NCBI GenBank assembly: GCA_964247685.1
Contig: CAXTVZ010000001.1
Location: 56,800-120,799, forward strand
Direction of reading: 5' to 3'
DNA from: an uncultured Acetobacteraceae bacterium
GTDB lineage: Bacteria > Pseudomonadota > Alphaproteobacteria > Acetobacterales > Acetobacteraceae
Length of the DNA stretch: 64,000 nt
Position numbers and translations under genes: made by a program. The notes beneath the pieces were generated by a model. The model had not been told where the DNA came from and ran no database searches. It worked only from the letters and a program-made list of their open reading frames with translations. Below are positions 1 to 64,000 of this stretch, one piece after another (positions within the stretch are counted from its first letter, which is position 1; each line of letters starts with the position of its first letter).

Positions 1-272
1 AGGGCATGAACATCCCCATGCCCGCTGGCACCAAGACGCCACCGATGCCCCGGCGCATGGACGCGATGTTTTGGCTCGGCCGAGACGGCGATGGTATTTG
101 CGCGACCGGCACCCGGCCGCTGCCACCAACGCCGGCGACCTTCATCGAGGGTATCCACAAGAAGGGCGGTCAGAACCTTCAGCCGACCGGCAGCCGGCCA
201 CCTCCACCAGCCTCGATGCCGTGCGGTGGCAGCCCGCCTGAGCCCCGCATGTTCACCGGTTTTGTCGGCTAG
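1..272 (+). CDS. hypothetical protein, 3' fragment (ORF open to window edge)
   Basis: Frame-3 ORF without stop from base 3 to TAG 270-272; G/C at most third positions; Pro-rich, no motif recognised. Confidence 0.3.
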   Translation, partial: GMNIPMPAGTKTPPMPRRMDAMFWLGRDGDGICATGTRPLPPTPATFIEGIHKKGGQNLQPTGSRPPPPASMPCGGSPPEPRMFTGFVG

Positions 273-337
273 TGCGCAGGCGCGCGCAGTCCTCGGCGAG
301 TAGAGCGCGCGCCTGGCGCAAGACTAGACGTGTGCCC

Positions 338-362
338 GTGTGGTATAGGTTTTTGACCACAT
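338..362. promoter_or_regulatory. AT-rich imperfect inverted repeat upstream of recombinase (candidate recombination site or promoter)
   Basis: GTGTGGT-ataggtttttg-ACCACAt in a locally AT-rich patch; contains TTGACC. Confidence 0.2.
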
Positions 363-420
363 TTGGTGCAACGGACGTTGAGGTTCGAAAGGGAGGGGAG
401 GGGCGCACCCCCCAAGTAGA

Positions 421-1203
421 GTGGCAAGAAAACGCCCACTAATAGTTGCCGACGCCTCGCCCGGCCTTCAGGGTTTCGTGGCGTACTACCGCGTCAGCAC
501 CGACCAGCAGGGCCGTAGCGGCCTTGGGTTGGAGGCGCAGCACGAAGCAATAAACCGTCGCATTACTATGCTCAACGGTGTAATAGTCGAGCGCTTCGAA
601 GAAATAGAGTCAGGCAGGAAGAGTGATCGGCCGAAACTTGCACAAGCGCTCGCAGTATGTCGAGCACGCCGCGCCGTTCTCATCATCGCGAAACTTGATC
701 GGCTCGCGCGCGACACCCGCTTTCTGCTCAACGTCGTGCACGGAACCGGCGAGGGCGGCGTTGTATTCTGCGATCTGCCCGACGTGCCGCCCGGCCCGGT
801 TGGCAAGTTCTTGCTGACTCAGATGGCGGCGGTGGCCGAGCTCGAGGCCGGGCTCATCTCCCAGCGCACCAAGGACGCGCTCGCGGCCGCCAAGGCGCGC
901 GGGGTCAAGCTGGGCGGTCCCCGCCGGCGCCGGTCCGACCTGGCACCCGCGCTGGCGACGGCCACCGCCGAGTGGACACGCCAGGCGGACCTCTACGCGC
1001 TGGACGTCATGCCCTTCATCGACGCCGCCCGCGGTGCCGGCGCCAGCTCGCTCGAAAAGCTGGCCGAGGCGCTGATGGCGCGCGGCGTGCGCGCGCCGCG
1101 CGGTGGCGAGCGCTGGTCCGCCGTGCAGGTCGGCCGCATCATTACCCGCGCGGCGGCCGTGCCGGCGGACCTGCGACGCGACCACGAGCGCGGCCGCGCC
1201 TGA
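421..1203 (+). CDS. small serine recombinase (resolvase/invertase family)
   Basis: FVAYYRVSTDQQ (catalytic Ser), IAKLDRLARD, GLISQRTKDALAAAKARGVKLGG, C-terminal HTH-like tail; GTG start from ORF track, alternative GTG 478. Confidence 0.85.
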   Translation: MARKRPLIVADASPGLQGFVAYYRVSTDQQGRSGLGLEAQHEAINRRITMLNGVIVERFEEIESGRKSDRPKLAQALAVCRARRAVLIIAKLDRLARDTRFLLNVVHGTGEGGVVFCDLPDVPPGPVGKFLLTQMAAVAELEAGLISQRTKDALAAAKARGVKLGGPRRRRSDLAPALATATAEWTRQADLYALDVMPFIDAARGAGASSLEKLAEALMARGVRAPRGGERWSAVQVGRIITRAAAVPADLRRDHERGRA

Positions 1204-1460
1204 TGGCCGAGCCGGAAACCCCACCGGCCGAAACGCTGGTGCGCATTCCGCTGACGCGTTTTGAGATCCGCGAGCTGTTGAAGGCACCGCCGCGGGCGGA
1301 GGACTACGTGCGCATGACCAAGGCCGACGCCGAGGCTCTGGTGTGCAAGTACTGCATCGAGGCCGGCCAGTCCGGCCGATGGCAGCATCTCTCGCGTCAC
1401 TTGATCTACCTCGGCGCGATCATCCGCGGCGTGCGCCGCACCGACAGAGGACGGGTATGA
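1203..1460 (+). CDS. hypothetical protein
   Basis: ATG shares a base with recombinase stop (TGATG); internal start of ORF 972..1460; high GC3. Confidence 0.5.
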   Translation: MAEPETPPAETLVRIPLTRFEIRELLKAPPRAEDYVRMTKADAEALVCKYCIEAGQSGRWQHLSRHLIYLGAIIRGVRRTDRGRV

Positions 1461-1828
1461 GCAGGATGGTCCGCCGCCGTCGGCGTGCCGGTGCAGCTGC
1501 GCCGGCGGAGAGCCCGGTAGCGACGCCGCTGCCAGGCCGGGTCGAGAGCGACGCCGGGTGGGAGGCTCTTGACCTGCTGCCGGAGCCGCTGCGCCGCGCG
1601 CTAAAGGAGACCGCTCGCCCGGTAAGCCCAGCGGCGGTGGCAAAGGGCCTGCAGGAGATGCGCGACGCCGGCCTGACCGACGCGGCCGCCTGCGCCCACC
1701 TGCTGCGCAGGTTGCAGATGCTCGAGCGCGGCGAGATTTCGGCATTCGCCGCGCATTACCGCGCCAGGCACGGCCACACCTACCCGCACGTCGAGGCCGG
1801 GGTGAGCGTCCTGCGCTACGACGACTAG
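1457..1828 (+). CDS. hypothetical protein
   Basis: ATGA overlap with previous CDS; internal start of ORF 1343..1828. Confidence 0.5.
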   Translation: MSRMVRRRRRAGAAAPAESPVATPLPGRVESDAGWEALDLLPEPLRRALKETARPVSPAAVAKGLQEMRDAGLTDAAACAHLLRRLQMLERGEISAFAAHYRARHGHTYPHVEAGVSVLRYDD

Positions 1829-2073
1829 CCCGGTCGGGCGCGATCTGCTCGGACGAACGTCACGAGTTGAACGTCGACCGCCTTGGCGCCGGCATCTGGC
1901 ATCCCGGTCCTAGCGGCCTCGCGAGCGAGACCCTCCATGCGCTCCGCCACTTGCCGCTTGCTTGTGACGAGCGGCGTTGATCCTAAGCCTGGTAGGATCG
2001 ACGCAATGATCCCCTCCGTTCCGTCCTCATGCGTTGCGAGCCACGCGTGCAGCTCGGAGATCTGCCCTGTCAT
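1825..2073 (-). CDS. hypothetical protein
   Basis: 82 aa ORF, AAGG upstream of ATG 2073; last gene of minus block 5241 to 1825. Confidence 0.5.
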   Translation of the reverse strand: MTGQISELHAWLATHEDGTEGIIASILPGLGSTPLVTSKRQVAERMEGLAREAARTGMPDAGAKAVDVQLVTFVRADRARPG

Positions 2074-2107
2074 TTCGACGCCTTGCTGTTTTGGCTGACT
2101 GCCGCCG

Positions 2108-2233
2108 TCATCGGCCCGGACTGTTGTTCGGCACCTGGTTGAGGCCGCGCCCCCAATCGTAAAGGTCGCGCACCTGCCACACCGCTACACCGGCAACGAC
2201 AAGAGCAAAGCCAACGATCAGCGCGCGCGTCAT
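2108..2233 (-). CDS. small single-pass membrane peptide
   Basis: 41 aa, LIVGFALVVAGVAVW hydrophobic helix; ATGA overlap with upstream CDS. Confidence 0.4.
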   Translation of the reverse strand: MTRALIVGFALVVAGVAVWQVRDLYDWGRGLNQVPNNSPGR

Positions 2234-2484
2234 CCCGCCGTCTCGGGCTGCGGGTGGCCAAGCTGCGCGTCGACAAAGGCGTCCAGCTCGGCCGGCGTTT
2301 CGGGCATGACCACGCTGCGGTGGTTGCGCAGCCATCGGTAGCGTTGCGCGTCGACCGTGTCGGCGGAGGCTTTCTCCCGCGCGGCCGCCTCCTCCTTTGC
2401 CGCCATGCCGACTAGGCTGCGCGCGAGGTAGTCGTTGAACTCCGCCTCGCTCAGCGGTCCGCCTGGCGCGTCACTGGGCGTCAC
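2230..2484 (-). CDS. hypothetical protein
   Basis: GTG 2484 overlaps upstream stop (GTGA); 84 aa. Confidence 0.5.
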   Translation of the reverse strand: MTPSDAPGGPLSEAEFNDYLARSLVGMAAKEEAAAREKASADTVDAQRYRWLRNHRSVVMPETPAELDAFVDAQLGHPQPETAG

Positions 2485-2912
2485 TTGATGAAGTCTTTTG
2501 CGACGAGAGCAATCACCAGTGTCGTCAGCAGCGCCATACCCCACTTCAAGACAGCAACGTCGACTTGGATGGTGTGCTGGATATCTTTGAGGTCGAGTAA
2601 AAACTTTCGCACCTCCTCCCGATGCTTGAGCATGCTACTGTCAAAGGAGACTAGCACCCGCTCAAATCCATCTTGCAGGTCGTTTTTGACTTCTTTCGGA
2701 AGCTTTTTTTCGAGGTAAAGCTGCGACACCTTCACTTCGTGAAGGCCTCGACTGAGGGAGTCGAACTGAAGCTTCAGGTTCCGAAGCTCGATCTGCAGCG
2801 CCGACGCGTCAACCTTCTGCTTGTTCAACGCTTCGGCTGCGGCAAGGGCTTCTGTCTCAGGCACCCCCGCCGCCTTGAAAGCTTTGTAGGTGGCCGTCTC
2901 CAATGTGCTCAC
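2481..2912 (-). CDS. DUF1640-like coiled-coil protein with C-terminal membrane anchor
   Basis: N-term FKAAGVPETEALAAAEAL, long heptad region, C-term LKWGMALLTTLVIALV; GC visibly lower than flanks. Confidence 0.6.
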   Translation of the reverse strand: MSTLETATYKAFKAAGVPETEALAAAEALNKQKVDASALQIELRNLKLQFDSLSRGLHEVKVSQLYLEKKLPKEVKNDLQDGFERVLVSFDSSMLKHREEVRKFLLDLKDIQHTIQVDVAVLKWGMALLTTLVIALVAKDFIK

Positions 2913-3163
2913 GCGGCCTGCCTCAGCGACCGCATCGCCTCCTGTTGCTTTTCGAGGAGGGTCAGAACCACCCCGAGCATTGCCGGCGCGCCCTTTTCGC
3001 CCTGCAGCCAGGACTGCGCCTTGCGCACCAGCGTCACTCGGTTGGTCTCGTCGCCGAGTTCGACCAGCTTGTCGGCCAACGCGATGGCGTGCTGCCGGTC
3101 GCTTGCGTCCGGCTTGGTGATCCCCAGCGCGGCGAGGCGCGCGAGCAGCTTATCCTTGTCCAC
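2909..3163 (-). CDS. hypothetical protein
   Basis: GTG 3163 preceded by GGAGG; sits behind promoter-like repeat and leader box. Confidence 0.5.
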   Translation of the reverse strand: MDKDKLLARLAALGITKPDASDRQHAIALADKLVELGDETNRVTLVRKAQSWLQGEKGAPAMLGVVLTLLEKQQEAMRSLRQAA

Positions 3164-3180
3164 CTGTGTGCCTCCGATGC

Positions 3181-3204
3181 GCCTGGGGACCAGCCCCCCT
3201 TGGC
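3181..3204 (-). promoter_or_regulatory. leader stem-loop box
   Basis: GCCAAGGGGGGCTGGTCCCCAGGC on coding strand, ends 17 nt before GTG 3163. Confidence 0.6.
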
Positions 3205-3212
3205 GAGTGTTG

Positions 3213-3241
3213 GTGCTACGCGCTTTCCGCGCGCATGGCAA
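3213..3241 (-). promoter_or_regulatory. promoter-like repeat with conserved spacer
   Basis: TTGCCA-tgcgcgcggaaagcgcg-TAGCAC (6+17+6), 8 nt upstream of leader box. Confidence 0.5.
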
Positions 3242-3416
3242 TCAAAGCCTCAGTGCGCGCCGCCCGGTCGATCGCCGCGGCGAGGTCATCCGGCGTGCTG
3301 AGCGTGCCGCTCTGCCACGCGGTCGCAATGCGTCGGCCTGGGCTCACCGGTGGGCTCGGCGCGTCAACGCTGGCGGGTACAAGCTGGGCGGTCTCGGGTG
3401 AAGCCAGGTCGAACAT
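3216..3416 (-). CDS. hypothetical protein
   Basis: 66 aa ORF; leader box 17 nt upstream. Confidence 0.5.
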   Translation of the reverse strand: MFDLASPETAQLVPASVDAPSPPVSPGRRIATAWQSGTLSTPDDLAAAIDRAARTEALIAMRAESA

Positions 3417-3433
3417 GGAAGCCTCGTCGTTGC

Positions 3434-3454
3434 GCCCGGGCTGATCCCCTCGGC
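3434..3454 (-). promoter_or_regulatory. leader stem-loop box
   Basis: GCCGAGGGGATCAGCCCGGGC, ends 17 nt before ATG 3416. Confidence 0.6.
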
Positions 3455-3502
3455 GTTTGCCAGTCGGACGCGCGGGCGAGCCCGCCCGCGCGTAAAGGAA
3501 GC

Positions 3503-3530
3503 GGCAGCCTGCCGGCCGCCGCAGGCCGCC
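3503..3530 (-). terminator. GC hairpin directly after CDS 3531..4277
   Basis: GGCGGCCTGC-N8-GCAGGCTGCC (one mismatch) followed by GCTTCCTTTA on minus strand. Confidence 0.4.
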
Positions 3531-4277
3531 TCACCCATGCGCAAGTCCGTATTTCTCGGCGCAGATCGGGCCGTAGCCCGCTTCGATGGAAGCCTTGTCG
3601 GTCAGCTCGCGCGCGCAAAAGCAGCAGGCCCCGAAGCGCTGGCCGTACGCCTTGGCCGCCGCCTCGGGGTCGGCCGCCAGGCAGGTGAGCGCCCGGCCGA
3701 CGCGCGCGGTAGTCGCCGGGTCGGCGTTGCGCGCCGGCTCGAACCGGCCGTCTGCCAGGATGCGGCCGAACCAGCTGCGATCCTCGAAAGCACGGTCGGC
3801 GCTGCAGACGTTGACGGTGCCTGGCGCGCGGGCGCCCTCGCCGGCGACGGTCAGGCGGAACTGCTGCTCGTCGGCTGCGCACAGCACCTTCGGGTTCTTC
3901 AACGTAGTGCTGGCGCGGCGCATCATGTCGACGATGCTGCCCAGGTTGGCGGTGGTGGTGGGCGCGGGCGTCGCCGGCCCGGCTGACGCGGTGGAAGCCA
4001 TCGCGCGCCGCACGGCGGCCTCCTGGTTGGGCGACAGCGTGCCGTAGCTGTCGAAGCCGACGCACACGTCGCGCAGGAAGTTGCTGCGGCCGGTGTTGGC
4101 GCGCAGCCAGTCGATCAGCGCGCCGCGGGTCTCGTCCTGCGCAAACCATATCGTCGACCGCGCGCTGCCGCCGGTCCGCGCCACTGGCCGAGGCGCCGGC
4201 GCGGGCTGGCCCGCCGGCTGCTGGCGAAACGCCGCAAAGTCGGAGGAGGAGAGGGCCATGTAGCGACCTTTTGCCAT
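3531..4277 (-). CDS. protein with DUF6011-like C-terminal zinc ribbon
   Basis: C-terminal CCFCARELTDKASIEAGYGPICAEKYG; ATG 4277 with AAGGAA upstream; internal start of ORF 3531..4544. Confidence 0.6.
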   Translation of the reverse strand: MAKGRYMALSSSDFAAFRQQPAGQPAPAPRPVARTGGSARSTIWFAQDETRGALIDWLRANTGRSNFLRDVCVGFDSYGTLSPNQEAAVRRAMASTASAGPATPAPTTTANLGSIVDMMRRASTTLKNPKVLCAADEQQFRLTVAGEGARAPGTVNVCSADRAFEDRSWFGRILADGRFEPARNADPATTARVGRALTCLAADPEAAAKAYGQRFGACCFCARELTDKASIEAGYGPICAEKYGLAHG

Positions 4278-4296
4278 GATGCTGTTCCTTCGCAGC

Positions 4297-4318
4297 GCCC
4301 CGGGACGACCCCTTGGGC
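4297..4318 (-). promoter_or_regulatory. leader stem-loop box
   Basis: GCCCAAGGGGTCGTCCCGGGGC, ends 19 nt before ATG 4277. Confidence 0.6.
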
Positions 4319-4327
4319 GTAACAGAA

Positions 4328-4356
4328 TGTTTGCGCGCTTTCCGCGCACAGAGCAA
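4328..4356 (-). promoter_or_regulatory. promoter-like repeat with conserved spacer
   Basis: TTGCTC-tgtgcgcggaaagcgcg-CAAACA, 9 nt upstream of leader box. Confidence 0.5.
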
Positions 4357-4378
4357 GCAGTATCTATGCGCCGAGCAG

Positions 4379-4576
4379 TCAGGCGTCGTCGTCTTTGGCG
4401 GCGAACTCGCCACACCAGTCCGACGCGCTGACGCGCGGCCAGCCGCGCTTGCTCTCGTTCTCCATCTGCACCGGCGGAAAGCGCCGGCAAATGAAGTCGA
4501 GGCTGCCCTTGGCGCCCGGCGTGCGATACTTGCAGTCCAGGCACGCGGGCTCGGCGTCGGCAAACCTCTTGCCCAC
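4379..4576 (-). CDS. small Cys-rich protein
   Basis: 65 aa, CLDC...C...WCGEF; GTG 4576 two nt after upstream stop. Confidence 0.5.
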   Translation of the reverse strand: MGKRFADAEPACLDCKYRTPGAKGSLDFICRRFPPVQMENESKRGWPRVSASDWCGEFAAKDDDA

Positions 4577-4578
4577 GA

Positions 4579-5241
4579 TCAGCCAGCTACGGCTTCCTCG
4601 GTCTCGAAGACCGCAAGCCCGGCAATCACGTCGGCCGCGGCGTCCGCGTCGAACAGCACGAACTCGCAGCCCCTCGTGCGCGCGACCGCAAACACGCCCG
4701 CCAGGTCCGCCGGCACGTCGCCGTAGAAGGACGGCCCGCTGTGCGTCGGCACGGACACGAACCAGCCGCGCGGCATGCCGCCGATGTTGACCACCCGATA
4801 GTCGGGTTCGAGCTCCAGTTGGTTGGCGAGCCAGGCTTGGGTTGCCAGCGACAGGTGATCGGTGGCGACGTCGAGCAGGGTGCGCACGGGGTAGGGCGCG
4901 GCCGCTTCGTCGCGCGTGTCCTGCGCTTGGACACAGATCTCGCCCATGTCGCGCGTGCCGGTGGCGACCTCCGGGTGCTTGGTCAGGATGCAGGCGTAGG
5001 CGCGCTGCTCTTCGGTGCGCTGCCACTCCCGCACGGCTTGCAGCCGCTCGTCTGACCCGGCCGGCAAATCGTCCAGATGCGCCGGGAGACGCCGCGTGCC
5101 GATGCGCCCCATGCGCACGCCGTCGATTGTCTGCTGCGTGCTGTGGTTGCCGCCGAGCATGTCGCCGGTGTGCGGCTCCCACGCCGTGTAGACGACGCAG
5201 CTGGTGCCGATGATCCTGGTGGCGGTGACGATGTTCCACAT
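4579..5241 (-). CDS. hypothetical protein
   Basis: 220 aa ORF, first gene of minus block; promoter-like repeat and leader box upstream. Confidence 0.6.
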   Translation of the reverse strand: MWNIVTATRIIGTSCVVYTAWEPHTGDMLGGNHSTQQTIDGVRMGRIGTRRLPAHLDDLPAGSDERLQAVREWQRTEEQRAYACILTKHPEVATGTRDMGEICVQAQDTRDEAAAPYPVRTLLDVATDHLSLATQAWLANQLELEPDYRVVNIGGMPRGWFVSVPTHSGPSFYGDVPADLAGVFAVARTRGCEFVLFDADAAADVIAGLAVFETEEAVAG

Positions 5242-5260
5242 GGGCGCGGGGCTCCGTTGC

Positions 5261-5281
5261 GCCCGGCATAATCGCCTCGGC
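5261..5281 (-). promoter_or_regulatory. leader stem-loop box (degenerate)
   Basis: GCCGAGGCGATTATGCCGGGC, ends 19 nt before ATG 5241. Confidence 0.45.
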
Positions 5282-5289
5282 GTCTCATT

Positions 5290-5318
5290 CGCTTACGCGC
5301 TTCCCGCGTAGAGAGCAA
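5290..5318 (-). promoter_or_regulatory. promoter-like repeat, fused to palindrome site
   Basis: TTGCTC-tctacgcgggaagcgcg-TAAGCG; -35 is the right arm of CAACAtaaTGTTG. Confidence 0.5.
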
Positions 5319-5328
5319 CATAATGTTG
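5316..5328. promoter_or_regulatory. CAACA-N3-TGTTG palindrome (operator-like)
   Basis: CAACAtaaTGTTG between divergent starts 5241(-) and 5472(+). Confidence 0.55.
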
Positions 5329-5471
5329 CGCCTCTCCCAACCGCTGGCGCAAAAAACGAACGCAGCTCGTTACTTGGTCCGAGCAATCTTGCAATTTCCG
5401 CCCAGTGTTCCACAAGGCAATAGCGCAGCACTTTCAGCACTGAGGCGTCGGCGCGCCGCCTGGAGCACCGT

Positions 5472-6383
5472 ATGTATGCGGCAAGAAGCCCCGTCACCAA
5501 GAGGTCGGGCGTGACGACTGACGCGCCCAAAGACAACAAAAAGTTGGGCCAGTCGCGCCCCGCAAAGCACGGCCTGCGCGCCGATGGTAGGCCGCGCAAG
5601 CGGCCGCGGCCTTACGCTGGCGAGAGCACGCTACCGCCCGATCCGTCCGCTGCGGATGAAGTGCAAGCCGCGTCGCGCGCCCGCTCGTCCGCCGGCGTGT
5701 TCATGGAGACCGAGGTCCGGGCGAGCAGGGTGGTCAAGGCGGAGACGGAGCACGGCCGCTCGGTTCGTCTGCTGGCGGACGACCGCGCCGACCACCGCGT
5801 GCCGTCGATCCGTCGCGAGGTCATCACCGGTGGGCTCGACGCCGACGGAGAGGCAATCACCCTGCGCGCGCCCAGCGTCGAGGACGGAAGCTGGCGAGAC
5901 CCTGACGACACTGTGCCGAACGCCAGCCGCGTGCCGCGCCGGGTGCGCGCCAACCGGCGCGCCAACAACCTGCGCTGGATGCAGAAGCGCGGAGTTGCCC
6001 TGAGCGACGACCACGTGACCGCCGGTGAGCTCTACGAGCAGGACTACGAGACGGCGCACATCGGCAGGTTTCCCGGCGCACCACCGCCGGAAATCCGGGG
6101 CACGCCGGGGCCTGGCGACTATTCGCGGTGCATCGACAAAAGCCGGATGTTCAACGAGGCGGAGGCTGCCGTTGGCCACTTCGGCGCCGACCTGCTGCGC
6201 CACGTCGTGCTCGGCCGCGAGGGATCCGCGCCAGGCGACATCAGCTCGTGGGCGGCCACCAAGCAGGTTGGCGGCAGACAGCTCGACCGCAAGGCGGCCG
6301 TCGGCGTGCTCATCGCCACGCTGGAAATCCTGGTTGGGCACTACGGACGCCGCATCCGCGACAAGCAGAAATCCGAGGCGTAG
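5472..6383 (+). CDS. hypothetical protein, possibly DNA-binding (DUF6456-like, unverified)
   Basis: 303 aa, GGAG 6 nt upstream of ATG, basic N-terminus; RWMQKRGVALSDDHVTAGELYEQDYE and C-terminal LIATLEILVGHYG recall DUF6456-type proteins. Confidence 0.5.
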   Translation: MYAARSPVTKRSGVTTDAPKDNKKLGQSRPAKHGLRADGRPRKRPRPYAGESTLPPDPSAADEVQAASRARSSAGVFMETEVRASRVVKAETEHGRSVRLLADDRADHRVPSIRREVITGGLDADGEAITLRAPSVEDGSWRDPDDTVPNASRVPRRVRANRRANNLRWMQKRGVALSDDHVTAGELYEQDYETAHIGRFPGAPPPEIRGTPGPGDYSRCIDKSRMFNEAEAAVGHFGADLLRHVVLGREGSAPGDISSWAATKQVGGRQLDRKAAVGVLIATLEILVGHYGRRIRDKQKSEA

Positions 6384-6499
6384 CCGGTCTCGCTAAGCGG
6401 CTTCGGTCGTTGCGTGAACTGATTTCTGGCAGGCAGCAACGCGCGCGCTCGCGTATACGCGCGCGAGAGGGGTGCGACTTGACCCGGCTCGCCGTCCAA

Positions 6500-6597
6500 C
6501 GCTTTGTTACGCTGTCGCCCGGCCCGGTGTGCCGGCGGCATGGTCGACGTTTCCTCCCTAAACTTGGCGCGGACCGGATCGGCCCGCGCTTTTTTTT
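6500..6597 (+). ncRNA. candidate sRNA or 3'UTR-derived RNA with anti-SD motif
   Basis: GC hairpin region, single-stranded UUUCCUCCCUAAA (6550-6562), then intrinsic terminator; no convincing ORF. Confidence 0.2.
6567..6597 (+). terminator. rho-independent terminator
   Basis: GCGCGG-accggatcggc-CCGCGC followed by T8 (6590-6597). Confidence 0.7.
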
Positions 6598-6850
6598 GCT
6601 CAGTGCATGCCGCCGCCAGACACGGGCGCGCCCACCGGCACGCCAGCGACACGCGCGGTGTTCCACTTGTGGGCGTAGTGGCCGTCGACCTTGATCGCGC
6701 CGTCCTGAACGCTCGGTCGACCGCCGCGACAACGCCTACGGATCGTATCGCTTCTTTCACCGCCCGGTGGCCGCCCAGCAGGCGTAGGTGCGCCTGACCG
6801 GCAGGCGGCGAGAGACAGCGAGGTATTTTGCGGTTTTCGCAAAGAACTGC

Positions 6851-6879
6851 TTGCAACGTGCGCGGAAAGCGCGTAAATC
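6851..6879 (+). promoter_or_regulatory. promoter-like repeat with conserved spacer
   Basis: TTGCAA-cgtgcgcggaaagcgcg-TAAATC, 8 nt upstream of leader box. Confidence 0.5.
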
Positions 6880-6887
6880 AATCTTAC

Positions 6888-6907
6888 GCCAGGGCGACGT
6901 GCCCGGC
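6888..6907 (+). promoter_or_regulatory. leader stem-loop box
   Basis: GCCAGGGCGACGTGCCCGGC, ends 21 nt before ATG 6929. Confidence 0.55.
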
Positions 6908-6928
6908 GGCAGCGCGGAGGCTCCGGCC

Positions 6929-7156
6929 ATGCAGATCACCTACGGCGACCGCTTCGTAGACGAGTGCAGCCCCGCTGCGGTGCGCGGCCGGTTCTGCTTC
7001 ACGGCGGACGGCACCAAGGCCGCCGGCGGCTTCGACGTCAACATGAAACTCAGCGCCGACCGCGCGGCTGACGCAACCAAAGCCGCAAAGATCGTCGCCA
7101 AGCGCGCCGGCACCGACCAAGTCGTGCTGCACCGCCTGACATCCCCCACCCGCTGA
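6929..7156 (+). CDS. hypothetical protein
   Basis: 75 aa, GGAGG upstream; internal start of ORF 6788..7156. Confidence 0.55.
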   Translation: MQITYGDRFVDECSPAAVRGRFCFTADGTKAAGGFDVNMKLSADRAADATKAAKIVAKRAGTDQVVLHRLTSPTR

Positions 7157-7163
7157 TCAACCC

Positions 7164-7183
7164 GGCAAGGGCACAGCCCGGCC
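7164..7183 (+). promoter_or_regulatory. leader stem-loop box (intercistronic)
   Basis: GGCAAGGGCACAGCCCGGCC, ends 18 nt before ATG 7202; no promoter motif upstream. Confidence 0.55.
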
Positions 7184-7201
7184 GCACCACTGGAGTCGTC
7201 G

Positions 7202-7546
7202 ATGACCTACCAAAGCCCAGTCCAGCTCACGCACGTGATCGCCGCGTTCCAGATGCACCCGACCTTGCACCGGATGGTTGACGCGACCTGCTACTGTTTC
7301 GACAGCGGCCAGCGCTTGTCGGTCTACCTGGCGGACGATGCGGTGTTCGCGGAAGCGGGAACCGGCCTGCTTCCAACCGATGCGGAGGCTGCGTTCATGC
7401 GCGAGGTCGCGGGGCGCACGACATTTCAGCAGCTGCCCGCTCAGCTGCGGCGAGGTAAGCCTGTCGGCCCGCGCGGCCTGGGGGCAATGACGTTTTCTGT
7501 TGCCGCCTCGCCGAAACTGCTTGCTCTGTGCGCGGAAAGCGCGTAG
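7202..7546 (+). CDS. hypothetical protein
   Basis: 114 aa ORF; 3' end reads through the next promoter-like repeat. Confidence 0.55.
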   Translation: MTYQSPVQLTHVIAAFQMHPTLHRMVDATCYCFDSGQRLSVYLADDAVFAEAGTGLLPTDAEAAFMREVAGRTTFQQLPAQLRRGKPVGPRGLGAMTFSVAASPKLLALCAESA

Positions 7547-7549
7547 AAC
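7521..7549 (+). promoter_or_regulatory. promoter-like repeat with conserved spacer
   Basis: TTGCTC-tgtgcgcggaaagcgcg-TAGAAC. Confidence 0.5.
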
Positions 7550-7557
7550 TGAATCAC

Positions 7558-7577
7558 GCCAAGGGAACCGCCCGGGC
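7558..7577 (+). promoter_or_regulatory. leader stem-loop box
   Basis: GCCAAGGGAACCGCCCGGGC, ends 18 nt before ATG 7596. Confidence 0.6.
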
Positions 7578-7595
7578 GTGCCGACGGAGAGACCC

Positions 7596-7937
7596 ATGAT
7601 CGTTCACACCGCCACTCTGACTGCCGAGCAGACCGCCAAGCTGACCCGCCTGGCCAACTACGGCACCCGCTACGAGGCAGCGATCGTGCGCGCCGACGGC
7701 ACCAAGGTGCTGCTCGGCTATCTTCGTCGTCACAGCTTTCTCGGCTTGGCCGCAGGAGTTGACGGCCGCGCCCTTCGTGTAGTCGACGCCCTCGGTGACG
7801 CCGGCGTTCTTGTCCGCCACCTTCGCAAAACCATGCGTGTGGCTTTCGTCACCGAGGCCGGGGCAGTGCTGGGCCACGCGGAATTCACCGGCCGCACCGA
7901 GCGCGACGCGATCCGCGAGGGCGAGTTGGTCAACTGA
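7596..7937 (+). CDS. hypothetical protein
   Basis: 113 aa; GGAGAG upstream; internal start of ORF 7500..7937. Confidence 0.6.
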   Translation: MIVHTATLTAEQTAKLTRLANYGTRYEAAIVRADGTKVLLGYLRRHSFLGLAAGVDGRALRVVDALGDAGVLVRHLRKTMRVAFVTEAGAVLGHAEFTGRTERDAIREGELVN

Positions 7938-7956
7938 TCAAAACCAGGAGGAAGAT

Positions 7957-8223
7957 GTGCAGCAACTCAGTAAAGACGCCCAGAGTGTCGCCGTTTGTTT
8001 CTTCGGCTTCATGCCGAAGGTAGAACTCGTTTTTCACCGACCGCGTATTATTCATCCGCGGATGCGGTCAGCGCTGGACGAACTGACCGAAGCTGGTTTG
8101 TTGACGACCGAAGACGATAAGCGCGGGCCAAAGGCGTGGAAGGCAACGCCTGAGCTAACCGCGCTGGCCAAGACGCTTCCGCGTCCTAGGGAGGAAGACA
8201 GCGTTCCCCTGACAACAAAGTAA
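7957..8223 (+). CDS. hypothetical protein
   Basis: GTG 7957 five nt after AGGAGG; lower-GC patch. Confidence 0.5.
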   Translation: MQQLSKDAQSVAVCFFGFMPKVELVFHRPRIIHPRMRSALDELTEAGLLTTEDDKRGPKAWKATPELTALAKTLPRPREEDSVPLTTK

Positions 8224-8275
8224 CCAGCGAGCACAAGCTTGCCTGCATTTGGCAAGCGGCATGGAGCTTCCAACG

Positions 8276-8494
8276 ATGAGCACCACGACAGCAAGTTACG
8301 ACAAAAGGTTTCTACCCTACGCGGAGGCTGCTCTTGGCGCTTACGCTCGGGCGGTCGGTTGGCACGCCGACGCCGGTCCGGACCAGGCCATCGTGGCGTG
8401 CGTCGCCTCGCTTCTTCATTACGCCGCAGCGAATGGCTGCGAGCCGTCGGACATGATCGAGCGAGCGAAGGAAATGTATGACACCGAGGCCTGA
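8276..8494 (+). CDS. hypothetical protein
   Basis: Start uncertain (ATG 8249, 8261 or 8276); GGAG 9 nt before 8276; begins ATGAGCACC like the 32.8-33.6 kb cassette genes. Confidence 0.45.
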   Translation: MSTTTASYDKRFLPYAEAALGAYARAVGWHADAGPDQAIVACVASLLHYAAANGCEPSDMIERAKEMYDTEA

Positions 8495-8507
8495 CCAGCG
8501 TCATCGC

Positions 8508-8536
8508 TTGCTCGGTGCGCGGAAAACGCGTAAGTC
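8508..8536 (+). promoter_or_regulatory. promoter-like repeat with conserved spacer
   Basis: TTGCTC-ggtgcgcggaaaacgcg-TAAGTC. Confidence 0.5.
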
Positions 8537-8544
8537 AATAACCG

Positions 8545-8564
8545 GCCGAGGGGACGTCCCAGGC
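8545..8564 (+). promoter_or_regulatory. leader stem-loop box
   Basis: GCCGAGGGGACGTCCCAGGC, ends 20 nt before ATG 8585. Confidence 0.6.
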
Positions 8565-8584
8565 CGCACCCAAGGACGAAGCTG

Positions 8585-8755
8585 ATGGCACGAGCCGCCC
8601 CAACCCTGCACGCCGAGTTGCGCAACAGACGACGCACGCCGCAGCCGTTCAACGTGTCGTATCGCCGCGTCGGCGGCCTGCGCCTGCTCAAGCTGGGACG
8701 ACTGACGATCAGCTTTTCCGTCTCGCGTTCGTTCAAGCCCATCAAGGGCACCTAG
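8585..8755 (+). CDS. small basic protein (below ORF-track cutoff)
   Basis: 56 aa MARAAPTLHAELRNRRRTPQPFNVSYRRVGGLRLLKLGRLTISFSV...; high GC3; positioned exactly behind promoter repeat and leader box. Confidence 0.45.
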   Translation: MARAAPTLHAELRNRRRTPQPFNVSYRRVGGLRLLKLGRLTISFSVSRSFKPIKGT

Positions 8756-8770
8756 AGCCAACCGCCACCG

Positions 8771-8791
8771 GCCAAGGGCGCTGTGCCCAGG
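8771..8791 (+). promoter_or_regulatory. leader stem-loop box (intercistronic)
   Basis: GCCAAGGGCGCTGTGCCCAGG, ends 20 nt before ATG 8812. Confidence 0.55.
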
Positions 8792-8811
8792 TCAAGCACC
8801 AGGATGCCGTC

Positions 8812-9195
8812 ATGAACCGCCACCGCTATATCCGCGCCACGCATGAAACCGAGGACAGCGAGACCGGCGCGGTCACCAGCTGCACCGAGACCCGGATCCA
8901 CTACACCTACCTCGCTGGCTGCGCCGCCCAGGTCTATGGGCCGGCCGAGCGCTGCCACCCGGCCGAGGCGGCCGAGGTCGAACTCGACTACGTCGAACGC
9001 GAGCAAGAGGGCAGGTGGGTGCGCCTGGACCTCAGCCGCGCCGAGGCGGCCTCGCCCGAAAGCATGCACGACCACGCCCTGCAGGTGTGGGCGGAGTACT
9101 ACCTCGCCGAGCACACCGACGAGGTGACCGAGCGTGAGGCTGACCTAGCCGCCGAAGCGCGGGAATACGCTGCGGAGTGCCGCGCCGACCGATAG
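8812..9195 (+). CDS. hypothetical acidic protein
   Basis: 127 aa ORF. Confidence 0.55.
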   Translation: MNRHRYIRATHETEDSETGAVTSCTETRIHYTYLAGCAAQVYGPAERCHPAEAAEVELDYVEREQEGRWVRLDLSRAEAASPESMHDHALQVWAEYYLAEHTDEVTEREADLAAEAREYAAECRADR

Positions 9196-9211
9196 CCGAC
9201 CAGCCAGCACG

Positions 9212-9231
9212 GCCAAGGGATCGTCCCGGGC
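9212..9231 (+). promoter_or_regulatory. leader stem-loop box (intercistronic)
   Basis: GCCAAGGGATCGTCCCGGGC, ends 19 nt before ATG 9251. Confidence 0.6.
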
Positions 9232-9250
9232 CGATCGACAGGAGCCTGCA

Positions 9251-9457
9251 ATGCAAAAACGACGCTACATCCCCGCTTGGCGCACGCCCCAAGCCCACAA
9301 GCCCACAGCCCGACACGTGCTACTCCGGGCCGCGGCGTTCGCCTGGCGTGCCTATCGCAGCAGCCGCGACGCTCAGGAGTGGGCGGCAATGCTAGGCCTA
9401 ATCGGCCTGCTGCCGCTGACCACCTTCGCCTGCCTCTACCTGTTCGGCTCGCCATGA
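9251..9457 (+). CDS. small protein with C-terminal hydrophobic helix
   Basis: 68 aa, AGGAG 6 nt upstream; MLGLIGLLPLTTFACLYLF. Confidence 0.5.
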   Translation: MQKRRYIPAWRTPQAHKPTARHVLLRAAAFAWRAYRSSRDAQEWAAMLGLIGLLPLTTFACLYLFGSP

Positions 9458-9675
9458 CCGCGCCGGTGAGCTCTGCCACCTACCGTGCGGCGGTGAACGC
9501 GTTCGCGGTGGCCCGCCTGCACCTCACGGTCGCCGAGGCCATGCACGCCGACGGATTGTTGCCAGCAGCCGACATGGAGCGAGCCCGCGGCGCCTGGGAC
9601 GACGCCGGCTTCACCTACCGCCACGCCGAGCTGCTCGAGGTGCTTCGGCTTGATGCCAGCTCGGGGGCCGCCTAG
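9454..9675 (+). CDS. hypothetical protein
   Basis: ATGA overlap with previous CDS. Confidence 0.5.
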   Translation: MTAPVSSATYRAAVNAFAVARLHLTVAEAMHADGLLPAADMERARGAWDDAGFTYRHAELLEVLRLDASSGAA

Positions 9676-9924
9676 GTGCGGTGGGGACCGTCGACGCCCA
9701 CACCCGCCGAGCGCCTGCGCGCCAGGTGCACGTATTGGGAGGCCCGCGGCCTGGCTTACTGGCAGGGCCGTCTTGCCGCGGCTGAGCGGTCGGTTGCCAA
9801 GGCAACGACGATGCAGGCGGTCCGCCGCACGATCGAGCGCCGTCAGGAGTGCGAGCACGCAGTTCACACCCTGCGCCAAGCGGCGGCCGATCCCGCGCCG
9901 AATTTGCCGGCCACTGCCCAATAA
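9676..9924 (+). CDS. hypothetical protein
   Basis: GTG immediately after previous stop; 82 aa. Confidence 0.5.
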   Translation: MRWGPSTPTPAERLRARCTYWEARGLAYWQGRLAAAERSVAKATTMQAVRRTIERRQECEHAVHTLRQAAADPAPNLPATAQ

Positions 9925-9927
9925 GCC

Positions 9928-9956
9928 TTGCTCCGTGCGTGGAAAGCGCGTAAACA
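9928..9956 (+). promoter_or_regulatory. promoter-like repeat with conserved spacer
   Basis: TTGCTC-cgtgcgtggaaagcgcg-TAAACA. Confidence 0.5.
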
Positions 9957-9965
9957 TGAGTCAGC

Positions 9966-9986
9966 GCCAAGGGGTGTGTCCCGGGC
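9966..9986 (+). promoter_or_regulatory. leader stem-loop box
   Basis: GCCAAGGGGTGTGTCCCGGGC, ends 18 nt before ATG 10005. Confidence 0.6.
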
Positions 9987-10004
9987 GTCTCGAAGGAGCC
10001 AGCC

Positions 10005-10328
10005 ATGTTCGCACTCGACGCCCGCATCGCCCGTGAGCCCGTTGGTTGCCCCGGCCACAACGCCGAGTTCTTTCCAGAGCGCATCGCGCTGGACGAGATC
10101 ACCCGCCTAGCGTGCCTGGTCGGCACCGCCCGCCGCGCTTTCGTGCTGGCGGTGGACAAGCTGCGCGGCGCAAACCGCCGGCGGACGTCCAAGGCTGCCA
10201 ATCACCCGACCGAGCGCCGCCTGCGGCAGTCCATCGCCATGCGCGCCCTCAACCGCGCCCGCACCACGCTGATCCGTGCGGAGAAAGCACTGGCCGACGC
10301 TCAGGCGCGGCTTGCCGCCGTTCACTAG
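10005..10328 (+). CDS. hypothetical protein
   Basis: 107 aa, AAGGAG upstream. Confidence 0.55.
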   Translation: MFALDARIAREPVGCPGHNAEFFPERIALDEITRLACLVGTARRAFVLAVDKLRGANRRRTSKAANHPTERRLRQSIAMRALNRARTTLIRAEKALADAQARLAAVH

Positions 10329-10381
10329 GCAGAACACACCGCTCGGTTGAGCCCAGCCGCCAGACAGCGTACGCTCACACC

Positions 10382-10394
10382 CAACAAAATGTTG
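10382..10394. promoter_or_regulatory. CAACA-N3-TGTTG palindrome (operator-like)
   Basis: CAACAaaaTGTTG; right arm starts TTGCCC-N18-TAGTCT. Confidence 0.55.
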
Positions 10395-10430
10395 CCCCAA
10401 GAAGGCACGCCGGCGTAGTCTCCCGGCCGG

Positions 10431-10450
10431 GCCGAGGGACGCACCCGGCC
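10431..10450 (+). promoter_or_regulatory. leader stem-loop box
   Basis: GCCGAGGGACGCACCCGGCC, ends 18 nt before TTG 10469. Confidence 0.55.
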
Positions 10451-10468
10451 GAACGAACGGAGGACTTG

Positions 10469-11011
10469 TTGGCTGATCCTGCTGCGAGCGTTCGCCCGTC
10501 GTCGCTAGAACGCATCGACCGGCTCTCCGCGCCGGCGGTGGTCGGCAAAATGTATTTGGTACCGACGGTGCACGGGAAATGGTTCAGCGAAATCAAAGAT
10601 TGGACGGTCATGGGCGACGCGCACCAGGACAGTCACTTCTTCAGCTTCGAGCCGTTGCACTACCACCTTGATCGCCGCTTTCTGCCGCACAAACACACGC
10701 TCGCTTTTGTAGCCGAGCGCTATCCTTTGTGCGGACCGCACGCGCGCGATGAGGCGCTGCTGCATCTTGGCCCGGTGATCTGGCGGCGGCGTATGTGCTT
10801 GCAAGAAATGTCGCCGTTTCCAGTTTGGCCGAATGCGGTCAAAGCAATGCAGGCCGCCATTTCCGGAACGCAGTGCCGCGTAGACAACGCCGGCTGGATC
10901 TGTCCGCACCGTCAGTTTTCCCTCGGCTCTATCGAGCCCGACGCAAGCGGCATCATTCGCTGCCCGTTGCACGGTCTGCAGGTCAACGCCGAAACGGGCG
11001 TGGTAATCTGA
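10469..11011 (+). CDS. Rieske [2Fe-2S] domain protein
   Basis: WICPHRQFSLGSIEPDASGIIRCPLHGL (CxH-N17-CxxH); TTG start inferred from GGAGG and leader-box spacing, ATG 10550 possible; lower GC. Confidence 0.6.
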   Translation: MADPAASVRPSSLERIDRLSAPAVVGKMYLVPTVHGKWFSEIKDWTVMGDAHQDSHFFSFEPLHYHLDRRFLPHKHTLAFVAERYPLCGPHARDEALLHLGPVIWRRRMCLQEMSPFPVWPNAVKAMQAAISGTQCRVDNAGWICPHRQFSLGSIEPDASGIIRCPLHGLQVNAETGVVI

Positions 11012-11241
11012 TGGCGCGCGCAGCCGCGAAGGCCGTGCGTGCGAGGCCGGCGCACCAGCACTCGACCTGCCAGGACGACCGCCGCAAGCGCGGCGCCGAC
11101 GGCACCTGGCGCACCGAACGTTGCAACGTGCCGCTGTTTGCCGAGGCGCACCGCGCCGCCGGGCGGTGCCAGTGGTGCATCGACGGGCACAACCACGCGG
11201 ACAACGAAGCGGTATCGGCGCTCAAAGGAGCGTTGCCTTGA
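11011..11241 (+). CDS. small Cys/His-rich protein
   Basis: TGATG overlap with Rieske CDS; 76 aa. Confidence 0.45.
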   Translation: MARAAAKAVRARPAHQHSTCQDDRRKRGADGTWRTERCNVPLFAEAHRAAGRCQWCIDGHNHADNEAVSALKGALP

Positions 11242-11606
11242 ACGTGCATTATCCGATCATGTGTGATTTTCAGTTGCTCACTGAGCCCGGTGATAAGCCG
11301 TTCGTGCTCGGCGTGCGGCGCTTCACACAGGGCGATTACGGTGCGGTCACACGGATGATCGTGTCGCAATCGTGTGAGGACAAACACGGCTTGCTGGACG
11401 TCGAAGCATCGCCGCGGATGCTGCGCAAGCTTGCCGCGTGGGCGGCGTCAGCCGCAGACGCGGTCGAGCGTCACGCTGTCGATACAGCGGAGCGTCGCAC
11501 GGCCGATGCGCGCGAAAGGCTGCTCCACGCTTCAGAAAAGCTTGCGCAAAGCGGGGGGCCGAACTGGGCGAGCGATTTTCTTCCAACTGACACAATCGAA
11601 AATTGA
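11238..11606 (+). CDS. hypothetical protein
   Basis: TTG 11238 overlaps previous stop, AGGAG 8 nt upstream; GTG 11244 or ATG 11262 possible. Confidence 0.5.
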   Translation: MNVHYPIMCDFQLLTEPGDKPFVLGVRRFTQGDYGAVTRMIVSQSCEDKHGLLDVEASPRMLRKLAAWAASAADAVERHAVDTAERRTADARERLLHASEKLAQSGGPNWASDFLPTDTIEN

Positions 11607-12025
11607 AAGACCAGCAAGTGCTCAAACCCATTGAAGGCATGTCGGCGTTCGGCGAGCGGCTACGCGGCGCTTGGCGCGTGCTGACCGGACAGTGCATGGC
11701 GCAAAGCGCCGCCGACGCGTGGCGCGACACCGAGGCCTACGGCCAAGTCATACGGCTGTCGTTCCAGCTGCGTGTGCACGAGGTAGCCTGGATGAAGGTG
11801 GCGCACATCACCAGCCAGACGCACCGCGGCAAGGAAAACGCCTGGGCGGCGCTGTCGCGAGTCAACGCCATCGCGCACGAATCACGCGGCGCGTTGGCTT
11901 TCAACGCGAAGCGGCCCGGCTTCCTACGCGACGCGTTGTCGCGCGCCGAAGCCGAAGTCAGAGAGATCGACGCGGCGGCGGCCAGCGTGCCGAACGCGCA
12001 GCTTAAGACGGCAGCGGCAACGTGA
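11603..12025 (+). CDS. hypothetical protein
   Basis: TTG overlaps previous stop; alternative ATG 11639. Confidence 0.5.
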   Translation: MKDQQVLKPIEGMSAFGERLRGAWRVLTGQCMAQSAADAWRDTEAYGQVIRLSFQLRVHEVAWMKVAHITSQTHRGKENAWAALSRVNAIAHESRGALAFNAKRPGFLRDALSRAEAEVREIDAAAASVPNAQLKTAAAT

Positions 12026-12462
12026 GCGGCCTCGGCATCCTCAGCGTCGGCGCCGGCGACACGAAGCTGACCTTCGACAAGTCGAACCCGGCTGAGCGCA
12101 TCCGCTCGGCGCGCATCGTCACCGACATGCTGCGCCGCGGCTACGCCCTGCTGATCGAGGAAGACGACGGCCAGGGCGGCAAGCGCACGCACCGCGTGCG
12201 CGAGTTCCGCGAGGACGTCTGCGAATACATCATCGCCGACCTCGACCCCGAGGCGGCCGCCAGGACGGATCGACAAGATGGGCAAGCCAGCGAAGGACCG
12301 ATCGAGGGTCCGGCACCTGAAGGAGTTGAAACGCGAGCAGCGGAAGCGCGAGAGGGAGCAGCACGAGAGGCAAGGAACGCTCCCCGCCGCAGCTACATCA
12401 CGCGGTCTATCCCGGCAGACGGCGTCCACGGGGTTGCGGTCGCCCGCAGCGCCGGCGGGTGA
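12022..12462 (+). CDS. hypothetical protein (3' third overlaps next ORF out of frame)
   Basis: GTGA overlap with previous CDS; N-terminal 85 aa look protein-like, tail is low complexity. Confidence 0.45.
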   Translation: MSGLGILSVGAGDTKLTFDKSNPAERIRSARIVTDMLRRGYALLIEEDDGQGGKRTHRVREFREDVCEYIIADLDPEAAARTDRQDGQASEGPIEGPAPEGVETRAAEAREGAAREARNAPRRSYITRSIPADGVHGVAVARSAGG

Positions 12463-13189
12463 TGTCGACTTCGAGCGCCTCCGGGCGGTCACGCTTTTTG
12501 AGCAGCTCGACGGCTACGCCGGCGTGCGCAACCAGCTGCATCGCCTGGCCACCGGCCGGCGCGACTGGTCCGGCTATCCAATGCCGCTCGACGACCTCAG
12601 CCTGGTCATTGAGCCGACTTTTCCGCGCGCCGACGCCATCATGGCGGTCGGTCGCAAGCCAGACCCGGACGCCGACGGCGTCGAGCGCAGGGTGCGCAAC
12701 GTTTTCTGGTCGTGGAAGTACCGCGCACCCGTCGCAGTGTGGGAGGAAGGCGGCAAAATCGAGTGGGGTCCTGTGGGCCGACCGCAGCAGACCGACCTGC
12801 TGCTCAACACGCTGGGCGCGGCCGATGCATGGGGCATCGAGCAGGAGGGCGCGGCCGTCGACACGCTTGGCAAGCTGCTGCGCCACCGGCAGTTCAAGCA
12901 ATACCTCATCACCGGCATGTTCATGGAGCGCAGCAAGCGCAGCGGCGTCAGCTACCTGTTCCGCAAGCTCCGCCCGACGGTGGCGATACGCGCGGATGAC
13001 GATGGCAGGATGCGCGTGCTGGCGGCGCTGTGCATGCACCCCATCGGCTACTACGAGCGCTCTTGGTCGGGTGCGATGACGCCAACGGACGACGTGATCG
13101 CGCACCTGATGCTGATGCGCGGCGACGAGCACATGTTCTGGCGCCGCTCGAACCAGCACCCGGCGTGGACGCCGGAAGCGGGTCTGTGA
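12278..13189 (+). CDS. hypothetical protein
   Basis: 303 aa; basic KRE-rich N-terminus then globular region; 185-nt out-of-frame overlap with 12022..12462. Confidence 0.55.
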   Translation: MGKPAKDRSRVRHLKELKREQRKREREQHERQGTLPAAATSRGLSRQTASTGLRSPAAPAGDVDFERLRAVTLFEQLDGYAGVRNQLHRLATGRRDWSGYPMPLDDLSLVIEPTFPRADAIMAVGRKPDPDADGVERRVRNVFWSWKYRAPVAVWEEGGKIEWGPVGRPQQTDLLLNTLGAADAWGIEQEGAAVDTLGKLLRHRQFKQYLITGMFMERSKRSGVSYLFRKLRPTVAIRADDDGRMRVLAALCMHPIGYYERSWSGAMTPTDDVIAHLMLMRGDEHMFWRRSNQHPAWTPEAGL

Positions 13190-13425
13190 TGGCGGACACC
13201 GACAACCGCCCGAGGCCCTACAACCTGGCCAACGCCGACGACCGCGCCCGCTTGCTGCGCGAGACGCTCGGCTATGCGCGCGTCAGCTTGCATCACGGCA
13301 CCGACACCAAGGGCCGGCGCTACGCCTACGACGCGCTGAAAGCGGCACTCGACGCGGGCGGGGTGCTCGAGCTTTCCGTCGACGCCGAGATGGCGGTCGA
13401 CACCGGCAAGCACGCCCGCAAATGA
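13189..13425 (+). CDS. hypothetical protein
   Basis: TGATG overlap; 78 aa. Confidence 0.5.
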   Translation: MADTDNRPRPYNLANADDRARLLRETLGYARVSLHHGTDTKGRRYAYDALKAALDAGGVLELSVDAEMAVDTGKHARK

Positions 13426-14225
13426 CCATCCAGCACATCGTCATGTTTTCAGGAGGAATCGGATCGTGGGCCTGCGCTGATCGCGTAAAGGCGAGATTTG
13501 GGGCGCGAGACATGACACTGCTTTTTACCGACACGTTGTCCGAACACCAGGACCTTTATCGGTTTCTGAGTGATGCGGCGGCAAACATCGGTGCTCCGCT
13601 TATCCAGATCAGTGAGGGTCGCACACCATTTCAGGTGTTTCGAGACGAACGCTTCCTTGGCAACAGCAGCGTTGATCCATGCAGCAAGATACTGAAAAGG
13701 CGGCTGGCTGACCGCTGGCTCAAGAGCAACTGCGACCCGACAAACACCGTCATCTATGTCGGCATAGACTGGTCCGAATCTCATCGGTTCGATGACGGCA
13801 AGGGTCACGGCCTGAGAGTGCGCCGCGCAGAAGACGGGTGGCGGTATGAAGCGCCGCTAACCGAGCCGCCTTATTTGACTAAGCGTGAAATGTTAGCTCA
13901 TGCCAGCGGGCTCGGGTTGCAGCCAAGCAGCTCCTATGCTGACGGTTTTGCCCACGATAACTGTCGCGGCCTCTGCTGTAAGGCCGGGCAAGGGCAGTTC
14001 GCTCATCTGCTGCGCGTGCGCCCCGACGTCTATGCGGAAGGCGAGCGCGAGGAGAACTCCTTACGAGATTTGTTGGGTGACGTCTCGATGATGACCGACC
14101 GCACAGGCGACGGAAAAAAGAAGCCGCTCACCATGACAGCCTTGCGACAGCGAATAGAGGCCGGAGGGCAGATCGACATGTTCGACATCGGCGGCTGCGG
14201 CTGCTTCGTTGATGATGATGCGTAG
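13422..14225 (+). CDS. PAPS-reductase-like PP-loop ATP pyrophosphatase family protein
   Basis: N-terminal VMFSGGIGSWA PP-loop; ATGA overlap; GC clearly lower than neighbours. Confidence 0.65.
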   Translation: MTIQHIVMFSGGIGSWACADRVKARFGARDMTLLFTDTLSEHQDLYRFLSDAAANIGAPLIQISEGRTPFQVFRDERFLGNSSVDPCSKILKRRLADRWLKSNCDPTNTVIYVGIDWSESHRFDDGKGHGLRVRRAEDGWRYEAPLTEPPYLTKREMLAHASGLGLQPSSSYADGFAHDNCRGLCCKAGQGQFAHLLRVRPDVYAEGEREENSLRDLLGDVSMMTDRTGDGKKKPLTMTALRQRIEAGGQIDMFDIGGCGCFVDDDA

Positions 14226-14237
14226 CGGCCGCGTCGT

Positions 14238-15557
14238 ATGACAGTGCGCGTGCTCGTCGGATCGGCGCTAGAGTTGCTGCGCGGCCTGCCGTCGGACAGC
14301 GTGCACGCCTGCGTCACCAGCCCGCCCTACTACGGCCTGCGCTCATACCTGCCGGACGGGCACCCGGACAAGGCGCTCGAGCTGGGGCTCGAGGACACGC
14401 CCGACGCCTACGTGGCGCGCATGGTAGAGGTGTTTCGCGAGGTGCGCCGCGTGCTGCGCCCGGACGGCGTGTGCTGGCTCAACCTGGGCGACAGCTACGC
14501 CGGCGGTGGAAACGGCGGCGGTGGGTCGTTTGCAATCGATGACGAGCGAGCCGCCGACCTTGGCATCGACAAGAACGTCGCCGGCCGGTCGGGCCGGCGC
14601 GGATGCGGTGCCGGCATCAAGCCGAAAGATCTCATGATGATGCCGGCGCAGGTCGCCATCGCGCTGCGCGCCGACGGCTGGTGGCTTCGGTCGGAGACGA
14701 TCTGGCACAAGCCGAGTCCGCTGACCGAGAGCTGCAACGACCGGCCGACGTCAGCGCACGAGAAGGTCTACCTGCTCACGAAGTCGGAGCGCTACGCCTA
14801 CGACGCCGAAGCGATAGCCGAGCCGATCGTCGAGTCCTCCGCGAAGCGGCTGAGCCAGAACGTCCAGGCGCAGCTTGGAAGTTCGCGCGCGAACGACGGC
14901 CTGCGAAGGACCGGCAACATGAAGGCGGTGGGCTACGCGACGCGCAATGCTCGCAACGTGTGGACCATCGCTCGCCAGCCGTTCGACGGCCCGCATTTCG
15001 CGACGATGCCGCCGAGGCTGGCCGAGCTCTGCGTCAAGTCGGGCACCAGCGAGCACGGTGCCTGCGCACATTGCGGCGCGCCCTTCGAACGCATGATCGA
15101 GAAAGGCGAGCCGGACCTCGAAGCCGCTCGCCGCTGCGGTGCCAACTCGTTCGGCGGCTACCACGGCACGGCCACGAAGCACTACGCCGGCGCCGGCGTG
15201 CAAGTGCCAGGCGACGTCAAGGCGCGCATCCTGGCGGGCATGCGACCGAAGATCACGGTCGGCTGGCAGAGGCCCTGCGGCTGTCCTGACGCGCCGCCGG
15301 TGCCGTGCACCGTGCTCGACCCGTTCGGCGGCGCCGGTACCACCGGCCTCGTCGCCGACCGGCTCGGCCGCAACGCCATCCTGATCGAGCTCAACCCGGA
15401 GTCCGCCGAACTGGCGCGCGCGCGTATTCGCGGCGACGCGCCGCTGTTCACCGACGTCACGGCCGCGCACCCGCCGCGACAGGATGACCTCGCCGCCGAT
15501 GTCGGCGGCGCGATGTGCCAAACCCTCGATACCGAAAAGGAACCGCAATGCGCGTAG
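14238..15557 (+). CDS. DNA methyltransferase, beta class (N4-C or N6-A), SPPY type
   Basis: VTSPPYYGLRSY catalytic motif near N-terminus, VLDPFGGAGTTGLVA SAM motif near C-terminus, Cys-rich insert CAHCG...CGC. Confidence 0.85.
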   Translation: MTVRVLVGSALELLRGLPSDSVHACVTSPPYYGLRSYLPDGHPDKALELGLEDTPDAYVARMVEVFREVRRVLRPDGVCWLNLGDSYAGGGNGGGGSFAIDDERAADLGIDKNVAGRSGRRGCGAGIKPKDLMMMPAQVAIALRADGWWLRSETIWHKPSPLTESCNDRPTSAHEKVYLLTKSERYAYDAEAIAEPIVESSAKRLSQNVQAQLGSSRANDGLRRTGNMKAVGYATRNARNVWTIARQPFDGPHFATMPPRLAELCVKSGTSEHGACAHCGAPFERMIEKGEPDLEAARRCGANSFGGYHGTATKHYAGAGVQVPGDVKARILAGMRPKITVGWQRPCGCPDAPPVPCTVLDPFGGAGTTGLVADRLGRNAILIELNPESAELARARIRGDAPLFTDVTAAHPPRQDDLAADVGGAMCQTLDTEKEPQCA

Positions 15558-15874
15558 TCATCGTCGCCGCCGGAGCGTTCTTCGCCCTGGCGCTGCTCAT
15601 CCTGGTCAGCAACGTGCTCGGGCTCATCCCCGACAGCGTCCAGCTCGCCTGGATGCCATACCGCGTCCACCAGGAATCGCGGATCGTCACCAACAGCCAG
15701 GGCTACATCGCCGCGCAGACTCAGCAACTGCGCATGCTGCAGGTGCAATACCTCTCTCCCGACACCGTGCCAGCGCAGAAGGCGGCCATCGTCAACCAGA
15801 TGCACGGCGTCGCTGACCGTCTGCACGGCGACGACCTGCCGGACGACATTCGCACCTTCCTCGCAACGCACTGA
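15548..15874 (+). CDS. membrane-anchored protein
   Basis: MRVVIVAAGAFFALALLILV N-terminal helix; AAGGA upstream; overlaps methylase 3' end. Confidence 0.5.
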   Translation: MRVVIVAAGAFFALALLILVSNVLGLIPDSVQLAWMPYRVHQESRIVTNSQGYIAAQTQQLRMLQVQYLSPDTVPAQKAAIVNQMHGVADRLHGDDLPDDIRTFLATH

Positions 15875-15887
15875 TCCGGAGGCTCCC

Positions 15888-16508
15888 ATGCGCCGCAACC
15901 TCAAAATTGCTTTCGGCTTGCTCGCACTCGTTGCCTGCACCGCCGACGACTGCACGAACACGCCGCCGCCCACCGCCAACCAGCACGAGTCCGCACAGCA
16001 GAACGCCGGGCTCGAGCAGGTGCACCGCAACCAGCCGGCTCCGACGGTAGACTGGTCGTTCGACAGGGAGGTTGTCGTGCAGATGTTTCTCGCGCGACAG
16101 CACGGCGTGGCCACCTACTCGGTGGTCTATGACCAGCTCGCAGCACCCGGCAGCCGGGTGGAGTTCGCCTGCCCGTCGCTGGGCTACCCGGTGCCCTACT
16201 CGACGCAAATCACCAACCCGCACGTCGCTGAGAAGCTCGTGCTCGGCCAGCGCCAGGACGAGCCAGGCGCGGCACGCACCGAGGCGGTGGTGGTCGACCA
16301 GGCCGAGCCGAACGGCCTGTTTCCGCCCGGCTCGTCGGAGGCCACCTGGGTGCCCTGCGTGGGCGACAACGGCCAGCTGCAGCCGCAATACATCGAAGAT
16401 CACGTCTCCACCTTCGCCTACCCGGTTCAGGAGGACGCGCATGGCCGGCTGGTCAAGGTGCCTGGTGCGAAGTCCTCGGTGAACATCGACCCGACGCCCG
16501 CCAGGTAG
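15888..16508 (+). CDS. lipoprotein
   Basis: Signal peptide with lipobox LLALVAC; GGAGG upstream. Confidence 0.6.
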   Translation: MRRNLKIAFGLLALVACTADDCTNTPPPTANQHESAQQNAGLEQVHRNQPAPTVDWSFDREVVVQMFLARQHGVATYSVVYDQLAAPGSRVEFACPSLGYPVPYSTQITNPHVAEKLVLGQRQDEPGAARTEAVVVDQAEPNGLFPPGSSEATWVPCVGDNGQLQPQYIEDHVSTFAYPVQEDAHGRLVKVPGAKSSVNIDPTPAR

Positions 16509-16514
16509 CAGCAG

Positions 16515-16928
16515 GTGGATCTGCCGCGCGTCATCCAGCACCGGTGGCTGCTCGTCGCAGACGACGGGCTGCCCGCGCGCCGGCAATGCCAGAACTGCTC
16601 GCTGTTCAACCTTGTCGGCTACGACGGGCCGACCGTCGTCTGCAACCCTCGGACCTGGCACGGCCGCAACCCGCCGCCGCTGACGGTCGAAGCCCTGACC
16701 GGGCTTCTCGCACACGGCGAGCCACCCGAAATCCTGCTCGCCACCGACCCGCGCCTGAGCGGGGACGGGCGAGCCGAGAAAACGGCGTTCGCGCGCTGCC
16801 CAGGATGCGACGCGCGCGCCGTCACAATTTTTCGCGGGCGTTTGTTCGCAGAAGCGATTTGCGAAGGATGCCGCACACTTAGGAGAGCAGCAAAACCAGT
16901 CGTGAGGGAGGTCGCCGAATCATGGTGA
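16515..16928 (+). CDS. Cys-rich protein
   Basis: CQNC...C...CPGC...CEGC; GTG start. Confidence 0.5.
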   Translation: MDLPRVIQHRWLLVADDGLPARRQCQNCSLFNLVGYDGPTVVCNPRTWHGRNPPPLTVEALTGLLAHGEPPEILLATDPRLSGDGRAEKTAFARCPGCDARAVTIFRGRLFAEAICEGCRTLRRAAKPVVREVAESW

Positions 16929-17401
16929 AGCCTTTTGCGTTCAGCGTGCTTTTGCTTGCCGCGCTCGCCGGCGGAGCTCGCGCAGCTGCACCGCCATCGC
17001 AGGCGGCTTATGTCCTGCAGAAAGACGGGCGCGGCAACGCCGTGTTCATCTATCCGCGCCTATTCGATTTTCTCGACGAGACTGACACCACGGGCGCACC
17101 GATCGGAACGCCGCATCCGATTTCTCAGCATGAGCCGCTGCCCACGCAAGACATCGGCAACAAGGGCTACAACTTTGCCGGCGTACCCGCGCCGATGACG
17201 CCGGGCACTCTCTACAGCCCGAGCGCCGGCCTGGGCCTAGTCTGCACGCAGGCCGGCAACATTTCGCTGGTGACCGGCGGCTACACCTGGGTGATTCCGA
17301 TAGGCATCACCACCAACGGGCCGATCCTGCTCGGACTGTCGGTGACCGAAATCAATGTCGCCGGCACGACCGCAGCCTGCACTTACCTGGCGCTCAACTG
17401 A
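16922..17401 (+). CDS. secreted protein
   Basis: MVKPFAFSVLLLAALAGGARAAAP signal peptide. Confidence 0.55.
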   Translation: MVKPFAFSVLLLAALAGGARAAAPPSQAAYVLQKDGRGNAVFIYPRLFDFLDETDTTGAPIGTPHPISQHEPLPTQDIGNKGYNFAGVPAPMTPGTLYSPSAGLGLVCTQAGNISLVTGGYTWVIPIGITTNGPILLGLSVTEINVAGTTAACTYLALN

Positions 17402-19899
17402 TGCGCGCCCGTCGGTTGGTCCTGGTCGTCGGCTCCGTAAGCCTGACGGCCGCGAGCACGAGCTTCATACCGCCTCCAAAAGCGGTCACCTCGGTCACTC
17501 AGGATCCGCGCGGCCACACGATGGTCACGTTCGACAACGGAGCGGCCTACGACGCGGGGGTCTTCAACACTCGGGGCAGCGTCAGCTTCACGACACTCGG
17601 CACCACCGGCGTGCAGGCCATGCCGGTGGGCGCAAGCTACGGCCTGCTCAGCGGTTCGGGAACGTTCGCGAGCCTGATCGTCAGGCTGCCGCCAAACCCG
17701 CAAGCGAACGACCTTGTCCGCATCGGCGGCAACGTGACCGTCACCACCCTGACCGTCCAGGACGCCTCCGGCAACGCGGTGGCGGTGGGCTTCATGCCGG
17801 CCTTCACGCAAATGTCTTTCGCCTACCTCTACGGGGCGTGGACGCCGTTGATCCTGCCTGCGGCCGCCTACACCCTCACCACCGCCGCCATCACCTCGGC
17901 TCTGGGTTACACGCCTTACGATGCCGCCAACCCGGCGGGCTACGTCACGCAAAACGCCTTGGCCGGCATGGGCTTCGGATCGGCTGCCTACCAGCCCGCC
18001 GCGGCGTTCGACGCGGCAGGCGCAGCGGCCGCGGAGGCCGCCCGCGCCGAGCAGGTGGAGGAAAACCTCTACCCCGCCAACAACCCGGCCGGCTTCATCA
18101 CGCTCGCGCAGGTGCCGACGTACACCCTACCTGCGGCGGATCCCAACACGCTCGGCGGTGTCAAGATTGGGGCCAACCTCTCGATCAGTAAGGACGGAAC
18201 GATTTCCGTCGCCGCGCCCTACGTGCTGACGAGCGCCGGCATCGCCGCGGCCCTCGGTTACGCCCCTTACAGCGCGGCCAACCCGTCCGGCTTCATCACG
18301 CAGGCCGCCATCGACGCGTTGAAGCTCGGCTCGGCCGCGTCGCAATCCACCACCGCGTTCGACGCTGCGGGCCTTGCGGCGGCCGAGGCCAGCCGAGCAG
18401 AATCCGCCGAGGCGGGTTTCTACCCGGCAAGCAACCCCGCTGGCTTCATCACCGCCTCTCAGGTTCCGGCTTACGTCCTCGCGCCGGCGACGAGCAGCGC
18501 GTTGGGCGGCGTCAGGATCGGCAGCAACATCACGCTGGCCAACGACGGCACCATCTCGGTGGCCGCCCCCTACAACCTGACCAGCGCCGCCATCGCGTCC
18601 GTTCTCGGGTTCACGCCCTACAGCTCGGCCAACCCGGCCGGCTACATCACACAGACTGCCATCACCGCGCTCAACCTGGGGTCGGCCGCCAGCCAGGCGT
18701 CCTCGGCCTTTGACGCTGCCGGCCTGGCGGCCGCAGAGACGGCTCGGGCCGAAACCGTGGAGGCCGCGCTCTACCCGGCCAACAACCCGGCCGGCTACAT
18801 TACCCAGGCGGCCATCACGGCGCTCGGCCTGGGGTCGGCTGCCTACCAGCCGGCGTCTGCGTTCGACGCCGCGGGCCTGGCCTCTGCGGAGGCCACACGC
18901 GCCAAGACGGCCGAAGCCGGACTGTACCCGGCCAGTAACCCCTCGGGGTTCATCACCCAGTCAGCGATCACGGCGCTGAACCTGCAGTCGGCGGCGTCTC
19001 AACCGAGCTCGGCTTTCGACGCGTCCGGGCTGGCGGCAACGGAGGCCGCCAGAGCAAAGGCTGCGGAGGCGAACCTCTACCCTGCCAGCAACCCGTCCGG
19101 GTTCATCACCGCGGCTCAGGTGCCCGCCTACAGTCTAGCGCCGGCCAGCAGCAGCGCGCTCGGCGGCGTGAAGATCGGCGCCAACATCTCGGTCTCGGGC
19201 GGTGTCATCTCGGTGGCGGCGCCGTACAGCCTCACAAGCGCCGCCATCGCTGCCGCGCTCGGCTTCGCGCCGATCGCTGCCAGCGGCGCGCCGGTCCTCT
19301 CGGTGGCGGGGCTGACGGGCGCCATCACCGTGACGCAGCTGCAAAGCGGGCTGGGGCTTGCCTCGGCGGCCTACCAGGCGGCCACCGCCTTCGACGCGGC
19401 AGGGCTTGCCGCCGCCGAAACGGCCCGCGCGAAGACAGCCGAGGCCTTGCTCTACCCGACGACCAACCCCTCGGGCTTCATCACCACCGCGCAGGCGCCC
19501 GTACAGAGCGTTGCCAGCCTAACCGGCACGATCACGCTCGCGGCGCTGCAAAGCGCTCTCGGGCTGCCCTACGTGCTGCCGGTGGCGACGTCGACGACGA
19601 TCGGCGGCGTGACCTCCGGCCTGACGTATTTCAACCGCACGACGACGCCGATTAGCGTGTCCCTAGCGGCAATTTCGCTGGTGCAGGCCGGCTTTCTGCC
19701 ATCCGTCACAGTCACCGTGCCGGGCGTGTCGAAAGGCGACTTCGTGCTGGCGTCCTATGCCGCAACACCGCCGGCCAATCTCACGATCAGCGGCGTACAG
19801 GCAACCGCGGCAAACACCGTCGTGGTGACGCCCGTCGCAACCGCAGCGCTGAACATTGCGACGCAGAACATCTCATTTAACTTCACCTGGATGCACTAG
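17401..19899 (+). CDS. fibre-like repeat protein (tail-fibre / adhesin type)
   Basis: 832 aa, Ala/Gly/Ser/Thr rich; six AFDA(A/S)GLAAAE...YPA(S/N)NP(A/S)GFIT units; TGATG overlap with previous CDS. Confidence 0.7.
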   Translation: MRARRLVLVVGSVSLTAASTSFIPPPKAVTSVTQDPRGHTMVTFDNGAAYDAGVFNTRGSVSFTTLGTTGVQAMPVGASYGLLSGSGTFASLIVRLPPNPQANDLVRIGGNVTVTTLTVQDASGNAVAVGFMPAFTQMSFAYLYGAWTPLILPAAAYTLTTAAITSALGYTPYDAANPAGYVTQNALAGMGFGSAAYQPAAAFDAAGAAAAEAARAEQVEENLYPANNPAGFITLAQVPTYTLPAADPNTLGGVKIGANLSISKDGTISVAAPYVLTSAGIAAALGYAPYSAANPSGFITQAAIDALKLGSAASQSTTAFDAAGLAAAEASRAESAEAGFYPASNPAGFITASQVPAYVLAPATSSALGGVRIGSNITLANDGTISVAAPYNLTSAAIASVLGFTPYSSANPAGYITQTAITALNLGSAASQASSAFDAAGLAAAETARAETVEAALYPANNPAGYITQAAITALGLGSAAYQPASAFDAAGLASAEATRAKTAEAGLYPASNPSGFITQSAITALNLQSAASQPSSAFDASGLAATEAARAKAAEANLYPASNPSGFITAAQVPAYSLAPASSSALGGVKIGANISVSGGVISVAAPYSLTSAAIAAALGFAPIAASGAPVLSVAGLTGAITVTQLQSGLGLASAAYQAATAFDAAGLAAAETARAKTAEALLYPTTNPSGFITTAQAPVQSVASLTGTITLAALQSALGLPYVLPVATSTTIGGVTSGLTYFNRTTTPISVSLAAISLVQAGFLPSVTVTVPGVSKGDFVLASYAATPPANLTISGVQATAANTVVVTPVATAALNIATQNISFNFTWMH
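17890..19560 (+). repeat. in-frame tandem repeats inside fibre gene
   Basis: TTCGACGC(N)GC(N)GG cores near 18007, 18358, 18709, 18862, 19015, 19390: spacings 351, 351, 153, 153, 375 nt, i.e. 51-aa short and 117-aa long units. Confidence 0.7.
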
Positions 19900-19954
19900 G
19901 TTCGCCGAAAGCCGCGAGTCAGGGCGCGCGTTGATCAACCACGAGGATGCCAAG

Positions 19955-20431
19955 ATGCCCGAGTCATACATCAACTTTTACGAGCGCGAGTTTTATCCGC
20001 TGTCGAACTTCTCGGCTTTCAAACTGCGTATGGCCGGCATTACGTTCGACACGGCCGAGGCGGCTTATCACTGGCGCAAGTTTCCCAGCTACCGGGCGAT
20101 TCAGGTCGCGATCATTGGCGCGGACTCCGCGCACGACGCGTTCAAGCTGGCCGAAATGTGGCGCGAGCATCGCCGCGCGGACTGGGATCAGGTCAAAGTC
20201 GAGTTCATGCTGGAGATACTGCGGCTGAAGGTTGAGCAGCACGAATACGTCCGCCGCAAATTGCTGGAAACCGGCGACCTCGAACTGATCGAGTGCTCCT
20301 GGCGCGACGACTTCTGGGGCTGGGGCGCCAAGAAGGACGGCAAGAACATGCTCGGCAAATTGTGGATGCAGGTGCGCGGCGAGCTGCGCGCCGAGCTCGC
20401 GCCGGCGCAGGCCGAGCCGGCCGGCGCGTAG
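19955..20431 (+). CDS. NADAR (YbiA/DUF1768) family protein
   Basis: FYPLSNFSAF, AEAAYHWRKF, DDFWGWG...GKNMLGKLWMQVR; GAGGA upstream. Confidence 0.75.
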   Translation: MPESYINFYEREFYPLSNFSAFKLRMAGITFDTAEAAYHWRKFPSYRAIQVAIIGADSAHDAFKLAEMWREHRRADWDQVKVEFMLEILRLKVEQHEYVRRKLLETGDLELIECSWRDDFWGWGAKKDGKNMLGKLWMQVRGELRAELAPAQAEPAGA

Positions 20432-20441
20432 GACGAGCGAC

Positions 20442-21029
20442 GTGGACGCGGCAACCTTGCCCGAACGCTTGGCGGAGCAAACGCCGAGTTGGACCGTGAC
20501 CGGGCCACCGGTGCGTGGCCGGTCTTGCGGCGCCTGCAAGGCCTGTTGCGTCCTGGTGCCGGTCCATCTCTCGGCGGACGACTACAAGGCGGCCAACGAG
20601 CGCTGCCGGCACGCCTGCTCGAAGGGGTGCGCGGTCTACGCCAAGCGGCCTGAGCCCTGCCAGGTCTGGTCGTGCGCCTGGCTGATCCAGCGGGAAACCG
20701 CTGGCTTGCGACGGCCGGACCTGGCCGGCTACGTCATCGACCCAATGCTTGATCAGGTGCAGGCGGGCGAGGAGATGCTCGACGCCGTGCAGGTTTGGGC
20801 GGACCCGGCCCGCCCGGACGCGCATCGCGACCCGGCGCTGCGCGCTTGGCTGCGGCAGGTCGGCATGCCAGCGATCGTGCGCTACTCCGAGACAGACGCT
20901 TTCGTGCTGGTGCCGCCGCACCGCGCGCGGCAGGAGTGGCTGGAAATCGGCGCGGTGTTGAACACGAGCATCGGGAATTTCGCCAGGCTGACCGAGACGG
21001 AGCGCGCGGCGGCAGCCGGCGTCCTCTGA
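20442..21029 (+). CDS. YkgJ-type CxxCxxCC cysteine-cluster protein
   Basis: CGACKACC followed by CRHAC, CAVY, CQVWSC. Confidence 0.6.
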   Translation: MDAATLPERLAEQTPSWTVTGPPVRGRSCGACKACCVLVPVHLSADDYKAANERCRHACSKGCAVYAKRPEPCQVWSCAWLIQRETAGLRRPDLAGYVIDPMLDQVQAGEEMLDAVQVWADPARPDAHRDPALRAWLRQVGMPAIVRYSETDAFVLVPPHRARQEWLEIGAVLNTSIGNFARLTETERAAAAGVL

Positions 21030-21039
21030 TCCGCAGCGG

Positions 21040-21285
21040 TCAGTCGTCCACTAGCGCGAGCGCTGGCACTGGCGGCCGCGGCTTCGGCGCGGGCTCGACA
21101 GGGCAGGCTCCGGCCGAGGGCCGGCGCGGACGGCCAAACGGTGGCGTGCGCAACGCGGTGGTCTGCGGCGCGGTCAGGGCGCGGCCGGTTCGCACCTCCA
21201 CCCTGACAGCCTTGCCGCGCACGCGCGTTGCATCGTTCTCGTCCGTCATGCCGCGCACCATACAGCGCGCAAAGGCGGTGCGCAT
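21040..21285 (-). CDS. hypothetical protein
   Basis: 81 aa ORF, start uncertain (ATG 21285, 21261 or 21249); faces AT-rich divergent control region. Confidence 0.35.
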   Translation of the reverse strand: MRTAFARCMVRGMTDENDATRVRGKAVRVEVRTGRALTAPQTTALRTPPFGRPRRPSAGACPVEPAPKPRPPVPALALVDD

Positions 21286-21319
21286 CTGCCAAAAAACGTC
21301 AAAACGACGTAGTTTTCGC

Positions 21320-21349
21320 TTGCTCGCCTATGTTATTCTGACGTATTCT
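21320..21349 (+). promoter_or_regulatory. sigma70-like promoter
   Basis: TTGCTC-N18-TATTCT in AT-rich gap; ACGTC-aaaac-GACGT inverted repeat just upstream. Confidence 0.45.
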
Positions 21350-21396
21350 TCTTATGCGCTCGGCGATGGTGTCGAGGGCAGAGGAGGCGAAAGCCC

Positions 21397-21600
21397 ATGA
21401 GCGATCAACCCGACAACCTAGTTCTGGTCCACCTGCGTCGGATCGACGCCAACGTCCAGCGGATCGCTGACGACATGAGCGACATCAAGGTGCGCGTCAC
21501 GAACATGGAGGCCGGCGTTGCCGGTGTGAACCGCCGCCTCGACCGGGTGGAGGCTGACGTCGATACGATCAAACGACGCCTGGATCTGGTCCAGGCATAG
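21397..21600 (+). CDS. coiled-coil protein
   Basis: 67 aa, AGAGGAGG upstream. Confidence 0.55.
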   Translation: MSDQPDNLVLVHLRRIDANVQRIADDMSDIKVRVTNMEAGVAGVNRRLDRVEADVDTIKRRLDLVQA

Positions 21601-21606
21601 GGGCAG

Positions 21607-21631
21607 GGCGGCGGCATCTGCCGCCGCCTTT
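21607..21631 (+). terminator. GC hairpin with short T run
   Basis: GGCGGCGGCA-tc-TGCCGCCGCC then TTT. Confidence 0.45.
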
Positions 21632-21653
21632 CCCGCAACGGGGTAGTGCCAGC

Positions 21654-21875
21654 ATGACGCAGGAAGGACAGCAGTTTCGCGCTCGCATCGTAGCACTCGG
21701 CCTGACACAAAGCGGCCTTGCGCGGCGTATGAAGCAGCTTGGCGACGACCGCGACGAGAAAAACATCCTGCGCTCGATCCAGCGCATGATCGCCGGCGAC
21801 GCTCGCGTGTCCGGCGAGATGCGCGCGCTGCTCGGCCTGATGGAAGAGGCCGACGGCACGCGGCAGGCCGCATGA
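21654..21875 (+). CDS. HTH (XRE-like) DNA-binding protein
   Basis: FRARIVALGLTQSGLARRM helix-turn-helix pattern. Confidence 0.55.
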   Translation: MTQEGQQFRARIVALGLTQSGLARRMKQLGDDRDEKNILRSIQRMIAGDARVSGEMRALLGLMEEADGTRQAA

Positions 21876-22441
21876 GCGGGACAGCACCGCTGCCGCTGTC
21901 GGACCGGGCGGAGATCCTTGCCGACGGCTTGGGCATCGACACCGGCAGCTACGCCGGGCGCGAGGCCGACGCGGTAGTCGCTATGACGCTGGTTGCGGGC
22001 TACCGGCAGATGAGCCCAGCCGACCGCAACCAGGTCCTCTACGTCATCCGGGACGAGATGCGTTTTGGCGCGACCAACCCGGCCTTCTTCTGGCAGTGCC
22101 AGCAGGCGGTCGGGCTTGAGGTCGTCAACCCGGCCTGGGTGCCTGGCAGCCTGGGCGTCGGCGAACTCGAGGACGAGGTGCGGTTCTGGCGAACGGCGGC
22201 GTACTACCTCCGCAAGGCCGGGTTCGCCCCGCTCGGCGACGTCGCACTCAGCCAGGGGCGAAAGATGCTTGAACAGGCCAAGGGCGCCCGCATCGCCGCC
22301 CGCACGCTGGGGCTCGGCGTCTTCGGCAACGGGGCGGCGTCGATCGCCTATCACTCGCTGCAGGACTTGCAGGCCGAGGTGAAACGCCGCGGCCTCGCCG
22401 GCACCATGACGCCGATGCAGGTCCAGGAGTACGGCCAATGA
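21872..22441 (+). CDS. hypothetical protein
   Basis: ATGA overlap; 189 aa. Confidence 0.55.
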   Translation: MSGTAPLPLSDRAEILADGLGIDTGSYAGREADAVVAMTLVAGYRQMSPADRNQVLYVIRDEMRFGATNPAFFWQCQQAVGLEVVNPAWVPGSLGVGELEDEVRFWRTAAYYLRKAGFAPLGDVALSQGRKMLEQAKGARIAARTLGLGVFGNGAASIAYHSLQDLQAEVKRRGLAGTMTPMQVQEYGQ

Positions 22442-22569
22442 TGCGCAAACTGATACCGCTGGTGCTGGGCGTGCTGGTGCTGATCGGTGGCGTGGTGGTC
22501 ATCGTCACGCAGGCCAACAACACGTTCACCGCCGAGCAGGCGCGGCGCGCTAGGCTGAACGCGCCCTGA
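22438..22569 (+). CDS. small membrane peptide (below ORF-track cutoff)
   Basis: 43 aa MMRKLIPLVLGVLVLIGGVVVIVTQ...; ATGA overlap. Confidence 0.5.
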   Translation: MMRKLIPLVLGVLVLIGGVVVIVTQANNTFTAEQARRARLNAP

Positions 22570-22592
22570 CCCCCTCCGCCACGGTCGGCAGA

Positions 22593-22727
22593 TGGGCCGG
22601 GCTCTGGGCGTGCTGGGCGCTGGTCGTCTTGCCGCTCATGCTGCGCGAGCTGGTGCGCGTCAGGCGCCGGCACGCGCGGTGGCGCGCCGACGAGCAAGCC
22701 CGGCGCGCGTGGTCGAACGCGCGCTAA
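22593..22727 (+). CDS. membrane/basic peptide ORF lacking an in-frame canonical start
   Basis: WAGLWACWALVVLPLMLRELVRVRRRHARWRADEQARRAWSNAR with G/C at almost every third position; nearest ATG (22592) is one nt out of frame. Confidence 0.3.
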   Translation, partial: WAGLWACWALVVLPLMLRELVRVRRRHARWRADEQARRAWSNAR

Positions 22728-23293
22728 CCTGGAACCACGTGCGAAGCGCGCTTAAAACCGAAATCGCGCAGCTTGATCTTCGCCATGCGGCCGTCCGGAT
22801 GATGGAACACGATGCCTTCGATGTTCCGCCCGGCTAACCACACACGAAGACCGGCAAACGTCCTGGGCGCGTCATCCAGAGTGTGAGCCAGCGAGTGCCG
22901 GATGAGCAGGTGCTGGCTGGCACCTTCCGGGTTGCCCTGGACCTTCGGCCCGATCAGCTCGTACGTTCCGTCGGGCAGCCGCAGTTCCCGCACCAAAGCT
23001 TGCCTGTGCGCGGCATCTTCCGGGCCGTCTCCTATGGGCAGCCACCCGACGGTCTTACCGGTTTCCGCGTCGGTGCCCTCGCTGATGAACTCGGGCGGCG
23101 TGTGCGCACCCGCCTTCAGCTCCCGACGCTTGAACAGCTTGCCGTCGCGCATCAGGCACGAGGTGCCGTCCAGCTTGCGTGTTGCGACACCCTCGCCGGC
23201 AAACACCCAGGCGCAATCCGCGTGCGGCTGATCGACCACGCGGCTGCGGTCGCCGTTCCAATCGCGTTCAAAGATCGTTGGTATTTTCTTCAA
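22724..23293 (-). CDS. minimal ATP-dependent nucleic-acid ligase-like nucleotidyltransferase
   Basis: ATRKLDGTSCLM (KxDG motif I), YELIGPKVQGNPEG, EGIVFHH, AKIKLRDFG; only 189 aa. Confidence 0.55.
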   Translation of the reverse strand: MKKIPTIFERDWNGDRSRVVDQPHADCAWVFAGEGVATRKLDGTSCLMRDGKLFKRRELKAGAHTPPEFISEGTDAETGKTVGWLPIGDGPEDAAHRQALVRELRLPDGTYELIGPKVQGNPEGASQHLLIRHSLAHTLDDAPRTFAGLRVWLAGRNIEGIVFHHPDGRMAKIKLRDFGFKRASHVVPG

Positions 23294-23311
23294 GGTTCGG
23301 GTGTCCAGGGC

Positions 23312-23500
23312 CTAGTGGGTGGTCTTCGGCGTAAGCCGCTCGAGCTCCTCGACGGCGCATTCCAAAGTGTTGCGGCCGAGCGGCCAGCCTCTTCGGCTGA
23401 CCAGTTTCTGTAGGCGATCCAGCAGCGGTGCCATTTCGCGATACACCGCCGCCTGCTGCCGAATGAGGTTCAAGTCTTCTTCGATGACACGGCACTCCAC
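23312..23500 (-). CDS. hypothetical protein
   Basis: 62 aa ORF in minus block. Confidence 0.5.
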   Translation of the reverse strand: MECRVIEEDLNLIRQQAAVYREMAPLLDRLQKLVSRRGWPLGRNTLECAVEELERLTPKTTH

Positions 23501-23521
23501 AAATAGGCTGAACGCGAAACG

Positions 23522-23713
23522 TCAGCTTTGTTTTGCCGGCGGCGGAGCGCGCAGAAAAGCCGCTTCGCCCTCGGTCAGTTCGTGCGCTTTTTTCGCCATC
23601 ATCAGCCGGCCCTTCTGCACCGCCTGGGCGAACGAGCCCGGGCCATGCGTGGCCTCATGGTTGCTCCGCAGCCTTGCAAGCAGGTCGCCCAAGCCTTGCT
23701 CGATCGGGTCCAT
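23522..23713 (-). CDS. hypothetical protein
   Basis: 63 aa ORF in minus block. Confidence 0.5.
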   Translation of the reverse strand: MDPIEQGLGDLLARLRSNHEATHGPGSFAQAVQKGRLMMAKKAHELTEGEAAFLRAPPPAKQS

Positions 23714-23716
23714 GTC

Positions 23717-24145
23717 TCATGCCTCCGGGTCTGCGCCGGCGTCGCCCCGGATTTCTTGATAGTTTAGCTCGACGCAGCGCCGAGCGTCCTCGGCGGTCGC
23801 CGTGCAGCAGTCGAAGATCCATGCCTCCCCGCTCCATAGGTCAACGTCGCGCCCGTCGCCGTAGGGGTCGACGCGCCAGGCCCTGCCGGCTGGCGGGGGC
23901 GCTGGTGGGGCGGGTAGGGGCGTCCAGTGCGTGTGGTAGCCGGGCCAGCCGCCGACGTAACAGCGTGCTGCAACGCGCGGGCGAACGCTGTCTTGGGTGT
24001 GAACCTCGACCGTGTGCCCCAAGCTGAGCGGCGTGCCGACCCAGGGAGCCTCGGTTATCGGAAACGCCCACCATAGGACGTCGCCCATGTCTTCGGTCCA
24101 CTCGTGCAGCGGGCGCGCGACGACCCGCTCCGGCGTCACTGTCAC
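23717..24145 (-). CDS. hypothetical protein (DUF551-like C-terminal pattern)
   Basis: GTG start overlapping upstream stop; GGWPGYHTHWTPLPAPP. Confidence 0.5.
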   Translation of the reverse strand: MTVTPERVVARPLHEWTEDMGDVLWWAFPITEAPWVGTPLSLGHTVEVHTQDSVRPRVAARCYVGGWPGYHTHWTPLPAPPAPPPAGRAWRVDPYGDGRDVDLWSGEAWIFDCCTATAEDARRCVELNYQEIRGDAGADPEA

Positions 24146-24354
24146 ACCCGCTCCCCGCGTTTCCAGGCCTGTTCCCGGCGCCGATTTTCCTCGCCGCGCA
24201 GTTCATTCTGCCGCTGCCACTCGTCAGGCGTCCATTTCTCACCTTTTGCGGCGCAGGCTGCCATGGTGCGAAACTGAATGATCGCACCGTCCAGGCGCGG
24301 CGGCGGCTCGGGCTTGAACAGCGCGCGCCATAACGCGCGAAGTCTCGGCGTCAT
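24142..24354 (-). CDS. hypothetical protein
   Basis: 70 aa; ATGA overlap. Confidence 0.5.
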   Translation of the reverse strand: MTPRLRALWRALFKPEPPPRLDGAIIQFRTMAACAAKGEKWTPDEWQRQNELRGEENRRREQAWKRGERV

Positions 24355-24572
24355 CGAGCGTTCTCGACAGTCAGCAACGCCAGGTCTCCCGAAACAAGAT
24401 CAAGCTCACGTTGCATCATGTAAATTTCGCTCTGCAATCGCGCTATCCTCTGACGACGCGCTTTGATTCTTCCGATTAGCGATCGACGGCGTTGCGTGAG
24501 CAGACGTTTTCCGACTGCGGCGTCGGCTACCGGCGCGTCAGGCGCGGGCGGTAGAGGGAACCTCTGGCTCAC
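24351..24572 (-). CDS. hypothetical coiled-coil protein
   Basis: GTG 24572 with AAGGA 8 nt upstream; internal start of ORF 24351..24662. Confidence 0.5.
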   Translation of the reverse strand: MSQRFPLPPAPDAPVADAAVGKRLLTQRRRSLIGRIKARRQRIARLQSEIYMMQRELDLVSGDLALLTVENAR

Positions 24573-24625
24573 CGGTTGGATTCCTTCAGAAAGCCGCCTT
24601 TCTTCGCCTACGCAGCGCCGAAAGA

Positions 24626-24638
24626 CAACAAAATGTTT
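24626..24638. promoter_or_regulatory. CAACA-N3-TGTTG palindrome (one mismatch)
   Basis: CAACAaaaTGTTT between divergent starts 24572(-) and 24705(+); TTGACG-N17-CAACTT on plus strand. Confidence 0.5.
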
Positions 24639-24704
24639 GACGCGCAACAGCAAGGAGGGCAACTTGCCGCCGCATACGCTGGTAAAGCGCGAGCAGGAGC
24701 ACGC

Positions 24705-25052
24705 ATGGCTGACGTGGTGATCTCAATGCAGGCGGCGCACGACATCTGGATGGCGCACCGCGAAATCATAGCCGGCGAGAAGCTACTGTTGGACATTCGC
24801 GCGGCGTTGGATCGGCGCGACGACGCGACCCCGCTGGATAGTTTTGGCCGGCGTCGCCCCTACCAGCTTGGCGCACCGTCGGGTGAGAACTCGCACAAAC
24901 TCATGAACGTCAGCCCGCAGCTCGCTGTCTACGTGATCGAAGCGCACATAGCTGCGACACGAAAGGAGCTCGTCGAGGCGAGCCTGCGAGCACGCATGGA
25001 ACTAGACGGCGTGATGCCGCCGGAAGGGGTTGCAGCGGAGAAATCGGCCTAG
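24705..25052 (+). CDS. hypothetical protein
   Basis: AGGAG upstream of ATG; internal start of ORF 24576..25052. Confidence 0.55.
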   Translation: MADVVISMQAAHDIWMAHREIIAGEKLLLDIRAALDRRDDATPLDSFGRRRPYQLGAPSGENSHKLMNVSPQLAVYVIEAHIAATRKELVEASLRARMELDGVMPPEGVAAEKSA

Positions 25053-25282
25053 TGTTAGCCGAGAAGAAGCTGACCGAAGCGGCGCGGTGGCGCGCTGTCG
25101 TTCACTACCGCACCGACAACGGGCCGGTGGACGTGGAGCTATGGCTTTTGGAGTTGCACGAGCTGCACAGCCACGTGGAGTTAGGTCCGCACTGGGACAC
25201 GATCGAACGCATCGAAGTGTTCCGGGTGAACCACACGAGCGATGGCGCGAACCTCACAGTGGAGCAGGCGGCTGGACGATGA
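25052..25282 (+). CDS. hypothetical protein
   Basis: GTG overlaps previous stop. Confidence 0.5.
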   Translation: MLAEKKLTEAARWRAVVHYRTDNGPVDVELWLLELHELHSHVELGPHWDTIERIEVFRVNHTSDGANLTVEQAAGR

Positions 25283-25605
25283 TGCGGGAGTATCGCGTCT
25301 TCATCTACTACCGAACGAAGCGCGGTAGGACGAGATGTGGCATGACGCTCAAAGCGGAGAACGCCGACGCCGCCGACAAGGCCGGGCGCAAGCTGCTGCT
25401 CAGCGGTCGTCCGGCGCGGGTGTGGCAGAGCACAGAGGTGCTTCTCGACGGCGTTCCGCAGGCGCTGACCTGCGCCATGACACAACCTCAACTGCGCGAG
25501 CGCCTGGACGCGTTGCTGGCCGAAGCAAGCGCCGGTGGCCTGACAAACGGCTACATCCTGCCGGTGCTCGAGGACGCAGTCGAGCGTGTCGGCGACATGC
25601 TTTAG
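25279..25605 (+). CDS. hypothetical protein
   Basis: ATGA overlap. Confidence 0.5.
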   Translation: MMREYRVFIYYRTKRGRTRCGMTLKAENADAADKAGRKLLLSGRPARVWQSTEVLLDGVPQALTCAMTQPQLRERLDALLAEASAGGLTNGYILPVLEDAVERVGDML

Positions 25606-25618
25606 GAGTCATAAGAAA

Positions 25619-26002
25619 ATGCCTACCGATGCAGCGCGTTCGCTTTCCGCGATTGACGACATCGCCGCCGAACGCCGCCGCCAAGTCGAAGGTGAAGGAT
25701 GGACGATTGAGCACGACGACGGGCACAGCGATGGAGAGCTGGCCCAAGCCGCCGGATGTTACGCTCTCTACTCCGGCGGGTATCGGTCCTTTACCATGCG
25801 CTTCGGCAGCGGTGGTGACGCGAAAACGCCCGGCGTCGTTCCGCGCGGTTGGCCGTTCGGATGGGCGGCAGAGTCGTGGAAACCTTCAGGCGCACGCCGA
25901 GACCTTGTCAAAGCCGGCGCATTGATCGTAGCCGAAATCGAACGCCTCGACCGCGCGGAAGCGGCTAAACAGGCGGCCGACGGCGCGGGGCTCGTAGCCT
26001 GA
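25619..26002 (+). CDS. hypothetical protein
   Basis: AGGAG upstream; AERRRQVEGEGWTIEHDDGHSDGELAQAAGCYA pattern seen in many phage proteins. Confidence 0.55.
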   Translation: MPTDAARSLSAIDDIAAERRRQVEGEGWTIEHDDGHSDGELAQAAGCYALYSGGYRSFTMRFGSGGDAKTPGVVPRGWPFGWAAESWKPSGARRDLVKAGALIVAEIERLDRAEAAKQAADGAGLVA

Positions 26003-26295
26003 TGCCCCCGCGCATCGACACCGGCATGGACCCGATCATGCAGCAGCATCGGGAGAACATGCAGGTCACGATGGAGGCGCTGACGCGCTGCTTCCCCGGC
26101 GTTGGGCTATGCCTGTTCCTGTTCGACCAGCAGGCCGGCCAGCCGCGGGCAAATTACATCAGCAACACGGACCGCAAGCGGACGGTCGAGGCCGTCCGGG
26201 AATGGGTAGCGCGCCAAGATGCCGCTACCATGGCCGACGCAGTCGCCCGAGCGGCGGCGAAGCCCGACAGCCAGCCGGGCGGGGCAGGGGCATGA
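26002..26295 (+). CDS. hypothetical protein
   Basis: TGATG overlap. Confidence 0.5.
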   Translation: MPPRIDTGMDPIMQQHRENMQVTMEALTRCFPGVGLCLFLFDQQAGQPRANYISNTDRKRTVEAVREWVARQDAATMADAVARAAAKPDSQPGGAGA

Positions 26296-26681
26296 CCATC
26301 TTCTACTTCGGCTGCATGGACCGTGCCGGCCATTACATGCACGCGCCGTTGCGTGCGTCCCAAGACGCGCGGCTGAAAGTGCGCGACCTGCTGCGAACCA
26401 ACCCATGGGGCACCAGCGTAGACGGCGGTCTATGCTTGGGCGGTCCTCAGGTGGAGGGGATTGCGTTGCTGCATAGGCGTGCCGGTTGGACGGCGGTGGC
26501 CTTTTGGGACCGCAGCGTCGACCATCGAGGCAACAGCTGCAGCGTCTTCCTTGCCGAGGGCGAGCACGACTTCGACGGCGTGCTCGGCCTGGCCCGCGAG
26601 TTCTTCCCCAAAGTCATGGGCCGGTTCAGCTTCCCGATCGTGTCTGGAGAGGCGTTGACGCAAGGCGAGGCGCCAAGGTGA
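26292..26681 (+). CDS. hypothetical protein
   Basis: ATGA overlap; 129 aa. Confidence 0.55.
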   Translation: MTIFYFGCMDRAGHYMHAPLRASQDARLKVRDLLRTNPWGTSVDGGLCLGGPQVEGIALLHRRAGWTAVAFWDRSVDHRGNSCSVFLAEGEHDFDGVLGLAREFFPKVMGRFSFPIVSGEALTQGEAPR

Positions 26682-26747
26682 CCGACTCGGCGGCGCCGAC
26701 CGCGCGCCCGAGTCGCGCGGCGTCTTGTTCTCGGCCTGTTCCCCTGC

Positions 26748-27056
26748 TTGGGTGCCGCAGTGGGCCACACCGTCTCTGCCAGCCGCCGCGCCAGCAACGC
26801 CATGCGCACCCGCGTGGCCGATCTGGCCGGCTGGCACCTTGCGGTGGACTGCGGCACGTCGCAGTGCGCCCGAGGCCGCGTCTACGACCTGCGGGCGCTG
26901 GAGCGCGCCCACCCGGGCCTCCTGCTGGGCGAGGCCGTCAGGCGCATGCGCTGCCAGGCCTGCGGCCGGTGGCCGGCCAGCGCCGCGCTGGTGCCGTGGG
27001 ATCAGGAGCTAAAGCGGCGCGGCCGCGTGCCGGTCGTCGGACCCGGCAGCTGTTGA
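26748..27056 (+). CDS. Cys-rich protein
   Basis: Start uncertain (TTG 26748 or ATG 26802); CGTSQC...CQACG. Confidence 0.45.
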   Translation: MGAAVGHTVSASRRASNAMRTRVADLAGWHLAVDCGTSQCARGRVYDLRALERAHPGLLLGEAVRRMRCQACGRWPASAALVPWDQELKRRGRVPVVGPGSC

Positions 27057-27078
27057 GGCCTGCAAAAGGTGCGGACCG

Positions 27079-28719
27079 GTGGTGACCACGGCGATAACCG
27101 TCCTGACCGATGGCATGCTCGACGACCGCTTCGCGACGGTCGGCACGTCCGGCAGCGGCAAGACCTATGCGATGAAAGGGTTGGCGGAGCGCAAGCTGGC
27201 CGAGGGCGCCCGCGTCTGCGTCGTCGACCCCCTCGGGGTTTGGTGGGGGTTGCGCTCAAACAGGGCCGGCAACGGGCCTGGCTACCCGGTGGTGGTCTTC
27301 GGCGGCCGCTACGCCGACGTGGCGCTGACCGACGCGATGGGCGCGCAGCTCGGCAGGATCGTCGGCACGACCCACATACAATGCGTCATCGACCTGTCCG
27401 GCCTGGGCAGCGGCGCGGCTGTCCGCCGCCTGATGACGGCGTTCTGCGAGGCGCTCTACGAGGTCAACACGCAGCCGCTGCACCTCGTCTTTGATGAAGC
27501 CGACCTGTTTGCGCCCCAGAAGCCCATGCCGGAGGCGCGCCGCCTGCTCGGCCTGGTGGACGAGATCGTGCGCCGCGGCCGCGTGCGCGGGTTCATTCCC
27601 TGGCTCATTTCGCAACGCCCTGCGGTGCTCAACAAGGACGTACTGTCGATGGCCGACGTCCTGATCGCCATGCGGTTGACGTCCAGCCAGGACCGCAAAG
27701 CCATCGGCGGCTGGATCGAAGGCCAAGCGGACCGCGAGGACGGCAAGCGCATCCTGGCGACCCTGCCGCGGCTTCAGCAGGGGGAGGGCTACGTGTGGGC
27801 GCCGGCGGTGCCGAAGCTGGAGCGGGTCTACTTCGACTGGATCCGGACGTTCGATAGCTCGAAGACGCCGAAGCGGGGCGAAAAGGGGACGGCGCCGACC
27901 GGTCTCGCCGAGGTGGACATCTCGGCGATCGTCGCCGCTTTGGCTATCCCGCCTGTCATCGCGCGTGCTCCCGAAAAGTCTGGCGCGCCGGACCAGTCGG
28001 CGCGAATTGCCGACCTCGAGCAGCACCTTGCGGCCGAGCGCGCGAAGGTCCGAGACCTCGAGGCGCGCCTTGGCCGGCTGACCGCCTGGCAGGCGGATCT
28101 CGGCGGCCTAGTTGCGAAGTTTGACTCTCTCGCGGGCGCCGCCGGCGATAGGCAAGCGGCCTTGCCTATCGCCCAGCCGCCTCAACCGCGGCAGTACACG
28201 CCCGCTGCTGCCGTAGCCGAGCGGCGCCAGCCAGCGCGCCAGCTGGCTGGCCTGCACCCGGCCGCGCGCAAGCTGCTGGCCGTGCTCGCCCAGCTCACGC
28301 CGGCGCGGTTCACCTGGGGGCAGGCGGCCACCCTGGCCAGCCTCAAGCCCAGCGGCGGCCACTTCAACGCCGGCCGCAAGGATCTGCGCGACCGCTCCTA
28401 CGTCGCCGAGGACGGCGACCTAGTCGCCGCCTCCGAGATCGGTCTGTCGGCCGCGGGCGAGGTGCCACCCGCACCGGCGAACGCGGCCGAGCGTCTCGAG
28501 ATGTGGTGCGCCCGGCTGCCTAGCCCGGCGCCTGACATCTTGCGCCGATTGGTGGCCAACGGTGGGGCGGCGGCGTCAGCCTTCGCCCTCGCCGAGCAGC
28601 TCGGCAAGAAACCAAGCGGCGGACACTGGAACTCAGGGGTGGCCATGCTGCGCAACAACGGCTTGATCGAGGTGCTTGGGCACGGCGAGATGCGGGCTGC
28701 CGAGGCGCTGCGCTCGTGA
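27079..28719 (+). CDS. HerA/FtsK-like P-loop ATPase with two C-terminal wHTH-like repeats
   Basis: GTSGSGKTYAM Walker A, LVFDEADLFAP Walker B, repeats KPSGGHFNAGRKDLRDRSYV and KPSGGHWNSGVAMLRNNGLI. Confidence 0.7.
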   Translation: MVTTAITVLTDGMLDDRFATVGTSGSGKTYAMKGLAERKLAEGARVCVVDPLGVWWGLRSNRAGNGPGYPVVVFGGRYADVALTDAMGAQLGRIVGTTHIQCVIDLSGLGSGAAVRRLMTAFCEALYEVNTQPLHLVFDEADLFAPQKPMPEARRLLGLVDEIVRRGRVRGFIPWLISQRPAVLNKDVLSMADVLIAMRLTSSQDRKAIGGWIEGQADREDGKRILATLPRLQQGEGYVWAPAVPKLERVYFDWIRTFDSSKTPKRGEKGTAPTGLAEVDISAIVAALAIPPVIARAPEKSGAPDQSARIADLEQHLAAERAKVRDLEARLGRLTAWQADLGGLVAKFDSLAGAAGDRQAALPIAQPPQPRQYTPAAAVAERRQPARQLAGLHPAARKLLAVLAQLTPARFTWGQAATLASLKPSGGHFNAGRKDLRDRSYVAEDGDLVAASEIGLSAAGEVPPAPANAAERLEMWCARLPSPAPDILRRLVANGGAAASAFALAEQLGKKPSGGHWNSGVAMLRNNGLIEVLGHGEMRAAEALRS

Positions 28720-28997
28720 GCGCGCCCCCGGTCGTCGTCTCCACGGACTACATGGCCAAGGCGCAACATCGCCTGCGCGGGCGATTGCCAATGTGGGTCG
28801 TATATCGGCCGACCACCCGCGAGTATCCCGGCTTCTGGGTGGCTCGCATGCACGTCACCCTGCCTGCGCCGCGGCCGACGCGCTTCGTCATCACGCATGA
28901 CACTTTGGCGGACCTTCGGGGTCTCCTGCCGGTCGGCTTGGCGAACTTCGGCCGGCAGGCCGGCGACGGTGCGGAAATTGAGGAAGTTTGGTTCTAG
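28716..28997 (+). CDS. hypothetical protein
   Basis: GTGA overlap. Confidence 0.5.
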   Translation: MSAPPVVVSTDYMAKAQHRLRGRLPMWVVYRPTTREYPGFWVARMHVTLPAPRPTRFVITHDTLADLRGLLPVGLANFGRQAGDGAEIEEVWF

Positions 28998-29006
28998 GAG
29001 CGGGAC

Positions 29007-29231
29007 TTGGACCGAATGTTTGAGAGCAACACAACGGCCGGCTTAACTGTGCGCGAGGGTGCAAGCCGAGGGCTTGCGCTCGGCCTTCTTGGCGCCGGGC
29101 TACTTGGGCGTCGTGACGAGGGCGGGGCGCGCTACCGGCCACCACCGAAGGTGAAAGGCGACAACGCGAAACGAAGGAAGCAGCGCGCGCAGCGCGCCGC
29201 ACGGAAGATCACCCGACGGCACGCAAAGTAG
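29007..29231 (+). CDS. small basic protein
   Basis: TTG 6 nt after AGGAG; ATG 29016 possible. Confidence 0.4.
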   Translation: MDRMFESNTTAGLTVREGASRGLALGLLGAGLLGRRDEGGARYRPPPKVKGDNAKRRKQRAQRAARKITRRHAK

Positions 29232-29250
29232 ACAGCAGGGGAGCACCGCT

Positions 29251-29499
29251 TTGTCGAGACTCGTTATCAAAAACATCAACACCCCGGACGGTCGCTCGAG
29301 CATGCGGCTGGAGGAGACCTTTTGGGACGCCGCACGCGACATCTGCCTTCGCGAGAACATCGACTTGACCGAGCTGATAGTGCGGGCCGACCCGAAAGGG
29401 GCAAAGGGCGAGCGCACCAGCAGGGTTCGCGACTACGTGCTGCGGTATTACCGCAAAGCCGCCAAGCTGCCGGCCGTCAACGTCGCTGAGGCGGCCTAG
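29251..29499 (+). CDS. ribbon-helix-helix protein (RHH_4-like)
   Basis: RSSMRLEETFWDAARDICLRENIDLTELI...VRDYVLRYY. Confidence 0.6.
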   Translation: MSRLVIKNINTPDGRSSMRLEETFWDAARDICLRENIDLTELIVRADPKGAKGERTSRVRDYVLRYYRKAAKLPAVNVAEAA

Positions 29500-29501
29500 G
29501 G

Positions 29502-30014
29502 GTGCCGGAGAACAGGAAGCACAAAGAGGCGTTCGCGCTCATGTGGTATGGGTGCGCCTGCGGCCACCGCGAGCGCATCTGGAACAGCCGCGACGGCGTA
29601 ACGCCGTTCTGCTGCGAGTGCCCCTCGTGCGGTGAACTCAACTTGCACCACGTCAACTTTGGCCTGGACCTGCCGGCAGAGGATCATGTCCCGCACAGGG
29701 GTCAACGCGTGTGGCGGAACGGTTCACCGGACGATGCTGGCGACATCATGGCGAGGCGCATTGCGTCTTCCCGAAACGCCGGGTTCGAAATTGACCAGGC
29801 GCATGCCGAGCGTCTGATCAGCGACGCGCGTGGGGGCAGGCTCGGTTTCGATCCGGGGTTTAGGTCAGTTCAAACGCCGTGTTCCAGGCATGCACCGCAA
29901 CTTCCGCACGGCGTTGATCCTCGCGCGTCGGGCCGACATGCACACAGATCGTCGGCGCCGGCAGGCTGTCATTGTGGTAGTCCATGGGAGCCGGACGCGG
30001 CGGAACGTCGATGA
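29502..30014 (+). CDS. zinc-ribbon protein (3' end doubtful)
   Basis: CACGH...CCECPSCG; last about 155 nt run antisense through CDS 29860..30126. Confidence 0.45.
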   Translation: MPENRKHKEAFALMWYGCACGHRERIWNSRDGVTPFCCECPSCGELNLHHVNFGLDLPAEDHVPHRGQRVWRNGSPDDAGDIMARRIASSRNAGFEIDQAHAERLISDARGGRLGFDPGFRSVQTPCSRHAPQLPHGVDPRASGRHAHRSSAPAGCHCGSPWEPDAAERR

Positions 30015-30126
30015 TGAAGCAGGTGTCGTTCATCGCGCCGACGTAGAGCTTAGGGATGCGTGGCGGCTTGTAGGCAAAATTGCCCGGCGTCTTTTCGTCG
30101 GCGTAGGGAAAGCCATCGTGCGGCAT
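29860..30126 (-). CDS. hypothetical protein
   Basis: AGGAG 6 nt upstream of ATG 30126; start of low-GC island. Confidence 0.5.
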   Translation of the reverse strand: MPHDGFPYADEKTPGNFAYKPPRIPKLYVGAMNDTCFIIDVPPRPAPMDYHNDSLPAPTICVHVGPTREDQRRAEVAVHAWNTAFELT

Positions 30127-30230
30127 GTTAGGTCTCCTGTCTGGGGGTTTGTCGTTGCCCCGATCCGACGCGCGCACGCTCGGGGCCACACATGTTCGTA
30201 GACGTTAGGTCATCGCCCGCGCGACGGAAG

Positions 30231-30491
30231 TCACGCAGCCTCTTGAAGGCTGATCCAAGTGCCTTGATTGCCCATCACATAAGGAAACGGGCCGAACTCG
30301 CTGGTGTAGCATTGCACCGGAAGCATTTCGCCCAGAACCATGAAACGCATCATCGTTTCAGCGGCATGGTTCCAGTCCTCTTCGTTCCAGCGCGTGCGTC
30401 CAGCTTTGCGCATCTGCGCATTACCAGCGTCTTGTCCGGAAGCGCGAGCCAGGGATTCAGTCAGAACCACACCAGTGCTGTGTTTCGCCAT
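30231..30491 (-). CDS. hypothetical protein
   Basis: 86 aa, GGAGG upstream. Confidence 0.5.
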   Translation of the reverse strand: MAKHSTGVVLTESLARASGQDAGNAQMRKAGRTRWNEEDWNHAAETMMRFMVLGEMLPVQCYTSEFGPFPYVMGNQGTWISLQEAA

Positions 30492-30512
30492 GTTGTCCTC
30501 CGTTCGTGCTTG

Positions 30513-30746
30513 CTAACGTTTCGGCGTCCACCCAGTCGGCGCTTCTGGCCGAGGAATCGGCGCCCACAAAACAGGATCAGATATCGCTTCATCGGCCGCA
30601 TCTCGCCATTCTTTTTCGCCAAACCCATTCTCGGAAAACCAAGCAATCGTCGTAAAGCCCATAGCCCAAGGATGCTTTTCGTCGCACCGATAGACCAGAA
30701 CTTCCTCGCCTTCCGGCGCACATTCGATTGGCTTCCACTCAACCAT
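30513..30746 (-). CDS. DUF551-like protein
   Basis: MVEWKPIECAPEGEEVLVY...VLWAPIPRP. Confidence 0.5.
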   Translation of the reverse strand: MVEWKPIECAPEGEEVLVYRCDEKHPWAMGFTTIAWFSENGFGEKEWRDAADEAISDPVLWAPIPRPEAPTGWTPKR

Positions 30747-30772
30747 TGCGGCTCTCTTTATGGGATCGGGGT

Positions 30773-30937
30773 TTAGAGGTTGCGCAAAAATGGACGCGCC
30801 TGCTGAGCCTGAAATACCCAATCATCATCCCAAAGCTCATGCTCAAAGGATCCAGGCTTGTGCGGATTTTCATCGCGCGTGGCGCCTCCGATGTAGGCCC
30901 ATATGCCATTCAAAAGTCTTTGCGCGTCGCTTGCCAT
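30773..30937 (-). CDS. hypothetical protein
   Basis: 54 aa, GGAGG upstream of ATG 30937. Confidence 0.4.
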   Translation of the reverse strand: MASDAQRLLNGIWAYIGGATRDENPHKPGSFEHELWDDDWVFQAQQARPFLRNL

Positions 30938-30972
30938 GAGTGCCTCCAGTCTCGGAGTTAGCGAGGCGGCGC

Positions 30973-31305
30973 CTAAGCCGCCATTGACACACATTCGAAC
31001 CGGCCTCTGCCGTGGTTCTTGCCGCCGCATGAGCACTCGCAATTCATCACGCGGCCCTGAGCGTTGATGCAGCGAGCATCGCACTCGTGCTTACTGGGGT
31101 TCGACTTGTAGGTTACGGAACGCGTCACTGGCAGAGGCTCACGGCTTCCGGCCGCGTAGCCCACCATCATGCTCCAGCCATCGTAGCGGCGCCCCTGGGT
31201 GCCAGGGAAGAGGGCCGCGAACTCGGCATTTCGCATCCCAGTCAAGTTGCCCACCAGAAGGACCGTCTCGCCGCCAAAATCGCTGTAGCTCTTCACGTTG
31301 GCCAT
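30973..31305 (-). CDS. hypothetical protein with C-terminal Cys cluster
   Basis: KHECDARCINAQGRVMNCECSCGGKNHG. Confidence 0.55.
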   Translation of the reverse strand: MANVKSYSDFGGETVLLVGNLTGMRNAEFAALFPGTQGRRYDGWSMMVGYAAGSREPLPVTRSVTYKSNPSKHECDARCINAQGRVMNCECSCGGKNHGRGRFECVSMAA

Positions 31306-31338
31306 TTGGTGTCTCCGTCTCGATGACTCCTTTATGAC

Positions 31339-31393
31339 ACCACAATGTTAAACGGTCAACAACAATCTTGCACACCGTGAACGCTTGTGTCAT
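31339..31393. promoter_or_regulatory. divergent control region with long-range inverted repeat
   Basis: TTATGACAC ... GTGTCATAA arms about 35 nt apart, enclosing CAACAacaaTCTTGCA. Confidence 0.35.
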
Positions 31394-31402
31394 AAGGTGG
31401 CC

Positions 31403-31573
31403 ATGCCCTACGACGCAGCAGTGACCAAAGATGTCTTCCTCGGGATGCGGTTGGAGTCGGACGAGAGCGCAGCCCTCAAGGCGGCTGCGAAAGACGACGA
31501 CCGGGCCATGAGCGCGATGGCGCGGAAGATCATCGTGGATTGGCTCAAGGCGAACGGGCGGCTGCCGAAGTGA
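31403..31573 (+). CDS. ribbon-helix-helix (CopG/Arc-like) protein
   Basis: FLGMRLESDESAALKAAAKDDDRAMSAMARKIIVDWL; AAGGTGG upstream. Confidence 0.55.
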   Translation: MPYDAAVTKDVFLGMRLESDESAALKAAAKDDDRAMSAMARKIIVDWLKANGRLPK

Positions 31574-31641
31574 GCAGAGTCACCGAAACCTGTCCCGTAA
31601 CCTCTGACTCGGCTGTAAACGGGCGAGAGGGAAAACACAAC

Positions 31642-32256
31642 GTGCAAGCGCCGCAGGAACCTCGCCAGCACCTAGTCGGCTACGCGCGGGTCTCAATGAG
31701 CGATCAGAACACCCAGCGCCAGATAGACGAGCTGAAGGCTTTCGGGGTGGCCGAGAGCGACATTTTCCAGGACACGAAATCCGGCAAGACGATGAACCGG
31801 CCGGGCTGGAAGAACCTCTGGCGGGACGTGCGCGAGGGCGACCTGCTCGTGGTCCATGCGCTCGACCGCCTCGGCCGCGACATGCTGGAGGTGATGGCGA
31901 TCCTGGACGAGCTGGATCGCCGCAAGGTCCAGGTGAAGATACTCACCTTCGGGCTCGACACCCGCACGCCGATGGGCCGGTTCGTCCTGAGCATCTTGCT
32001 TTCTGTGGCCGAACTGGAGCGCAACATGATCGTGGAACGCACCCGGCACGGCCTGGCGAAGGCGCGGGAGCGCGGGCGGATCGGCGGGCGGCCCGAACGG
32101 CTAAGCGAGGCGAAGGTGCTGGAGGCCATCCGGCGCGAGAAGGCCGGCGAGTTTCTAAGCGACATCGCCAAGGAGTTCGGGGTGGGCCGGAACACTCTCT
32201 ACAAGCGGCGGAAAGACACGATGGACGCGCAGCGAGCCAAGGAGAAAGCAAAGTGA
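31642..32256 (+). CDS. serine recombinase, invertase/resolvase type with C-terminal HTH
   Basis: LVGYARVSMSDQNTQRQ, VVHALDRLGRD, ERNMIVERTRHGLAKARERGRIGGRP, SDIAKEFGVGRNTLYKRR; GTG start after GAGAGGGA. Confidence 0.9.
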   Translation: MQAPQEPRQHLVGYARVSMSDQNTQRQIDELKAFGVAESDIFQDTKSGKTMNRPGWKNLWRDVREGDLLVVHALDRLGRDMLEVMAILDELDRRKVQVKILTFGLDTRTPMGRFVLSILLSVAELERNMIVERTRHGLAKARERGRIGGRPERLSEAKVLEAIRREKAGEFLSDIAKEFGVGRNTLYKRRKDTMDAQRAKEKAK

Positions 32257-32531
32257 GCACCGAACCCACTGCCCAGCAAACCCAAGTTGACCCGCCTAGA
32301 GTCGTTGCCGACTGGCGTCCGTTTCCTGAAACGGCTCCAAGAGATCGCCGCATTTTAGTTCGAGGTCGTTGGCGTCCGCATGATTTCCGGGCGGGTGGAG
32401 AGACCTGCATCGAAATCGCAAGCTGGTCTACCGTCATGTCGGACGGTAGTGGCTACCATTGGATGCTTGGCCTAGGCAGCTTGGACCGCTGGAACGTTGA
32501 TTTTACTGAGTGGACGGACTTGCCATCATGA
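32253..32531 (+). CDS. DUF551-like protein, leader-family member a
   Basis: GTGA overlap with recombinase stop; VSTEPTAQQTQ leader; WRPFPETAP...FTEWTDLP. Confidence 0.55.
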   Translation: MSTEPTAQQTQVDPPRVVADWRPFPETAPRDRRILVRGRWRPHDFRAGGETCIEIASWSTVMSDGSGYHWMLGLGSLDRWNVDFTEWTDLPS

Positions 32532-32804
32532 CCGGACCTACTGCCCAACAAACCCCCATTAGCTGCCGATCGCCTGCGGCTAGACTACATTAACAGTCTT
32601 CCGCAACCATTTACTCTCCGCCAATACGGCGACAAGCAAACATGGCCGCTCGAATCAATCGACGTTCAAACCGGAATACTTCGGTTCGACGTGTGCGGCA
32701 AACTTCAGGCCGGGCACATAGGCGACGTTGCCGAGTTCATCGACGCAGAGGGTGTAAGCCACGAACCCGATACCTTCTATTCTGACTACGAGGCTGCACC
32801 ATGA
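32528..32804 (+). pseudogene. leader-family member b, interrupted by a +1 frame change
   Basis: MTGPTAQQTP then stop after 21 codons; the +1 frame continues LAADRLRLDYINSLPQPF...SDYEAAP to TGA 32802-32804; junction at AACCCCCA. Confidence 0.4.
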
Positions 32805-33025
32805 GCACCGAACCGCAAACCCAGATCTTACACCGCCTGCGCGATTGGCCGGATGGCCTTACAGTTGAGGCGGATCAGAAGCGTGCCAAGCTTGCTCAGC
32901 AAGCGGCAGACGAGATTAAGCGACTGCGCGAAGCTTTGACCGAGATAGCGACAGGCAAAGACCGCGAGGGACTTATTGCTGACTTCCCCCGTAAGCGTGC
33001 TCAGGATGCACTAGATGGCCGATGA
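32801..33025 (+). CDS. leader-family member c
   Basis: MSTEPQTQILHRLRDW; ATGA overlap. Confidence 0.5.
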   Translation: MSTEPQTQILHRLRDWPDGLTVEADQKRAKLAQQAADEIKRLREALTEIATGKDREGLIADFPRKRAQDALDGR

Positions 33026-33257
33026 TCTGCCGTCACCGCAAACCCAGATCAGCGACCGTTTGGTGACTTGGACAATAGGAATTGGCCGGGACGGTTCTGT
33101 CTTTGACGACACACAGACGCACGGCAACAGTTTTGCTGATGTATATCGAGGCTTTTTTGCGATTAAAGATGAGCTTGAACGACAGATAAGCGACCGTCGC
33201 AATTGCCCTTATAACCCTATCAATCCGCAACCACCATCGTTCGAGAGGATGACATGA
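33015..33257 (+). CDS. leader-family member d
   Basis: MADDLPSPQTQISDRLVTW. Confidence 0.5.
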   Translation: MADDLPSPQTQISDRLVTWTIGIGRDGSVFDDTQTHGNSFADVYRGFFAIKDELERQISDRRNCPYNPINPQPPSFERMT

Positions 33258-33472
33258 GCACCGAGGGGGAAAACCACGACTGGCGTGCGGCTATAGCTAC
33301 GCCAGAAGCCGCAGAGGCGCGCCGAATAAACGACGGCGCGCTCCGCGGTAGAAGCCCAACCGCAGAAGAGGCTTCGCACGCGGTTCGATGGATGGGCGAA
33401 GTCGGAATACCCGCAGTGCAAACAGCGATGGCCGAAGCCGAAAGCAGAGGGTGCAGCATCTATGAGCTTTGA
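33254..33472 (+). CDS. leader-family member e
   Basis: MSTEGENHDW; ATGA overlap. Confidence 0.5.
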   Translation: MSTEGENHDWRAAIATPEAAEARRINDGALRGRSPTAEEASHAVRWMGEVGIPAVQTAMAEAESRGCSIYEL

Positions 33473-33617
33473 GAAAAACCAGACCGAGCGCGCCAGCACG
33501 TATCTGGAGATCACCTTTTTCTCTCGCACATGGCGCTGGACCGGCTGGGCAGCAACGTGGCTAGTTTGCGCGGTGCCGCTCGGGGTTGCGTTGGTTGTGG
33601 TGAAGTTCGCATCATGA
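33462..33617 (+). CDS. small membrane peptide (below ORF-track cutoff)
   Basis: 51 aa, WTGWAATWLVCAVPLGVALVVV; ATGA overlap with next gene. Confidence 0.45.
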   Translation: MSFEKNQTERASTYLEITFFSRTWRWTGWAATWLVCAVPLGVALVVVKFAS

Positions 33618-33838
33618 GCACCGAACCGCAAACCCAGACCGACGCTATCAACGCCGCCGTCTTGGCTGAGAGAGAACGTATTGCTCAGGCTCTCGAGGAA
33701 GAAGCTAGGACTACACCGTGCCACGAAGACGCTGTTGTCGTCTTAGATTGCGCGCGGTTGGTAAGAGCCAATTTCTCGTATGACGAAGCCGAACGGCTGC
33801 AAAATGCGGCAGAAAAGGAAGCGGCCGATGCCATCTGA
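33614..33838 (+). CDS. leader-family member g
   Basis: MSTEPQTQTDAIN; first 25 nt identical to 32801-32825. Confidence 0.5.
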   Translation: MSTEPQTQTDAINAAVLAERERIAQALEEEARTTPCHEDAVVVLDCARLVRANFSYDEAERLQNAAEKEAADAI

Positions 33839-34076
33839 TCCAATACCGCAACCCCACCTCGAAACGGAGCGGATCACAAACGGCACGCTTAACGCGATTC
33901 TCCTAACCGAGTCTCACGGTCCACCTGAGCCGCCAATGCCGTGGAAGATTTTCGTGCAGGCTTTTGATGAACCTGAGGGCGTGCGGTTCCAATTAAGTGG
34001 ATCGCGCTGGATGACTGCACGTGAGCTGCGAAAGTTTTGTGTTGCCGGAATGGTTTTGTCAGAGCACTACAAATGA
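33828..34076 (+). CDS. leader-family member h
   Basis: MPSDPIPQPHLE. Confidence 0.5.
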   Translation: MPSDPIPQPHLETERITNGTLNAILLTESHGPPEPPMPWKIFVQAFDEPEGVRFQLSGSRWMTARELRKFCVAGMVLSEHYK

Positions 34077-34495
34077 CGATACCGCAAACCCAGAAAACGT
34101 ACTCGCTAGGCGACCTTCGACTGGCCGCCGAGCATGCCGTTGCGGCCGGCGACGATTGCGTGAGCGTAGACGCGAAGGCTTTGCTGGCCCTGTGTCGAAG
34201 CGAAGCATGGGCTCACTCCGCTGTGCTCACGGAGCGCGCACCCATCGCGGCGGTTGAGCCCGCCGGGATGCGCTTGGAGAGCAGCGGCAAGCCCTCTGCG
34301 ACCTTGACCACCAAGGAGAACGCCACCTTTGAAGAGTGGTGCGCCGAGCTGGACCGGGAGAACGCCAAGAACCCTGACAGCCCATACGGTACGGGCAGCT
34401 GCGTCGAAATATGCGGCGCGGAATCGTGGCGCGACTATTACGACATTGGCTACTGTCCCGCCGACGCGCTGTCGGATGACGCCGCACATGCCTGA
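34073..34495 (+). CDS. leader-family member i
   Basis: MTIPQTQKTYSL; ATGA overlap. Confidence 0.5.
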   Translation: MTIPQTQKTYSLGDLRLAAEHAVAAGDDCVSVDAKALLALCRSEAWAHSAVLTERAPIAAVEPAGMRLESSGKPSATLTTKENATFEEWCAELDRENAKNPDSPYGTGSCVEICGAESWRDYYDIGYCPADALSDDAAHA

Positions 34496-34952
34496 CGCGG
34501 CGAAACATTGGATCATCATCCTAGAACCTCATTGTGTTCCGGAGCGCAAAGGGCCGTTTCCGGTAGATATGCTGGCAGCTTTTGTTCGGGAGGTGGGTGT
34601 CTATCGACCGTTCGACACGCGAACCATCGTACTTAGGGCGGACGCCGACTGCGACATTCTACCGCAAGACGGCCAGGAGTTTTTAGATATGCTCGGGCGT
34701 CGCCGGCGTACTGTCGTTCGCCGCCGCCTCGAAAGCGTCACGCGCAAAGGCGGCGAGAAGGTGGCTGCTAGGTTGTCCGGCCGGCTAGTTCGAATTTGGT
34801 CTGGAGAACATGGTGCCTACTGGCGCAAAAACGGCTGCGGTTACACAGACGGAAAGCGCGTGTGGGCCTGGGCGCTGCCGTTTGAGCAGGCGTTCGACAA
34901 GACGAGACATTGCGGGCCGGAGAAGAAGATCGTCTTTGAGGTGGCGCTGTGA
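34488..34952 (+). CDS. hypothetical protein
   Basis: Start ATG 34488 or 34476; 154 aa. Confidence 0.5.
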   Translation: MPDAAKHWIIILEPHCVPERKGPFPVDMLAAFVREVGVYRPFDTRTIVLRADADCDILPQDGQEFLDMLGRRRRTVVRRRLESVTRKGGEKVAARLSGRLVRIWSGEHGAYWRKNGCGYTDGKRVWAWALPFEQAFDKTRHCGPEKKIVFEVAL

Positions 34953-34989
34953 CGAACCGTCGACCGATCAAGCATGTTCTGTCAGGCCT

Positions 34990-35190
34990 ATGACCAAATT
35001 CCTCACTCCCGCGCCTCGCAAGCGCCGCAAGCTGGCAAGCGCCACCCCGCTGGAGCTGTCAGCCTGTACGTTCGTCGCCGCTCTGGCGCGCAACGTGGAC
35101 GAGCAGCGCGGCATTGAAACGGAAAGCGGGACGCCAGAGACGCGGGCGAAGATCGCGGCCGACGTGAAAAAGAGGTTCTTCGATGAGTGA
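34990..35190 (+). CDS. hypothetical protein
   Basis: 66 aa; internal start of ORF 34810..35190. Confidence 0.45.
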   Translation: MTKFLTPAPRKRRKLASATPLELSACTFVAALARNVDEQRGIETESGTPETRAKIAADVKKRFFDE

Positions 35191-35395
35191 TCAACCGAAC
35201 CCGCCCGCTGAGAGCGGACGCCCGGCTTACCAGTTCCGCTGGAGCAACATCGACCTTGAGGACTTTGTCGCGCAGCGGCGATTTGCAGCTGAAGTGTTGC
35301 GCCGGGACGCCGCCATTCTCACGCGGCGCGCTGAACAGATTGAGGAGGAAGCTCGGACTTGGGAAGCGGCGTTCGAGCTAGCCGATGCCCGCTGA
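35183..35395 (+). CDS. hypothetical protein
   Basis: 70 aa; begins MSDQPN like CDS 21397. Confidence 0.5.
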   Translation: MSDQPNPPAESGRPAYQFRWSNIDLEDFVAQRRFAAEVLRRDAAILTRRAEQIEEEARTWEAAFELADAR

Positions 35396-35849
35396 TCACG
35401 ACCGGGGGTGCGAGTCGAACACCCGCGCGGCCGCCGCCGTGCGCACCCTGGAGCACTACGGTTTCACGCATACCGGCGGCGCGTTCTGGCGCCCGCCACT
35501 CGGCGCCATGCCCGCCAGGTTTGACCCCGAGCGGCAGCCGTATGCCTCCGGCCTCGCGACCGCAGTGATGCCGCCCGTGTTCCATGCCCAGGCGCCTGGC
35601 GAGCTGTTTGCGCCAAGCCGCGGCACCGGGAGGTGGTTTGATGCGGCGTGCCTCGTGTTGCTTTCGCACATGCTTGGACCGGTCACCCACGCCGAGGACG
35701 ACAAGGTGGCCGCGTTTGTCAGGCTCAGCGAGCTTGGCCTGGTCGAGAAGATACGGTCCAGTCTGTCAGGTCCGGCGGGTTGGCAGGTCACGCAGCAGGG
35801 CGCAGTTGCGGCTCGTGCCTTAGAGGCTGTGATGGGGATCTGCGCATGA
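35385..35849 (+). CDS. hypothetical protein
   Basis: 154 aa ORF. Confidence 0.5.
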   Translation: MPADHDRGCESNTRAAAAVRTLEHYGFTHTGGAFWRPPLGAMPARFDPERQPYASGLATAVMPPVFHAQAPGELFAPSRGTGRWFDAACLVLLSHMLGPVTHAEDDKVAAFVRLSELGLVEKIRSSLSGPAGWQVTQQGAVAARALEAVMGICA

Positions 35850-36058
35850 CAGCGCTTGCGCAAGCCAAGGACGAGGAAGTCGACACCGACAGGTTTCGGG
35901 TCTCGATGGACAACACGGTGGACCGGTCGGTTTTCCGCTACAGCTTCCTTGATCATGGTGTCGCCATTGAGAGCGGGTCTGCACCGCATCCGCGCATCGT
36001 TGGGCAGCGGTTCGACGCCTTCAAGGCTCAACGCCGCTGGGCCGACGGAGGCGGTTGA
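35846..36058 (+). CDS. hypothetical protein
   Basis: ATGA overlap. Confidence 0.5.
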   Translation: MTALAQAKDEEVDTDRFRVSMDNTVDRSVFRYSFLDHGVAIESGSAPHPRIVGQRFDAFKAQRRWADGGG

Positions 36059-36064
36059 TCCTAG

Positions 36065-36382
36065 TCAGCCGCGGGGCCGGCGCCGACTCGCCACCCCGAC
36101 CAGGCCAGTGCCCCAGTCCCAGCCCTGCATGCCAAGCCCGAGCGCGCTGGTCAGCAGGATTACCACACCCAACCAGTTGGGCATCAGCAAGCGGCCGCCC
36201 GTCAGCGCCGCCGCTAGGGCGGCTAGAATGTGAGCAGCAAGGTAGCCGCAGAGCAGCCCTATCAGCACGCCAACCAGCCCGAAAATCAGCCCAACGAAGG
36301 TGCGCATGCCGGCAGTCCGAGTCAATTTTGCAACAATCTCCGGTGATGCCGGACCGCTAGCAAGATGAACAAAGCAAGACAT
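36065..36382 (-). CDS. multi-pass small membrane protein
   Basis: Gly/Leu-rich helices FVGLIFGLVGVLIGLLCGYLAAHILAALAAAL and NWLGVVILLTSALGLG. Confidence 0.55.
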   Translation of the reverse strand: MSCFVHLASGPASPEIVAKLTRTAGMRTFVGLIFGLVGVLIGLLCGYLAAHILAALAAALTGGRLLMPNWLGVVILLTSALGLGMQGWDWGTGLVGVASRRRPRG

Positions 36383-36389
36383 CGTCTCA

Positions 36390-36414
36390 CACGCTGACTT
36401 GGCTTGACAGCGTG
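36390..36414. promoter_or_regulatory. inverted repeat overlapping TTGACA in divergent gap
   Basis: CACGCTG-N11-CAGCGTG; TTGACA at 36404-36409. Confidence 0.3.
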
Positions 36415-36460
36415 TTAAGAAGGATACTCGAAACATCGCGAGTCGGAGCCGCCTAGGCTG

Positions 36461-36907
36461 ATGAACGTCACCCCGCCGTCGGTCCAGCCCGACACTGAGC
36501 CCGAAGTCATTGCTGTCGAGAACAGCCCTAAACTCCTGCGGCCGAGTTGCGACTGCGTCGAGCGGGTCAACGACTACCTTCGCCCGCTCAACGGCAGGGT
36601 CGGCACCAGGGGCACCGGAATCGGCGCAACGCCCATCGTCTTCGTGCGCCGCCTAGCGTTCGGCGGCATAGATCCGCCTGTCCTCCTGCCGCGGTTCTGC
36701 CCGTTTTGTGGCGACCCCTTCGAAGGCCAGGCGCCCCGCGCGGCCAGGCCCGCCGCCAAGTTCGACTTCGCCGACGCGCCGCCCGACTTCAACCCGGTCG
36801 AGGCTGCCGTCTTCACCCTGCTGCGCACCCAGCAGCGCACGGCCCTTGAAGCGCGCGCCATGGTCCGCCAGGCAAAGGACACCGACCAGTTTTCTGACGC
36901 CTCCTGA
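36461..36907 (+). CDS. zinc-ribbon-like protein
   Basis: CDC...CPFCG. Confidence 0.5.
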   Translation: MNVTPPSVQPDTEPEVIAVENSPKLLRPSCDCVERVNDYLRPLNGRVGTRGTGIGATPIVFVRRLAFGGIDPPVLLPRFCPFCGDPFEGQAPRAARPAAKFDFADAPPDFNPVEAAVFTLLRTQQRTALEARAMVRQAKDTDQFSDAS

Positions 36908-36909
36908 CA

Positions 36910-36922
36910 CAACAAAATGTTG
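36910..36922. promoter_or_regulatory. CAACA-N3-TGTTG palindrome
   Basis: gacaCAACAaaaTGTTGcg; TTGCGC-N17-CAGAGT. Confidence 0.5.
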
Positions 36923-37039
36923 CGCGTAATTTCGGATCACGGCAGAGTGTGCTCCGGCCCGGCGCGAGATGATTCCGGCGAGCGTCTCGCGTTCGTGGGG
37001 CGCGCTAGGTGAAAGCCAGCGCGCCCGTGCCCGCCACCG

Positions 37040-37429
37040 GTGAGAAGGGTTCGCTTGGCACGCTTCGAGAGCAGGTTCCAACCCCGCGACCGCGTCGCCA
37101 TCGACGGCGCGGAGGGGACCGCCGGCGTCATCACCGGGTTCATGTGGGACGAATGCGGTGGCGCTCAGGTGCGCGTCGCCTGGATCGACGACGGCGCGTC
37201 GAGGGCGGAGTGGCTTCAGGACTGGCGCCTGACCCTCGTTGCCGGCGCCACATCGGGAGTGGGCTTCATGCCAGCGCAGGACCGCAAACCCTCGGACGCC
37301 GAGGAAATCGCAAGCCTGAAGTCGCGCGTGTCGACGCTCGAACGCCAGCAGAGCGCCAACGACGCCGGCGAGGTACCCGCGCAGCCCGACAAGGCTGCAC
37401 GCACCGGGCCACACGCCCTCCACGGCTGA
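37040..37429 (+). CDS. hypothetical protein
   Basis: GTG start (TTG 37055 possible); 129 aa. Confidence 0.5.
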   Translation: MRRVRLARFESRFQPRDRVAIDGAEGTAGVITGFMWDECGGAQVRVAWIDDGASRAEWLQDWRLTLVAGATSGVGFMPAQDRKPSDAEEIASLKSRVSTLERQQSANDAGEVPAQPDKAARTGPHALHG

Positions 37430-37445
37430 TAAGGGGAACCATGTA

Positions 37446-38363
37446 ATGACGTATGCGACGCCGTTCTTTGCCGACCATTTTCCTGAGAGCGGCGCGGAGG
37501 GCGTGGACGATGCGACGCGCTTCTTCGACCTGCTGCCGGGCGCGAGCTGCTGGCCACCGAACCCGCCCACGTCGGCGGGGCGCTTTGCGCGCTGCCTGCA
37601 GCAGGGCTGGCCGGCATCTACGGGCAGCGGCGTCGACACCTCGGCGCGCTCGCAACCCGGCAATGATGAGCTCGGATGCTACGAAAACAGTGGCGTAACC
37701 CTGGTTCCGGGCACCGGCCTCGTTCTGTCCGCCAGCACGACGCCCGGCAGTCACTTCCCGCAGCTTCCCTACACGACCGGCTGTATCAGCCAGAACCGCT
37801 ACTATGCGATAGCAGGCGGGTACTTCGAGCTCGTCTGCCGGCTGCCGCAGGAACCCGGCCTGCTGCCCGCTTGGTGGATGATGCCAGCGGACGGCACCTG
37901 GGATTTTGAGATCGACAACTTCGAGCAGTCTGGCATCAACGGCGAGAACATCGCCTCGCCGAGTTCCTACCGCCTAGGCGCGAACAACGCGAACAACTCG
38001 ACCTCGATGGGTCAGTACGTGGACAACATTGACACCGCGGCATGGCACAAGATCGGCCTGCTGTGGCAGCCGGGCGGGGCGCTGACGCAATTTCGCGATG
38101 ACGTGCAGGTGGCGCAGATCCCGTGCCCGCCCAACGCTACGAAGCCAGCCTACATGATCGTCAACCTGGCTGTTGGCGGAAAGTGGCCTGGCGCTCCCAA
38201 GCCTGGGTTCGTCGGGGCGGCCATGTCGATCCGCTCCATATCAAGCTACAAGCTGGGGAGCTGGGGGAGCTCGCTGATCCCGTTGACGGCGCCGGCGCCT
38301 GGGCAGCAGGCGGTGACGCCCCCTGTGGCCAAGCCGCTGCCCGAAAACTTCGCCTGGAGCTAG
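37446..38363 (+). CDS. glycoside hydrolase family 16-like (beta-glucanase fold)
   Basis: GTWDFEIDNFEQ matches GH16 catalytic E-x-D-x-x-E; NLAVGGKWPG downstream. Confidence 0.7.
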   Translation: MTYATPFFADHFPESGAEGVDDATRFFDLLPGASCWPPNPPTSAGRFARCLQQGWPASTGSGVDTSARSQPGNDELGCYENSGVTLVPGTGLVLSASTTPGSHFPQLPYTTGCISQNRYYAIAGGYFELVCRLPQEPGLLPAWWMMPADGTWDFEIDNFEQSGINGENIASPSSYRLGANNANNSTSMGQYVDNIDTAAWHKIGLLWQPGGALTQFRDDVQVAQIPCPPNATKPAYMIVNLAVGGKWPGAPKPGFVGAAMSIRSISSYKLGSWGSSLIPLTAPAPGQQAVTPPVAKPLPENFAWS

Positions 38364-38456
38364 CGGCGGGCAACAGGCGCGGCGTGCTCACCCCCTCGAC
38401 ATACGGCTGTTCCGCCGTCATTGCCTAGCCGGCGTCGCGCTTGCGCAGCGCCGGCT

Positions 38457-38476
38457 GACACAACAAGAAAGTGGTT
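38457..38476. promoter_or_regulatory. half-site of the palindrome family
   Basis: gacaCAACAagaaagTGGTT; left arm and flank conserved, right arm degenerate. Confidence 0.2.
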
Positions 38477-38662
38477 CCGATGGCAGATATGGAAAAGGAC
38501 CCGAGCGCCCTCACGGTTGAGGACCGGCTTCAGAGGATGGAGGACCGGATGCAATCGGCTGAGAACAGGCTTGCGGCTGTCGAAGGCAAGCCCTCAAGCG
38601 GGCCGAGCGCGCCGGGCGGCATTCCGCCGAGCGGGCTGGTCGGCAGCCACCGCTTTCGCTAG
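38471..38662 (+). CDS. small coiled-coil protein
   Basis: Start GTG 38471 or ATG 38480. Confidence 0.45.
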   Translation: MVPMADMEKDPSALTVEDRLQRMEDRMQSAENRLAAVEGKPSSGPSAPGGIPPSGLVGSHRFR

Positions 38663-38761
38663 GCGCGTGCCATCGGCCGGGCCGCTGCGTCCACCGCCGG
38701 AGCCCGCGCGCCGGCCGCCAGGCTGAAGGCGCCGGCCGGCAAGCAGCGCCCACCGCCCAGC

Positions 38762-39040
38762 GTGGCGTATCGCCTCGTGCTGGTCGAGTGGCGCGACAGC
38801 GCGCAGCCGATCCCGGTCTGGCAGTGGGCCGACGACTTCACCTCTGCCGACACGCCCCTGTGCGTGTCCGTTGGCTACCTCATCGCCGAGACGGCCGACG
38901 CGCTGGCCTTGGCACCCAACCTAGGCGACGTGCACGGCGGCAGCGATCGCCTGCAGGTCAGCGGCGTCATTCGCATTCCGGTGAGCAGCGTCTGCCTGGT
39001 CCGCGAGCTCACACCGGTGGTGGCTACCGCCAAGGCCTAA
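38762..39040 (+). CDS. hypothetical protein
   Basis: GTG start; 92 aa. Confidence 0.5.
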   Translation: MAYRLVLVEWRDSAQPIPVWQWADDFTSADTPLCVSVGYLIAETADALALAPNLGDVHGGSDRLQVSGVIRIPVSSVCLVRELTPVVATAKA

Positions 39041-39067
39041 CTGCCTGAAATTATCTGCGTGTTAGCC

Positions 39068-39080
39068 CAACAAAATGTTG
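39068..39080. promoter_or_regulatory. CAACA-N3-TGTTG palindrome
   Basis: CAACAaaaTGTTG; TTGCGT-N16-TAATTC. Confidence 0.55.
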
Positions 39081-39112
39081 CGTATAAAAAGCCGTCGGGT
39101 AATTCTCCTCTT

Positions 39113-39133
39113 GCCGAGGGCGAGGTGTCCCGG
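39113..39133 (+). promoter_or_regulatory. leader stem-loop box
   Basis: GCCGAGGGCGAGGTGTCCCGG, ends 24 nt before ATG 39158. Confidence 0.5.
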
Positions 39134-39157
39134 TGCAGCAACAGGGACGACACCCGC

Positions 39158-39466
39158 ATGAACGCCATCTCCGGGAGCGTAGCCGGAAAATCCAAAATCG
39201 CTGGGCTGTCGAACTCGGCAGACATCCGCCTGCTCGGGCGCATGAACCGCCGGCTTGCCGACACGCTGCGCCGCCACGCGGCCGACGATCCGGCTTGGCG
39301 CGCCGAGTTGGAGGCCTCAATCGCCGCAAAAGAAAACCTTGCTGCAGCCTGCGAGAGAGTTGCCGACGACATGGACGGGCCGCGTGACCCGTGCCGATCG
39401 TTGGGACAGGTCCTCAGCGCGATGTGGCCGCCCGGTCACCCGCTGCACGGCTTGATCGTGGCTTGA
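39158..39466 (+). CDS. hypothetical protein
   Basis: Internal start of ORF 39059..39466 fixed by promoter/box layout. Confidence 0.5.
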   Translation: MNAISGSVAGKSKIAGLSNSADIRLLGRMNRRLADTLRRHAADDPAWRAELEASIAAKENLAAACERVADDMDGPRDPCRSLGQVLSAMWPPGHPLHGLIVA

Positions 39467-39472
39467 GCGGCT

Positions 39473-39826
39473 ATGGACATGAACACGCCGAGCGAATTTG
39501 CCGGGGCATCGCCAAGGAATAGCGCCACGCGCGACGCCGAAAGCCTGACGATGCGCCGCCTGAAGATCGCGCTGCAGATTACAACCGGTTTTACCGTGAA
39601 CTGCAAAGTCAGCAGCGACCGCCAGCGCACACGGTTTCTGCCATCGGAAGCCGACCAGGCTTTCCGGTTTGCGCAGCGGTGGGCGAGCATGCCGAGCTGT
39701 GCCAGTGTCGAAATCTTCGTCTGCACGCCGCACAGCCTAGTGCTCGTGCCGGCGGAGTTGTGGGCCGAGTTCGTCAACCTGTGCCTGAGCGGCGGCGGGA
39801 GCATGGATTTCGGAGACGGGTTTTGA
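39473..39826 (+). CDS. hypothetical protein
   Basis: 117 aa ORF. Confidence 0.5.
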   Translation: MDMNTPSEFAGASPRNSATRDAESLTMRRLKIALQITTGFTVNCKVSSDRQRTRFLPSEADQAFRFAQRWASMPSCASVEIFVCTPHSLVLVPAELWAEFVNLCLSGGGSMDFGDGF

Positions 39827-40338
39827 CCAAGCGGCGCCTGGTTTCGCCGCACGTGTGCGGCTGCGGCCGCGACTTCGCCACCGCCCCTGCGCTGATCGAT
39901 CACATCAAGGGCAAGCACGGTGGCCACGAGCCGGGCGGCGCGGCTTGCCCCTACTGCGGCCAGGCGTCGCGCTTCCTGTTCAGCTCGGCGCAGCTCTATC
40001 ACGGCGCTGACTACGGGCCGGCCTGGGCCTGCGTATCGTGCCAGGCGTGGGTCGGGTGCCACCCTGGCACGGCGATGCCTCTGGGCCGGCTTGCCGACAA
40101 GGCGCTACGCCTGAAAAAAAGCGAGGTGCACCGAGAGTTCGACCCCATTTGGCAGCGTGGCTATGCGACGCGGCGAGACGCCTACGCGGAATTGGCGGTG
40201 ATGCTCGGCATCCATGTGACCCAGTGTCACGTCGGCATGTTCGACATTGAGACGTGCGAGCGCGCCGTTGCGGCGTGCCAGATACTCGGCCCCCGACTTC
40301 GCGACGCGCATCTTGCCGCTTCAGGCAAAGAAGGATGA
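39823..40338 (+). CDS. zinc-finger protein (DUF3268-like)
   Basis: CPYCGQ...WACVSCQAWVGCHPGTAMPLGRLADKALRLKKSEVHREFDPIW; TTG overlaps previous stop. Confidence 0.55.
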   Translation: MTKRRLVSPHVCGCGRDFATAPALIDHIKGKHGGHEPGGAACPYCGQASRFLFSSAQLYHGADYGPAWACVSCQAWVGCHPGTAMPLGRLADKALRLKKSEVHREFDPIWQRGYATRRDAYAELAVMLGIHVTQCHVGMFDIETCERAVAACQILGPRLRDAHLAASGKEG

Positions 40339-40378
40339 GCGGCGTGCTCCCGTCGCTCAGCTCGGCGCCCGCGGCGGC

Positions 40379-40888
40379 TTAGATCGGACGCCTGAGCGCC
40401 CCGAGCAAGTTGCGCGCTTGCGTCAAGCTCATCTGGCTTGCGGCGATCTGCGTGAGGCCAGTCGACAGGTTCCACACGACCCCGATGAACTGCAGCAGGA
40501 CCTGCACCGCAATCACGTAGGGACTGTCGGGGAAATACTGCGCGAGCACCGAAACCGCGTCCTTGAGGTCGGCGAACAAGGCGGCCGCGCTCGTTGCCGG
40601 GATGGCCGCGCCGATGAAGGTCTTGAGCCCGGATAAAGCCTGCGTGGCCTTGTCAATGTCGGCCGAGACCGCCGCCGCCGCCGCCTCGATCGTGCTCCAC
40701 GCGGGCAACTCGCTGACGTGAATCGCGCCCGCGAGGACGTTGCTCAGATCCGAGAAGTTCAGCTTGGTCAAAGCGACCTTCTGCACCGGCGTGGTCTGGC
40801 AGGCGGCCAGGCCAGTCAGCAACGACGCTGCGACGCTGCTGAGCAGCACGGCCCGGCGGCTGACGCCGCGCTCGCGAAATCCACGCAT
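40379..40888 (-). CDS. lipoprotein
   Basis: RRAVLLSSVAASLLTGLAAC lipobox; AAGGGGA upstream of ATG 40888. Confidence 0.55.
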   Translation of the reverse strand: MRGFRERGVSRRAVLLSSVAASLLTGLAACQTTPVQKVALTKLNFSDLSNVLAGAIHVSELPAWSTIEAAAAAVSADIDKATQALSGLKTFIGAAIPATSAAALFADLKDAVSVLAQYFPDSPYVIAVQVLLQFIGVVWNLSTGLTQIAASQMSLTQARNLLGALRRPI

Positions 40889-40964
40889 CGGCTTCCCCTT
40901 CTTCGACGTGCCGACCTGAGGTGCGGCGCGTGGGCAATGTTGCACGAGAGAAGGGGCTCCGACA

Positions 40965-40978
40965 CAACAAAACGTTTG
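40965..40978. promoter_or_regulatory. palindrome family, degenerate
   Basis: gacaCAACAaaacGTTTG midway between divergent starts 40888(-) and 41052(+); TTGCCA-N17-TAATCG. Confidence 0.4.
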
Positions 40979-41051
40979 CCATACTCCTGTGCTCGGAGTA
41001 ATCGTTGCGCACGGCGAGGATGAGTTCCGGCCGCAGCAACAGGGGGATGCA

Positions 41052-41951
41052 GTGACATCGACCAAATCGGCTCCCGTGGCCTGGCACATCGCCGTCTATT
41101 GCCAAAACGAGGATGACCGGCTCGCCGCCTGCCTGGCGGGGATTTACCACGCCACCGAGGGCATCCGAGTCGCCGTCACCGTCCTGGTGAACGGCTCGAC
41201 CGACGGCAGCGCCGCCATTGCCCACGCCTGGACCGAGCGAGACCGCACGGGCGCGTTCGACGTCTCCGTCGTCGAGACGGCGCACGCCGACAAGTCCGAG
41301 GCGATCAACCGCTTTTTCTACGAGTTGCGCCGCCCTGCCGAGTTCTATTTCGGCATCGATGGCTTCACCATCGTTGAGCCCGACGCGCTCAAGACGATGG
41401 TCGTCGCGCTGCGCGAAGACGGGCACGCGCACGCGGCCTCCGGCTATTGCACGAACGGGCGCACCGAGTTGGGTGTCGGTGGCCCAGGCGCCCTACGCGG
41501 GTGCTTCTACGCCCTGCGCGGCAGCTTCGTGCAGATGATCGTCAGCCGCAACATCCGGCTTCCCCTCGGCCTTTACCGCGGTGACGGGCTGCTCGGCTCC
41601 ATGGTGGCCCACAGCCTGGACCCCGTTCGCAAGCGTTGGGACAACGCCCGCGCCCTGCAGGTGGCCGGCGCCCGCTACTCGATCCGGCAACTCTCAGTCG
41701 TCAAGCCGAGCGACCTCCGCCGTCAGTTCCGTCGGCGGGTGCGCCAGGCGCGGGGCGTACTTGAGAACGCCGCCATCAAGGAAATCATCTATCGGCGCGG
41801 CTTTGAAGGGCTGCCGTCGAACGCCGACGTGATGATCGACCAGTATCTGTTGATCCTCCCGGTGCCGAAGGTCGGCCTGGCGCAGCTACCCTTCATGGCG
41901 CTGGCGGTCAGCCACGTCAGGCGCGCCATCGCCCGCATGCGGGCGGCATGA
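41052..41951 (+). CDS. glycosyltransferase family 2-like protein
   Basis: AVTVLVNGSTDGS and FGIDGFT resemble GT-A nucleotide-binding/DxD regions; GTG after AGGGGGA. Confidence 0.5.
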   Translation: MTSTKSAPVAWHIAVYCQNEDDRLAACLAGIYHATEGIRVAVTVLVNGSTDGSAAIAHAWTERDRTGAFDVSVVETAHADKSEAINRFFYELRRPAEFYFGIDGFTIVEPDALKTMVVALREDGHAHAASGYCTNGRTELGVGGPGALRGCFYALRGSFVQMIVSRNIRLPLGLYRGDGLLGSMVAHSLDPVRKRWDNARALQVAGARYSIRQLSVVKPSDLRRQFRRRVRQARGVLENAAIKEIIYRRGFEGLPSNADVMIDQYLLILPVPKVGLAQLPFMALAVSHVRRAIARMRAA

Positions 41952-42418
41952 TGACTCCGCGGCTTGCGCTGCCGGGCTGCCTGTTGACCGCCTGCGTCGT
42001 CGGCTGCGCCGTCCTGCTCGGCCCGCCGGAAGCGCCGGCCGCCGCCGCGGTGACGCCCAATGCGCAGCTGACGCCGGGGGCGGTGTCCAGCGACCCTGTG
42101 GAGGCTGTGTGCCGGCCAGGCTACGCGGCCGCGAGGCGGGCTGAACTGCCCCGGGTCGCGCGGGCCGAAGTCTACGCGCGCTACGGCATGGCAGAGCACA
42201 GCCGAGGCTTTGTCATCGACCACCGCGTGCCGCTCAGCCTGGGCGGCCTCAACCTAGTGGAGAACCTATGGCCGGAGCCAAAGGCCGGCCGGGAGAGTGC
42301 GCACGCCAAGGACGAGCTCGAGCGCGCGCTGCACAGCAGAGTATGCCGTTACCATACGATGACGCTGCGGGCGGCGCAGGACGTCTTCCTCGGCGACTGG
42401 CGCGCCGGCGCGCCGTAG
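41948..42418 (+). CDS. HNH-motif nuclease-like lipoprotein
   Basis: Lipobox CLLTAC; VIDHRVPLSLGGLNLVENLWPE. Confidence 0.6.
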   Translation: MMTPRLALPGCLLTACVVGCAVLLGPPEAPAAAAVTPNAQLTPGAVSSDPVEAVCRPGYAAARRAELPRVARAEVYARYGMAEHSRGFVIDHRVPLSLGGLNLVENLWPEPKAGRESAHAKDELERALHSRVCRYHTMTLRAAQDVFLGDWRAGAP

Positions 42419-42464
42419 GCCGCCATCGCCGGCCTCGGCGGCGATCTTCGCTTGCGATAGCGCC

Positions 42465-42477
42465 CAACATATTGTTG
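42465..42477. promoter_or_regulatory. CAACA-N3-TGTTG palindrome, inverted flank orientation
   Basis: CAACAtatTGTTGtgtc, only 30 nt before ATG 42508. Confidence 0.45.
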
Positions 42478-42507
42478 TGTCGGACGAGCAACCCAGCCTG
42501 GCGAACC

Positions 42508-43515
42508 ATGACGTCCACTAAGGTCTACTTTGCAACGAACCGCGTGGCCTCGCTTGGCGATTACGGGTTCAGCGACGAAATCATAGCCGCCGACGCGCCG
42601 CTGACCTGGGCGGTGGCGGACGTGTCCGGCATCGACATCGCCAATCCCGATTCAGGCGGGGTGGACCGCTACGCGGTTGAATCGGCCGATAAGCTGGCGG
42701 GCATGATCCGCGACGACGTCGTGCTCGGAAAGCGCAACTTGCTGATTTTCGTCCACGGCTTCGACAACAGCTTCGACGATGCAATCGAGCGCGCAGCCTA
42801 CGTGCGCGAGTTCTACGCCCAGTCCGGGGTGCAAGGTGCAGACTGCGTGGTCGTGACCTTCACCTGGCCGTCGTCGGGTCTCGTGCTGGAGAAGCTACCC
42901 GCCCCACCGCAAGCGGCTTACCTGCGCGACCAGGCGATTGCGGCACAGAGCGGTGAGCATCTGGCCACATTCCTCAAGGCGATGGCTGCGCTGCTGCCCA
43001 GCATGCCAGCCGACAGACGGGCAACCCTGCTGGTGCACAGCATGGGCAACGTGGCCTTTGCCCAGGCCGTCTACACGGTCGGCGGCACCTGGAACGCGCC
43101 CCCGTTCGACGACGTCGTCCTGGCGGCGCCCGACGTGGCGAACACGGTGCTGGACCTGCCGGTCGACCCGATGTTTCGGCTGCCTGTGCTGGCCAAGTGC
43201 GTGTCGGTCTACTTCAGCAGGCGCGACCTGATCCTCGACGTCAGCTCCGGCATCAACGGCAACGCACGGCTCGGTCAACATGGGCCGAGCCATGCCGACC
43301 GGGCAAGTTTTCCGGCCGACAAGTTTCGCATGGTCGACTGCACGGAAGCGCGAGACTTTCCCAGCCTCACCCCGATCGATGCGACGCACCAGTATTACCG
43401 GCGCTCGCGCCTAGTGCGCGACGACCTTGCGCGCGTGATTGCGGGCTTGCCGGTGCTAGGTGGCGAGACCGCGATTGGGCATCAGCCGTTGCCGGCGGCG
43501 CGGACCGTTGCGTGA
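42508..43515 (+). CDS. alpha/beta hydrolase, DUF900-like
   Basis: LLIFVHGFDNSFDDA and nucleophile elbow LLVHSMGNVA. Confidence 0.65.
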   Translation: MTSTKVYFATNRVASLGDYGFSDEIIAADAPLTWAVADVSGIDIANPDSGGVDRYAVESADKLAGMIRDDVVLGKRNLLIFVHGFDNSFDDAIERAAYVREFYAQSGVQGADCVVVTFTWPSSGLVLEKLPAPPQAAYLRDQAIAAQSGEHLATFLKAMAALLPSMPADRRATLLVHSMGNVAFAQAVYTVGGTWNAPPFDDVVLAAPDVANTVLDLPVDPMFRLPVLAKCVSVYFSRRDLILDVSSGINGNARLGQHGPSHADRASFPADKFRMVDCTEARDFPSLTPIDATHQYYRRSRLVRDDLARVIAGLPVLGGETAIGHQPLPAARTVA

Positions 43516-43525
43516 TCAAGGTGCG

Positions 43526-43885
43526 GTGCCGCTCGGCGTTCGCCGCGCTGCCGAGCGGTTCGCGCGGCGCTGGCCGCAGTTTGGCACGCCGGAGGGCGCC
43601 TACTACGCCTGCGAGGACGCGAGCCGCTTGTTCGCGATGCACACGCGCGGCGCGGTCGTCGTGCACGCGCTCGGCAGCCGCCGGCCGTTTCCGCGCGCCT
43701 ACGCTGAGTGGCGGGAATACGGCACGCTGGACCGCAACCTCTATCACGTCGTCTGCCGGATCGGCCGCTGGTATGTCGACGTGACGCGCAGGCAGATGGA
43801 GCCGAATGCTGCATACCCATTCATCCAGCACGAGCGGCAATTTCGGCGCGAGTGGCGTCAGATCAGCACAGAGGCACTTGTATGA
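43526..43885 (+). CDS. hypothetical protein
   Basis: GTG 43526 after AAGG; internal start of ORF 43460..43885. Confidence 0.5.
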   Translation: MPLGVRRAAERFARRWPQFGTPEGAYYACEDASRLFAMHTRGAVVVHALGSRRPFPRAYAEWREYGTLDRNLYHVVCRIGRWYVDVTRRQMEPNAAYPFIQHERQFRREWRQISTEALV

Positions 43886-44232
43886 GCGAGAACGACAACT
43901 CGGCAGACGCCGACAATAAGGTCTTCGACCTGATGGCCGAGATCTATCCGGAGCCGGCAAAGTACCGCCTAGGCAAGTTTACGGTGTCGCTTCACCTGAT
44001 CGAAAAACGCTTGGACCTCGTCAAAGCCATGGTCGAGGGCTGCGTGGTCGTCAGCGCTAAAGTCTGCTGGCACCGCAACGCCATCGAATACGTGGCCCTG
44101 CACGACGATTTCGACTTGTGCACAAAAGTCGAGACAACACCTTATTACTCCGCCGCTATGGCGTGCCTAGAAGGCCGAACGTTCAAGCGCGAGTGGAGGC
44201 GCGAGGCCGGCTCCGTCTGGCTTCCGCTGTAA
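43882..44232 (+). CDS. hypothetical protein
   Basis: ATGA overlap. Confidence 0.5.
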   Translation: MSENDNSADADNKVFDLMAEIYPEPAKYRLGKFTVSLHLIEKRLDLVKAMVEGCVVVSAKVCWHRNAIEYVALHDDFDLCTKVETTPYYSAAMACLEGRTFKREWRREAGSVWLPL

Positions 44233-44238
44233 CGAAGC

Positions 44239-44267
44239 TTGCAAGCGCGGTGACTTTGCGCGAACGT
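44239..44267 (+). promoter_or_regulatory. promoter-like repeat, variant spacer
   Basis: TTGCAA-gcgcggtgactttgcgc-GAACGT, 6 nt upstream of leader box. Confidence 0.4.
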
Positions 44268-44273
44268 AACGCC

Positions 44274-44295
44274 GCCAGGGGCGCCGTGCCCGGGC
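44274..44295 (+). promoter_or_regulatory. leader stem-loop box
   Basis: GCCAGGGGCGCCGTGCCCGGGC, ends 18 nt before GTG 44314. Confidence 0.55.
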
Positions 44296-44313
44296 GAAGC
44301 CGAGGACCTGCCC

Positions 44314-47300
44314 GTGCAGCAACTTAACTTTTTTGAGGTGCAGGCGCCGCGCGTCAGCGCCGCAACGCCGCCGGCGGAAAACTTTTCCCTACTCGACTCA
44401 GCCGAGCAAGGCCGCGGCCTGGCAAAGACGTGGAAGGAGCGCGCGGCCGACAACATCGCCGCCATCCGGCTTGCGCAACGCATAGAGGCCGAGTTCCGGC
44501 CCGCAACGCTGGCCGAGTGTGCCCAGCTCATCCGCTTCGTCGGCTTCGGCGCGTCGGACTTGGCAAACAGCCTGTTTCCCACAAAGGCCGGCGCTTTCGG
44601 TCAGGGATGGGAACAGCTGGGCCAGGCGTTGCACGCAGTGGCCGGCCGCGAGGTGACGGCGCTCGCGCGCGCAACGCAGTACGCGCACTTCACCCCGGAA
44701 TACATCGTCACGGCCATGTGGGATGCGGTGCGCCGCTTCGGCTTCGATGGCGGCCGCGTGCTCGAACCAGGCTGCGGCACCGGCCTGTTCCTGGCGCTGG
44801 CGCCAAAAGCCATCGCGCAGGCGTCGGTCTTCGTGGGCATCGAGCGTGATCCGATAACCGCTCGCATCGCGCGGTTGCTGCATCCTTTGGCGCACATCGA
44901 GACGGCTGATTTCGGGCAACGTCACCTGCCGCGCTGCGCCGAGCCGTTCGACCTGGTGATTGGCAACCCGCCGTTCTCCGACCGGACGGTAACGGCCGAC
45001 GACGCCGAGGGTGCCGGCAAGCTCGGGCTGTCGCTGCACGAGTTCTTCATCCTGCGCGCCGTGCGCATGCTGCGGCCTGGCGGGCTCGGTGCCTTTGTCA
45101 CCAGCCGCTACCTCATGGACAAGGGGTCGGATCTTGCCCGCGCGGTGCTGGCCGCCGATGCCGAGCTGCTCGGCGCGATCCGGCTGCCGCGCGGCAGCAT
45201 GCGCGCCGCAGCGGGCACCGACGTGGTGGTCGACCTGCTGTTCCTTCGCCGGCGCGATAAGCGGGGCGCGCACCCGCTGAGCAAGCCCTGGGTCGCGCTT
45301 GGCAGCGTTGCCTGCACCGGCCTGGCGACGAGTTGCACCGTCAACAGCTTCTTCGCCGAGACGCCCGAGGCGGTGCTCGGCAACCATGCCTTTGTCAGCA
45401 GCCAGCACGGGCCGGCCTACACGTGCGCGCCGGAGCCTGGCCTGGACCTGCCGGGCGAGCTCGCGGCCGCTGCCGAGCGTCTAGCGTCCGAGCAGGCGTT
45501 CTGGCCAGCGGACGCCGTGCTGGACGCCGACGAGGCCGACCCCGTGCCCGACGTGAACGTGCGCAGCGTGGCCGACGGAGGCACCCTGCGCGAAGGCTCC
45601 TACTTCGTGGACACGGATCGGCTCTGGCAGATCGTGGACGGCCGCGCGGTGGCGGTGGCGGTCAAGGCGGGCCGCGGCACCGAGGGCATCTTCCAGAGCC
45701 ACGCGGCCATCATCCGCGGCCTCATCCCGATCCGCGACGCGGTGCGCGACGTGCTGCGGGCGCAGGTGCGCAACTCGGCGTCATGGGCGGCCGAAGCGGC
45801 GCGCCTTCGGGGCGCCTACGACGCCTTTGTCAAGAAGCACGGGCCGATCAACCACACAGTGCTGTCCACCACCACGGTCGACGACGTGGTGCGGGTGACA
45901 GACCCGGAGACCGGGGAGGTGCTCAGCGAGACGCTGGAGCAACGCGAGCGCACCACCGCGCGGCGGCCGAACCTCGCGCCGTTTCTCGACGACCCTGACG
46001 TCTGGCTGGTGTCCTCGATTGAGAGCTACGACGTCGACACCGGCATCGCCAAGCCGGGCGCGGTGTTTACCGAGCGGGTCATTCGCCAGCCCACCGAGCC
46101 GGTCATCGCCAGCGCCGCCGACGCCCTGGCGGTGGTGCTCAACGAGGTGGGCCGGGTCGACATCCCGCGCATCGGCGGGCTCATCTTCAAGCCGCCGGCG
46201 GAGGTCATACGCGAGCTCGGCGCCGCCATCTTCGAGGACCCGGAGACGGAGCAGTGGGTCACTGCGGACGCCTATCTGTCCGGCGCGGTGCGCGGCAAGC
46301 TGAAGACCGCGCAACGCGCGGCGGCGGAGGCCGGCGCCCGCTACCAGCGCAACGTCGAGGCGTTGGAGGCCGTGCAGCCGACCGACCTCAAGCCGTCGGA
46401 AATTACCGCTAGGCTGGGCGCGCCGTGGGTGCCCGTGCCGGTCGTCGAGCGCTTCATTCTCGAGGTCATGCGGGTGCGCACGACCGTCCACCACACGCCC
46501 GCCGTGGCGTCGTGGACCGTCGAGCAGCCGCCGTTCAAAGGCAACGCAGCCAGCACGTCGGAGTGGGGCACGCAGCGCCGGCACGCCGGCGACCTGCTGG
46601 AGGACGCGCTGAACGCGTCCATCCCACGAATTTACGACGTCGAGCGCGACAGTTCCGGCAAGGAGATCCGCACTTTCAACGCGGCTGCCACCGAGGCGGC
46701 AAAGGAGAAGCTCGAAAAGATCAAGCGGGCCTTTGAGGCTTGGGTCTGGAAAGAGCCGTCGCGCGCCGACAGGCTGGTTCGGATCTACAACGACGACTAC
46801 AACAACTTGGTGCCGCGCCACTTCGACGGCGCGCACCTGCAGTTGCCCGACGCCAGCGGCATCATCGAGATGCGGCCGCACCAGAAGCGCGGCGTCTGGC
46901 GCGTCATCACTGCGGGGTCCACCTACCTTGCGCACGCCGTGGGTGCCGGCAAAACCTTCCTGATGGCCGCGGCGCTGATGGAGCAGAAGCGGCTCGGCCT
47001 TGTCAGCAAGCCCATGATGGTCGTGCCCGGGCACTGCCTGGCGCAAGCCGCGCGCGAGTTCCTGATGCTCTACCCGACGGCGCGCATCCTGGTCGCCGAC
47101 GAGACCAACTTCGTCAAGGAAAAGCGCCAGCGCTTCATCGCGCGCGCGGCCACCGGCAACTGGGACTGCATCATCCTGACGCACTCCGCCTTCAAGTTCA
47201 TCCCCGCGCCCGGCGCGTTCGAACGCAGCATGATCAACGAGCAGCTGGCCAACTACGAGGAGCTCCTGCTGTCGGTCGACGAAAACGACCGCGTGGGCCG

Positions 47301-49374
47301 CAAGCGGTTGGAGCGGCTGAAAGAGGGCTTCGAGGAACGCCTTGACCGGCTGTCCTCGCGCAAGGACGACGTGGTCACCATTGCCGAAATCGGCGTGGAT
47401 CAGATCGTCGTCGACGAGGCGCAGGAGTTCCGCAAGCTCTCGTTCGCAACCAACATGGGCACGCTGCGCGGCATCGATCCGGACGGCTCGCAGCGCGCTT
47501 GGGACCTCTACGTCAAGGTCAAGTTCATCGCCCAGTCGAACCCGACGCGGCCGCTGATCATGGCGTCCGGCACGCCTATCACGAACACCATGGGCGAGCT
47601 GTTCACCCTCATGCGCTTCATGCACGAGGTAGGGCTGATCGACCGGCTGGTGCACCAGTTCGACGCCTGGGCGTCGACCTTCGGCGAGACGCGCACCGAT
47701 CTCGAGCTGCAGCCATCGGGCCTCTACAAGCCGGCCACCAGGTTCAGCCAGTTCGTCAATGTGGCAGAGCTGATCGCGATGTTCCGCGCGGTGGCCGACG
47801 TCGTGCTGAAAGACGACCTGCGCGGCTACATGAAGCTGCCGCGCATCAAAGGCGGCAAGCGGCAAATCCTGACGTTCAAGCCGACGCCCGCCTTCCGCGC
47901 CTACCAGAAGGAACTCGCGCACCGCATCGCCCTGATCGAGCAGCGCAAGGGGATGCCGAAAAAAGGCCAGGACATCATCCTGTCGGTCATCGGCGACGGC
48001 CGGCACGCGGCGCTGGACATGCGCTTCACCGGCCCGGACGCCGAGAACGAGCCCGAAAACAAGCTGAACGGGCTCATCGCGAACGCCTTTAAAATTTGGC
48101 AGGAGACCAGCGGCTACCGCTACACAAACCCGGCAACCGGGGAAGCCTATCCGCTGCCCGGTGCCACGCAGATGATCTTTTCCGACCTCGGCACTCTGAA
48201 CGCCGTGGCAACGCGTGGCTTCTCCGCCTACGCGTGGATCCGCACCGAGCTGATCCGGCTCGGCGTGCCGGCGGAGCAGATCGCCATCATCCACCACTAC
48301 AAGCGCGCGGCCGAGAAGCTGGCGCTTTTTGCCGACCTTAACAGCGGTCGAAAGCGCTTCGTCATCGGTTCGAGCGAAAAGATGGGCACCGGCGTCAACG
48401 CGCAGCAACGTCTGATCGCGATGCACCACCTTGACGTTCCCTGGCTGCCGTCCTGGATCGAACAGCGGGAAGGGCGCATCGACCGGCAGGGCAACCAGAA
48501 CGACGAAATCGGCCTGTTTGCCTATGCGACGACTGGCAGCATGGACGCGCCAATGTGGCAGTTCAACGAGAGAAAGGCGCGTTTCATTGCCGCGGCGCTG
48601 TCGGGCGACCGCTCCATCCGCCGGCTCGACGACGTCGGCGACACCGTCGACCAGTTTGCTTTTGCCAAGGCGCTATCGAGCGGCGACGCGCGCCTGATGC
48701 AGAAGGCCGGGCTCGAAGCTGAGCTTGCCCGCCTGCATCGGCTGAAGGACTCGCACTTCGACGACCAATACAACGTGCGTCAGCGCGTCGACGGCGCGCG
48801 CGGCACGATCGTGCGCTGTCAAAAGCGCATTCCGCTGCTGGAGATGGACCTCGACAATCGCGTGGACACCCGCGCGGACCTGTTCCAGATGACGGTTGAC
48901 GGCAAGGCCTACACCGAGCGCAAGGCGGCCGGCGCCGCCTTGCTGGCGTTCGCGCGCGCCCGCAAAGCCGGCATGCAGGACGGCGAGTGGACTATCGCGC
49001 AGCTGGGCGGGTTCGCCGTGAAGCTGGACAGCGAAGTCCTTGTCGAGCGGTCGCGCGGCAAGGAGGTCGCCCGGTCGTGGTTCGCCCACCTTTGGATCAT
49101 GTTTAGCGCCGAGCCGACGAGGGTATCGGCGGACGTGGCGGCCCTAGAGCCGCTCGGCTTGGTCGCGCGGCTGGAGAACGCCGTGCGTGCTCTCGACTAC
49201 GACCTGACAACGACGCAGACGCGCCTGGCGGACGCCGAGAAGGACCTCCGGGAGTTCGAGGCGATGCTGCAGGACACCTTCGAGTTTCAGGACGAACTCG
49301 ATGCCAAAACCGACGAGCTGTTGACCCTCAACGAGTCCCTGGCGCGCAACACGGAAGCCCCTGTTTTGCTCTAG
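44314..49374 (+). CDS. N6-adenine DNA methyltransferase fused to SNF2-family helicase (DarB-like giant protein)
   Basis: LEPGCGTGLFLA, VIGNPPFSD; AVGAGKTFLM, VVDEAQEFRK, MASGTPITNTMGELF, QREGRIDRQGN; 1686 aa. Confidence 0.9.
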   Translation: MQQLNFFEVQAPRVSAATPPAENFSLLDSAEQGRGLAKTWKERAADNIAAIRLAQRIEAEFRPATLAECAQLIRFVGFGASDLANSLFPTKAGAFGQGWEQLGQALHAVAGREVTALARATQYAHFTPEYIVTAMWDAVRRFGFDGGRVLEPGCGTGLFLALAPKAIAQASVFVGIERDPITARIARLLHPLAHIETADFGQRHLPRCAEPFDLVIGNPPFSDRTVTADDAEGAGKLGLSLHEFFILRAVRMLRPGGLGAFVTSRYLMDKGSDLARAVLAADAELLGAIRLPRGSMRAAAGTDVVVDLLFLRRRDKRGAHPLSKPWVALGSVACTGLATSCTVNSFFAETPEAVLGNHAFVSSQHGPAYTCAPEPGLDLPGELAAAAERLASEQAFWPADAVLDADEADPVPDVNVRSVADGGTLREGSYFVDTDRLWQIVDGRAVAVAVKAGRGTEGIFQSHAAIIRGLIPIRDAVRDVLRAQVRNSASWAAEAARLRGAYDAFVKKHGPINHTVLSTTTVDDVVRVTDPETGEVLSETLEQRERTTARRPNLAPFLDDPDVWLVSSIESYDVDTGIAKPGAVFTERVIRQPTEPVIASAADALAVVLNEVGRVDIPRIGGLIFKPPAEVIRELGAAIFEDPETEQWVTADAYLSGAVRGKLKTAQRAAAEAGARYQRNVEALEAVQPTDLKPSEITARLGAPWVPVPVVERFILEVMRVRTTVHHTPAVASWTVEQPPFKGNAASTSEWGTQRRHAGDLLEDALNASIPRIYDVERDSSGKEIRTFNAAATEAAKEKLEKIKRAFEAWVWKEPSRADRLVRIYNDDYNNLVPRHFDGAHLQLPDASGIIEMRPHQKRGVWRVITAGSTYLAHAVGAGKTFLMAAALMEQKRLGLVSKPMMVVPGHCLAQAAREFLMLYPTARILVADETNFVKEKRQRFIARAATGNWDCIILTHSAFKFIPAPGAFERSMINEQLANYEELLLSVDENDRVGRKRLERLKEGFEERLDRLSSRKDDVVTIAEIGVDQIVVDEAQEFRKLSFATNMGTLRGIDPDGSQRAWDLYVKVKFIAQSNPTRPLIMASGTPITNTMGELFTLMRFMHEVGLIDRLVHQFDAWASTFGETRTDLELQPSGLYKPATRFSQFVNVAELIAMFRAVADVVLKDDLRGYMKLPRIKGGKRQILTFKPTPAFRAYQKELAHRIALIEQRKGMPKKGQDIILSVIGDGRHAALDMRFTGPDAENEPENKLNGLIANAFKIWQETSGYRYTNPATGEAYPLPGATQMIFSDLGTLNAVATRGFSAYAWIRTELIRLGVPAEQIAIIHHYKRAAEKLALFADLNSGRKRFVIGSSEKMGTGVNAQQRLIAMHHLDVPWLPSWIEQREGRIDRQGNQNDEIGLFAYATTGSMDAPMWQFNERKARFIAAALSGDRSIRRLDDVGDTVDQFAFAKALSSGDARLMQKAGLEAELARLHRLKDSHFDDQYNVRQRVDGARGTIVRCQKRIPLLEMDLDNRVDTRADLFQMTVDGKAYTERKAAGAALLAFARARKAGMQDGEWTIAQLGGFAVKLDSEVLVERSRGKEVARSWFAHLWIMFSAEPTRVSADVAALEPLGLVARLENAVRALDYDLTTTQTRLADAEKDLREFEAMLQDTFEFQDELDAKTDELLTLNESLARNTEAPVLL

Positions 49375-49379
49375 TGACA

Positions 49380-49392
49380 CAACAAAATGTTG
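49380..49392. promoter_or_regulatory. CAACA-N3-TGTTG palindrome
   Basis: gacaCAACAaaaTGTTGcg; TTGCGT-N17-CATATT with spacer CTCGCCC-ggt-GGGCGAG. Confidence 0.55.
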
Positions 49393-49461
49393 CGTCTCGC
49401 CCGGTGGGCGAGCATATTATCGACACACCGAGGCAACATCGCCAGGTGCAGCGCGGAGCGA

Positions 49462-49584
49462 ATGATGACGGCAGGATCCCCCGGCGAAAACCCCAATCCC
49501 CCGTATCAGGACGACCCGGTGAGGGTGCTGCTGCGCGTCGCCTTCATCTTCACCGTCTGCAACTACATCTGGCTGCACCTCTGA
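49462..49584 (+). CDS. small hydrophobic-tail peptide
   Basis: 40 aa; GGAG upstream; stop overlaps next start (TGATG). Confidence 0.35.
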   Translation: MMTAGSPGENPNPPYQDDPVRVLLRVAFIFTVCNYIWLHL

Positions 49585-50480
49585 TGGCGGCAGGCCTGTT
49601 GGCACACCGAAGCGGTGCGCAGGCGTCGTTGCTCGGGCCGGTCGCGTCGTCGCGCCGCCCGTCAGCCGAGGGCACCGCCGGCGCGGGCCTGAACCCGGAT
49701 CTTGACCAGTACTTCACCCCGACATGGGTGGCCGAGGCGCTGGTTGAGCAGTTTTTCCCAACGCTGGCGACCGATTTCGTTGTGGACGCCGGGTGCGGGC
49801 ACGGCGCGTTTTTGGGCGCCCTTCCGGCCAGCGTGGACGCGCTCGGGGTTGAGATCGACCCCGAGGCCGCCGCCATCGCTAGGCGCAACACCGGGCGACT
49901 GGTCCTGACGGGCGACTTTTTGGACGTCGAGCTCACGCGCCAGCCCACCATGATCATCGGCAACCCGCCGTTCCGCGAGGCGATCCTCGACGCGATGCTG
50001 GCGCGCGCGCACCTGCTGCTGCCGCGGGGCGGCCAGGTCGGGTGGGTGCTGCCGGCCTACGTCTTTCAGACGCCGTCGCGCGTGCTGGCGATGGCCGAAC
50101 GGTGGAGCATCGAGAGCAAGGCCATGCTGCCGCGCACGCTCTACCGCGGGCTGAAGGAGCCGCTCGCCTTCATGGTGTTCACCAAGGACGGCCGCAGGCT
50201 GCTGCAGGGCTTCGCCCTCTATCGGGAGGCGGCCGAGGTGGCCGCGCTGAGCGAGGCCTACCGGGTGGTGCTGTCTCGCGCGCCGCGCTCGGCGTGGGTG
50301 CGGTGCGTGGCCGATGCGGTGCGCACGATGGGCGGCACGGCGACGCTGCCCCAGATCTACGCCGAGATCGGCGGCCGCCGGCCGTCGCAGACGACCTGGT
50401 GGCGCGAGAAGGTCCGGCAGGTCGCGCAGGCACACCTCGTCCGGCTCGACAGCGGCACTTACGGGTTGGCGGCGAGGTGA
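49584..50480 (+). CDS. N6-adenine DNA methyltransferase (NPPF type) with C-terminal wHTH-like tail
   Basis: DQYFTPTWVA, VVDAGCGHGAF, IIGNPPFRE. Confidence 0.75.
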   Translation: MAAGLLAHRSGAQASLLGPVASSRRPSAEGTAGAGLNPDLDQYFTPTWVAEALVEQFFPTLATDFVVDAGCGHGAFLGALPASVDALGVEIDPEAAAIARRNTGRLVLTGDFLDVELTRQPTMIIGNPPFREAILDAMLARAHLLLPRGGQVGWVLPAYVFQTPSRVLAMAERWSIESKAMLPRTLYRGLKEPLAFMVFTKDGRRLLQGFALYREAAEVAALSEAYRVVLSRAPRSAWVRCVADAVRTMGGTATLPQIYAEIGGRRPSQTTWWREKVRQVAQAHLVRLDSGTYGLAAR

Positions 50481-51802
50481 CTCGGGTGGCGGCGGATTTG
50501 CCTTTTGCGGAGTTGCTGCGGGCCGAGGCGGCCAAGGTCGCCTTGCGGCTGCAGGAGTTGGACCGGCAGGCGCAGGCGATCCGCGCAGAGGCGACAGGCC
50601 TGATCGCCAAACAGGAGGCTATGCGACCGCTGCTCGACGCCTACCAGGGCGAGTTCGAGACGACGCCGCCCGTGCGGCTGCTGACCGTCGACCCGGGTGT
50701 TTCGGCGCCGCAGGCGGCGCGCAGAAGCGGCCCGCCGGCGCGCATGTGGACGGAAGAGCGAAAGACGCTGCTGGCCGAGCTCTGGCCAAAGGGGGCTTCG
50801 TCACGCGCGGTGGCGGACGCGCTGAACAGGCTGCCGGGTACCGCCATCGAGCCCAAGCGGGTGGGTCCCAAGGCAGCCATTCTGCGGATCTACCGGAGCC
50901 CGGATGGGGGGCACCCCGGCCGGCGACCCGCGCTGACCGCGCCGGGCGGCGTCACGCCGGTGCCGGCGACGCGCCGGCCTGCTGGTCGAGTAGCGCGCTT
51001 TGCCAACAAGACGAGTCACCCAGCCAACCGCGAAGCCGCCTGCCTGCCGGCCGACCACTGGGCGATACAGGCGAGCGCATCGCAGTTCCGGACGCGGGTG
51101 TTCGCGCCCGCAGACGTGCCGCGCGTGCTGATTTCCGGGGAGAACTCGGCCAAGGTCGGCAAGCGCGTCACCAAGGGCCCGTGGGCGGGCATGCAACTCC
51201 ACACGCTCACGCTTGAGGAGCGGGCGACGTGCCCGAGCAGCTGCGGCCTGCTGCGCGAGTGCTACGGCAACGCCATGCCGTTCGCCCGTCGGCTGAAGCA
51301 CGGCCAGGCGCTGGTCGATCGGCTGGACCAGGAGCTGCGACTCAAGGCCGCCGAATATCCGGCGGGCTTTGTCGTGCGCCTGCACGTGCTGGGCGATTTC
51401 TACTCCGAAGACTACGTCTCGACCTGGGGCGGCTGGCTGGCGGACATCCCGCAGCTGCGCGTCTTCGGCTACACCGCCCACCAGGCGCGAACGCCGATCG
51501 GCGCGATGCTGCTGCGTCTCAACGAGGTATTCGCTGGCAGGTGCGCAATTCGCACCAGCGTCGAGCCCGACGCCGACCCCGAACCGATGCAGGCCACAAC
51601 GATCTGGCGTCAGCCGGAGGGCCGCGTCGTGCCGGAGGGCACCATCTGCCCGGCGATGACCGGCGGCACGGAGGCCTGCGCCACCTGTGGGCTTTGCTGG
51701 CACCCTGTGGCGGCCGCGCGGCGCATCGTCTTCATCGGCCACGGCATGACTCGCCGGTCGAGCGACGCGCAGCCTTTGGACGGCCAGGAGCAAGCGGCGT
51801 GA
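50477..51802 (+). CDS. GcrA-like DNA-binding domain fused to Cys-rich C-terminal domain
   Basis: GTGA overlap; MWTEERKTLLAELWPKGASSRAVADALN matches GcrA N-terminus (SWTDERVSTLKKLWLDGLSASQIAKQLG); CPSSCGLLRECYGN and CPAMTGGTEACATCGLCWH. Confidence 0.6.
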   Translation: MTRVAADLPFAELLRAEAAKVALRLQELDRQAQAIRAEATGLIAKQEAMRPLLDAYQGEFETTPPVRLLTVDPGVSAPQAARRSGPPARMWTEERKTLLAELWPKGASSRAVADALNRLPGTAIEPKRVGPKAAILRIYRSPDGGHPGRRPALTAPGGVTPVPATRRPAGRVARFANKTSHPANREAACLPADHWAIQASASQFRTRVFAPADVPRVLISGENSAKVGKRVTKGPWAGMQLHTLTLEERATCPSSCGLLRECYGNAMPFARRLKHGQALVDRLDQELRLKAAEYPAGFVVRLHVLGDFYSEDYVSTWGGWLADIPQLRVFGYTAHQARTPIGAMLLRLNEVFAGRCAIRTSVEPDADPEPMQATTIWRQPEGRVVPEGTICPAMTGGTEACATCGLCWHPVAAARRIVFIGHGMTRRSSDAQPLDGQEQAA

Positions 51803-52071
51803 GAGCGGTCCAGGCGCTTAGTGCGCAAGCGGCGCGGTGCCAGCCTGGCAGGCCGGCCGTGCTCACGGCCGATCAGGTCGCCGTCGGCGACATGCTGATG
51901 CGCGACGGCTACCCGGTCGAGGTGCGGCAGAAAATGTTGAGCCCGGACGGCCAGGTTTGCACGCTCGCCTGGGGCGAGGCGCGGGGCGAAATGATCATCG
52001 TGCTAACGGCCACGCCGCTCAGCGTGGTGGTTGGCGTCTGTTACGCGGGGGCTGTCTGGCATGAGCGTTGA
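51799..52071 (+). CDS. hypothetical protein
   Basis: GTGA overlap. Confidence 0.45.
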   Translation: MRAVQALSAQAARCQPGRPAVLTADQVAVGDMLMRDGYPVEVRQKMLSPDGQVCTLAWGEARGEMIIVLTATPLSVVVGVCYAGAVWHER

Positions 52072-52606
52072 AGACCTGCTGCCGACGGTGCCGGTGAGGT
52101 TCGACCTAGCGGCGGCCGAGCACGCGGCCGACGCCTGGGGCTGCAACTGCGGACCTGGTGCGCTTGCGGCGATGACTGGGCTGACGCTTGACGAGGTGCG
52201 CCCTTGTCTCGGCGACTTCGAGGTGAAGCGCTACACGAACCCCACCCTGATGTTCGAGACGCTGCGGCGGCTCGGGGTGTCCTACACCGTAGAGCGTCGC
52301 CTGCCGCTTGACTGGCCGCGGCACGGCTTGGTCCGGATTCAATGGGGCGGCCCATGGATGGCCGACGGCGTGCCTATCGGCGCGCGCTATCGGCAGACGC
52401 ACTGGGTGGGCGCCCGTCACACTCGCGGTCGGGCGGAGGTGTTCGACATCAACTGCATCAACGTCGGCGGCTGGGTGCCGATGGACACCTGGACGGCCGT
52501 GGTAGTGCCCTGGCTGCTACGCGAAGCCGTGCCGAGAGCCGACGGCTCGTTCTCGCTAACGCACGTCGTCGAGGTGAGCACCGCGCTGGCCGGTCGCGAG
52601 CATTGA
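52061..52606 (+). CDS. papain-fold (C39-like) cysteine peptidase-like protein
   Basis: AWGCNCGPGALAAMTG candidate Cys, QTHWVGA candidate His. Confidence 0.45.
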   Translation: MSVEDLLPTVPVRFDLAAAEHAADAWGCNCGPGALAAMTGLTLDEVRPCLGDFEVKRYTNPTLMFETLRRLGVSYTVERRLPLDWPRHGLVRIQWGGPWMADGVPIGARYRQTHWVGARHTRGRAEVFDINCINVGGWVPMDTWTAVVVPWLLREAVPRADGSFSLTHVVEVSTALAGREH

Positions 52607-52668
52607 GCGTGTCCGCTGGCTTAGGTATGCCTTGCGCCGGCACGGGTGCATCTGCACAACTGGATACC

Positions 52669-53448
52669 ATGGCAGATCAACCGCAAGGCGACAGGGCCAG
52701 CGGGCGCGACATATCGATGAGTTCGACGCGCCTTCGGGAAATCCTGCACAATCTGAGCTGGTCGCAGAACGAGCTGTCCGTCGTGCTCGACTTTCGCGAC
52801 ACCGCGTCGATCCGGGCGATGGCGCGCGGCAAGAAGCGAGTCTGGCCCGTCATCGCCGCGTGGCTTGAACGACTGGACGCGTTCCAGGCGGCAAGCGGCT
52901 TCCCGGTCGGTATCCTCTGGTGGAGCGAAGAGTACCCGGAGGCTTTCGCACGCGCGGCCGACACGGCGCCAGACGAGGGCGTGAGGGCTTGGCTGGCCAG
53001 CGTCGTCGCGTTCCACGCCGCGCACCGGTGGCCGTCGGAGGACTGGAAGGTGGACGAGGAGGCGATGGCCGACGGCAGCCAGGCCGTGGCGGATCTTCGC
53101 ACGCTGGGCTTGCGCCTCTACGGCGACATCGGGCGGGCGCTGCGGCTCGACATGCGCTACGCGAAAGCCTGGCAGCGGCGTCCGCGCAACATGGTCAGCG
53201 AGGTGCTAGACTGGCTCAACGAGCTCGCCGAATACAAGCGGCACACGGGCTTCCCGATGGAGCTGCTAGTCCTGAACTGGAATCTGTCTGCCACGTTCGC
53301 CGGCGCGTTGTCGGCTGGAACTGCAGTGCCGGCTCAAGCGGGCGCCTGGATTGGCGATGCCCTCGAGTTCTACCAACGCAACAACGTGCCGGTCGGCTTC
53401 GAGCCCGAGCAGGACGCTGAAGAAGGGTTTCAAGCAACCGACGCGTAG
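52669..53448 (+). CDS. hypothetical protein with internal duplication
   Basis: Two similar modules (...VIAAWLERLDAFQAASGFPVGILWW / ...VLDWLNELAEYKRHTGFPMELLVLNW). Confidence 0.5.
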   Translation: MADQPQGDRASGRDISMSSTRLREILHNLSWSQNELSVVLDFRDTASIRAMARGKKRVWPVIAAWLERLDAFQAASGFPVGILWWSEEYPEAFARAADTAPDEGVRAWLASVVAFHAAHRWPSEDWKVDEEAMADGSQAVADLRTLGLRLYGDIGRALRLDMRYAKAWQRRPRNMVSEVLDWLNELAEYKRHTGFPMELLVLNWNLSATFAGALSAGTAVPAQAGAWIGDALEFYQRNNVPVGFEPEQDAEEGFQATDA

Positions 53449-53474
53449 CCAAGCGGGTGCTGACCGGCCGCTGC

Positions 53475-53487
53475 CAACAAAATGTTG
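53475..53487. promoter_or_regulatory. CAACA-N3-TGTTG palindrome
   Basis: CAACAaaaTGTTG; TTGCGA-N17-TAACGC. Confidence 0.55.
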
Positions 53488-53520
53488 CGACCGCTTGCGG
53501 ATGCGAGTAACGCTCACTTA

Positions 53521-53542
53521 GCCGAGGGGGCCGTCCCCGGGC
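53521..53542 (+). promoter_or_regulatory. leader stem-loop box
   Basis: GCCGAGGGGGCCGTCCCCGGGC, ends 17 nt before ATG 53560. Confidence 0.6.
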
Positions 53543-53559
53543 GAACCGGAGAGCGTGCC

Positions 53560-53730
53560 ATGCACAGCAGCGCAAAGCTTCAGCCTTTTCCGCGTCGAGA
53601 CTCGCAGGTGCGTGCCACCCGCGGCCGTCACCGCAAGCACCTCGCACTTTGGTCGCGCATCGAGGCGCGCTGCAGGCGCAGACGCGCTCGGCGCGCTTGG
53701 CGAGCGGCTGCTCGACGCATCGTTCGCTGA
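53560..53730 (+). CDS. small Arg-rich protein
   Basis: 56 aa, 17 Arg and 3 Lys (20 of 56 basic); position fixed by promoter/box layout. Confidence 0.4.
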   Translation: MHSSAKLQPFPRRDSQVRATRGRHRKHLALWSRIEARCRRRRARRAWRAAARRIVR

Positions 53731-54098
53731 TGGTGTTTCGGGCAAGATACAGGTGGCGGCAGGCCGGAACCGTTCTCACGATCATCGATGAGAACGGCCC
53801 GGTGTCCGTCACCAACGACATCGAGCGCGTGCTTGCCGACTTGAGCGAGCGCGGCGTAAGCGCACTGGACGAGCTCGTCATCCTCTACCGGGACAGCATG
53901 GGGTCGTGGTGCGGGGTCGGCACGATGGGCGGTCGGTTTACCGACTTCGTCTCCGTCGGTCCCTTTTGGGGCTGTGAGCGTGCGTCAGTTGTCGAACTGC
54001 TAAAGCAACGCGGGCGTCAATCGACGTCGGCCGTGCTCAGTCTTTGCTCGGCTTGCCAACTTCGCTCCTCTTCCTGCGGTTGCGCTCACGACGGCTGA
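53730..54098 (+). CDS. hypothetical protein
   Basis: TGATG overlap; VLTIIDENGPVSVTNDIERVLADL; 3' end overlaps convergent CDS by 62 nt. Confidence 0.5.
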   Translation: MVFRARYRWRQAGTVLTIIDENGPVSVTNDIERVLADLSERGVSALDELVILYRDSMGSWCGVGTMGGRFTDFVSVGPFWGCERASVVELLKQRGRQSTSAVLSLCSACQLRSSSCGCAHDG

Positions 54099-54369
54099 TT
54101 TCTTTCTGCACGGCGTTCCTGACGAAATCAGTCCTGTCTTCGTGCGGCATCAATACCTCCGCAATCTTCGCGAACGTTCCCTCGGCGAACCGCGCAGTCA
54201 TGTCCTCGGCCCACTTCTTCTTGCGTCCCACAGAACGGGGGCTAGCTGATACGAGAAACTCCGTCAAAATCGCCCCATATGTCATACGACTTATTGCAGC
54301 CTTATCACATATGAGGTATCGCGACAAATACCAGCGCGTTTCTGCGCTTAATGTAGGCTGCTTGTTCAT
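54037..54369 (-). CDS. ribbon-helix-helix-like DNA-binding protein
   Basis: MTARFAEGTFAKIAEVLMPHEDRTDFVRNAVQKEISRRE; low GC. Confidence 0.5.
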   Translation of the reverse strand: MNKQPTLSAETRWYLSRYLICDKAAISRMTYGAILTEFLVSASPRSVGRKKKWAEDMTARFAEGTFAKIAEVLMPHEDRTDFVRNAVQKEISRRERNRRKRSEVGKPSKD

Positions 54370-54389
54370 TTCAGTTGAAGGTAGGGCCG

Positions 54390-54752
54390 ATGGCTTCCAC
54401 CGAGGGTTTCGCTGACGAGACAGAGGCCGTTCTCCACGCGCTCTGGGCCGAGCACGAGCGCACGTCCCGCGCGATCGACGACTACGAGGTCGACAGCCCC
54501 GACGACCTGGACGCGATCCGGGTGCTGTCGCGTGAGCGCATGCTGCTGCGCTTGCGGGCAATGCAGATCCCAGCCTCGACAAACGGGCAGATGCGTTTCA
54601 AGGTCGGCATTATCCGGCGCTACCTGCCGCCACCGACCGAGGACAACCCGGACTTGCTAGCGGCGCACAGCATCCTTGACGATGTCGACCGCATTTGCGG
54701 GGGTCTTCGCAAGCTGCCCGAGCTCGACAGCATCCCGGAGCACATGCCGTGA
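54390..54752 (+). CDS. hypothetical protein
   Basis: ATG 54390 (TTG 54375 possible). Confidence 0.5.
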   Translation: MASTEGFADETEAVLHALWAEHERTSRAIDDYEVDSPDDLDAIRVLSRERMLLRLRAMQIPASTNGQMRFKVGIIRRYLPPPTEDNPDLLAAHSILDDVDRICGGLRKLPELDSIPEHMP

Positions 54753-55006
54753 GCCGTCACGAAGCCGAGGCGCTAAACCCTGACCATTTTGTCCGCGTTG
54801 GTTGGGACCCGCCGCTGCAAACCTTCTTCATCCAGGTGCACGACAGCAGGGTGCCTCACGACGAGGAGTCGGTCGTGCACTGGCAGGGCTGCGGCTACGC
54901 CGAGCTGCCGACGATCGAGAGCCTGGCCGAAGCGGGCAGGGGCTATACGACGGTGCCCGAACAGCTGCACCTCACACTGCAAGAGGACAAGCTGCTGAAT
55001 CGATGA
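54749..55006 (+). CDS. hypothetical protein
   Basis: GTGA overlap. Confidence 0.5.
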   Translation: MSRHEAEALNPDHFVRVGWDPPLQTFFIQVHDSRVPHDEESVVHWQGCGYAELPTIESLAEAGRGYTTVPEQLHLTLQEDKLLNR

Positions 55007-55605
55007 GCCACAGCTTGGCCGACCTGCTGACCGGCATAGAGCCGCCCCGGCACGACACCGGGTGCAAGCGCCTGCTGCGCTGGCCGGCCGACACGCGCAC
55101 GACAGCCGTGTTCGACGGTCCGGGCGACTGCTACCGCTATGCTCTGACTCAGACTTGGGATCCGGCGCGGCCGTTGGCGATGTTCGCGCTGATGAACCCG
55201 AGCGGCGCCAGCATAGATTTCGGTGATTCGACGCTGCTGCGCACCGGCTGGTTCGCCCGCCGCTGGGGTTACGGCGGCCAGCTCATCGCCAACGCGTGCG
55301 CCTGGCGGCGCACTGACAACGAGGATCTGCTGGCGGTGCCCGACCCTGCCGGCCCGCAAAACCTGCACTGGGTCTGCCGGCTGGCGGCCCAGGCGCAGCT
55401 TGTCGTCATCGGCCACGGTCAGCTGCCCGCCAAGTTGCAGCACCATGCGGACGGCATGGTCGCGGCGTTGCGCGCCGCCGGGCACGACCTGCACGTGTTC
55501 GGCCTGTCGAAAGCCGGTGTCCCGGTGCATCCCCTGGCGCGCGGTAAGCACAGGCTTTCCGACGAGACGAAGCCGATCCGGTGGGCGCTCGACGCGCCCC
55601 TATGA
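55003..55605 (+). CDS. DUF1643-like protein
   Basis: YRYALTQTWD, MFALMNPSGAS, DSTLLRTGWFARRWGYGG, GVPVHPLA. Confidence 0.65.
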   Translation: MSHSLADLLTGIEPPRHDTGCKRLLRWPADTRTTAVFDGPGDCYRYALTQTWDPARPLAMFALMNPSGASIDFGDSTLLRTGWFARRWGYGGQLIANACAWRRTDNEDLLAVPDPAGPQNLHWVCRLAAQAQLVVIGHGQLPAKLQHHADGMVAALRAAGHDLHVFGLSKAGVPVHPLARGKHRLSDETKPIRWALDAPL

Positions 55606-55627
55606 GAGCAGCAGAAGGGCGAGAGGC

Positions 55628-55942
55628 ATGACGCGAACCTACACGGAAGCGCTGGCTGCGGCTGACCTGAGCACCGAGGGCGAGGTGACCACCGTCTTCG
55701 TGCAAGATTTCAGTTCTCGGCCTGCGGAACCCGACCCGGCAGTCATTGAGCGTTTGGGCGACACCTACCGCCAATTCGACACGCTCAGGGAAGCGGCCGA
55801 GTGGCTGCACTCCGTCGGCGCGATAATGGCCCGCATGATGATCCTACCCCGGCCCATCATAAGCATGCCGGCGGACCGCCGGCCGCCGTCGGCCGAGCAG
55901 GAGACGCGTTCAGACGGGCGTGGCATGAGCACCGCCCTATAA
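55628..55942 (+). CDS. hypothetical protein
   Basis: GAGAGG upstream. Confidence 0.5.
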   Translation: MTRTYTEALAAADLSTEGEVTTVFVQDFSSRPAEPDPAVIERLGDTYRQFDTLREAAEWLHSVGAIMARMMILPRPIISMPADRRPPSAEQETRSDGRGMSTAL

Positions 55943-55950
55943 TGCCGCTC

Positions 55951-56376
55951 TCAGCAGGCTAGCGGAAGGTCGTGCGACACGTAGGTCTGTGCGGCCTCGG
56001 CCACGCGGAGCCAGGGAACCTGCAGGCGCTCCGGCAGGCGGGAGAAGGGCACCACGACGGCGTAGTTCTGTGAGGCCGCGTAGAGTGACGCGGCGATGTC
56101 CGTGCGGGACATCGTCAGCTTCGGTTCGCTTGCCATGTCCGTAGCCAACGGCCGCAAGCTGGTCCTGCCGGGATTGGACCTGAGCTCGGTCAGGCGCTCA
56201 ATTGGGACACCGAGCGAGCGCAGCACGGTCTCCGCAATGAGTTCGCCCAGCCCGCCAGGCTCCGGGGTTTCGGCCAGCAGCTCGGTCAGTTCGTCCTTGC
56301 TCATGCAGGTCGCCTTGACGACCCGGCATATTGCCCGGGCGGCTTCACGGTACATCCGGTGCTCGGTAGGAGCCAT
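55951..56376 (-). CDS. hypothetical protein
   Basis: Start uncertain (ATG 56376 or 56460). Confidence 0.45.
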   Translation of the reverse strand: MAPTEHRMYREAARAICRVVKATCMSKDELTELLAETPEPGGLGELIAETVLRSLGVPIERLTELRSNPGRTSLRPLATDMASEPKLTMSRTDIAASLYAASQNYAVVVPFSRLPERLQVPWLRVAEAAQTYVSHDLPLAC

Positions 56377-56679
56377 CACCCAGTTCCCCTGCGCGGCCGA
56401 CTCGGCCGTGTGGATTAACGGCCACGTGCAACAGGATTTGCAGAAATCGCGAGTGCACACGCATTAACTTCGGCGCGATCACAGCCTGTTGTATAGCCGA
56501 ACCTGTCGTCGCGCTCGGCAACCGCAGCCGCTAGCGCTGAGCTTTCCTGCATAACCCGGCGCTAAAACCGCCCGCGTCAGTGAAAAACGATCAAAAATAG
56601 AACAGCTTTCACTGGATTGTAGCAAAAGTTAGAGCTTTCGTCGGCCCGTTACTGGTATCGTTGCACGGTTAGAGGGCGT

Positions 56680-56952
56680 GTGATGTCGAGAGATACTTCG
56701 CAGATCGGCGAGGCGGAGGCGGTTGTAGACCTAATGCTGGCGGGTGATTTGCTGGCGCGCTGCAACTGCGGGTGGCGACTGGTGCTCGACGGCCGCGCGG
56801 TTGAGGAGACGGTCGTGGAGCGGCTGAAAACAGGCTCTGGCCTTGGCGGCCGGCTGCTGCCGATGAACGACCAGCTACCCGGCATGTCCGCGCAGCTGGC
56901 GCAGACCTGGCGTTGGGCTCGCGCGCGCGTTCGCCGGAGGGTGGCCGCATGA
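56680..56952 (+). CDS. hypothetical protein
   Basis: AGAGGG upstream of GTGATG. Confidence 0.4.
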   Translation: MMSRDTSQIGEAEAVVDLMLAGDLLARCNCGWRLVLDGRAVEETVVERLKTGSGLGGRLLPMNDQLPGMSAQLAQTWRWARARVRRRVAA

Positions 56953-57164
56953 TGCTCGGTGCGCGGCGGCGCTGGTGGCGCATCAGTCTCGTTCCGCTGG
57001 TCGCAGCCGCACCGCGGCCGAACCGCACCGCCGGCGGGCCGGTGCCCGCGCAGGCGGCCTTCGGGTTCGTGTCCACGCAGGAGGCTGGCCGTGTCGTCGA
57101 CTTCAGCCAGGACGCCGGATTGATCGACCGGATGTGCCCCTTCGAGCGCGACAACACGGCCTGA
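56949..57164 (+). CDS. hypothetical protein
   Basis: ATGA overlap; weak. Confidence 0.3.
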   Translation: MMLGARRRWWRISLVPLVAAAPRPNRTAGGPVPAQAAFGFVSTQEAGRVVDFSQDAGLIDRMCPFERDNTA

Positions 57165-57243
57165 GTTGGCATAAGATTCATTCTGCGACCGAGGAGCGCG
57201 TCGGTCTACCTCGGCACTCGCCTCCCCCGAGAGCACCGCCGCA

Positions 57244-57257
57244 CAACAAAATTGCGG
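57244..57257. promoter_or_regulatory. palindrome family, degenerate
   Basis: caCAACAaaaTTGCGG, right arm lacks TG. Confidence 0.3.
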
Positions 57258-57416
57258 CCGGATACCGAAACAAAGCGTCGGCGATCACTTTTTGCGGTAC
57301 TTACGCTCAACTTTCTGTTGACGCCACGGCCCGTCAAAATGTAGGAAATTTCCACGCTGGCAGAGCGCGCCCCGGACGCCCGGACGCCCACAGTTGCCAC
57401 CCTTGCCGGAACGATC

Positions 57417-58085
57417 ATGGCGACGAAATCCACGGCCAAGTCCCCGGCGCCGCGCGCTCAGAAGCTTTTCGACACCGAGGCCAAGCCGCTCGTTGTCACC
57501 TACCTGCCGCTGAAGTCGCTGATCCCTTACGCGCGCAACTCGCGGACGCACAGCCGCTCAAACATCCAGAAGATCAAGGCCAGCCTTGTCGAGTATGGGT
57601 GGGCGACGTCGATGGGCATCGCCGACGGCGGCATGCTCTACGGCCACGGCCGCTTGTCTGCCGCACTCGAGCTTGCCGACGAAGGCGTGCCGATTCCGTT
57701 CAATCCGGACCCGCTGCTCGGCCCGACGGTCGACCTGTCGCACCTCAACGAGATGCAGCGCCGCGCCTACGTCATCCAGGACAACCGCTCGGCGCTCGAC
57801 GCCGGCTGGGACGAGGACCTGCTGCGCTTCGAAATGGGCGAGCTGAAGAACGCCGGCTTCGACCTCAGCTTAACCGGCTTCGACTTGCCCGAGCTCACGA
57901 ACATCCTCACCGGTCAGTCGGCCGAGCCAGCGAAGGACGAGGAGGAAGAAGCCTCCCCCGCCGACGCCGGCAACTACAAGGAGCAGTATGGCGTGATCGT
58001 CATGTGCACCGGCGAGGATCACCAGAAGGTGGTCTTCGAGAAGCTGAAGGACATGGGCATGGACGTTCGGATCGTCGCCACCTGA
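57417..58085 (+). CDS. ParB-like nuclease (ParB/Srx) domain protein
   Basis: LIPYARNSRTHS and MLYGHGRLSAA. Confidence 0.8.
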   Translation: MATKSTAKSPAPRAQKLFDTEAKPLVVTYLPLKSLIPYARNSRTHSRSNIQKIKASLVEYGWATSMGIADGGMLYGHGRLSAALELADEGVPIPFNPDPLLGPTVDLSHLNEMQRRAYVIQDNRSALDAGWDEDLLRFEMGELKNAGFDLSLTGFDLPELTNILTGQSAEPAKDEEEEASPADAGNYKEQYGVIVMCTGEDHQKVVFEKLKDMGMDVRIVAT

Positions 58086-59239
58086 TGCGTATCGAGGTCC
58101 GCAACCGCTGCTCCGACTTCGACAGCTACCGCGCAGCGCGCGTCAAGTCGCTGTTCAACGCTGAGACCGGCTGCAACTTTACGCTCGACGCAGACATGCC
58201 GGTCGAGGACCGACCGTGGACGATCGGCGTGGTGGTCGGGCCGTCCGGGTCGGGCAAGACCAGCATCGGCCGGCGGATCTTTGGCGGCGAGGCGTTCTAC
58301 GAACCCGGCTGGCGCGACGACGCGCCGGTTGTCGACTGCATCGCCCCCGACGGCGACTTCAACGAGGTGACGGCCGCGCTGGCGGCGGTGGGCCTGGGCG
58401 ACGTGCCGTCCTGGTTGCGCCCCTACGCGGTGCTGTCGAACGGCGAGAAGTTCCGCGCCGACCTGGCGCGCATCGTCGCGGAGAAGCCCGAGCACGTGGT
58501 CATCGACGAGTTCACCTCAGTCGTGGACCGGCAGATTGCCAAGATCGGCGCGCTCGCGTTTCAGAAGTCCTGGCGCCGCACCAAGGGTCAGGCCGTGCTG
58601 CTGTCCTGTCACTATGACGTCTTGGAATGGGTGCAGCCGGATTGGGTGTTCGACACCCAGCGGCGAGAGTTCGATTGGGTGCGTCTTCAACGGCCCAGAA
58701 TCGAGCTGGAAATTAGGCAGACAGACGGAAGTTACTGGCCGCTCTTTGCTCCACATCACTATCTGAAGCTGCCGCGCATGGTCGCCGCAACGTATTACGT
58801 TGGAGTGATCAACGGCGAGCCAGTGGCGCACCTTGGCGTGGCGCCCAAGCTGGAAAGCAACGGCATGCGGGCGAGCCGGCTGGTCATCATGCCGGAGTGG
58901 CAGGGCGCCGGCGTCGGGCTTCGCTTCCTCAACGCCATTTCCGAGATCCACTTGCGCGGCGAAGGGAAGTACGGCGACCGCGTTAAGACGATGTTCTTTG
59001 GCACGTCGCATCCAGGCCTGTGCTCGGCTCTCCGCCGCGACCCTCGCTGGGAGCAGACGGCCTGCGAGCTCTACGGTCAGAACAAGCTGAGATCCGTGGC
59101 GTCGGTCCAAAAGAGTGCACGCCAGGCGGGGCGCGGCCTCATACAGGCCGGTTTTGGCGGACATTTCCGCGCGGTTCAGGGGTTCGCCTACCGTCGGTCG
59201 ACGATGCGCTACCTAGAACAGCAAAAGGCCGCCGCGTGA
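58085..59239 (+). CDS. ABC-type ATPase fused to GNAT acetyltransferase-like domain
   Basis: VVGPSGSGKTS, LSNGEKFRADLAR, VVIDEFTSVVD; C-terminal RLVIMPEWQGAGVGLRFL (GNAT motif A); TGATG overlap. Confidence 0.7.
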   Translation: MRIEVRNRCSDFDSYRAARVKSLFNAETGCNFTLDADMPVEDRPWTIGVVVGPSGSGKTSIGRRIFGGEAFYEPGWRDDAPVVDCIAPDGDFNEVTAALAAVGLGDVPSWLRPYAVLSNGEKFRADLARIVAEKPEHVVIDEFTSVVDRQIAKIGALAFQKSWRRTKGQAVLLSCHYDVLEWVQPDWVFDTQRREFDWVRLQRPRIELEIRQTDGSYWPLFAPHHYLKLPRMVAATYYVGVINGEPVAHLGVAPKLESNGMRASRLVIMPEWQGAGVGLRFLNAISEIHLRGEGKYGDRVKTMFFGTSHPGLCSALRRDPRWEQTACELYGQNKLRSVASVQKSARQAGRGLIQAGFGGHFRAVQGFAYRRSTMRYLEQQKAAA

Positions 59240-59934
59240 CGCCGCTGCGCATCATCTTCTGCGGTCAGCGCTCGTTCGGCGCAGCCGCGCTCGAGGCGCT
59301 GCTCAAGGCCGGCCACCAGGTGCTCGCCGCCTACGTGCCGGAACCGGGTGCCGACCAGCGCGGGCTCGACCGGGCGCTGATGGCCGCCGACCGGCTGCGG
59401 GTGCCCATCAGGCACGGCCTGCGGGCCGCCACGATGCCCGCCGACGCCGACCTCGTCGTCTGCGCGCACAGCCACGACTTCGTCTCCGCGCCGACGCTGC
59501 GGAAGACCCGCTTGGGCGGCATCGGCTACCACCCTTCCCTGTTGCCGCGGCATCGCGGCCGCGACGCCGTGGAGTGGACGGTGCGCATGGGTGACCGGGT
59601 GACCGGCGGTTCCGTCTACTGGCTGTCCGACACCGTCGACGCTGGCCCGCTGGCGGCGCAGCGCCACGTCATGGTGCGCCCGGCCGACACCGCCTCGGAG
59701 CTCTGGCGGCGCGAGCTATTCCCCCTCGGCGTCCGGCTGCTCGCCAGCGCGTGCCGCGACATCGCCGCCGGCAGGCTGGTCACCGTGCCACAAGACGAAG
59801 CGTGCGCGACGTGGGAGCCGTCGATCGGACGCGCGCCACTGTTCCGGCCGGACCTGCCGATGCTGGCCGCACCTGGCAGCGCCGGCATGGCCCACATCGT
59901 GTCGTGGGACGCGGCCTCAGACCAGGCCGCGTAG
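59236..59934 (+). CDS. formyltransferase (Fmt/PurN-like)
   Basis: IIFCGQRSFG and GYHPSLLPRHRGRDAVEW; GTGA overlap. Confidence 0.8.
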   Translation: MTPLRIIFCGQRSFGAAALEALLKAGHQVLAAYVPEPGADQRGLDRALMAADRLRVPIRHGLRAATMPADADLVVCAHSHDFVSAPTLRKTRLGGIGYHPSLLPRHRGRDAVEWTVRMGDRVTGGSVYWLSDTVDAGPLAAQRHVMVRPADTASELWRRELFPLGVRLLASACRDIAAGRLVTVPQDEACATWEPSIGRAPLFRPDLPMLAAPGSAGMAHIVSWDAASDQAA

Positions 59935-60330
59935 CGACTCAAGAACGAGATCTGGCGCGGCAAAGAAGCCCAGCTGTCCAAGGGCCGGGACGAACGGCAG
60001 CGCGCGCGCGTGGGCGAGCACGAAGCCGTAAGGCCCGAAAAACCAGGGGCTGTCCGAGGCGGTCACGCAGTCGGTGATTTCCGCGTAGCCGACGATACCC
60101 GCAAACGCGGGCTCGTTGGTCGGCATGCGCGCTGCGTATCGAGCGAGGTCGGGCCGGCGCATGTCGGAACGCGACGCGCCCGAATGAATCAGGATGGGCC
60201 CGCGGTAGGACGTCGGCCACTTCCGGTTCTCGACGTCCTTGCCGATGTCGGGCGTCACGATCATGAACGCCCACGGCTGCTTAATGCTCAGGCACGGCAG
60301 GGTGACACCAGGCGGACAGGATCGAAACAT
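59917..60330 (-). CDS. ASCH domain protein
   Basis: LSIKQPWAFMIV...KDVENRKW...GPILIHSG; start ATG 60330 or GTG 60345; 3' end overlaps formyltransferase by 18 nt. Confidence 0.7.
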   Translation of the reverse strand: MFRSCPPGVTLPCLSIKQPWAFMIVTPDIGKDVENRKWPTSYRGPILIHSGASRSDMRRPDLARYAARMPTNEPAFAGIVGYAEITDCVTASDSPWFFGPYGFVLAHARALPFVPALGQLGFFAAPDLVLESLRGLV

Positions 60331-60336
60331 GCTCAC

Positions 60337-60359
60337 GGGGGGCACTACACATGCCCCCC
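60337..60359 (-). terminator. perfect 8-bp GC hairpin after CDS 60376..61266
   Basis: GGGGGGCA-N7-TGCCCCCC; followed on minus strand by GUGAGCAUGUUUCG. Confidence 0.4.
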
Positions 60360-60375
60360 GCCGGCGGTCAATCCG

Positions 60376-61266
60376 TTACGCTGTGGCCTGTTCGCCCAGC
60401 GCGTAGCACGGCTCCTTTCCGATTTTCGTTGTCACCAGCGGCCGACCTTGCGAGGCGGCCACTTTCTTGAGGTAGAAGCTGCTCGGCTTGGTGTTCCAGC
60501 CCGCCGCGCGCTGTAGCTGCGAGATGGTCGCGCCGCCGGGTGCGTCGAGCAGGGCCACGATCTTGTCGCGCACGCCGCCCTTGCGCGGTGCCTGACCCTG
60601 GCCCTCGGCCTTGCCGCGTTGCGCCTTCACATTCCGGCTCTCGACGACCTGCACAATGTCGAGCGTCTCGCCCTTGCGGATGGTGACCGGCAGCTTGAGC
60701 TGCTTGGACAGCTTGCTCGCCCACATCACCGACCCCTGCGCCGGGAAGGCTATGCAGAGGAACACCTCGCCCTGCGGCACCGCGGCGGTCTCGACGTCGG
60801 CAGTATGCACGACCTCGCCGTTGCTGGCGGTGGCCACGATCGTCAGGCCGTTGGCATTGGCGACGTCGTTGGCCGCAGCAGCGGCCAAGGTGTGCTCGGT
60901 CACAGCCCACGTGTTGCTGTCGAGGTCGCTCAGCGTGACGGTGCCGCCTGCGTCCACGGTGGCGTCGAGCACCGGCGCGGTGCCCTCGCTGGCCGCGCTG
61001 CCGACAACGGTGGTGGCGGCATCGTCGGCGAACAGCTCGTCGGCCGTCAGCGCGCGCGCTGGGGCGCCGGCCTCGACGGACGCAACCGCTGCGTCGTCGG
61101 TGGCCTCCGCGTCGTCGTCCCCGCCGTTGGCGATGATGTAGACGTAGCCTGCGGCCTCAAGCTTGATGTCGATGTCGGCCTGGGTGAGCTTGCCGCCGCT
61201 CTTTTCGATTTCCTTGCGAGCCGCGCGGGCGCAGTTGGAACGGTTCGTAAAGGGCTTGCTGATCAT
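60376..61266 (-). CDS. acidic protein with DUF3489-like C-terminal wHTH
   Basis: AAGGA upstream of ATG 61266; C-terminal GATISQLQRAAGWNTKPSSFYLKK. Confidence 0.5.
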   Translation of the reverse strand: MISKPFTNRSNCARAARKEIEKSGGKLTQADIDIKLEAAGYVYIIANGGDDDAEATDDAAVASVEAGAPARALTADELFADDAATTVVGSAASEGTAPVLDATVDAGGTVTLSDLDSNTWAVTEHTLAAAAANDVANANGLTIVATASNGEVVHTADVETAAVPQGEVFLCIAFPAQGSVMWASKLSKQLKLPVTIRKGETLDIVQVVESRNVKAQRGKAEGQGQAPRKGGVRDKIVALLDAPGGATISQLQRAAGWNTKPSSFYLKKVAASQGRPLVTTKIGKEPCYALGEQATA

Positions 61267-61326
61267 CGTCGGTGTCCTTGCTTGCGCTGGGTCAGTCCCT
61301 CGCGCTGAAACAACGATTGCTCGCTC

Positions 61327-61355
61327 TTTTTTACCCGAGCAAGCAGATTTCATGC
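61327..61355 (+). promoter_or_regulatory. candidate promoter of packaging operon
   Basis: CAACgaTTGCTC-N17-CAAGCA in AT-rich gap; TTGCTCG/CGAGCAA inverted repeat. Confidence 0.3.
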
Positions 61356-61448
61356 GATCACAAAAAATATTCTGCGGCTGACCCGTCATCCACTTGTGCG
61401 ACGGGTGCCGCTTTTTCGGGAGCGATGGCATTAGCCGCGCTGTGACAC

Positions 61449-61889
61449 ATGGACGAAACACCGGAAACGCTGCCCGCCAGAAAGCCGCGACGCGGACGAC
61501 CGAAGTTCGAGCCCACCCCGGCGCAACGAGTGACAGCGCTCGCGTTGAAAGCCGCTGGCTCGCCGCACGCCGTGATCGCGTCGATCATGGAAATTCCGCT
61601 GCGGACCTTCGACCGCCATTTCAAGCGGGAGATCGCGCAAGGCCACGAGGAGGTCACCGCGCGCATTGCGCACGGCCTGATTGGACGGGCGCTAGGCGGA
61701 GACAACGACGCGGCCAAGTTCTTCCTGCGAACCCGTGCCGGCTGGACGACGCGCACGGAGGTGACAGGCGCCGAGGGCGGTCCGATTGACATCCGCAACA
61801 TCTCCACTGATCAGCTCACTGCAGCGCTTATCGCCTTCGCAGAGAGCGACGGTGCTGGCGAGGATGGCGCAGGAGCTGAGGAGGCGTAA
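61449..61889 (+). CDS. terminase small subunit-like protein
   Basis: RGRPKFEPTPAQR, HTH segment, AAKFFLRTRAGW; directly upstream of large terminase. Confidence 0.6.
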   Translation: MDETPETLPARKPRRGRPKFEPTPAQRVTALALKAAGSPHAVIASIMEIPLRTFDRHFKREIAQGHEEVTARIAHGLIGRALGGDNDAAKFFLRTRAGWTTRTEVTGAEGGPIDIRNISTDQLTAALIAFAESDGAGEDGAGAEEA

Positions 61890-63294
61890 GACCTGGACGC
61901 CCTTCGCCGGCCCGCAGACGGCGGCGCTCAACAGCGCCGCGGACATCCTGTTCTACGGCGGGGCCGCCGGCGGCGGTAAGACCGACCTCATCTGCGGCGC
62001 GGCCATTACGCGGCATCACAAGTCGATCATCTTCCGGCGCGAGTACGGCGAGCTTGCCGGCATCATGGACCGCGCCGCCGAGCTGCTCGAGGGCCGTGGC
62101 TCCTACAACGGGCAGCGCCGGCTCTGGAAGATCGACGACCAGCAGCGCCGCATGGAATTTGGCGCGGTCCAGTTCGAACAGGACGTGCGCAAGTTTCAGG
62201 GCCGCCCGCACGACCTCAAAGCCTTCGACGAAATCACCAATTTTACCGAGTCGCAGTTCCGCTTCCTGATGGGCTGGAATCGAAGTGCCCGCCCCGGGCA
62301 GCGCTCGCGCGTGATCTGCACCGGCAACCCACCGACCACGGCCGAGGGCGACTGGGTCATCGAGTTCTGGGGGCCCTGGCTTAACAAGACACACCCCAAT
62401 CCGGCGGTTCAGGGCGAGCTGCGCTGGTTCGCGACGGTCGCTGGCAAAGACGTCGAGGTTGCGGATTCGACGCCCTTCAAGGTCAAGGGTGAGGAAGACC
62501 TGATCACGCCGAAGTCGCGGACGTTCATCCGCGCTCGCGTGCAGGACAACCCGGTCTACATGGCGTCGGGTTACCTGGCGACCTTGCAGGCGCTGCCCGA
62601 GCCGCTGCGCTCGCAGATGCTGTTTGGCGACTTCTCCGCCGGCCAGGACGACGCGCCGCGCCAGGTCATTCCGACGGCGTGGGTGCTCGCGGCACAGGCG
62701 CGGTGGACGGAGAAGCCGCCTGCCCCGATTTCTGCGCTGGGCGTCGACGTGGCCCGCGGCGGTGCCGACAAGACCGTCATCACGCCCCGCCACGGCGTCT
62801 GGTTCGGCAAGCAGCTGTCGCATCCCGGCAGCACCACCCCGGACGGTCGCGTGGTCGCGCAGATGTGCCTGGAGGCCATCCCAACCGGCACCGCACCGTC
62901 GGTGCAAATCGACATCACCGGCGTCGGGTCGAGCCCCTACGACATGGCGCTGATGCTTGGCATGCGCGCGGCGGCCATGAACGGCTCCGCCCGCAGCGAT
63001 GCCACCGACAAGAGCGGGCGGTTGGGCTTTTTAAACGCCCGCGCCGAATGGTGGTGGCTGCTGCGCGAGGCGCTCGACCCTGACGTGGGCGAGGACCTCG
63101 CCATTCCGCCGGACCGCGAACTGCTGGCCGACCTGACCGCGCCGCGCTGGCAGCCCTGCACTAAGGGCATCCAGATCGAGAGCAAGGACGACATCAAGTC
63201 GCGCATCGGCAGGTCGCCCGATAAGGGCGAGAGCCTTGTCTACGCTTTCGGGCGCGCGACCCAGGCCTACGACGATACGATGAGCTGGGTCTGA
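61864..63294 (+). CDS. terL: terminase large subunit
   Basis: Walker A LFYGGAAGGGKTD, KAFDEITNF Walker B-like, C-terminal nuclease-sized domain; start ATG 61864 inside ORF 61786..63294. Confidence 0.9.
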   Translation: MAQELRRRKTWTPFAGPQTAALNSAADILFYGGAAGGGKTDLICGAAITRHHKSIIFRREYGELAGIMDRAAELLEGRGSYNGQRRLWKIDDQQRRMEFGAVQFEQDVRKFQGRPHDLKAFDEITNFTESQFRFLMGWNRSARPGQRSRVICTGNPPTTAEGDWVIEFWGPWLNKTHPNPAVQGELRWFATVAGKDVEVADSTPFKVKGEEDLITPKSRTFIRARVQDNPVYMASGYLATLQALPEPLRSQMLFGDFSAGQDDAPRQVIPTAWVLAAQARWTEKPPAPISALGVDVARGGADKTVITPRHGVWFGKQLSHPGSTTPDGRVVAQMCLEAIPTGTAPSVQIDITGVGSSPYDMALMLGMRAAAMNGSARSDATDKSGRLGFLNARAEWWWLLREALDPDVGEDLAIPPDRELLADLTAPRWQPCTKGIQIESKDDIKSRIGRSPDKGESLVYAFGRATQAYDDTMSWV

Positions 63295-63324
63295 CGCCGC
63301 AGAACCACGAGTAAGAGGCTGCCT

Positions 63325-64000
63325 ATGTCGGGATCGGGATCGAATATCGGCCCCGCGCTCAACGCGCGCTCGGTCACGATCCCGATTCACGCAGGCACGC
63401 CCTTCGACTACAACTGGGCCGTCTACCCGCCGAAGGATCCGGAAGACGTCCTGCAGTTCAGGATCAACGCGAACAATTTTCTGACCGACGCCGGCACAAC
63501 CTTTGCCGGAACGCCCTCCATTATTCCGAACTCGCCCGACCTCACCGTCAGCGGCATCACCGTCGTCGGTAACGCGGTGATGTTCACCGTCGCCGGCGGT
63601 GTCGTCGCAGCACGCTACGCCTTGGTGATGACCGCGGCGCTCGCCAACGGCGACGTCCTGTCGCGCACGGTGTTCCTGCCGGTTATTCCGCAGTACACGG
63701 TTGGCTATCCGCCACAGACCGTCATCGCCACCGGCGCGCCAGGCCGCGGCATCGCCGTCATCACGCAGCCGGACGACGAGCCCGGCAGCCTGCTGGTCAC
63801 CTACACCGACGGCACCTCGCAGCTGATCGCCCTACCCGGCGGTGATGCCGCGCTGTCGGTCGCCTCGGTCGAGGCGCTGAGCACCGCCGACCAAGCCGAG
63901 ATCATCAACCTGCTGCTGTCCAGCCTGCCGACGACTTCGGCCGGTCTCGCTGACGGCGCCTGGTGGAACGACGGCGGCAGCATCGTCCAGTTCGAAGGCG
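63325..64000 (+). CDS. hypothetical protein, 5' fragment (runs off window)
   Basis: ATG after AAGAGG; frame stays open for 225 codons to the window end; high GC3. Confidence 0.5.
   Translation, partial: MSGSGSNIGPALNARSVTIPIHAGTPFDYNWAVYPPKDPEDVLQFRINANNFLTDAGTTFAGTPSIIPNSPDLTVSGITVVGNAVMFTVAGGVVAARYALVMTAALANGDVLSRTVFLPVIPQYTVGYPPQTVIATGAPGRGIAVITQPDDEPGSLLVTYTDGTSQLIALPGGDAALSVASVEALSTADQAEIINLLLSSLPTTSAGLADGAWWNDGGSIVQFEG

Follow-up and report, generated by a model that had tools for sequence, protein, structure and literature searches.

The closest described relatives of the locus studied here are proteins in which an ABC-type ATPase is fused to a GNAT acyltransferase. This ABC::GNAT family has been predicted in silico to acylate a base of DNA (PMC7824862, citing Iyer et al. 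2013); the predictions, of 2013 and 2021, come from Aravind's group. Our literature search found no experimental work on the family and, with Iyer et al. 2013 outside its scope, no formyltransferase paired with it. The cassette family is thus already described by prediction and experimentally uncharacterised, although the initial annotation knew of no described phage system of this composition. In phage Mu, the GNAT protein Mom uses Gly-tRNA(Gly) and acylates adenine in DNA, an N6 hypermodification (PMC13219725). ParB proteins have been found experimentally to be required as activators of phage DNA T-dioxygenases, 5mYOX (PMC13229309), and the motif G-K-x-x-E-x-R contains the catalytic K/E dyad of ASCH proteins that deacetylate ac4C (bioRxiv 10.64898/2026.02.27.708502).

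The stretch of DNA analysed here (the window, 64,000 nucleotides) carries the following features.

ORF1, 57417-58085, + strand, 222 aa: ParB/Srx N-terminal domain, acidic linker and C-terminal adaptor domain
ORF1 C-terminal adaptor domain, 57975-58082, + strand, about 36 aa: sequence YKEQYGVIVMCTGEDHQKVVFEKLKDMGMDVRIVAT
ORF2, 58085-59239, + strand, 384 aa: ABC-ATPase::GNAT fusion, abbreviated AG
ORF2 N-terminal half, 58085-58684, + strand: ABC-type ATPase domain (Pfam, PDB, model with Foldseek)
ORF2 C-terminal half, 58685-59239, + strand: GNAT acyltransferase domain (model with Foldseek, loop residues)
ORF3, 59236-59934, + strand, 232 aa: single-domain formyltransferase fold (PF00551)
ORF4, 59917-60345, - strand, 142 aa, or 137 aa from Met6: ASCH domain protein
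ORF5 (context only), 60376-61461, - strand, 361 aa: weak DUF3489
Small terminase subunit (context), 61449-61889, + strand
Large terminase subunit (context), 61786-63294, + strand

ORF1 and ORF2 share the junction TGATG at 58083-58087 (stop TGA 58083-85, start ATG 58085-87), ORF2 and ORF3 overlap in GTGA at 59236-59239, and the stops of ORF3 (TAG, 59932-34) and ORF4 (59917-19, tca on the + strand) leave a convergent overlap of 18 nt. The initial annotation had placed four genes here with these overlaps and motifs and had proposed translational coupling of the three forward ones, and all of this was confirmed on the sequence. Its assignments (ParB, ABC-ATPase::GNAT, formyltransferase and ASCH) also hold in profile and structure searches. 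The products of ORF1-3 (222, 384 and 232 aa) were called as genes independently in a protein collection, and the GC3 of the genes, 0.82-0.89, is as for real genes of a window with 66% GC. The two terminase subunits match phrog_309 (8e-08) and phrog_979 (1.2e-39). The same phage-like element encodes a DarB-like antirestriction methylase-helicase and two more methyltransferases. ORF5 is kept beside the ASCH gene in the closest relative, L038, only.

The ATPase half of ORF2 has a Walker A motif (GPSGSGKT, 52-59), a signature (LSNGE, 117-121), a Walker B motif (VVIDEF, 138-143) and an H-loop (H176), all invariant in 41 close and 41 distant relatives. It exceeds the Pfam ABC_tran cut-off (28.3 bits against 25; 3e-06), and its sequence matches in the PDB are EcfA, SufC and EttA, the ABC-F/EttA ones being weak. 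The full-length model (pLDDT 80.6) found ABC nucleotide-binding domains as its best Foldseek matches, those of transporters and ABC-F proteins and not of DNA-repair ABC ATPases. In the other half, residues 265-282 (RLVIMPEWQGAGVGLRFL) include the canonical acyl-CoA pyrophosphate loop Q273-G-A-G-V-G278. Across the wide AG family Q273 and G274 never vary, and G276 and G278 are conserved to at least 90%. Although ORF2 itself stays below the Pfam GNAT thresholds, which its relatives exceed, the model of residues 200-384 (pLDDT 84.6) retrieved GNAT acetyltransferases in all of its top 50 Foldseek matches in the PDB (probability 1.0), RimI, GCN5 and PA4794 among them, so the earlier reading of this segment as GNAT stands. 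The GNAT half is strongly basic (pI 10.3). Over its full length ORF2 belongs to PHROG 11143 (3.7e-144), annotated 'unknown function'.

ORF1 matches the ParB-like PHROG 620/15396 (7e-35) and resembles the ParB portion at the N-terminus of phage DNA methyltransferases (phrog_498, 3e-36; PADLOC type II MTase model over positions 13-155, 4.5e-29). A profile of its homologues found Spo0J (3.5e-11) and the N-domains of Noc and ParB in the PDB, and among these homologues G76 is invariant and N41 and R79 are conserved to at least 90%. The adaptor domain matches phrog_28816, a stand-alone family of 54 aa, and lies directly 5' of AG in 113 of 116 loci, either fused to the ParB N-terminal domain (ParB-N) or free as an ORF of 50-70 aa, such as gp28 of phiE255; the junction with AG is mostly a 4-nt stop/start overlap. 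ParB-N is present in 43 of 105 loci, and ParB, adaptor and AG form a single polypeptide in P0199, P0209, P0213, P0221 and P0242. Adaptor and AG are the invariant core, and ParB-N is an optional fused head that is dispensable in Mu-like phages. Neither the adaptor domain nor the absence of ParB-N from Mu-like phages had been part of the initial annotation.

A formyltransferase follows AG in 82 of 90 loci, and reciprocally all four sampled formyltransferase homologues are preceded directly by AG with a 4-nt overlap. The conserved unit is three genes (adaptor/ParB, AG and formyltransferase), not four: the co-conservation assumed at the outset applies to these, and it fails for ASCH, which has the cassette as neighbour in just a few of about 170 loci. 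ASCH genes of the same subfamily are also convergent in L038, L187 and the Jace-clade loci L139, L154, L156 and L157; in L036 and L172 they are encoded on the + strand. ORF4 belongs to PHROG 3193 (1.3e-36) and matches the ASCH domain of human ASC-1 in the PDB (6e-4); it has no direct Pfam match itself, its homologues carrying PF04266 or being named ASCH. Its motif G35-K36-x-x-E39-x-R41 is intact, which is compatible with the proposed eraser role. ASCH is a facultative accessory, predicted to be a deacylase or reader, that recurs sporadically in several lineages and is usually convergent.

The enzymes right after AG differ between clades, and some clades have none. Within its own clade AG lacks the formyltransferase in 8 of the 90 loci, and entire clades (planctomycete, Streptococcus and Leptospira phages) have AG without it; formyl therefore cannot be the universal group. 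In the sister clade of phage Jace, AG is followed in 16 of 24 loci by PanD (2e-33) and a gene resembling CoA-transferase III (2e-08), a match that in Jace gp88 is limited to the N-terminal approximately 90 residues; in four further loci the CoA-transferase-like gene follows alone. The cassette is widespread among phages. Terminase families dominate the census of its downstream neighbours, and it sits just 5' of the packaging genes here and in most non-Mu relatives, Axumite, 315.4, LE4, Pmp13 and planctomycete prophages being examples. In the BcepMu-like phiE255 and Komp_PAO1_1 the tail-fibre assembly gene is followed by a small overlapping ORF, AG and the formyltransferase, in the slot that com-mom holds in Mu.

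ORF3 scored 80.5 bits against Pfam PF00551 (cut-off 26.1; 1.6e-22). Its best sequence match in the PDB is the N-domain of ALDH1L1 (9e-28), with weaker matches to Met-tRNA Fmt (1e-17), ArnA (3e-11), PurN (2e-10) and HoxX/HypX (5e-4). The nearest NCBIfam model is fmt, and this match stops near residue 199; the tRNA-binding C-domain of Fmt is absent from the 232-aa ORF3. ORF3 keeps His99, which opens HPSLLPRHRG (residues 99-108), and Asp135, and has Gly97 in place of the Asn of the N-x-H motif. Across 32 phage homologues, G-[YF]-H-P-S-L-L-P and the Asp are likewise conserved, and the Asn is missing from every one. By sequence, ORF3 is of the type of the 10-formyl-THF dehydrogenase (FDH) N-domain and HypX, much closer to FDH than to Fmt, and of the earlier label "Fmt-like formyltransferase" the fold holds. 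Given the FDH likeness and the missing C-domain, formylation of a primary amine is not the sole option and may not be the best. In the FDH N-domain and in HypX, the formyl acceptor is a pantetheine or CoA thiol. Together with the PanD/CoA-transferase clade, a thiol-acceptor type of ORF3 suggests that the genes 3' of AG supply acyl-CoA, here formyl-CoA.

With moderate confidence, we regard the locus as a late-expressed phage DNA-modification cassette that would work as follows. The adaptor would dock AG, and ParB-N, if present, would load it on phage DNA, comparable to ParB with the T-dioxygenases and to ParB-fused methyltransferases. The ABC domains would dimerise by ATP and engage the DNA, maybe with scanning or base flipping, and the basic GNAT domain would move an acyl group from acyl-CoA to an exocyclic base amine. 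Our best guess for this amine is cytosine N4, given the reported instability of N6-acyl-adenine and the link to ASCH. ORF3 would use 10-formyl-THF to formylate the thiol of CoA, yielding formyl-CoA as donor, and we thus propose that this clade N-formylates its DNA. The mark would shield packaged DNA against restriction, and the convergent ASCH, in the lineages that have it, could read or hydrolyse the N-acyl base. Most likely, then, the cassette puts a small acyl group on phage DNA bases and lets the phage escape host restriction; the group is probably formyl, against which counts that N-formyl amides of nucleobases are chemically labile. We infer the target (DNA, RNA or protein) as well as the chemistry, meaning base, atom and acyl group. 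DNA as target is favoured by a ParB domain of the type found in DNA methyltransferases, the need of T-dioxygenases for ParB, the pI of the GNAT half, the mom slot, the proximity to terminase, which is where late DNA modifiers are found, and the DarB-like protein and further methyltransferases of the element; the canonical Q-x-x-G-x-G CoA loop favours donor supply. Against the overall model count the lack of similarity between AG and Mom, the likeness of the ABC domain to transporter and ABC-F domains rather than to DNA-repair ATPases and, for donor supply, the short CoA-transferase match in Jace gp88. Nucleic-acid N-acylation before packaging, as first proposed, is the best-supported function and matches the published prediction (PMC7824862).

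An unlikely alternative with the same DNA target is that the GNAT attaches an acyl or aminoacyl group that bears an amine, in the manner of Mom and with aminoacyl-tRNA or aminoacyl-CoA as donor, and that ORF3 N-formylates this amine. It parallels Fmt on Met-tRNA and the proposed action of DpdN on dPreQ1 in phage DNA, Mom sets a precedent for a GNAT using Gly-tRNA(Gly) on DNA (PMC13219725), and the characterised PF00551 transferases, with Fmt, ArnA and PurN among the matches of ORF3, all formylate amines. ORF3, however, lacks the Asn of the amine formylators and is nearest to FDH with its thiol acceptor, the retained canonical CoA pyrophosphate-binding loop suits an acyl-CoA donor better than a tRNA, and AG shows no similarity to Mom. 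The loci with AG and no formyltransferase are as expected for optional tailoring, and the PanD of the Jace clade might just as well act on an aspartyl group already installed and decarboxylate it, but the CoA-transferase-like partner in that clade is hard to fit.

That AG is a TmcA-like writer of N4-acylcytidine on host or phage tRNA/rRNA, with ASCH as eraser and ORF3 acting on aminoacyl-tRNA or supplying the donor, in the service of translation takeover or of evading tRNA-targeting defences, has a low probability. The combination of ATPase and GNAT is, as general knowledge, the logic of TmcA/NAT10, GKxxExR ASCH proteins deacetylate ac4C in tRNA (bioRxiv 10.64898/2026.02.27.708502), and both the weak ABC-F/EttA matches of ORF2 and the fmt model nearest to ORF3 lean the same way. 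Yet a Pfam search of ORF2 found no TmcA-type helicase, GNAT_acetyltr_2 or tRNA-binding domain, which leaves the analogy drawn at first with TmcA a loose one. ORF3 is without the part of Fmt that binds tRNA, ASCH accompanies few loci, the partner is a ParB-type DNA-binding head of the kind fused to DNA methyltransferases, and the terminase-adjacent or mom-slot position suits DNA.

Similarly doubtful is that AG acetylates or formylates a protein of the host or the phage, for instance RNA polymerase, a restriction enzyme, ParB itself or a protein of packaging or the virion, with the ABC ATPase regulatory or clamping the substrate. Proteins or small molecules are the substrates of most characterised GNATs, among them the phage Rac acetyltransferase (PMC7824862), and of most of the top structural neighbours (RimI, GCN5, PA4794), and the small adaptor could be the substrate; this reading nevertheless leaves the ParB head, the fusions of ParB with AG, the basic GNAT half and the position equivalent to mom unexplained. 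AG is 50-68% identical between phages of Actinobacteria, Proteobacteria and Bacteroidota, which speaks for a substrate common to all, such as DNA, and not for a host-specific protein. Very improbable is a mechanical role of ParB and the ABC ATPase in pac-site recognition, condensation or prophage/plasmid segregation with the GNAT and formyltransferase as incidental morons, since despite the classical partition logic of ParB plus ATPase and the recurrent site immediately 5' of the large terminase gene, where Axumite and planctomycete prophages are cases in which a small terminase is not annotated, partition ParB pairs with ParA (Walker-type, not ABC), the catalytic-site residues of the GNAT do not vary between more than 500 divergent clusters, the catalytic His and Asp of the formyltransferase are conserved, the cassette of Mu-like phages lies far from terminase without ParB-N, and the window encodes its own small terminase.

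Compared with the known systems, the DNA-modification cassette favoured here has its nearest counterpart in the published ABC::GNAT family, which is the same two-domain protein with the same predicted function. The example of Tenacibaculum phage pT24 (PMC7824862) aligns with ORF2 at 34% identity (tblastn, E 6e-46), but in pT24 and other jumbo phages AG is without ParB or formyltransferase, unlike in this window. With Mom the cassette shares the GNAT fold, the predicted post-replicative action on dsDNA and anti-restriction, and in Mu-like phages it shares with com-mom the slot at the end of the late region after the tail-fibre genes and a small ORF that lies 5' of the enzyme gene and overlaps it. 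No sequence relationship between AG and Mom was detected (hhalign probability 0.2%), and no alignment was obtained between gp28 and Com. Mom works without an ATPase, ParB partner or formyltransferase, and its donor is a charged tRNA (PMC13219725), whereas the GNAT of AG retains the acyl-CoA loop. As in TmcA/NAT10, ATPase and GNAT share one chain, and the ac4C amidohydrolases YqfB, TthASCH and EOLA1 are of the ASCH type whose catalytic motif the neighbour in the window bears; unlike TmcA/NAT10, AG has an ATPase of the ABC type and not a RecD-like helicase, is devoid of a tRNA-binding domain, and has a DNA-directed ParB partner and an ASCH gene that is not conserved with it. ORF3 and ALDH1L1 have a near-identical active-site stretch, YHPSLLPRHRG, with His and Asp kept and the N-x-H Asn absent, but in contrast to ALDH1L1/HypX, ORF3 stands alone with no carrier, ALDH or enoyl-CoA-hydratase-like domain. 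Like 5mYOX and the ParB-fused phage methyltransferases, the cassette has a ParB N-domain beside or fused to a base modifier, often near terminase, while its enzyme is ABC::GNAT and is linked by an adaptor of about 36 aa able to occur without ParB-N. New here are the formyltransferase of FDH/HypX type, its replacement by PanD and CoA-transferase, the com-mom slot, and the idea that the downstream genes provide the acyl-CoA donor.

The four genes of the locus were recovered by ORF scanning as follows.

57417-58085, + strand: ORF1, 222 aa, ParB-type N-domain protein with a C-terminal adaptor
58085-59239, + strand: ORF2, 384 aa, fusion of an ABC-type ATPase and a GNAT domain (hereafter AG)
59236-59934, + strand: ORF3, 232 aa, predicted formyltransferase
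59917-60345, - strand: ORF4, 142 aa, ASCH protein

In the raw sequence, ORF1 and ORF2 meet at TGATG (58083-58087), ORF2 and ORF3 at GTGA (59236-59239), and ORF3 and ORF4 overlap 3'-3' by 18 nt. The motifs quoted in the initial annotation were placed at residues 265-282 of ORF2 and 99-108 of ORF3; the genes, overlaps and motifs described there were right. The products of ORF1-3 are found with identical ends as independently called genes in the protein collection, and GC3 is 0.82-0.89 in all four ORFs against a background of 64-69% GC, which indicates genuine coding regions. The public gene call for ORF4 (P0270, 115 aa) begins at Met28 and thereby removes the conserved SIKQPWA motif (residues 20-26) of the ASCH protein; translation probably begins at the GTG at 60345 or, five codons further on, at an ATG (Met6). 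In a scan of 56000-61900 no promoter-like site was seen and terminator-like sites were fewer than in shuffled sequences, but such a scan is uninformative in this GC-rich sequence.

ORF2 matches PHROG 11143, a family of 'unknown function', over its full length (3.7e-144), and its N-terminal half scores above the cut-off of Pfam ABC_tran. The Walker A, signature, Walker B and H-loop motifs (residues 52-59, 117-121, 138-143 and H176) are invariant in the relatives, and the structures nearest to the full-length model in Foldseek were ABC NBDs. Because the ABC domain dominated that search, the GNAT half was modelled separately with AlphaFold (pLDDT 84.6), and the best 50 PDB matches were GNAT acetyltransferases without exception (50/50). 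The Pfam GNAT models match this C-terminal half below threshold, while their cut-offs are passed by more distant relatives of ORF2. The acyl-CoA pyrophosphate loop (Q273-G-A-G-V-G278) is conserved family-wide, and with a pI of 10.3, versus 5.2 for the ABC half, the GNAT half is strongly basic. ORF2 is also 34% identical over 79% of the query (tblastn, E 6e-46) to the protein of Tenacibaculum phage pT24, a published example of the family. By sequence and fold, ORF2 belongs to the ABC::GNAT family that is predicted to acylate DNA (Iyer 2013/2021; PHROG 11143).

Matches to ORF2 fall into at least 7,770 clusters at 90% identity, the 120th-best still being 67% identical, and when representatives clustered at 50% identity were searched exhaustively, 558 clusters matched below 1e-30. 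The hosts of the phages and prophages with AG span Actinobacteria, Proteobacteria, Bacteroidota, Firmicutes, Spirochaetes and Planctomycetes, and human-associated carriers include gut phages, Porphyromonas gingivalis phages, S. pyogenes prophages, and Burkholderia and Pseudomonas phages. For the clade of the window, 121 loci (50-84% identity) from IMG/VR, GenBank phages and genomes were compared with purpose-built HMMs; a pattern scan of genome contigs, swamped by hits to the Walker-A pattern, yielded only 11 loci. A formyltransferase homologue stands directly 3' of AG in 82 of the 90 loci with room for one, the remaining eight being mostly prophage ends or having the terminase next, and reciprocally AG lies directly upstream in 4/4 sampled ORF3 homologues (55-57% identical). 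Proteins joining AG and the formyltransferase (P0125, P0141 and others) were considered as Rosetta stones and set aside, as the halves that they join are truncated, which points to a deletion or an assembly error as their origin. Two other homologues of ORF2 carry insertions: P0178 (715 aa) has an intein (Hint plus LAGLIDADG homing endonuclease) preceding the part that matches ORF2, and P0266 (807 aa) has an AP2 domain between an N-terminal P-loop and that part. Inteins and AP2-type mobile insertions are typical of essential phage DNA-metabolism genes. In the S. pyogenes prophage 315.4 (L051, 3369-7191) AG is annotated as two pieces ('ABC transporter' and a hypothetical protein) after a ParB-N gene, with an ASCH gene two genes downstream of the pieces, before the terminase. 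The same split occurs in other Firmicute prophages (Lactococcus P335, Oenococcus phages) and may reflect either a true frameshift or faulty annotation.

No Pfam match was obtained for ORF1, and its relatives pass the Pfam ParB_N threshold. ORF1 itself matches PHROG ParB-like families (~1e-35), the N-terminal, ParB-type portion of DNA methyltransferases from phages (phrog_498) and, at positions 13-155, the PADLOC MTase_II model (4.5e-29). A profile of 16 homologues matched ParB-type N-domains in the PDB at 3.5e-11 to 1e-07, with Spo0J (3.5e-11), Noc (1e-09) and ParB (1e-09) scoring best, and the GxxR motif is kept in the homologues (G76 invariant, R79 at least 90% conserved). A chromosomal or plasmid partition ParB was rejected since the matches are limited to the N-domain (profile positions ~12-101), the HTH and dimerisation domain of partition ParB are absent from the PDB profile matches, and the downstream partner is ABC::GNAT and not ParA. 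At the C-terminus lies the adaptor, whose consensus of ~36 residues reads Y-x-x-Q-[YF]-G-V-I-V-x-C-x-x-E-x-x-Q...G-x-x-x-K-V-V-[TV]-stop. It stops directly before AG in 113/116 loci, usually with a 4-nt overlap; in 43 of 105 loci it forms the C-terminus of the ParB-N protein and otherwise a free ORF of 50-70 aa, and in five representative proteins ParB, adaptor and AG share one chain. Several records of P. gingivalis phages (H35-H38, tblastn matches) label the stand-alone adaptor ORF upstream of AG as 'acr candidate' (anti-CRISPR), against which the proposed conserved adaptor role would argue.

ORF3 belongs to the Formyl_trans_N superfamily (Pfam PF00551, 80.5 bits, cut-off 26.1), with the catalytic His99 and Asp135 conserved across 32 phage homologues. 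Its best PDB relative is the N-domain of 10-formyl-THF dehydrogenase (FDH, ALDH1L1; 9e-28), well ahead of Fmt (1e-17); ArnA and PurN are also behind it, and HoxX/HypX is among the matches. The active-site stretch is near-identical to the FDH-type Y-H-P-S-L-L-P-R-H-R-G. The Asn of N-x-H, a feature of amine-formylating enzymes, is missing in 32/32 phage homologues (Gly97 in ORF3), as it is in FDH, and ORF3 ends ~30 residues past the catalytic domain, with no C-terminal tRNA-binding (Formyl_trans_C) domain. An Fmt proper was rejected on the same features and on its score against TIGR00460 (67 bits, cut-off 201.5). By active site and best overall similarity, ORF3 is a predicted formyltransferase of the FDH N-domain/HypX type. 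FDH N-domain and HypX move the formyl group of 10-formyl-THF onto a pantetheine/CoA thiol.

The sister clade has other genes after AG. In Rhodococcus phage Jace (L053, 3411-6176) the order is ParB, AG, aspartate 1-decarboxylase (PanD; PF02261, 2e-33) and a CoA-transferase-like protein, the N-terminus of which matches CoA-transferase family III (2.2e-08). Among the 24 loci of this clade (L139-L162), PanD and the CoA-transferase-like gene occur together in 16, six of which (L140-L145) are near-identical copies of one arrangement, and the CoA-transferase-like gene occurs alone in four more (L146-148, L153). In the six copies (IMG/VR contigs; e.g. L140 3992-7258) the pair is flanked within one operon by two full-length AG paralogues, both at ~1e-140 to the family HMM. 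The product of PanD is beta-alanine, which the CoA-transferase could convert into beta-alanyl-CoA. The PanD and CoA-transferase-like genes of the sister clade thus suggest, as the simplest common reading, that the genes after AG make the acyl-CoA used by the GNAT domain. ORF3 would fit this reading because its relatives FDH N-domain and HypX use a thiol acceptor and the loss of the Asn is common to FDH. In the clade of the window the donor would be formyl-CoA and the mark N-formyl, and clades without an accessory gene would draw on an abundant donor such as acetyl-CoA; we hold the formyl-CoA chemistry with low to moderate confidence. Donor supply of this kind predicts mass shifts that differ by clade, +28 Da for the window's and +71 Da for that of Jace. 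It can be extended to a modular, 'programmable' phage DNA-acylation platform, in which an invariant adaptor and AG would be combined with interchangeable donor cassettes into lineage-specific N-acyl marks (N-formyl, N-beta-alanyl, N-acetyl) and the co-occurring ASCH proteins would erase or read such marks on DNA, the first known to do so. We consider the platform as a whole rather unlikely; if it were true, N-formylated DNA bases and a GNAT using formyl-CoA would both be new to biology.

ORF4 had no Pfam match at E<=0.1. Its homologues carry PF04266, the ASCH domain of ASC-1 in the PDB matches it at 6e-4, and the ASCH motif G-K-x-x-E-x-R is present (G35, K36, E39, R41); ORF4 is thus an ASCH protein. 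A Pfam census of 150 downstream-neighbour clusters was dominated by terminase families, and ASCH was not among the recurrent neighbours. The subfamily of ORF4 recurs in the formyltransferase clade at L038, L187 (convergent) and L036 (+ strand), and in the sister clade in Jace and at L154, L156, L157 and L172, generally convergent and right after the accessory gene. The ASCH of prophage 315.4 is of a different kind, and the convergent genes after the formyltransferase in Mu-like phages (phiE255 gp31 and Komp_PAO1_1 CDS0032) were rejected as candidates, having no similarity. ASCH is therefore an optional accessory that recurs but does not belong to the core of the cassette. The gene layout in the initial annotation is correct, but its four-gene 'writer/eraser pathway' makes too much of ASCH.

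With moderate confidence, the cassette is proposed to modify DNA. The obligate partner of AG is a ParB-type head such as those found fused to DNA methyltransferases, its GNAT domain is highly basic, and the cassette lies in the mom slot or adjoins packaging genes. In BcepMu-like transposable phages (phiE255 gp28-gp29-gp30; Komp_PAO1_1) it follows the tail-fibre assembly gene, the position of com-mom in Mu, although the window element itself is not Mu-like; it is found just upstream of the terminase in Axumite (genes 1-3), Pmp13, LE4, 315.4, planctomycete prophages and the window. AG keeps 50-68% identity between phages whose hosts belong to unrelated phyla, pointing to a universal substrate. 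Phage DNA T-dioxygenases were recently found to require ParB proteins as activators (PMC13229309). Nucleic-acid N-acylation, which the initial annotation put forward for these genes, is still the best available function, but DNA-base acylation was already a published prediction for the ABC::GNAT family (Iyer et al. 2013, as relayed in PMC7824862). Our best guess for the acylated atom is cytosine N4, because acyl groups on adenine N6 are unstable according to what the Mom study reports of them (PMC13219725) and ASCH proteins hydrolyse N4-acylcytosines (bioRxiv 10.64898/2026.02.27.708502). No relevant experimental study of acyl- or formyl-DNA in phages turned up in the literature searches.

Beyond the cassette, the element encodes a DarB-like antirestriction methylase-helicase and two further methyltransferases, which also speak for a DNA target; they are listed here with other features of the window.

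14238-15557, + strand: third phage DNA methyltransferase, further upstream (phrog_67, 3e-61)
27079-28719, + strand: second terminase-large-like ORF (phrog_2666, 1e-19)
31540-32256, + strand: DNA invertase (phrog_125, 5e-64)
44314-49374, + strand: DarB-like antirestriction protein, 1686 aa, N6-methylase plus SNF2/ResIII helicase (phrog_10089, 1545 bits)
49374-50480, + strand: second methyltransferase-like gene, directly after the DarB-like gene
54802-55605, + strand: DUF1643 protein, ~2 kb upstream of the cassette (PF07799, 9.5e-29)

Several predicted DNA-modification and anti-restriction functions are thus stacked in the element, and on L038, a related contig, the same DarB-like gene likewise precedes the cassette. 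DUF1643 and DUF4326 genes are present there too, in the region corresponding to the DUF1643 gene of the window. The GC content of the window dips to 0.58-0.59 at 30-34 kb, near the second terminase-like ORF and the invertase, and this stretch may be a junction of two mobile elements or an invertible segment.

What appears to be new here, with possible overlap with Iyer et al. 2013, is the adaptor domain as universal partner of AG, the assignment of the formyltransferase to the FDH/HypX type, the PanD/CoA-transferase clade as a parallel that leads to the donor-supply model with its mass predictions, and the mom-slot equivalence of the cassette. If the cassette acylates DNA, it would extend the known phage DNA hypermodifications by a new class of chemistry, that of N-acyl bases, which may be N-formyl or N-beta-alanyl. 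Such marks would affect restriction evasion and host range in phage therapy, nanopore and SMRT sequencing signals and the enzymatic handling of phage DNA, and new DNA-labelling enzymes could come from these systems. The question of DNA acylation is directly testable, as several carriers of the cassette are cultured phages.

To our knowledge, GNAT-type DNA acylation in phages is experimentally known only through Mom and is otherwise predicted only. The catalytic context of Mom is R111/S124. TmcA/NAT10 combines a RecD-like helicase ATPase, GNAT_acetyltr_2 and a tRNA-binding domain, whereas ORF2 has a different ATPase, and Pfam finds in it only ABC_tran and a generic GNAT, with no helicase or tRNA_bind domain; membership in that family was rejected. 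The same holds for the Mom family, as the AG alignment reached a probability of 0.2% against Mu Mom in hhalign, and the small ORF upstream of AG in Mu-like phages is unrelated to Com. A known anti-phage defence system was dismissed, PADLOC giving only the match of the ParB N-domain to a ParB-fused methyltransferase model and weak P-loop matches. By analogy, the cassette would resemble Mom in its proposed biological role, TmcA in the coupling of NTP hydrolysis to a GNAT domain, and the ParB-dependent modifiers in its proposed targeting.
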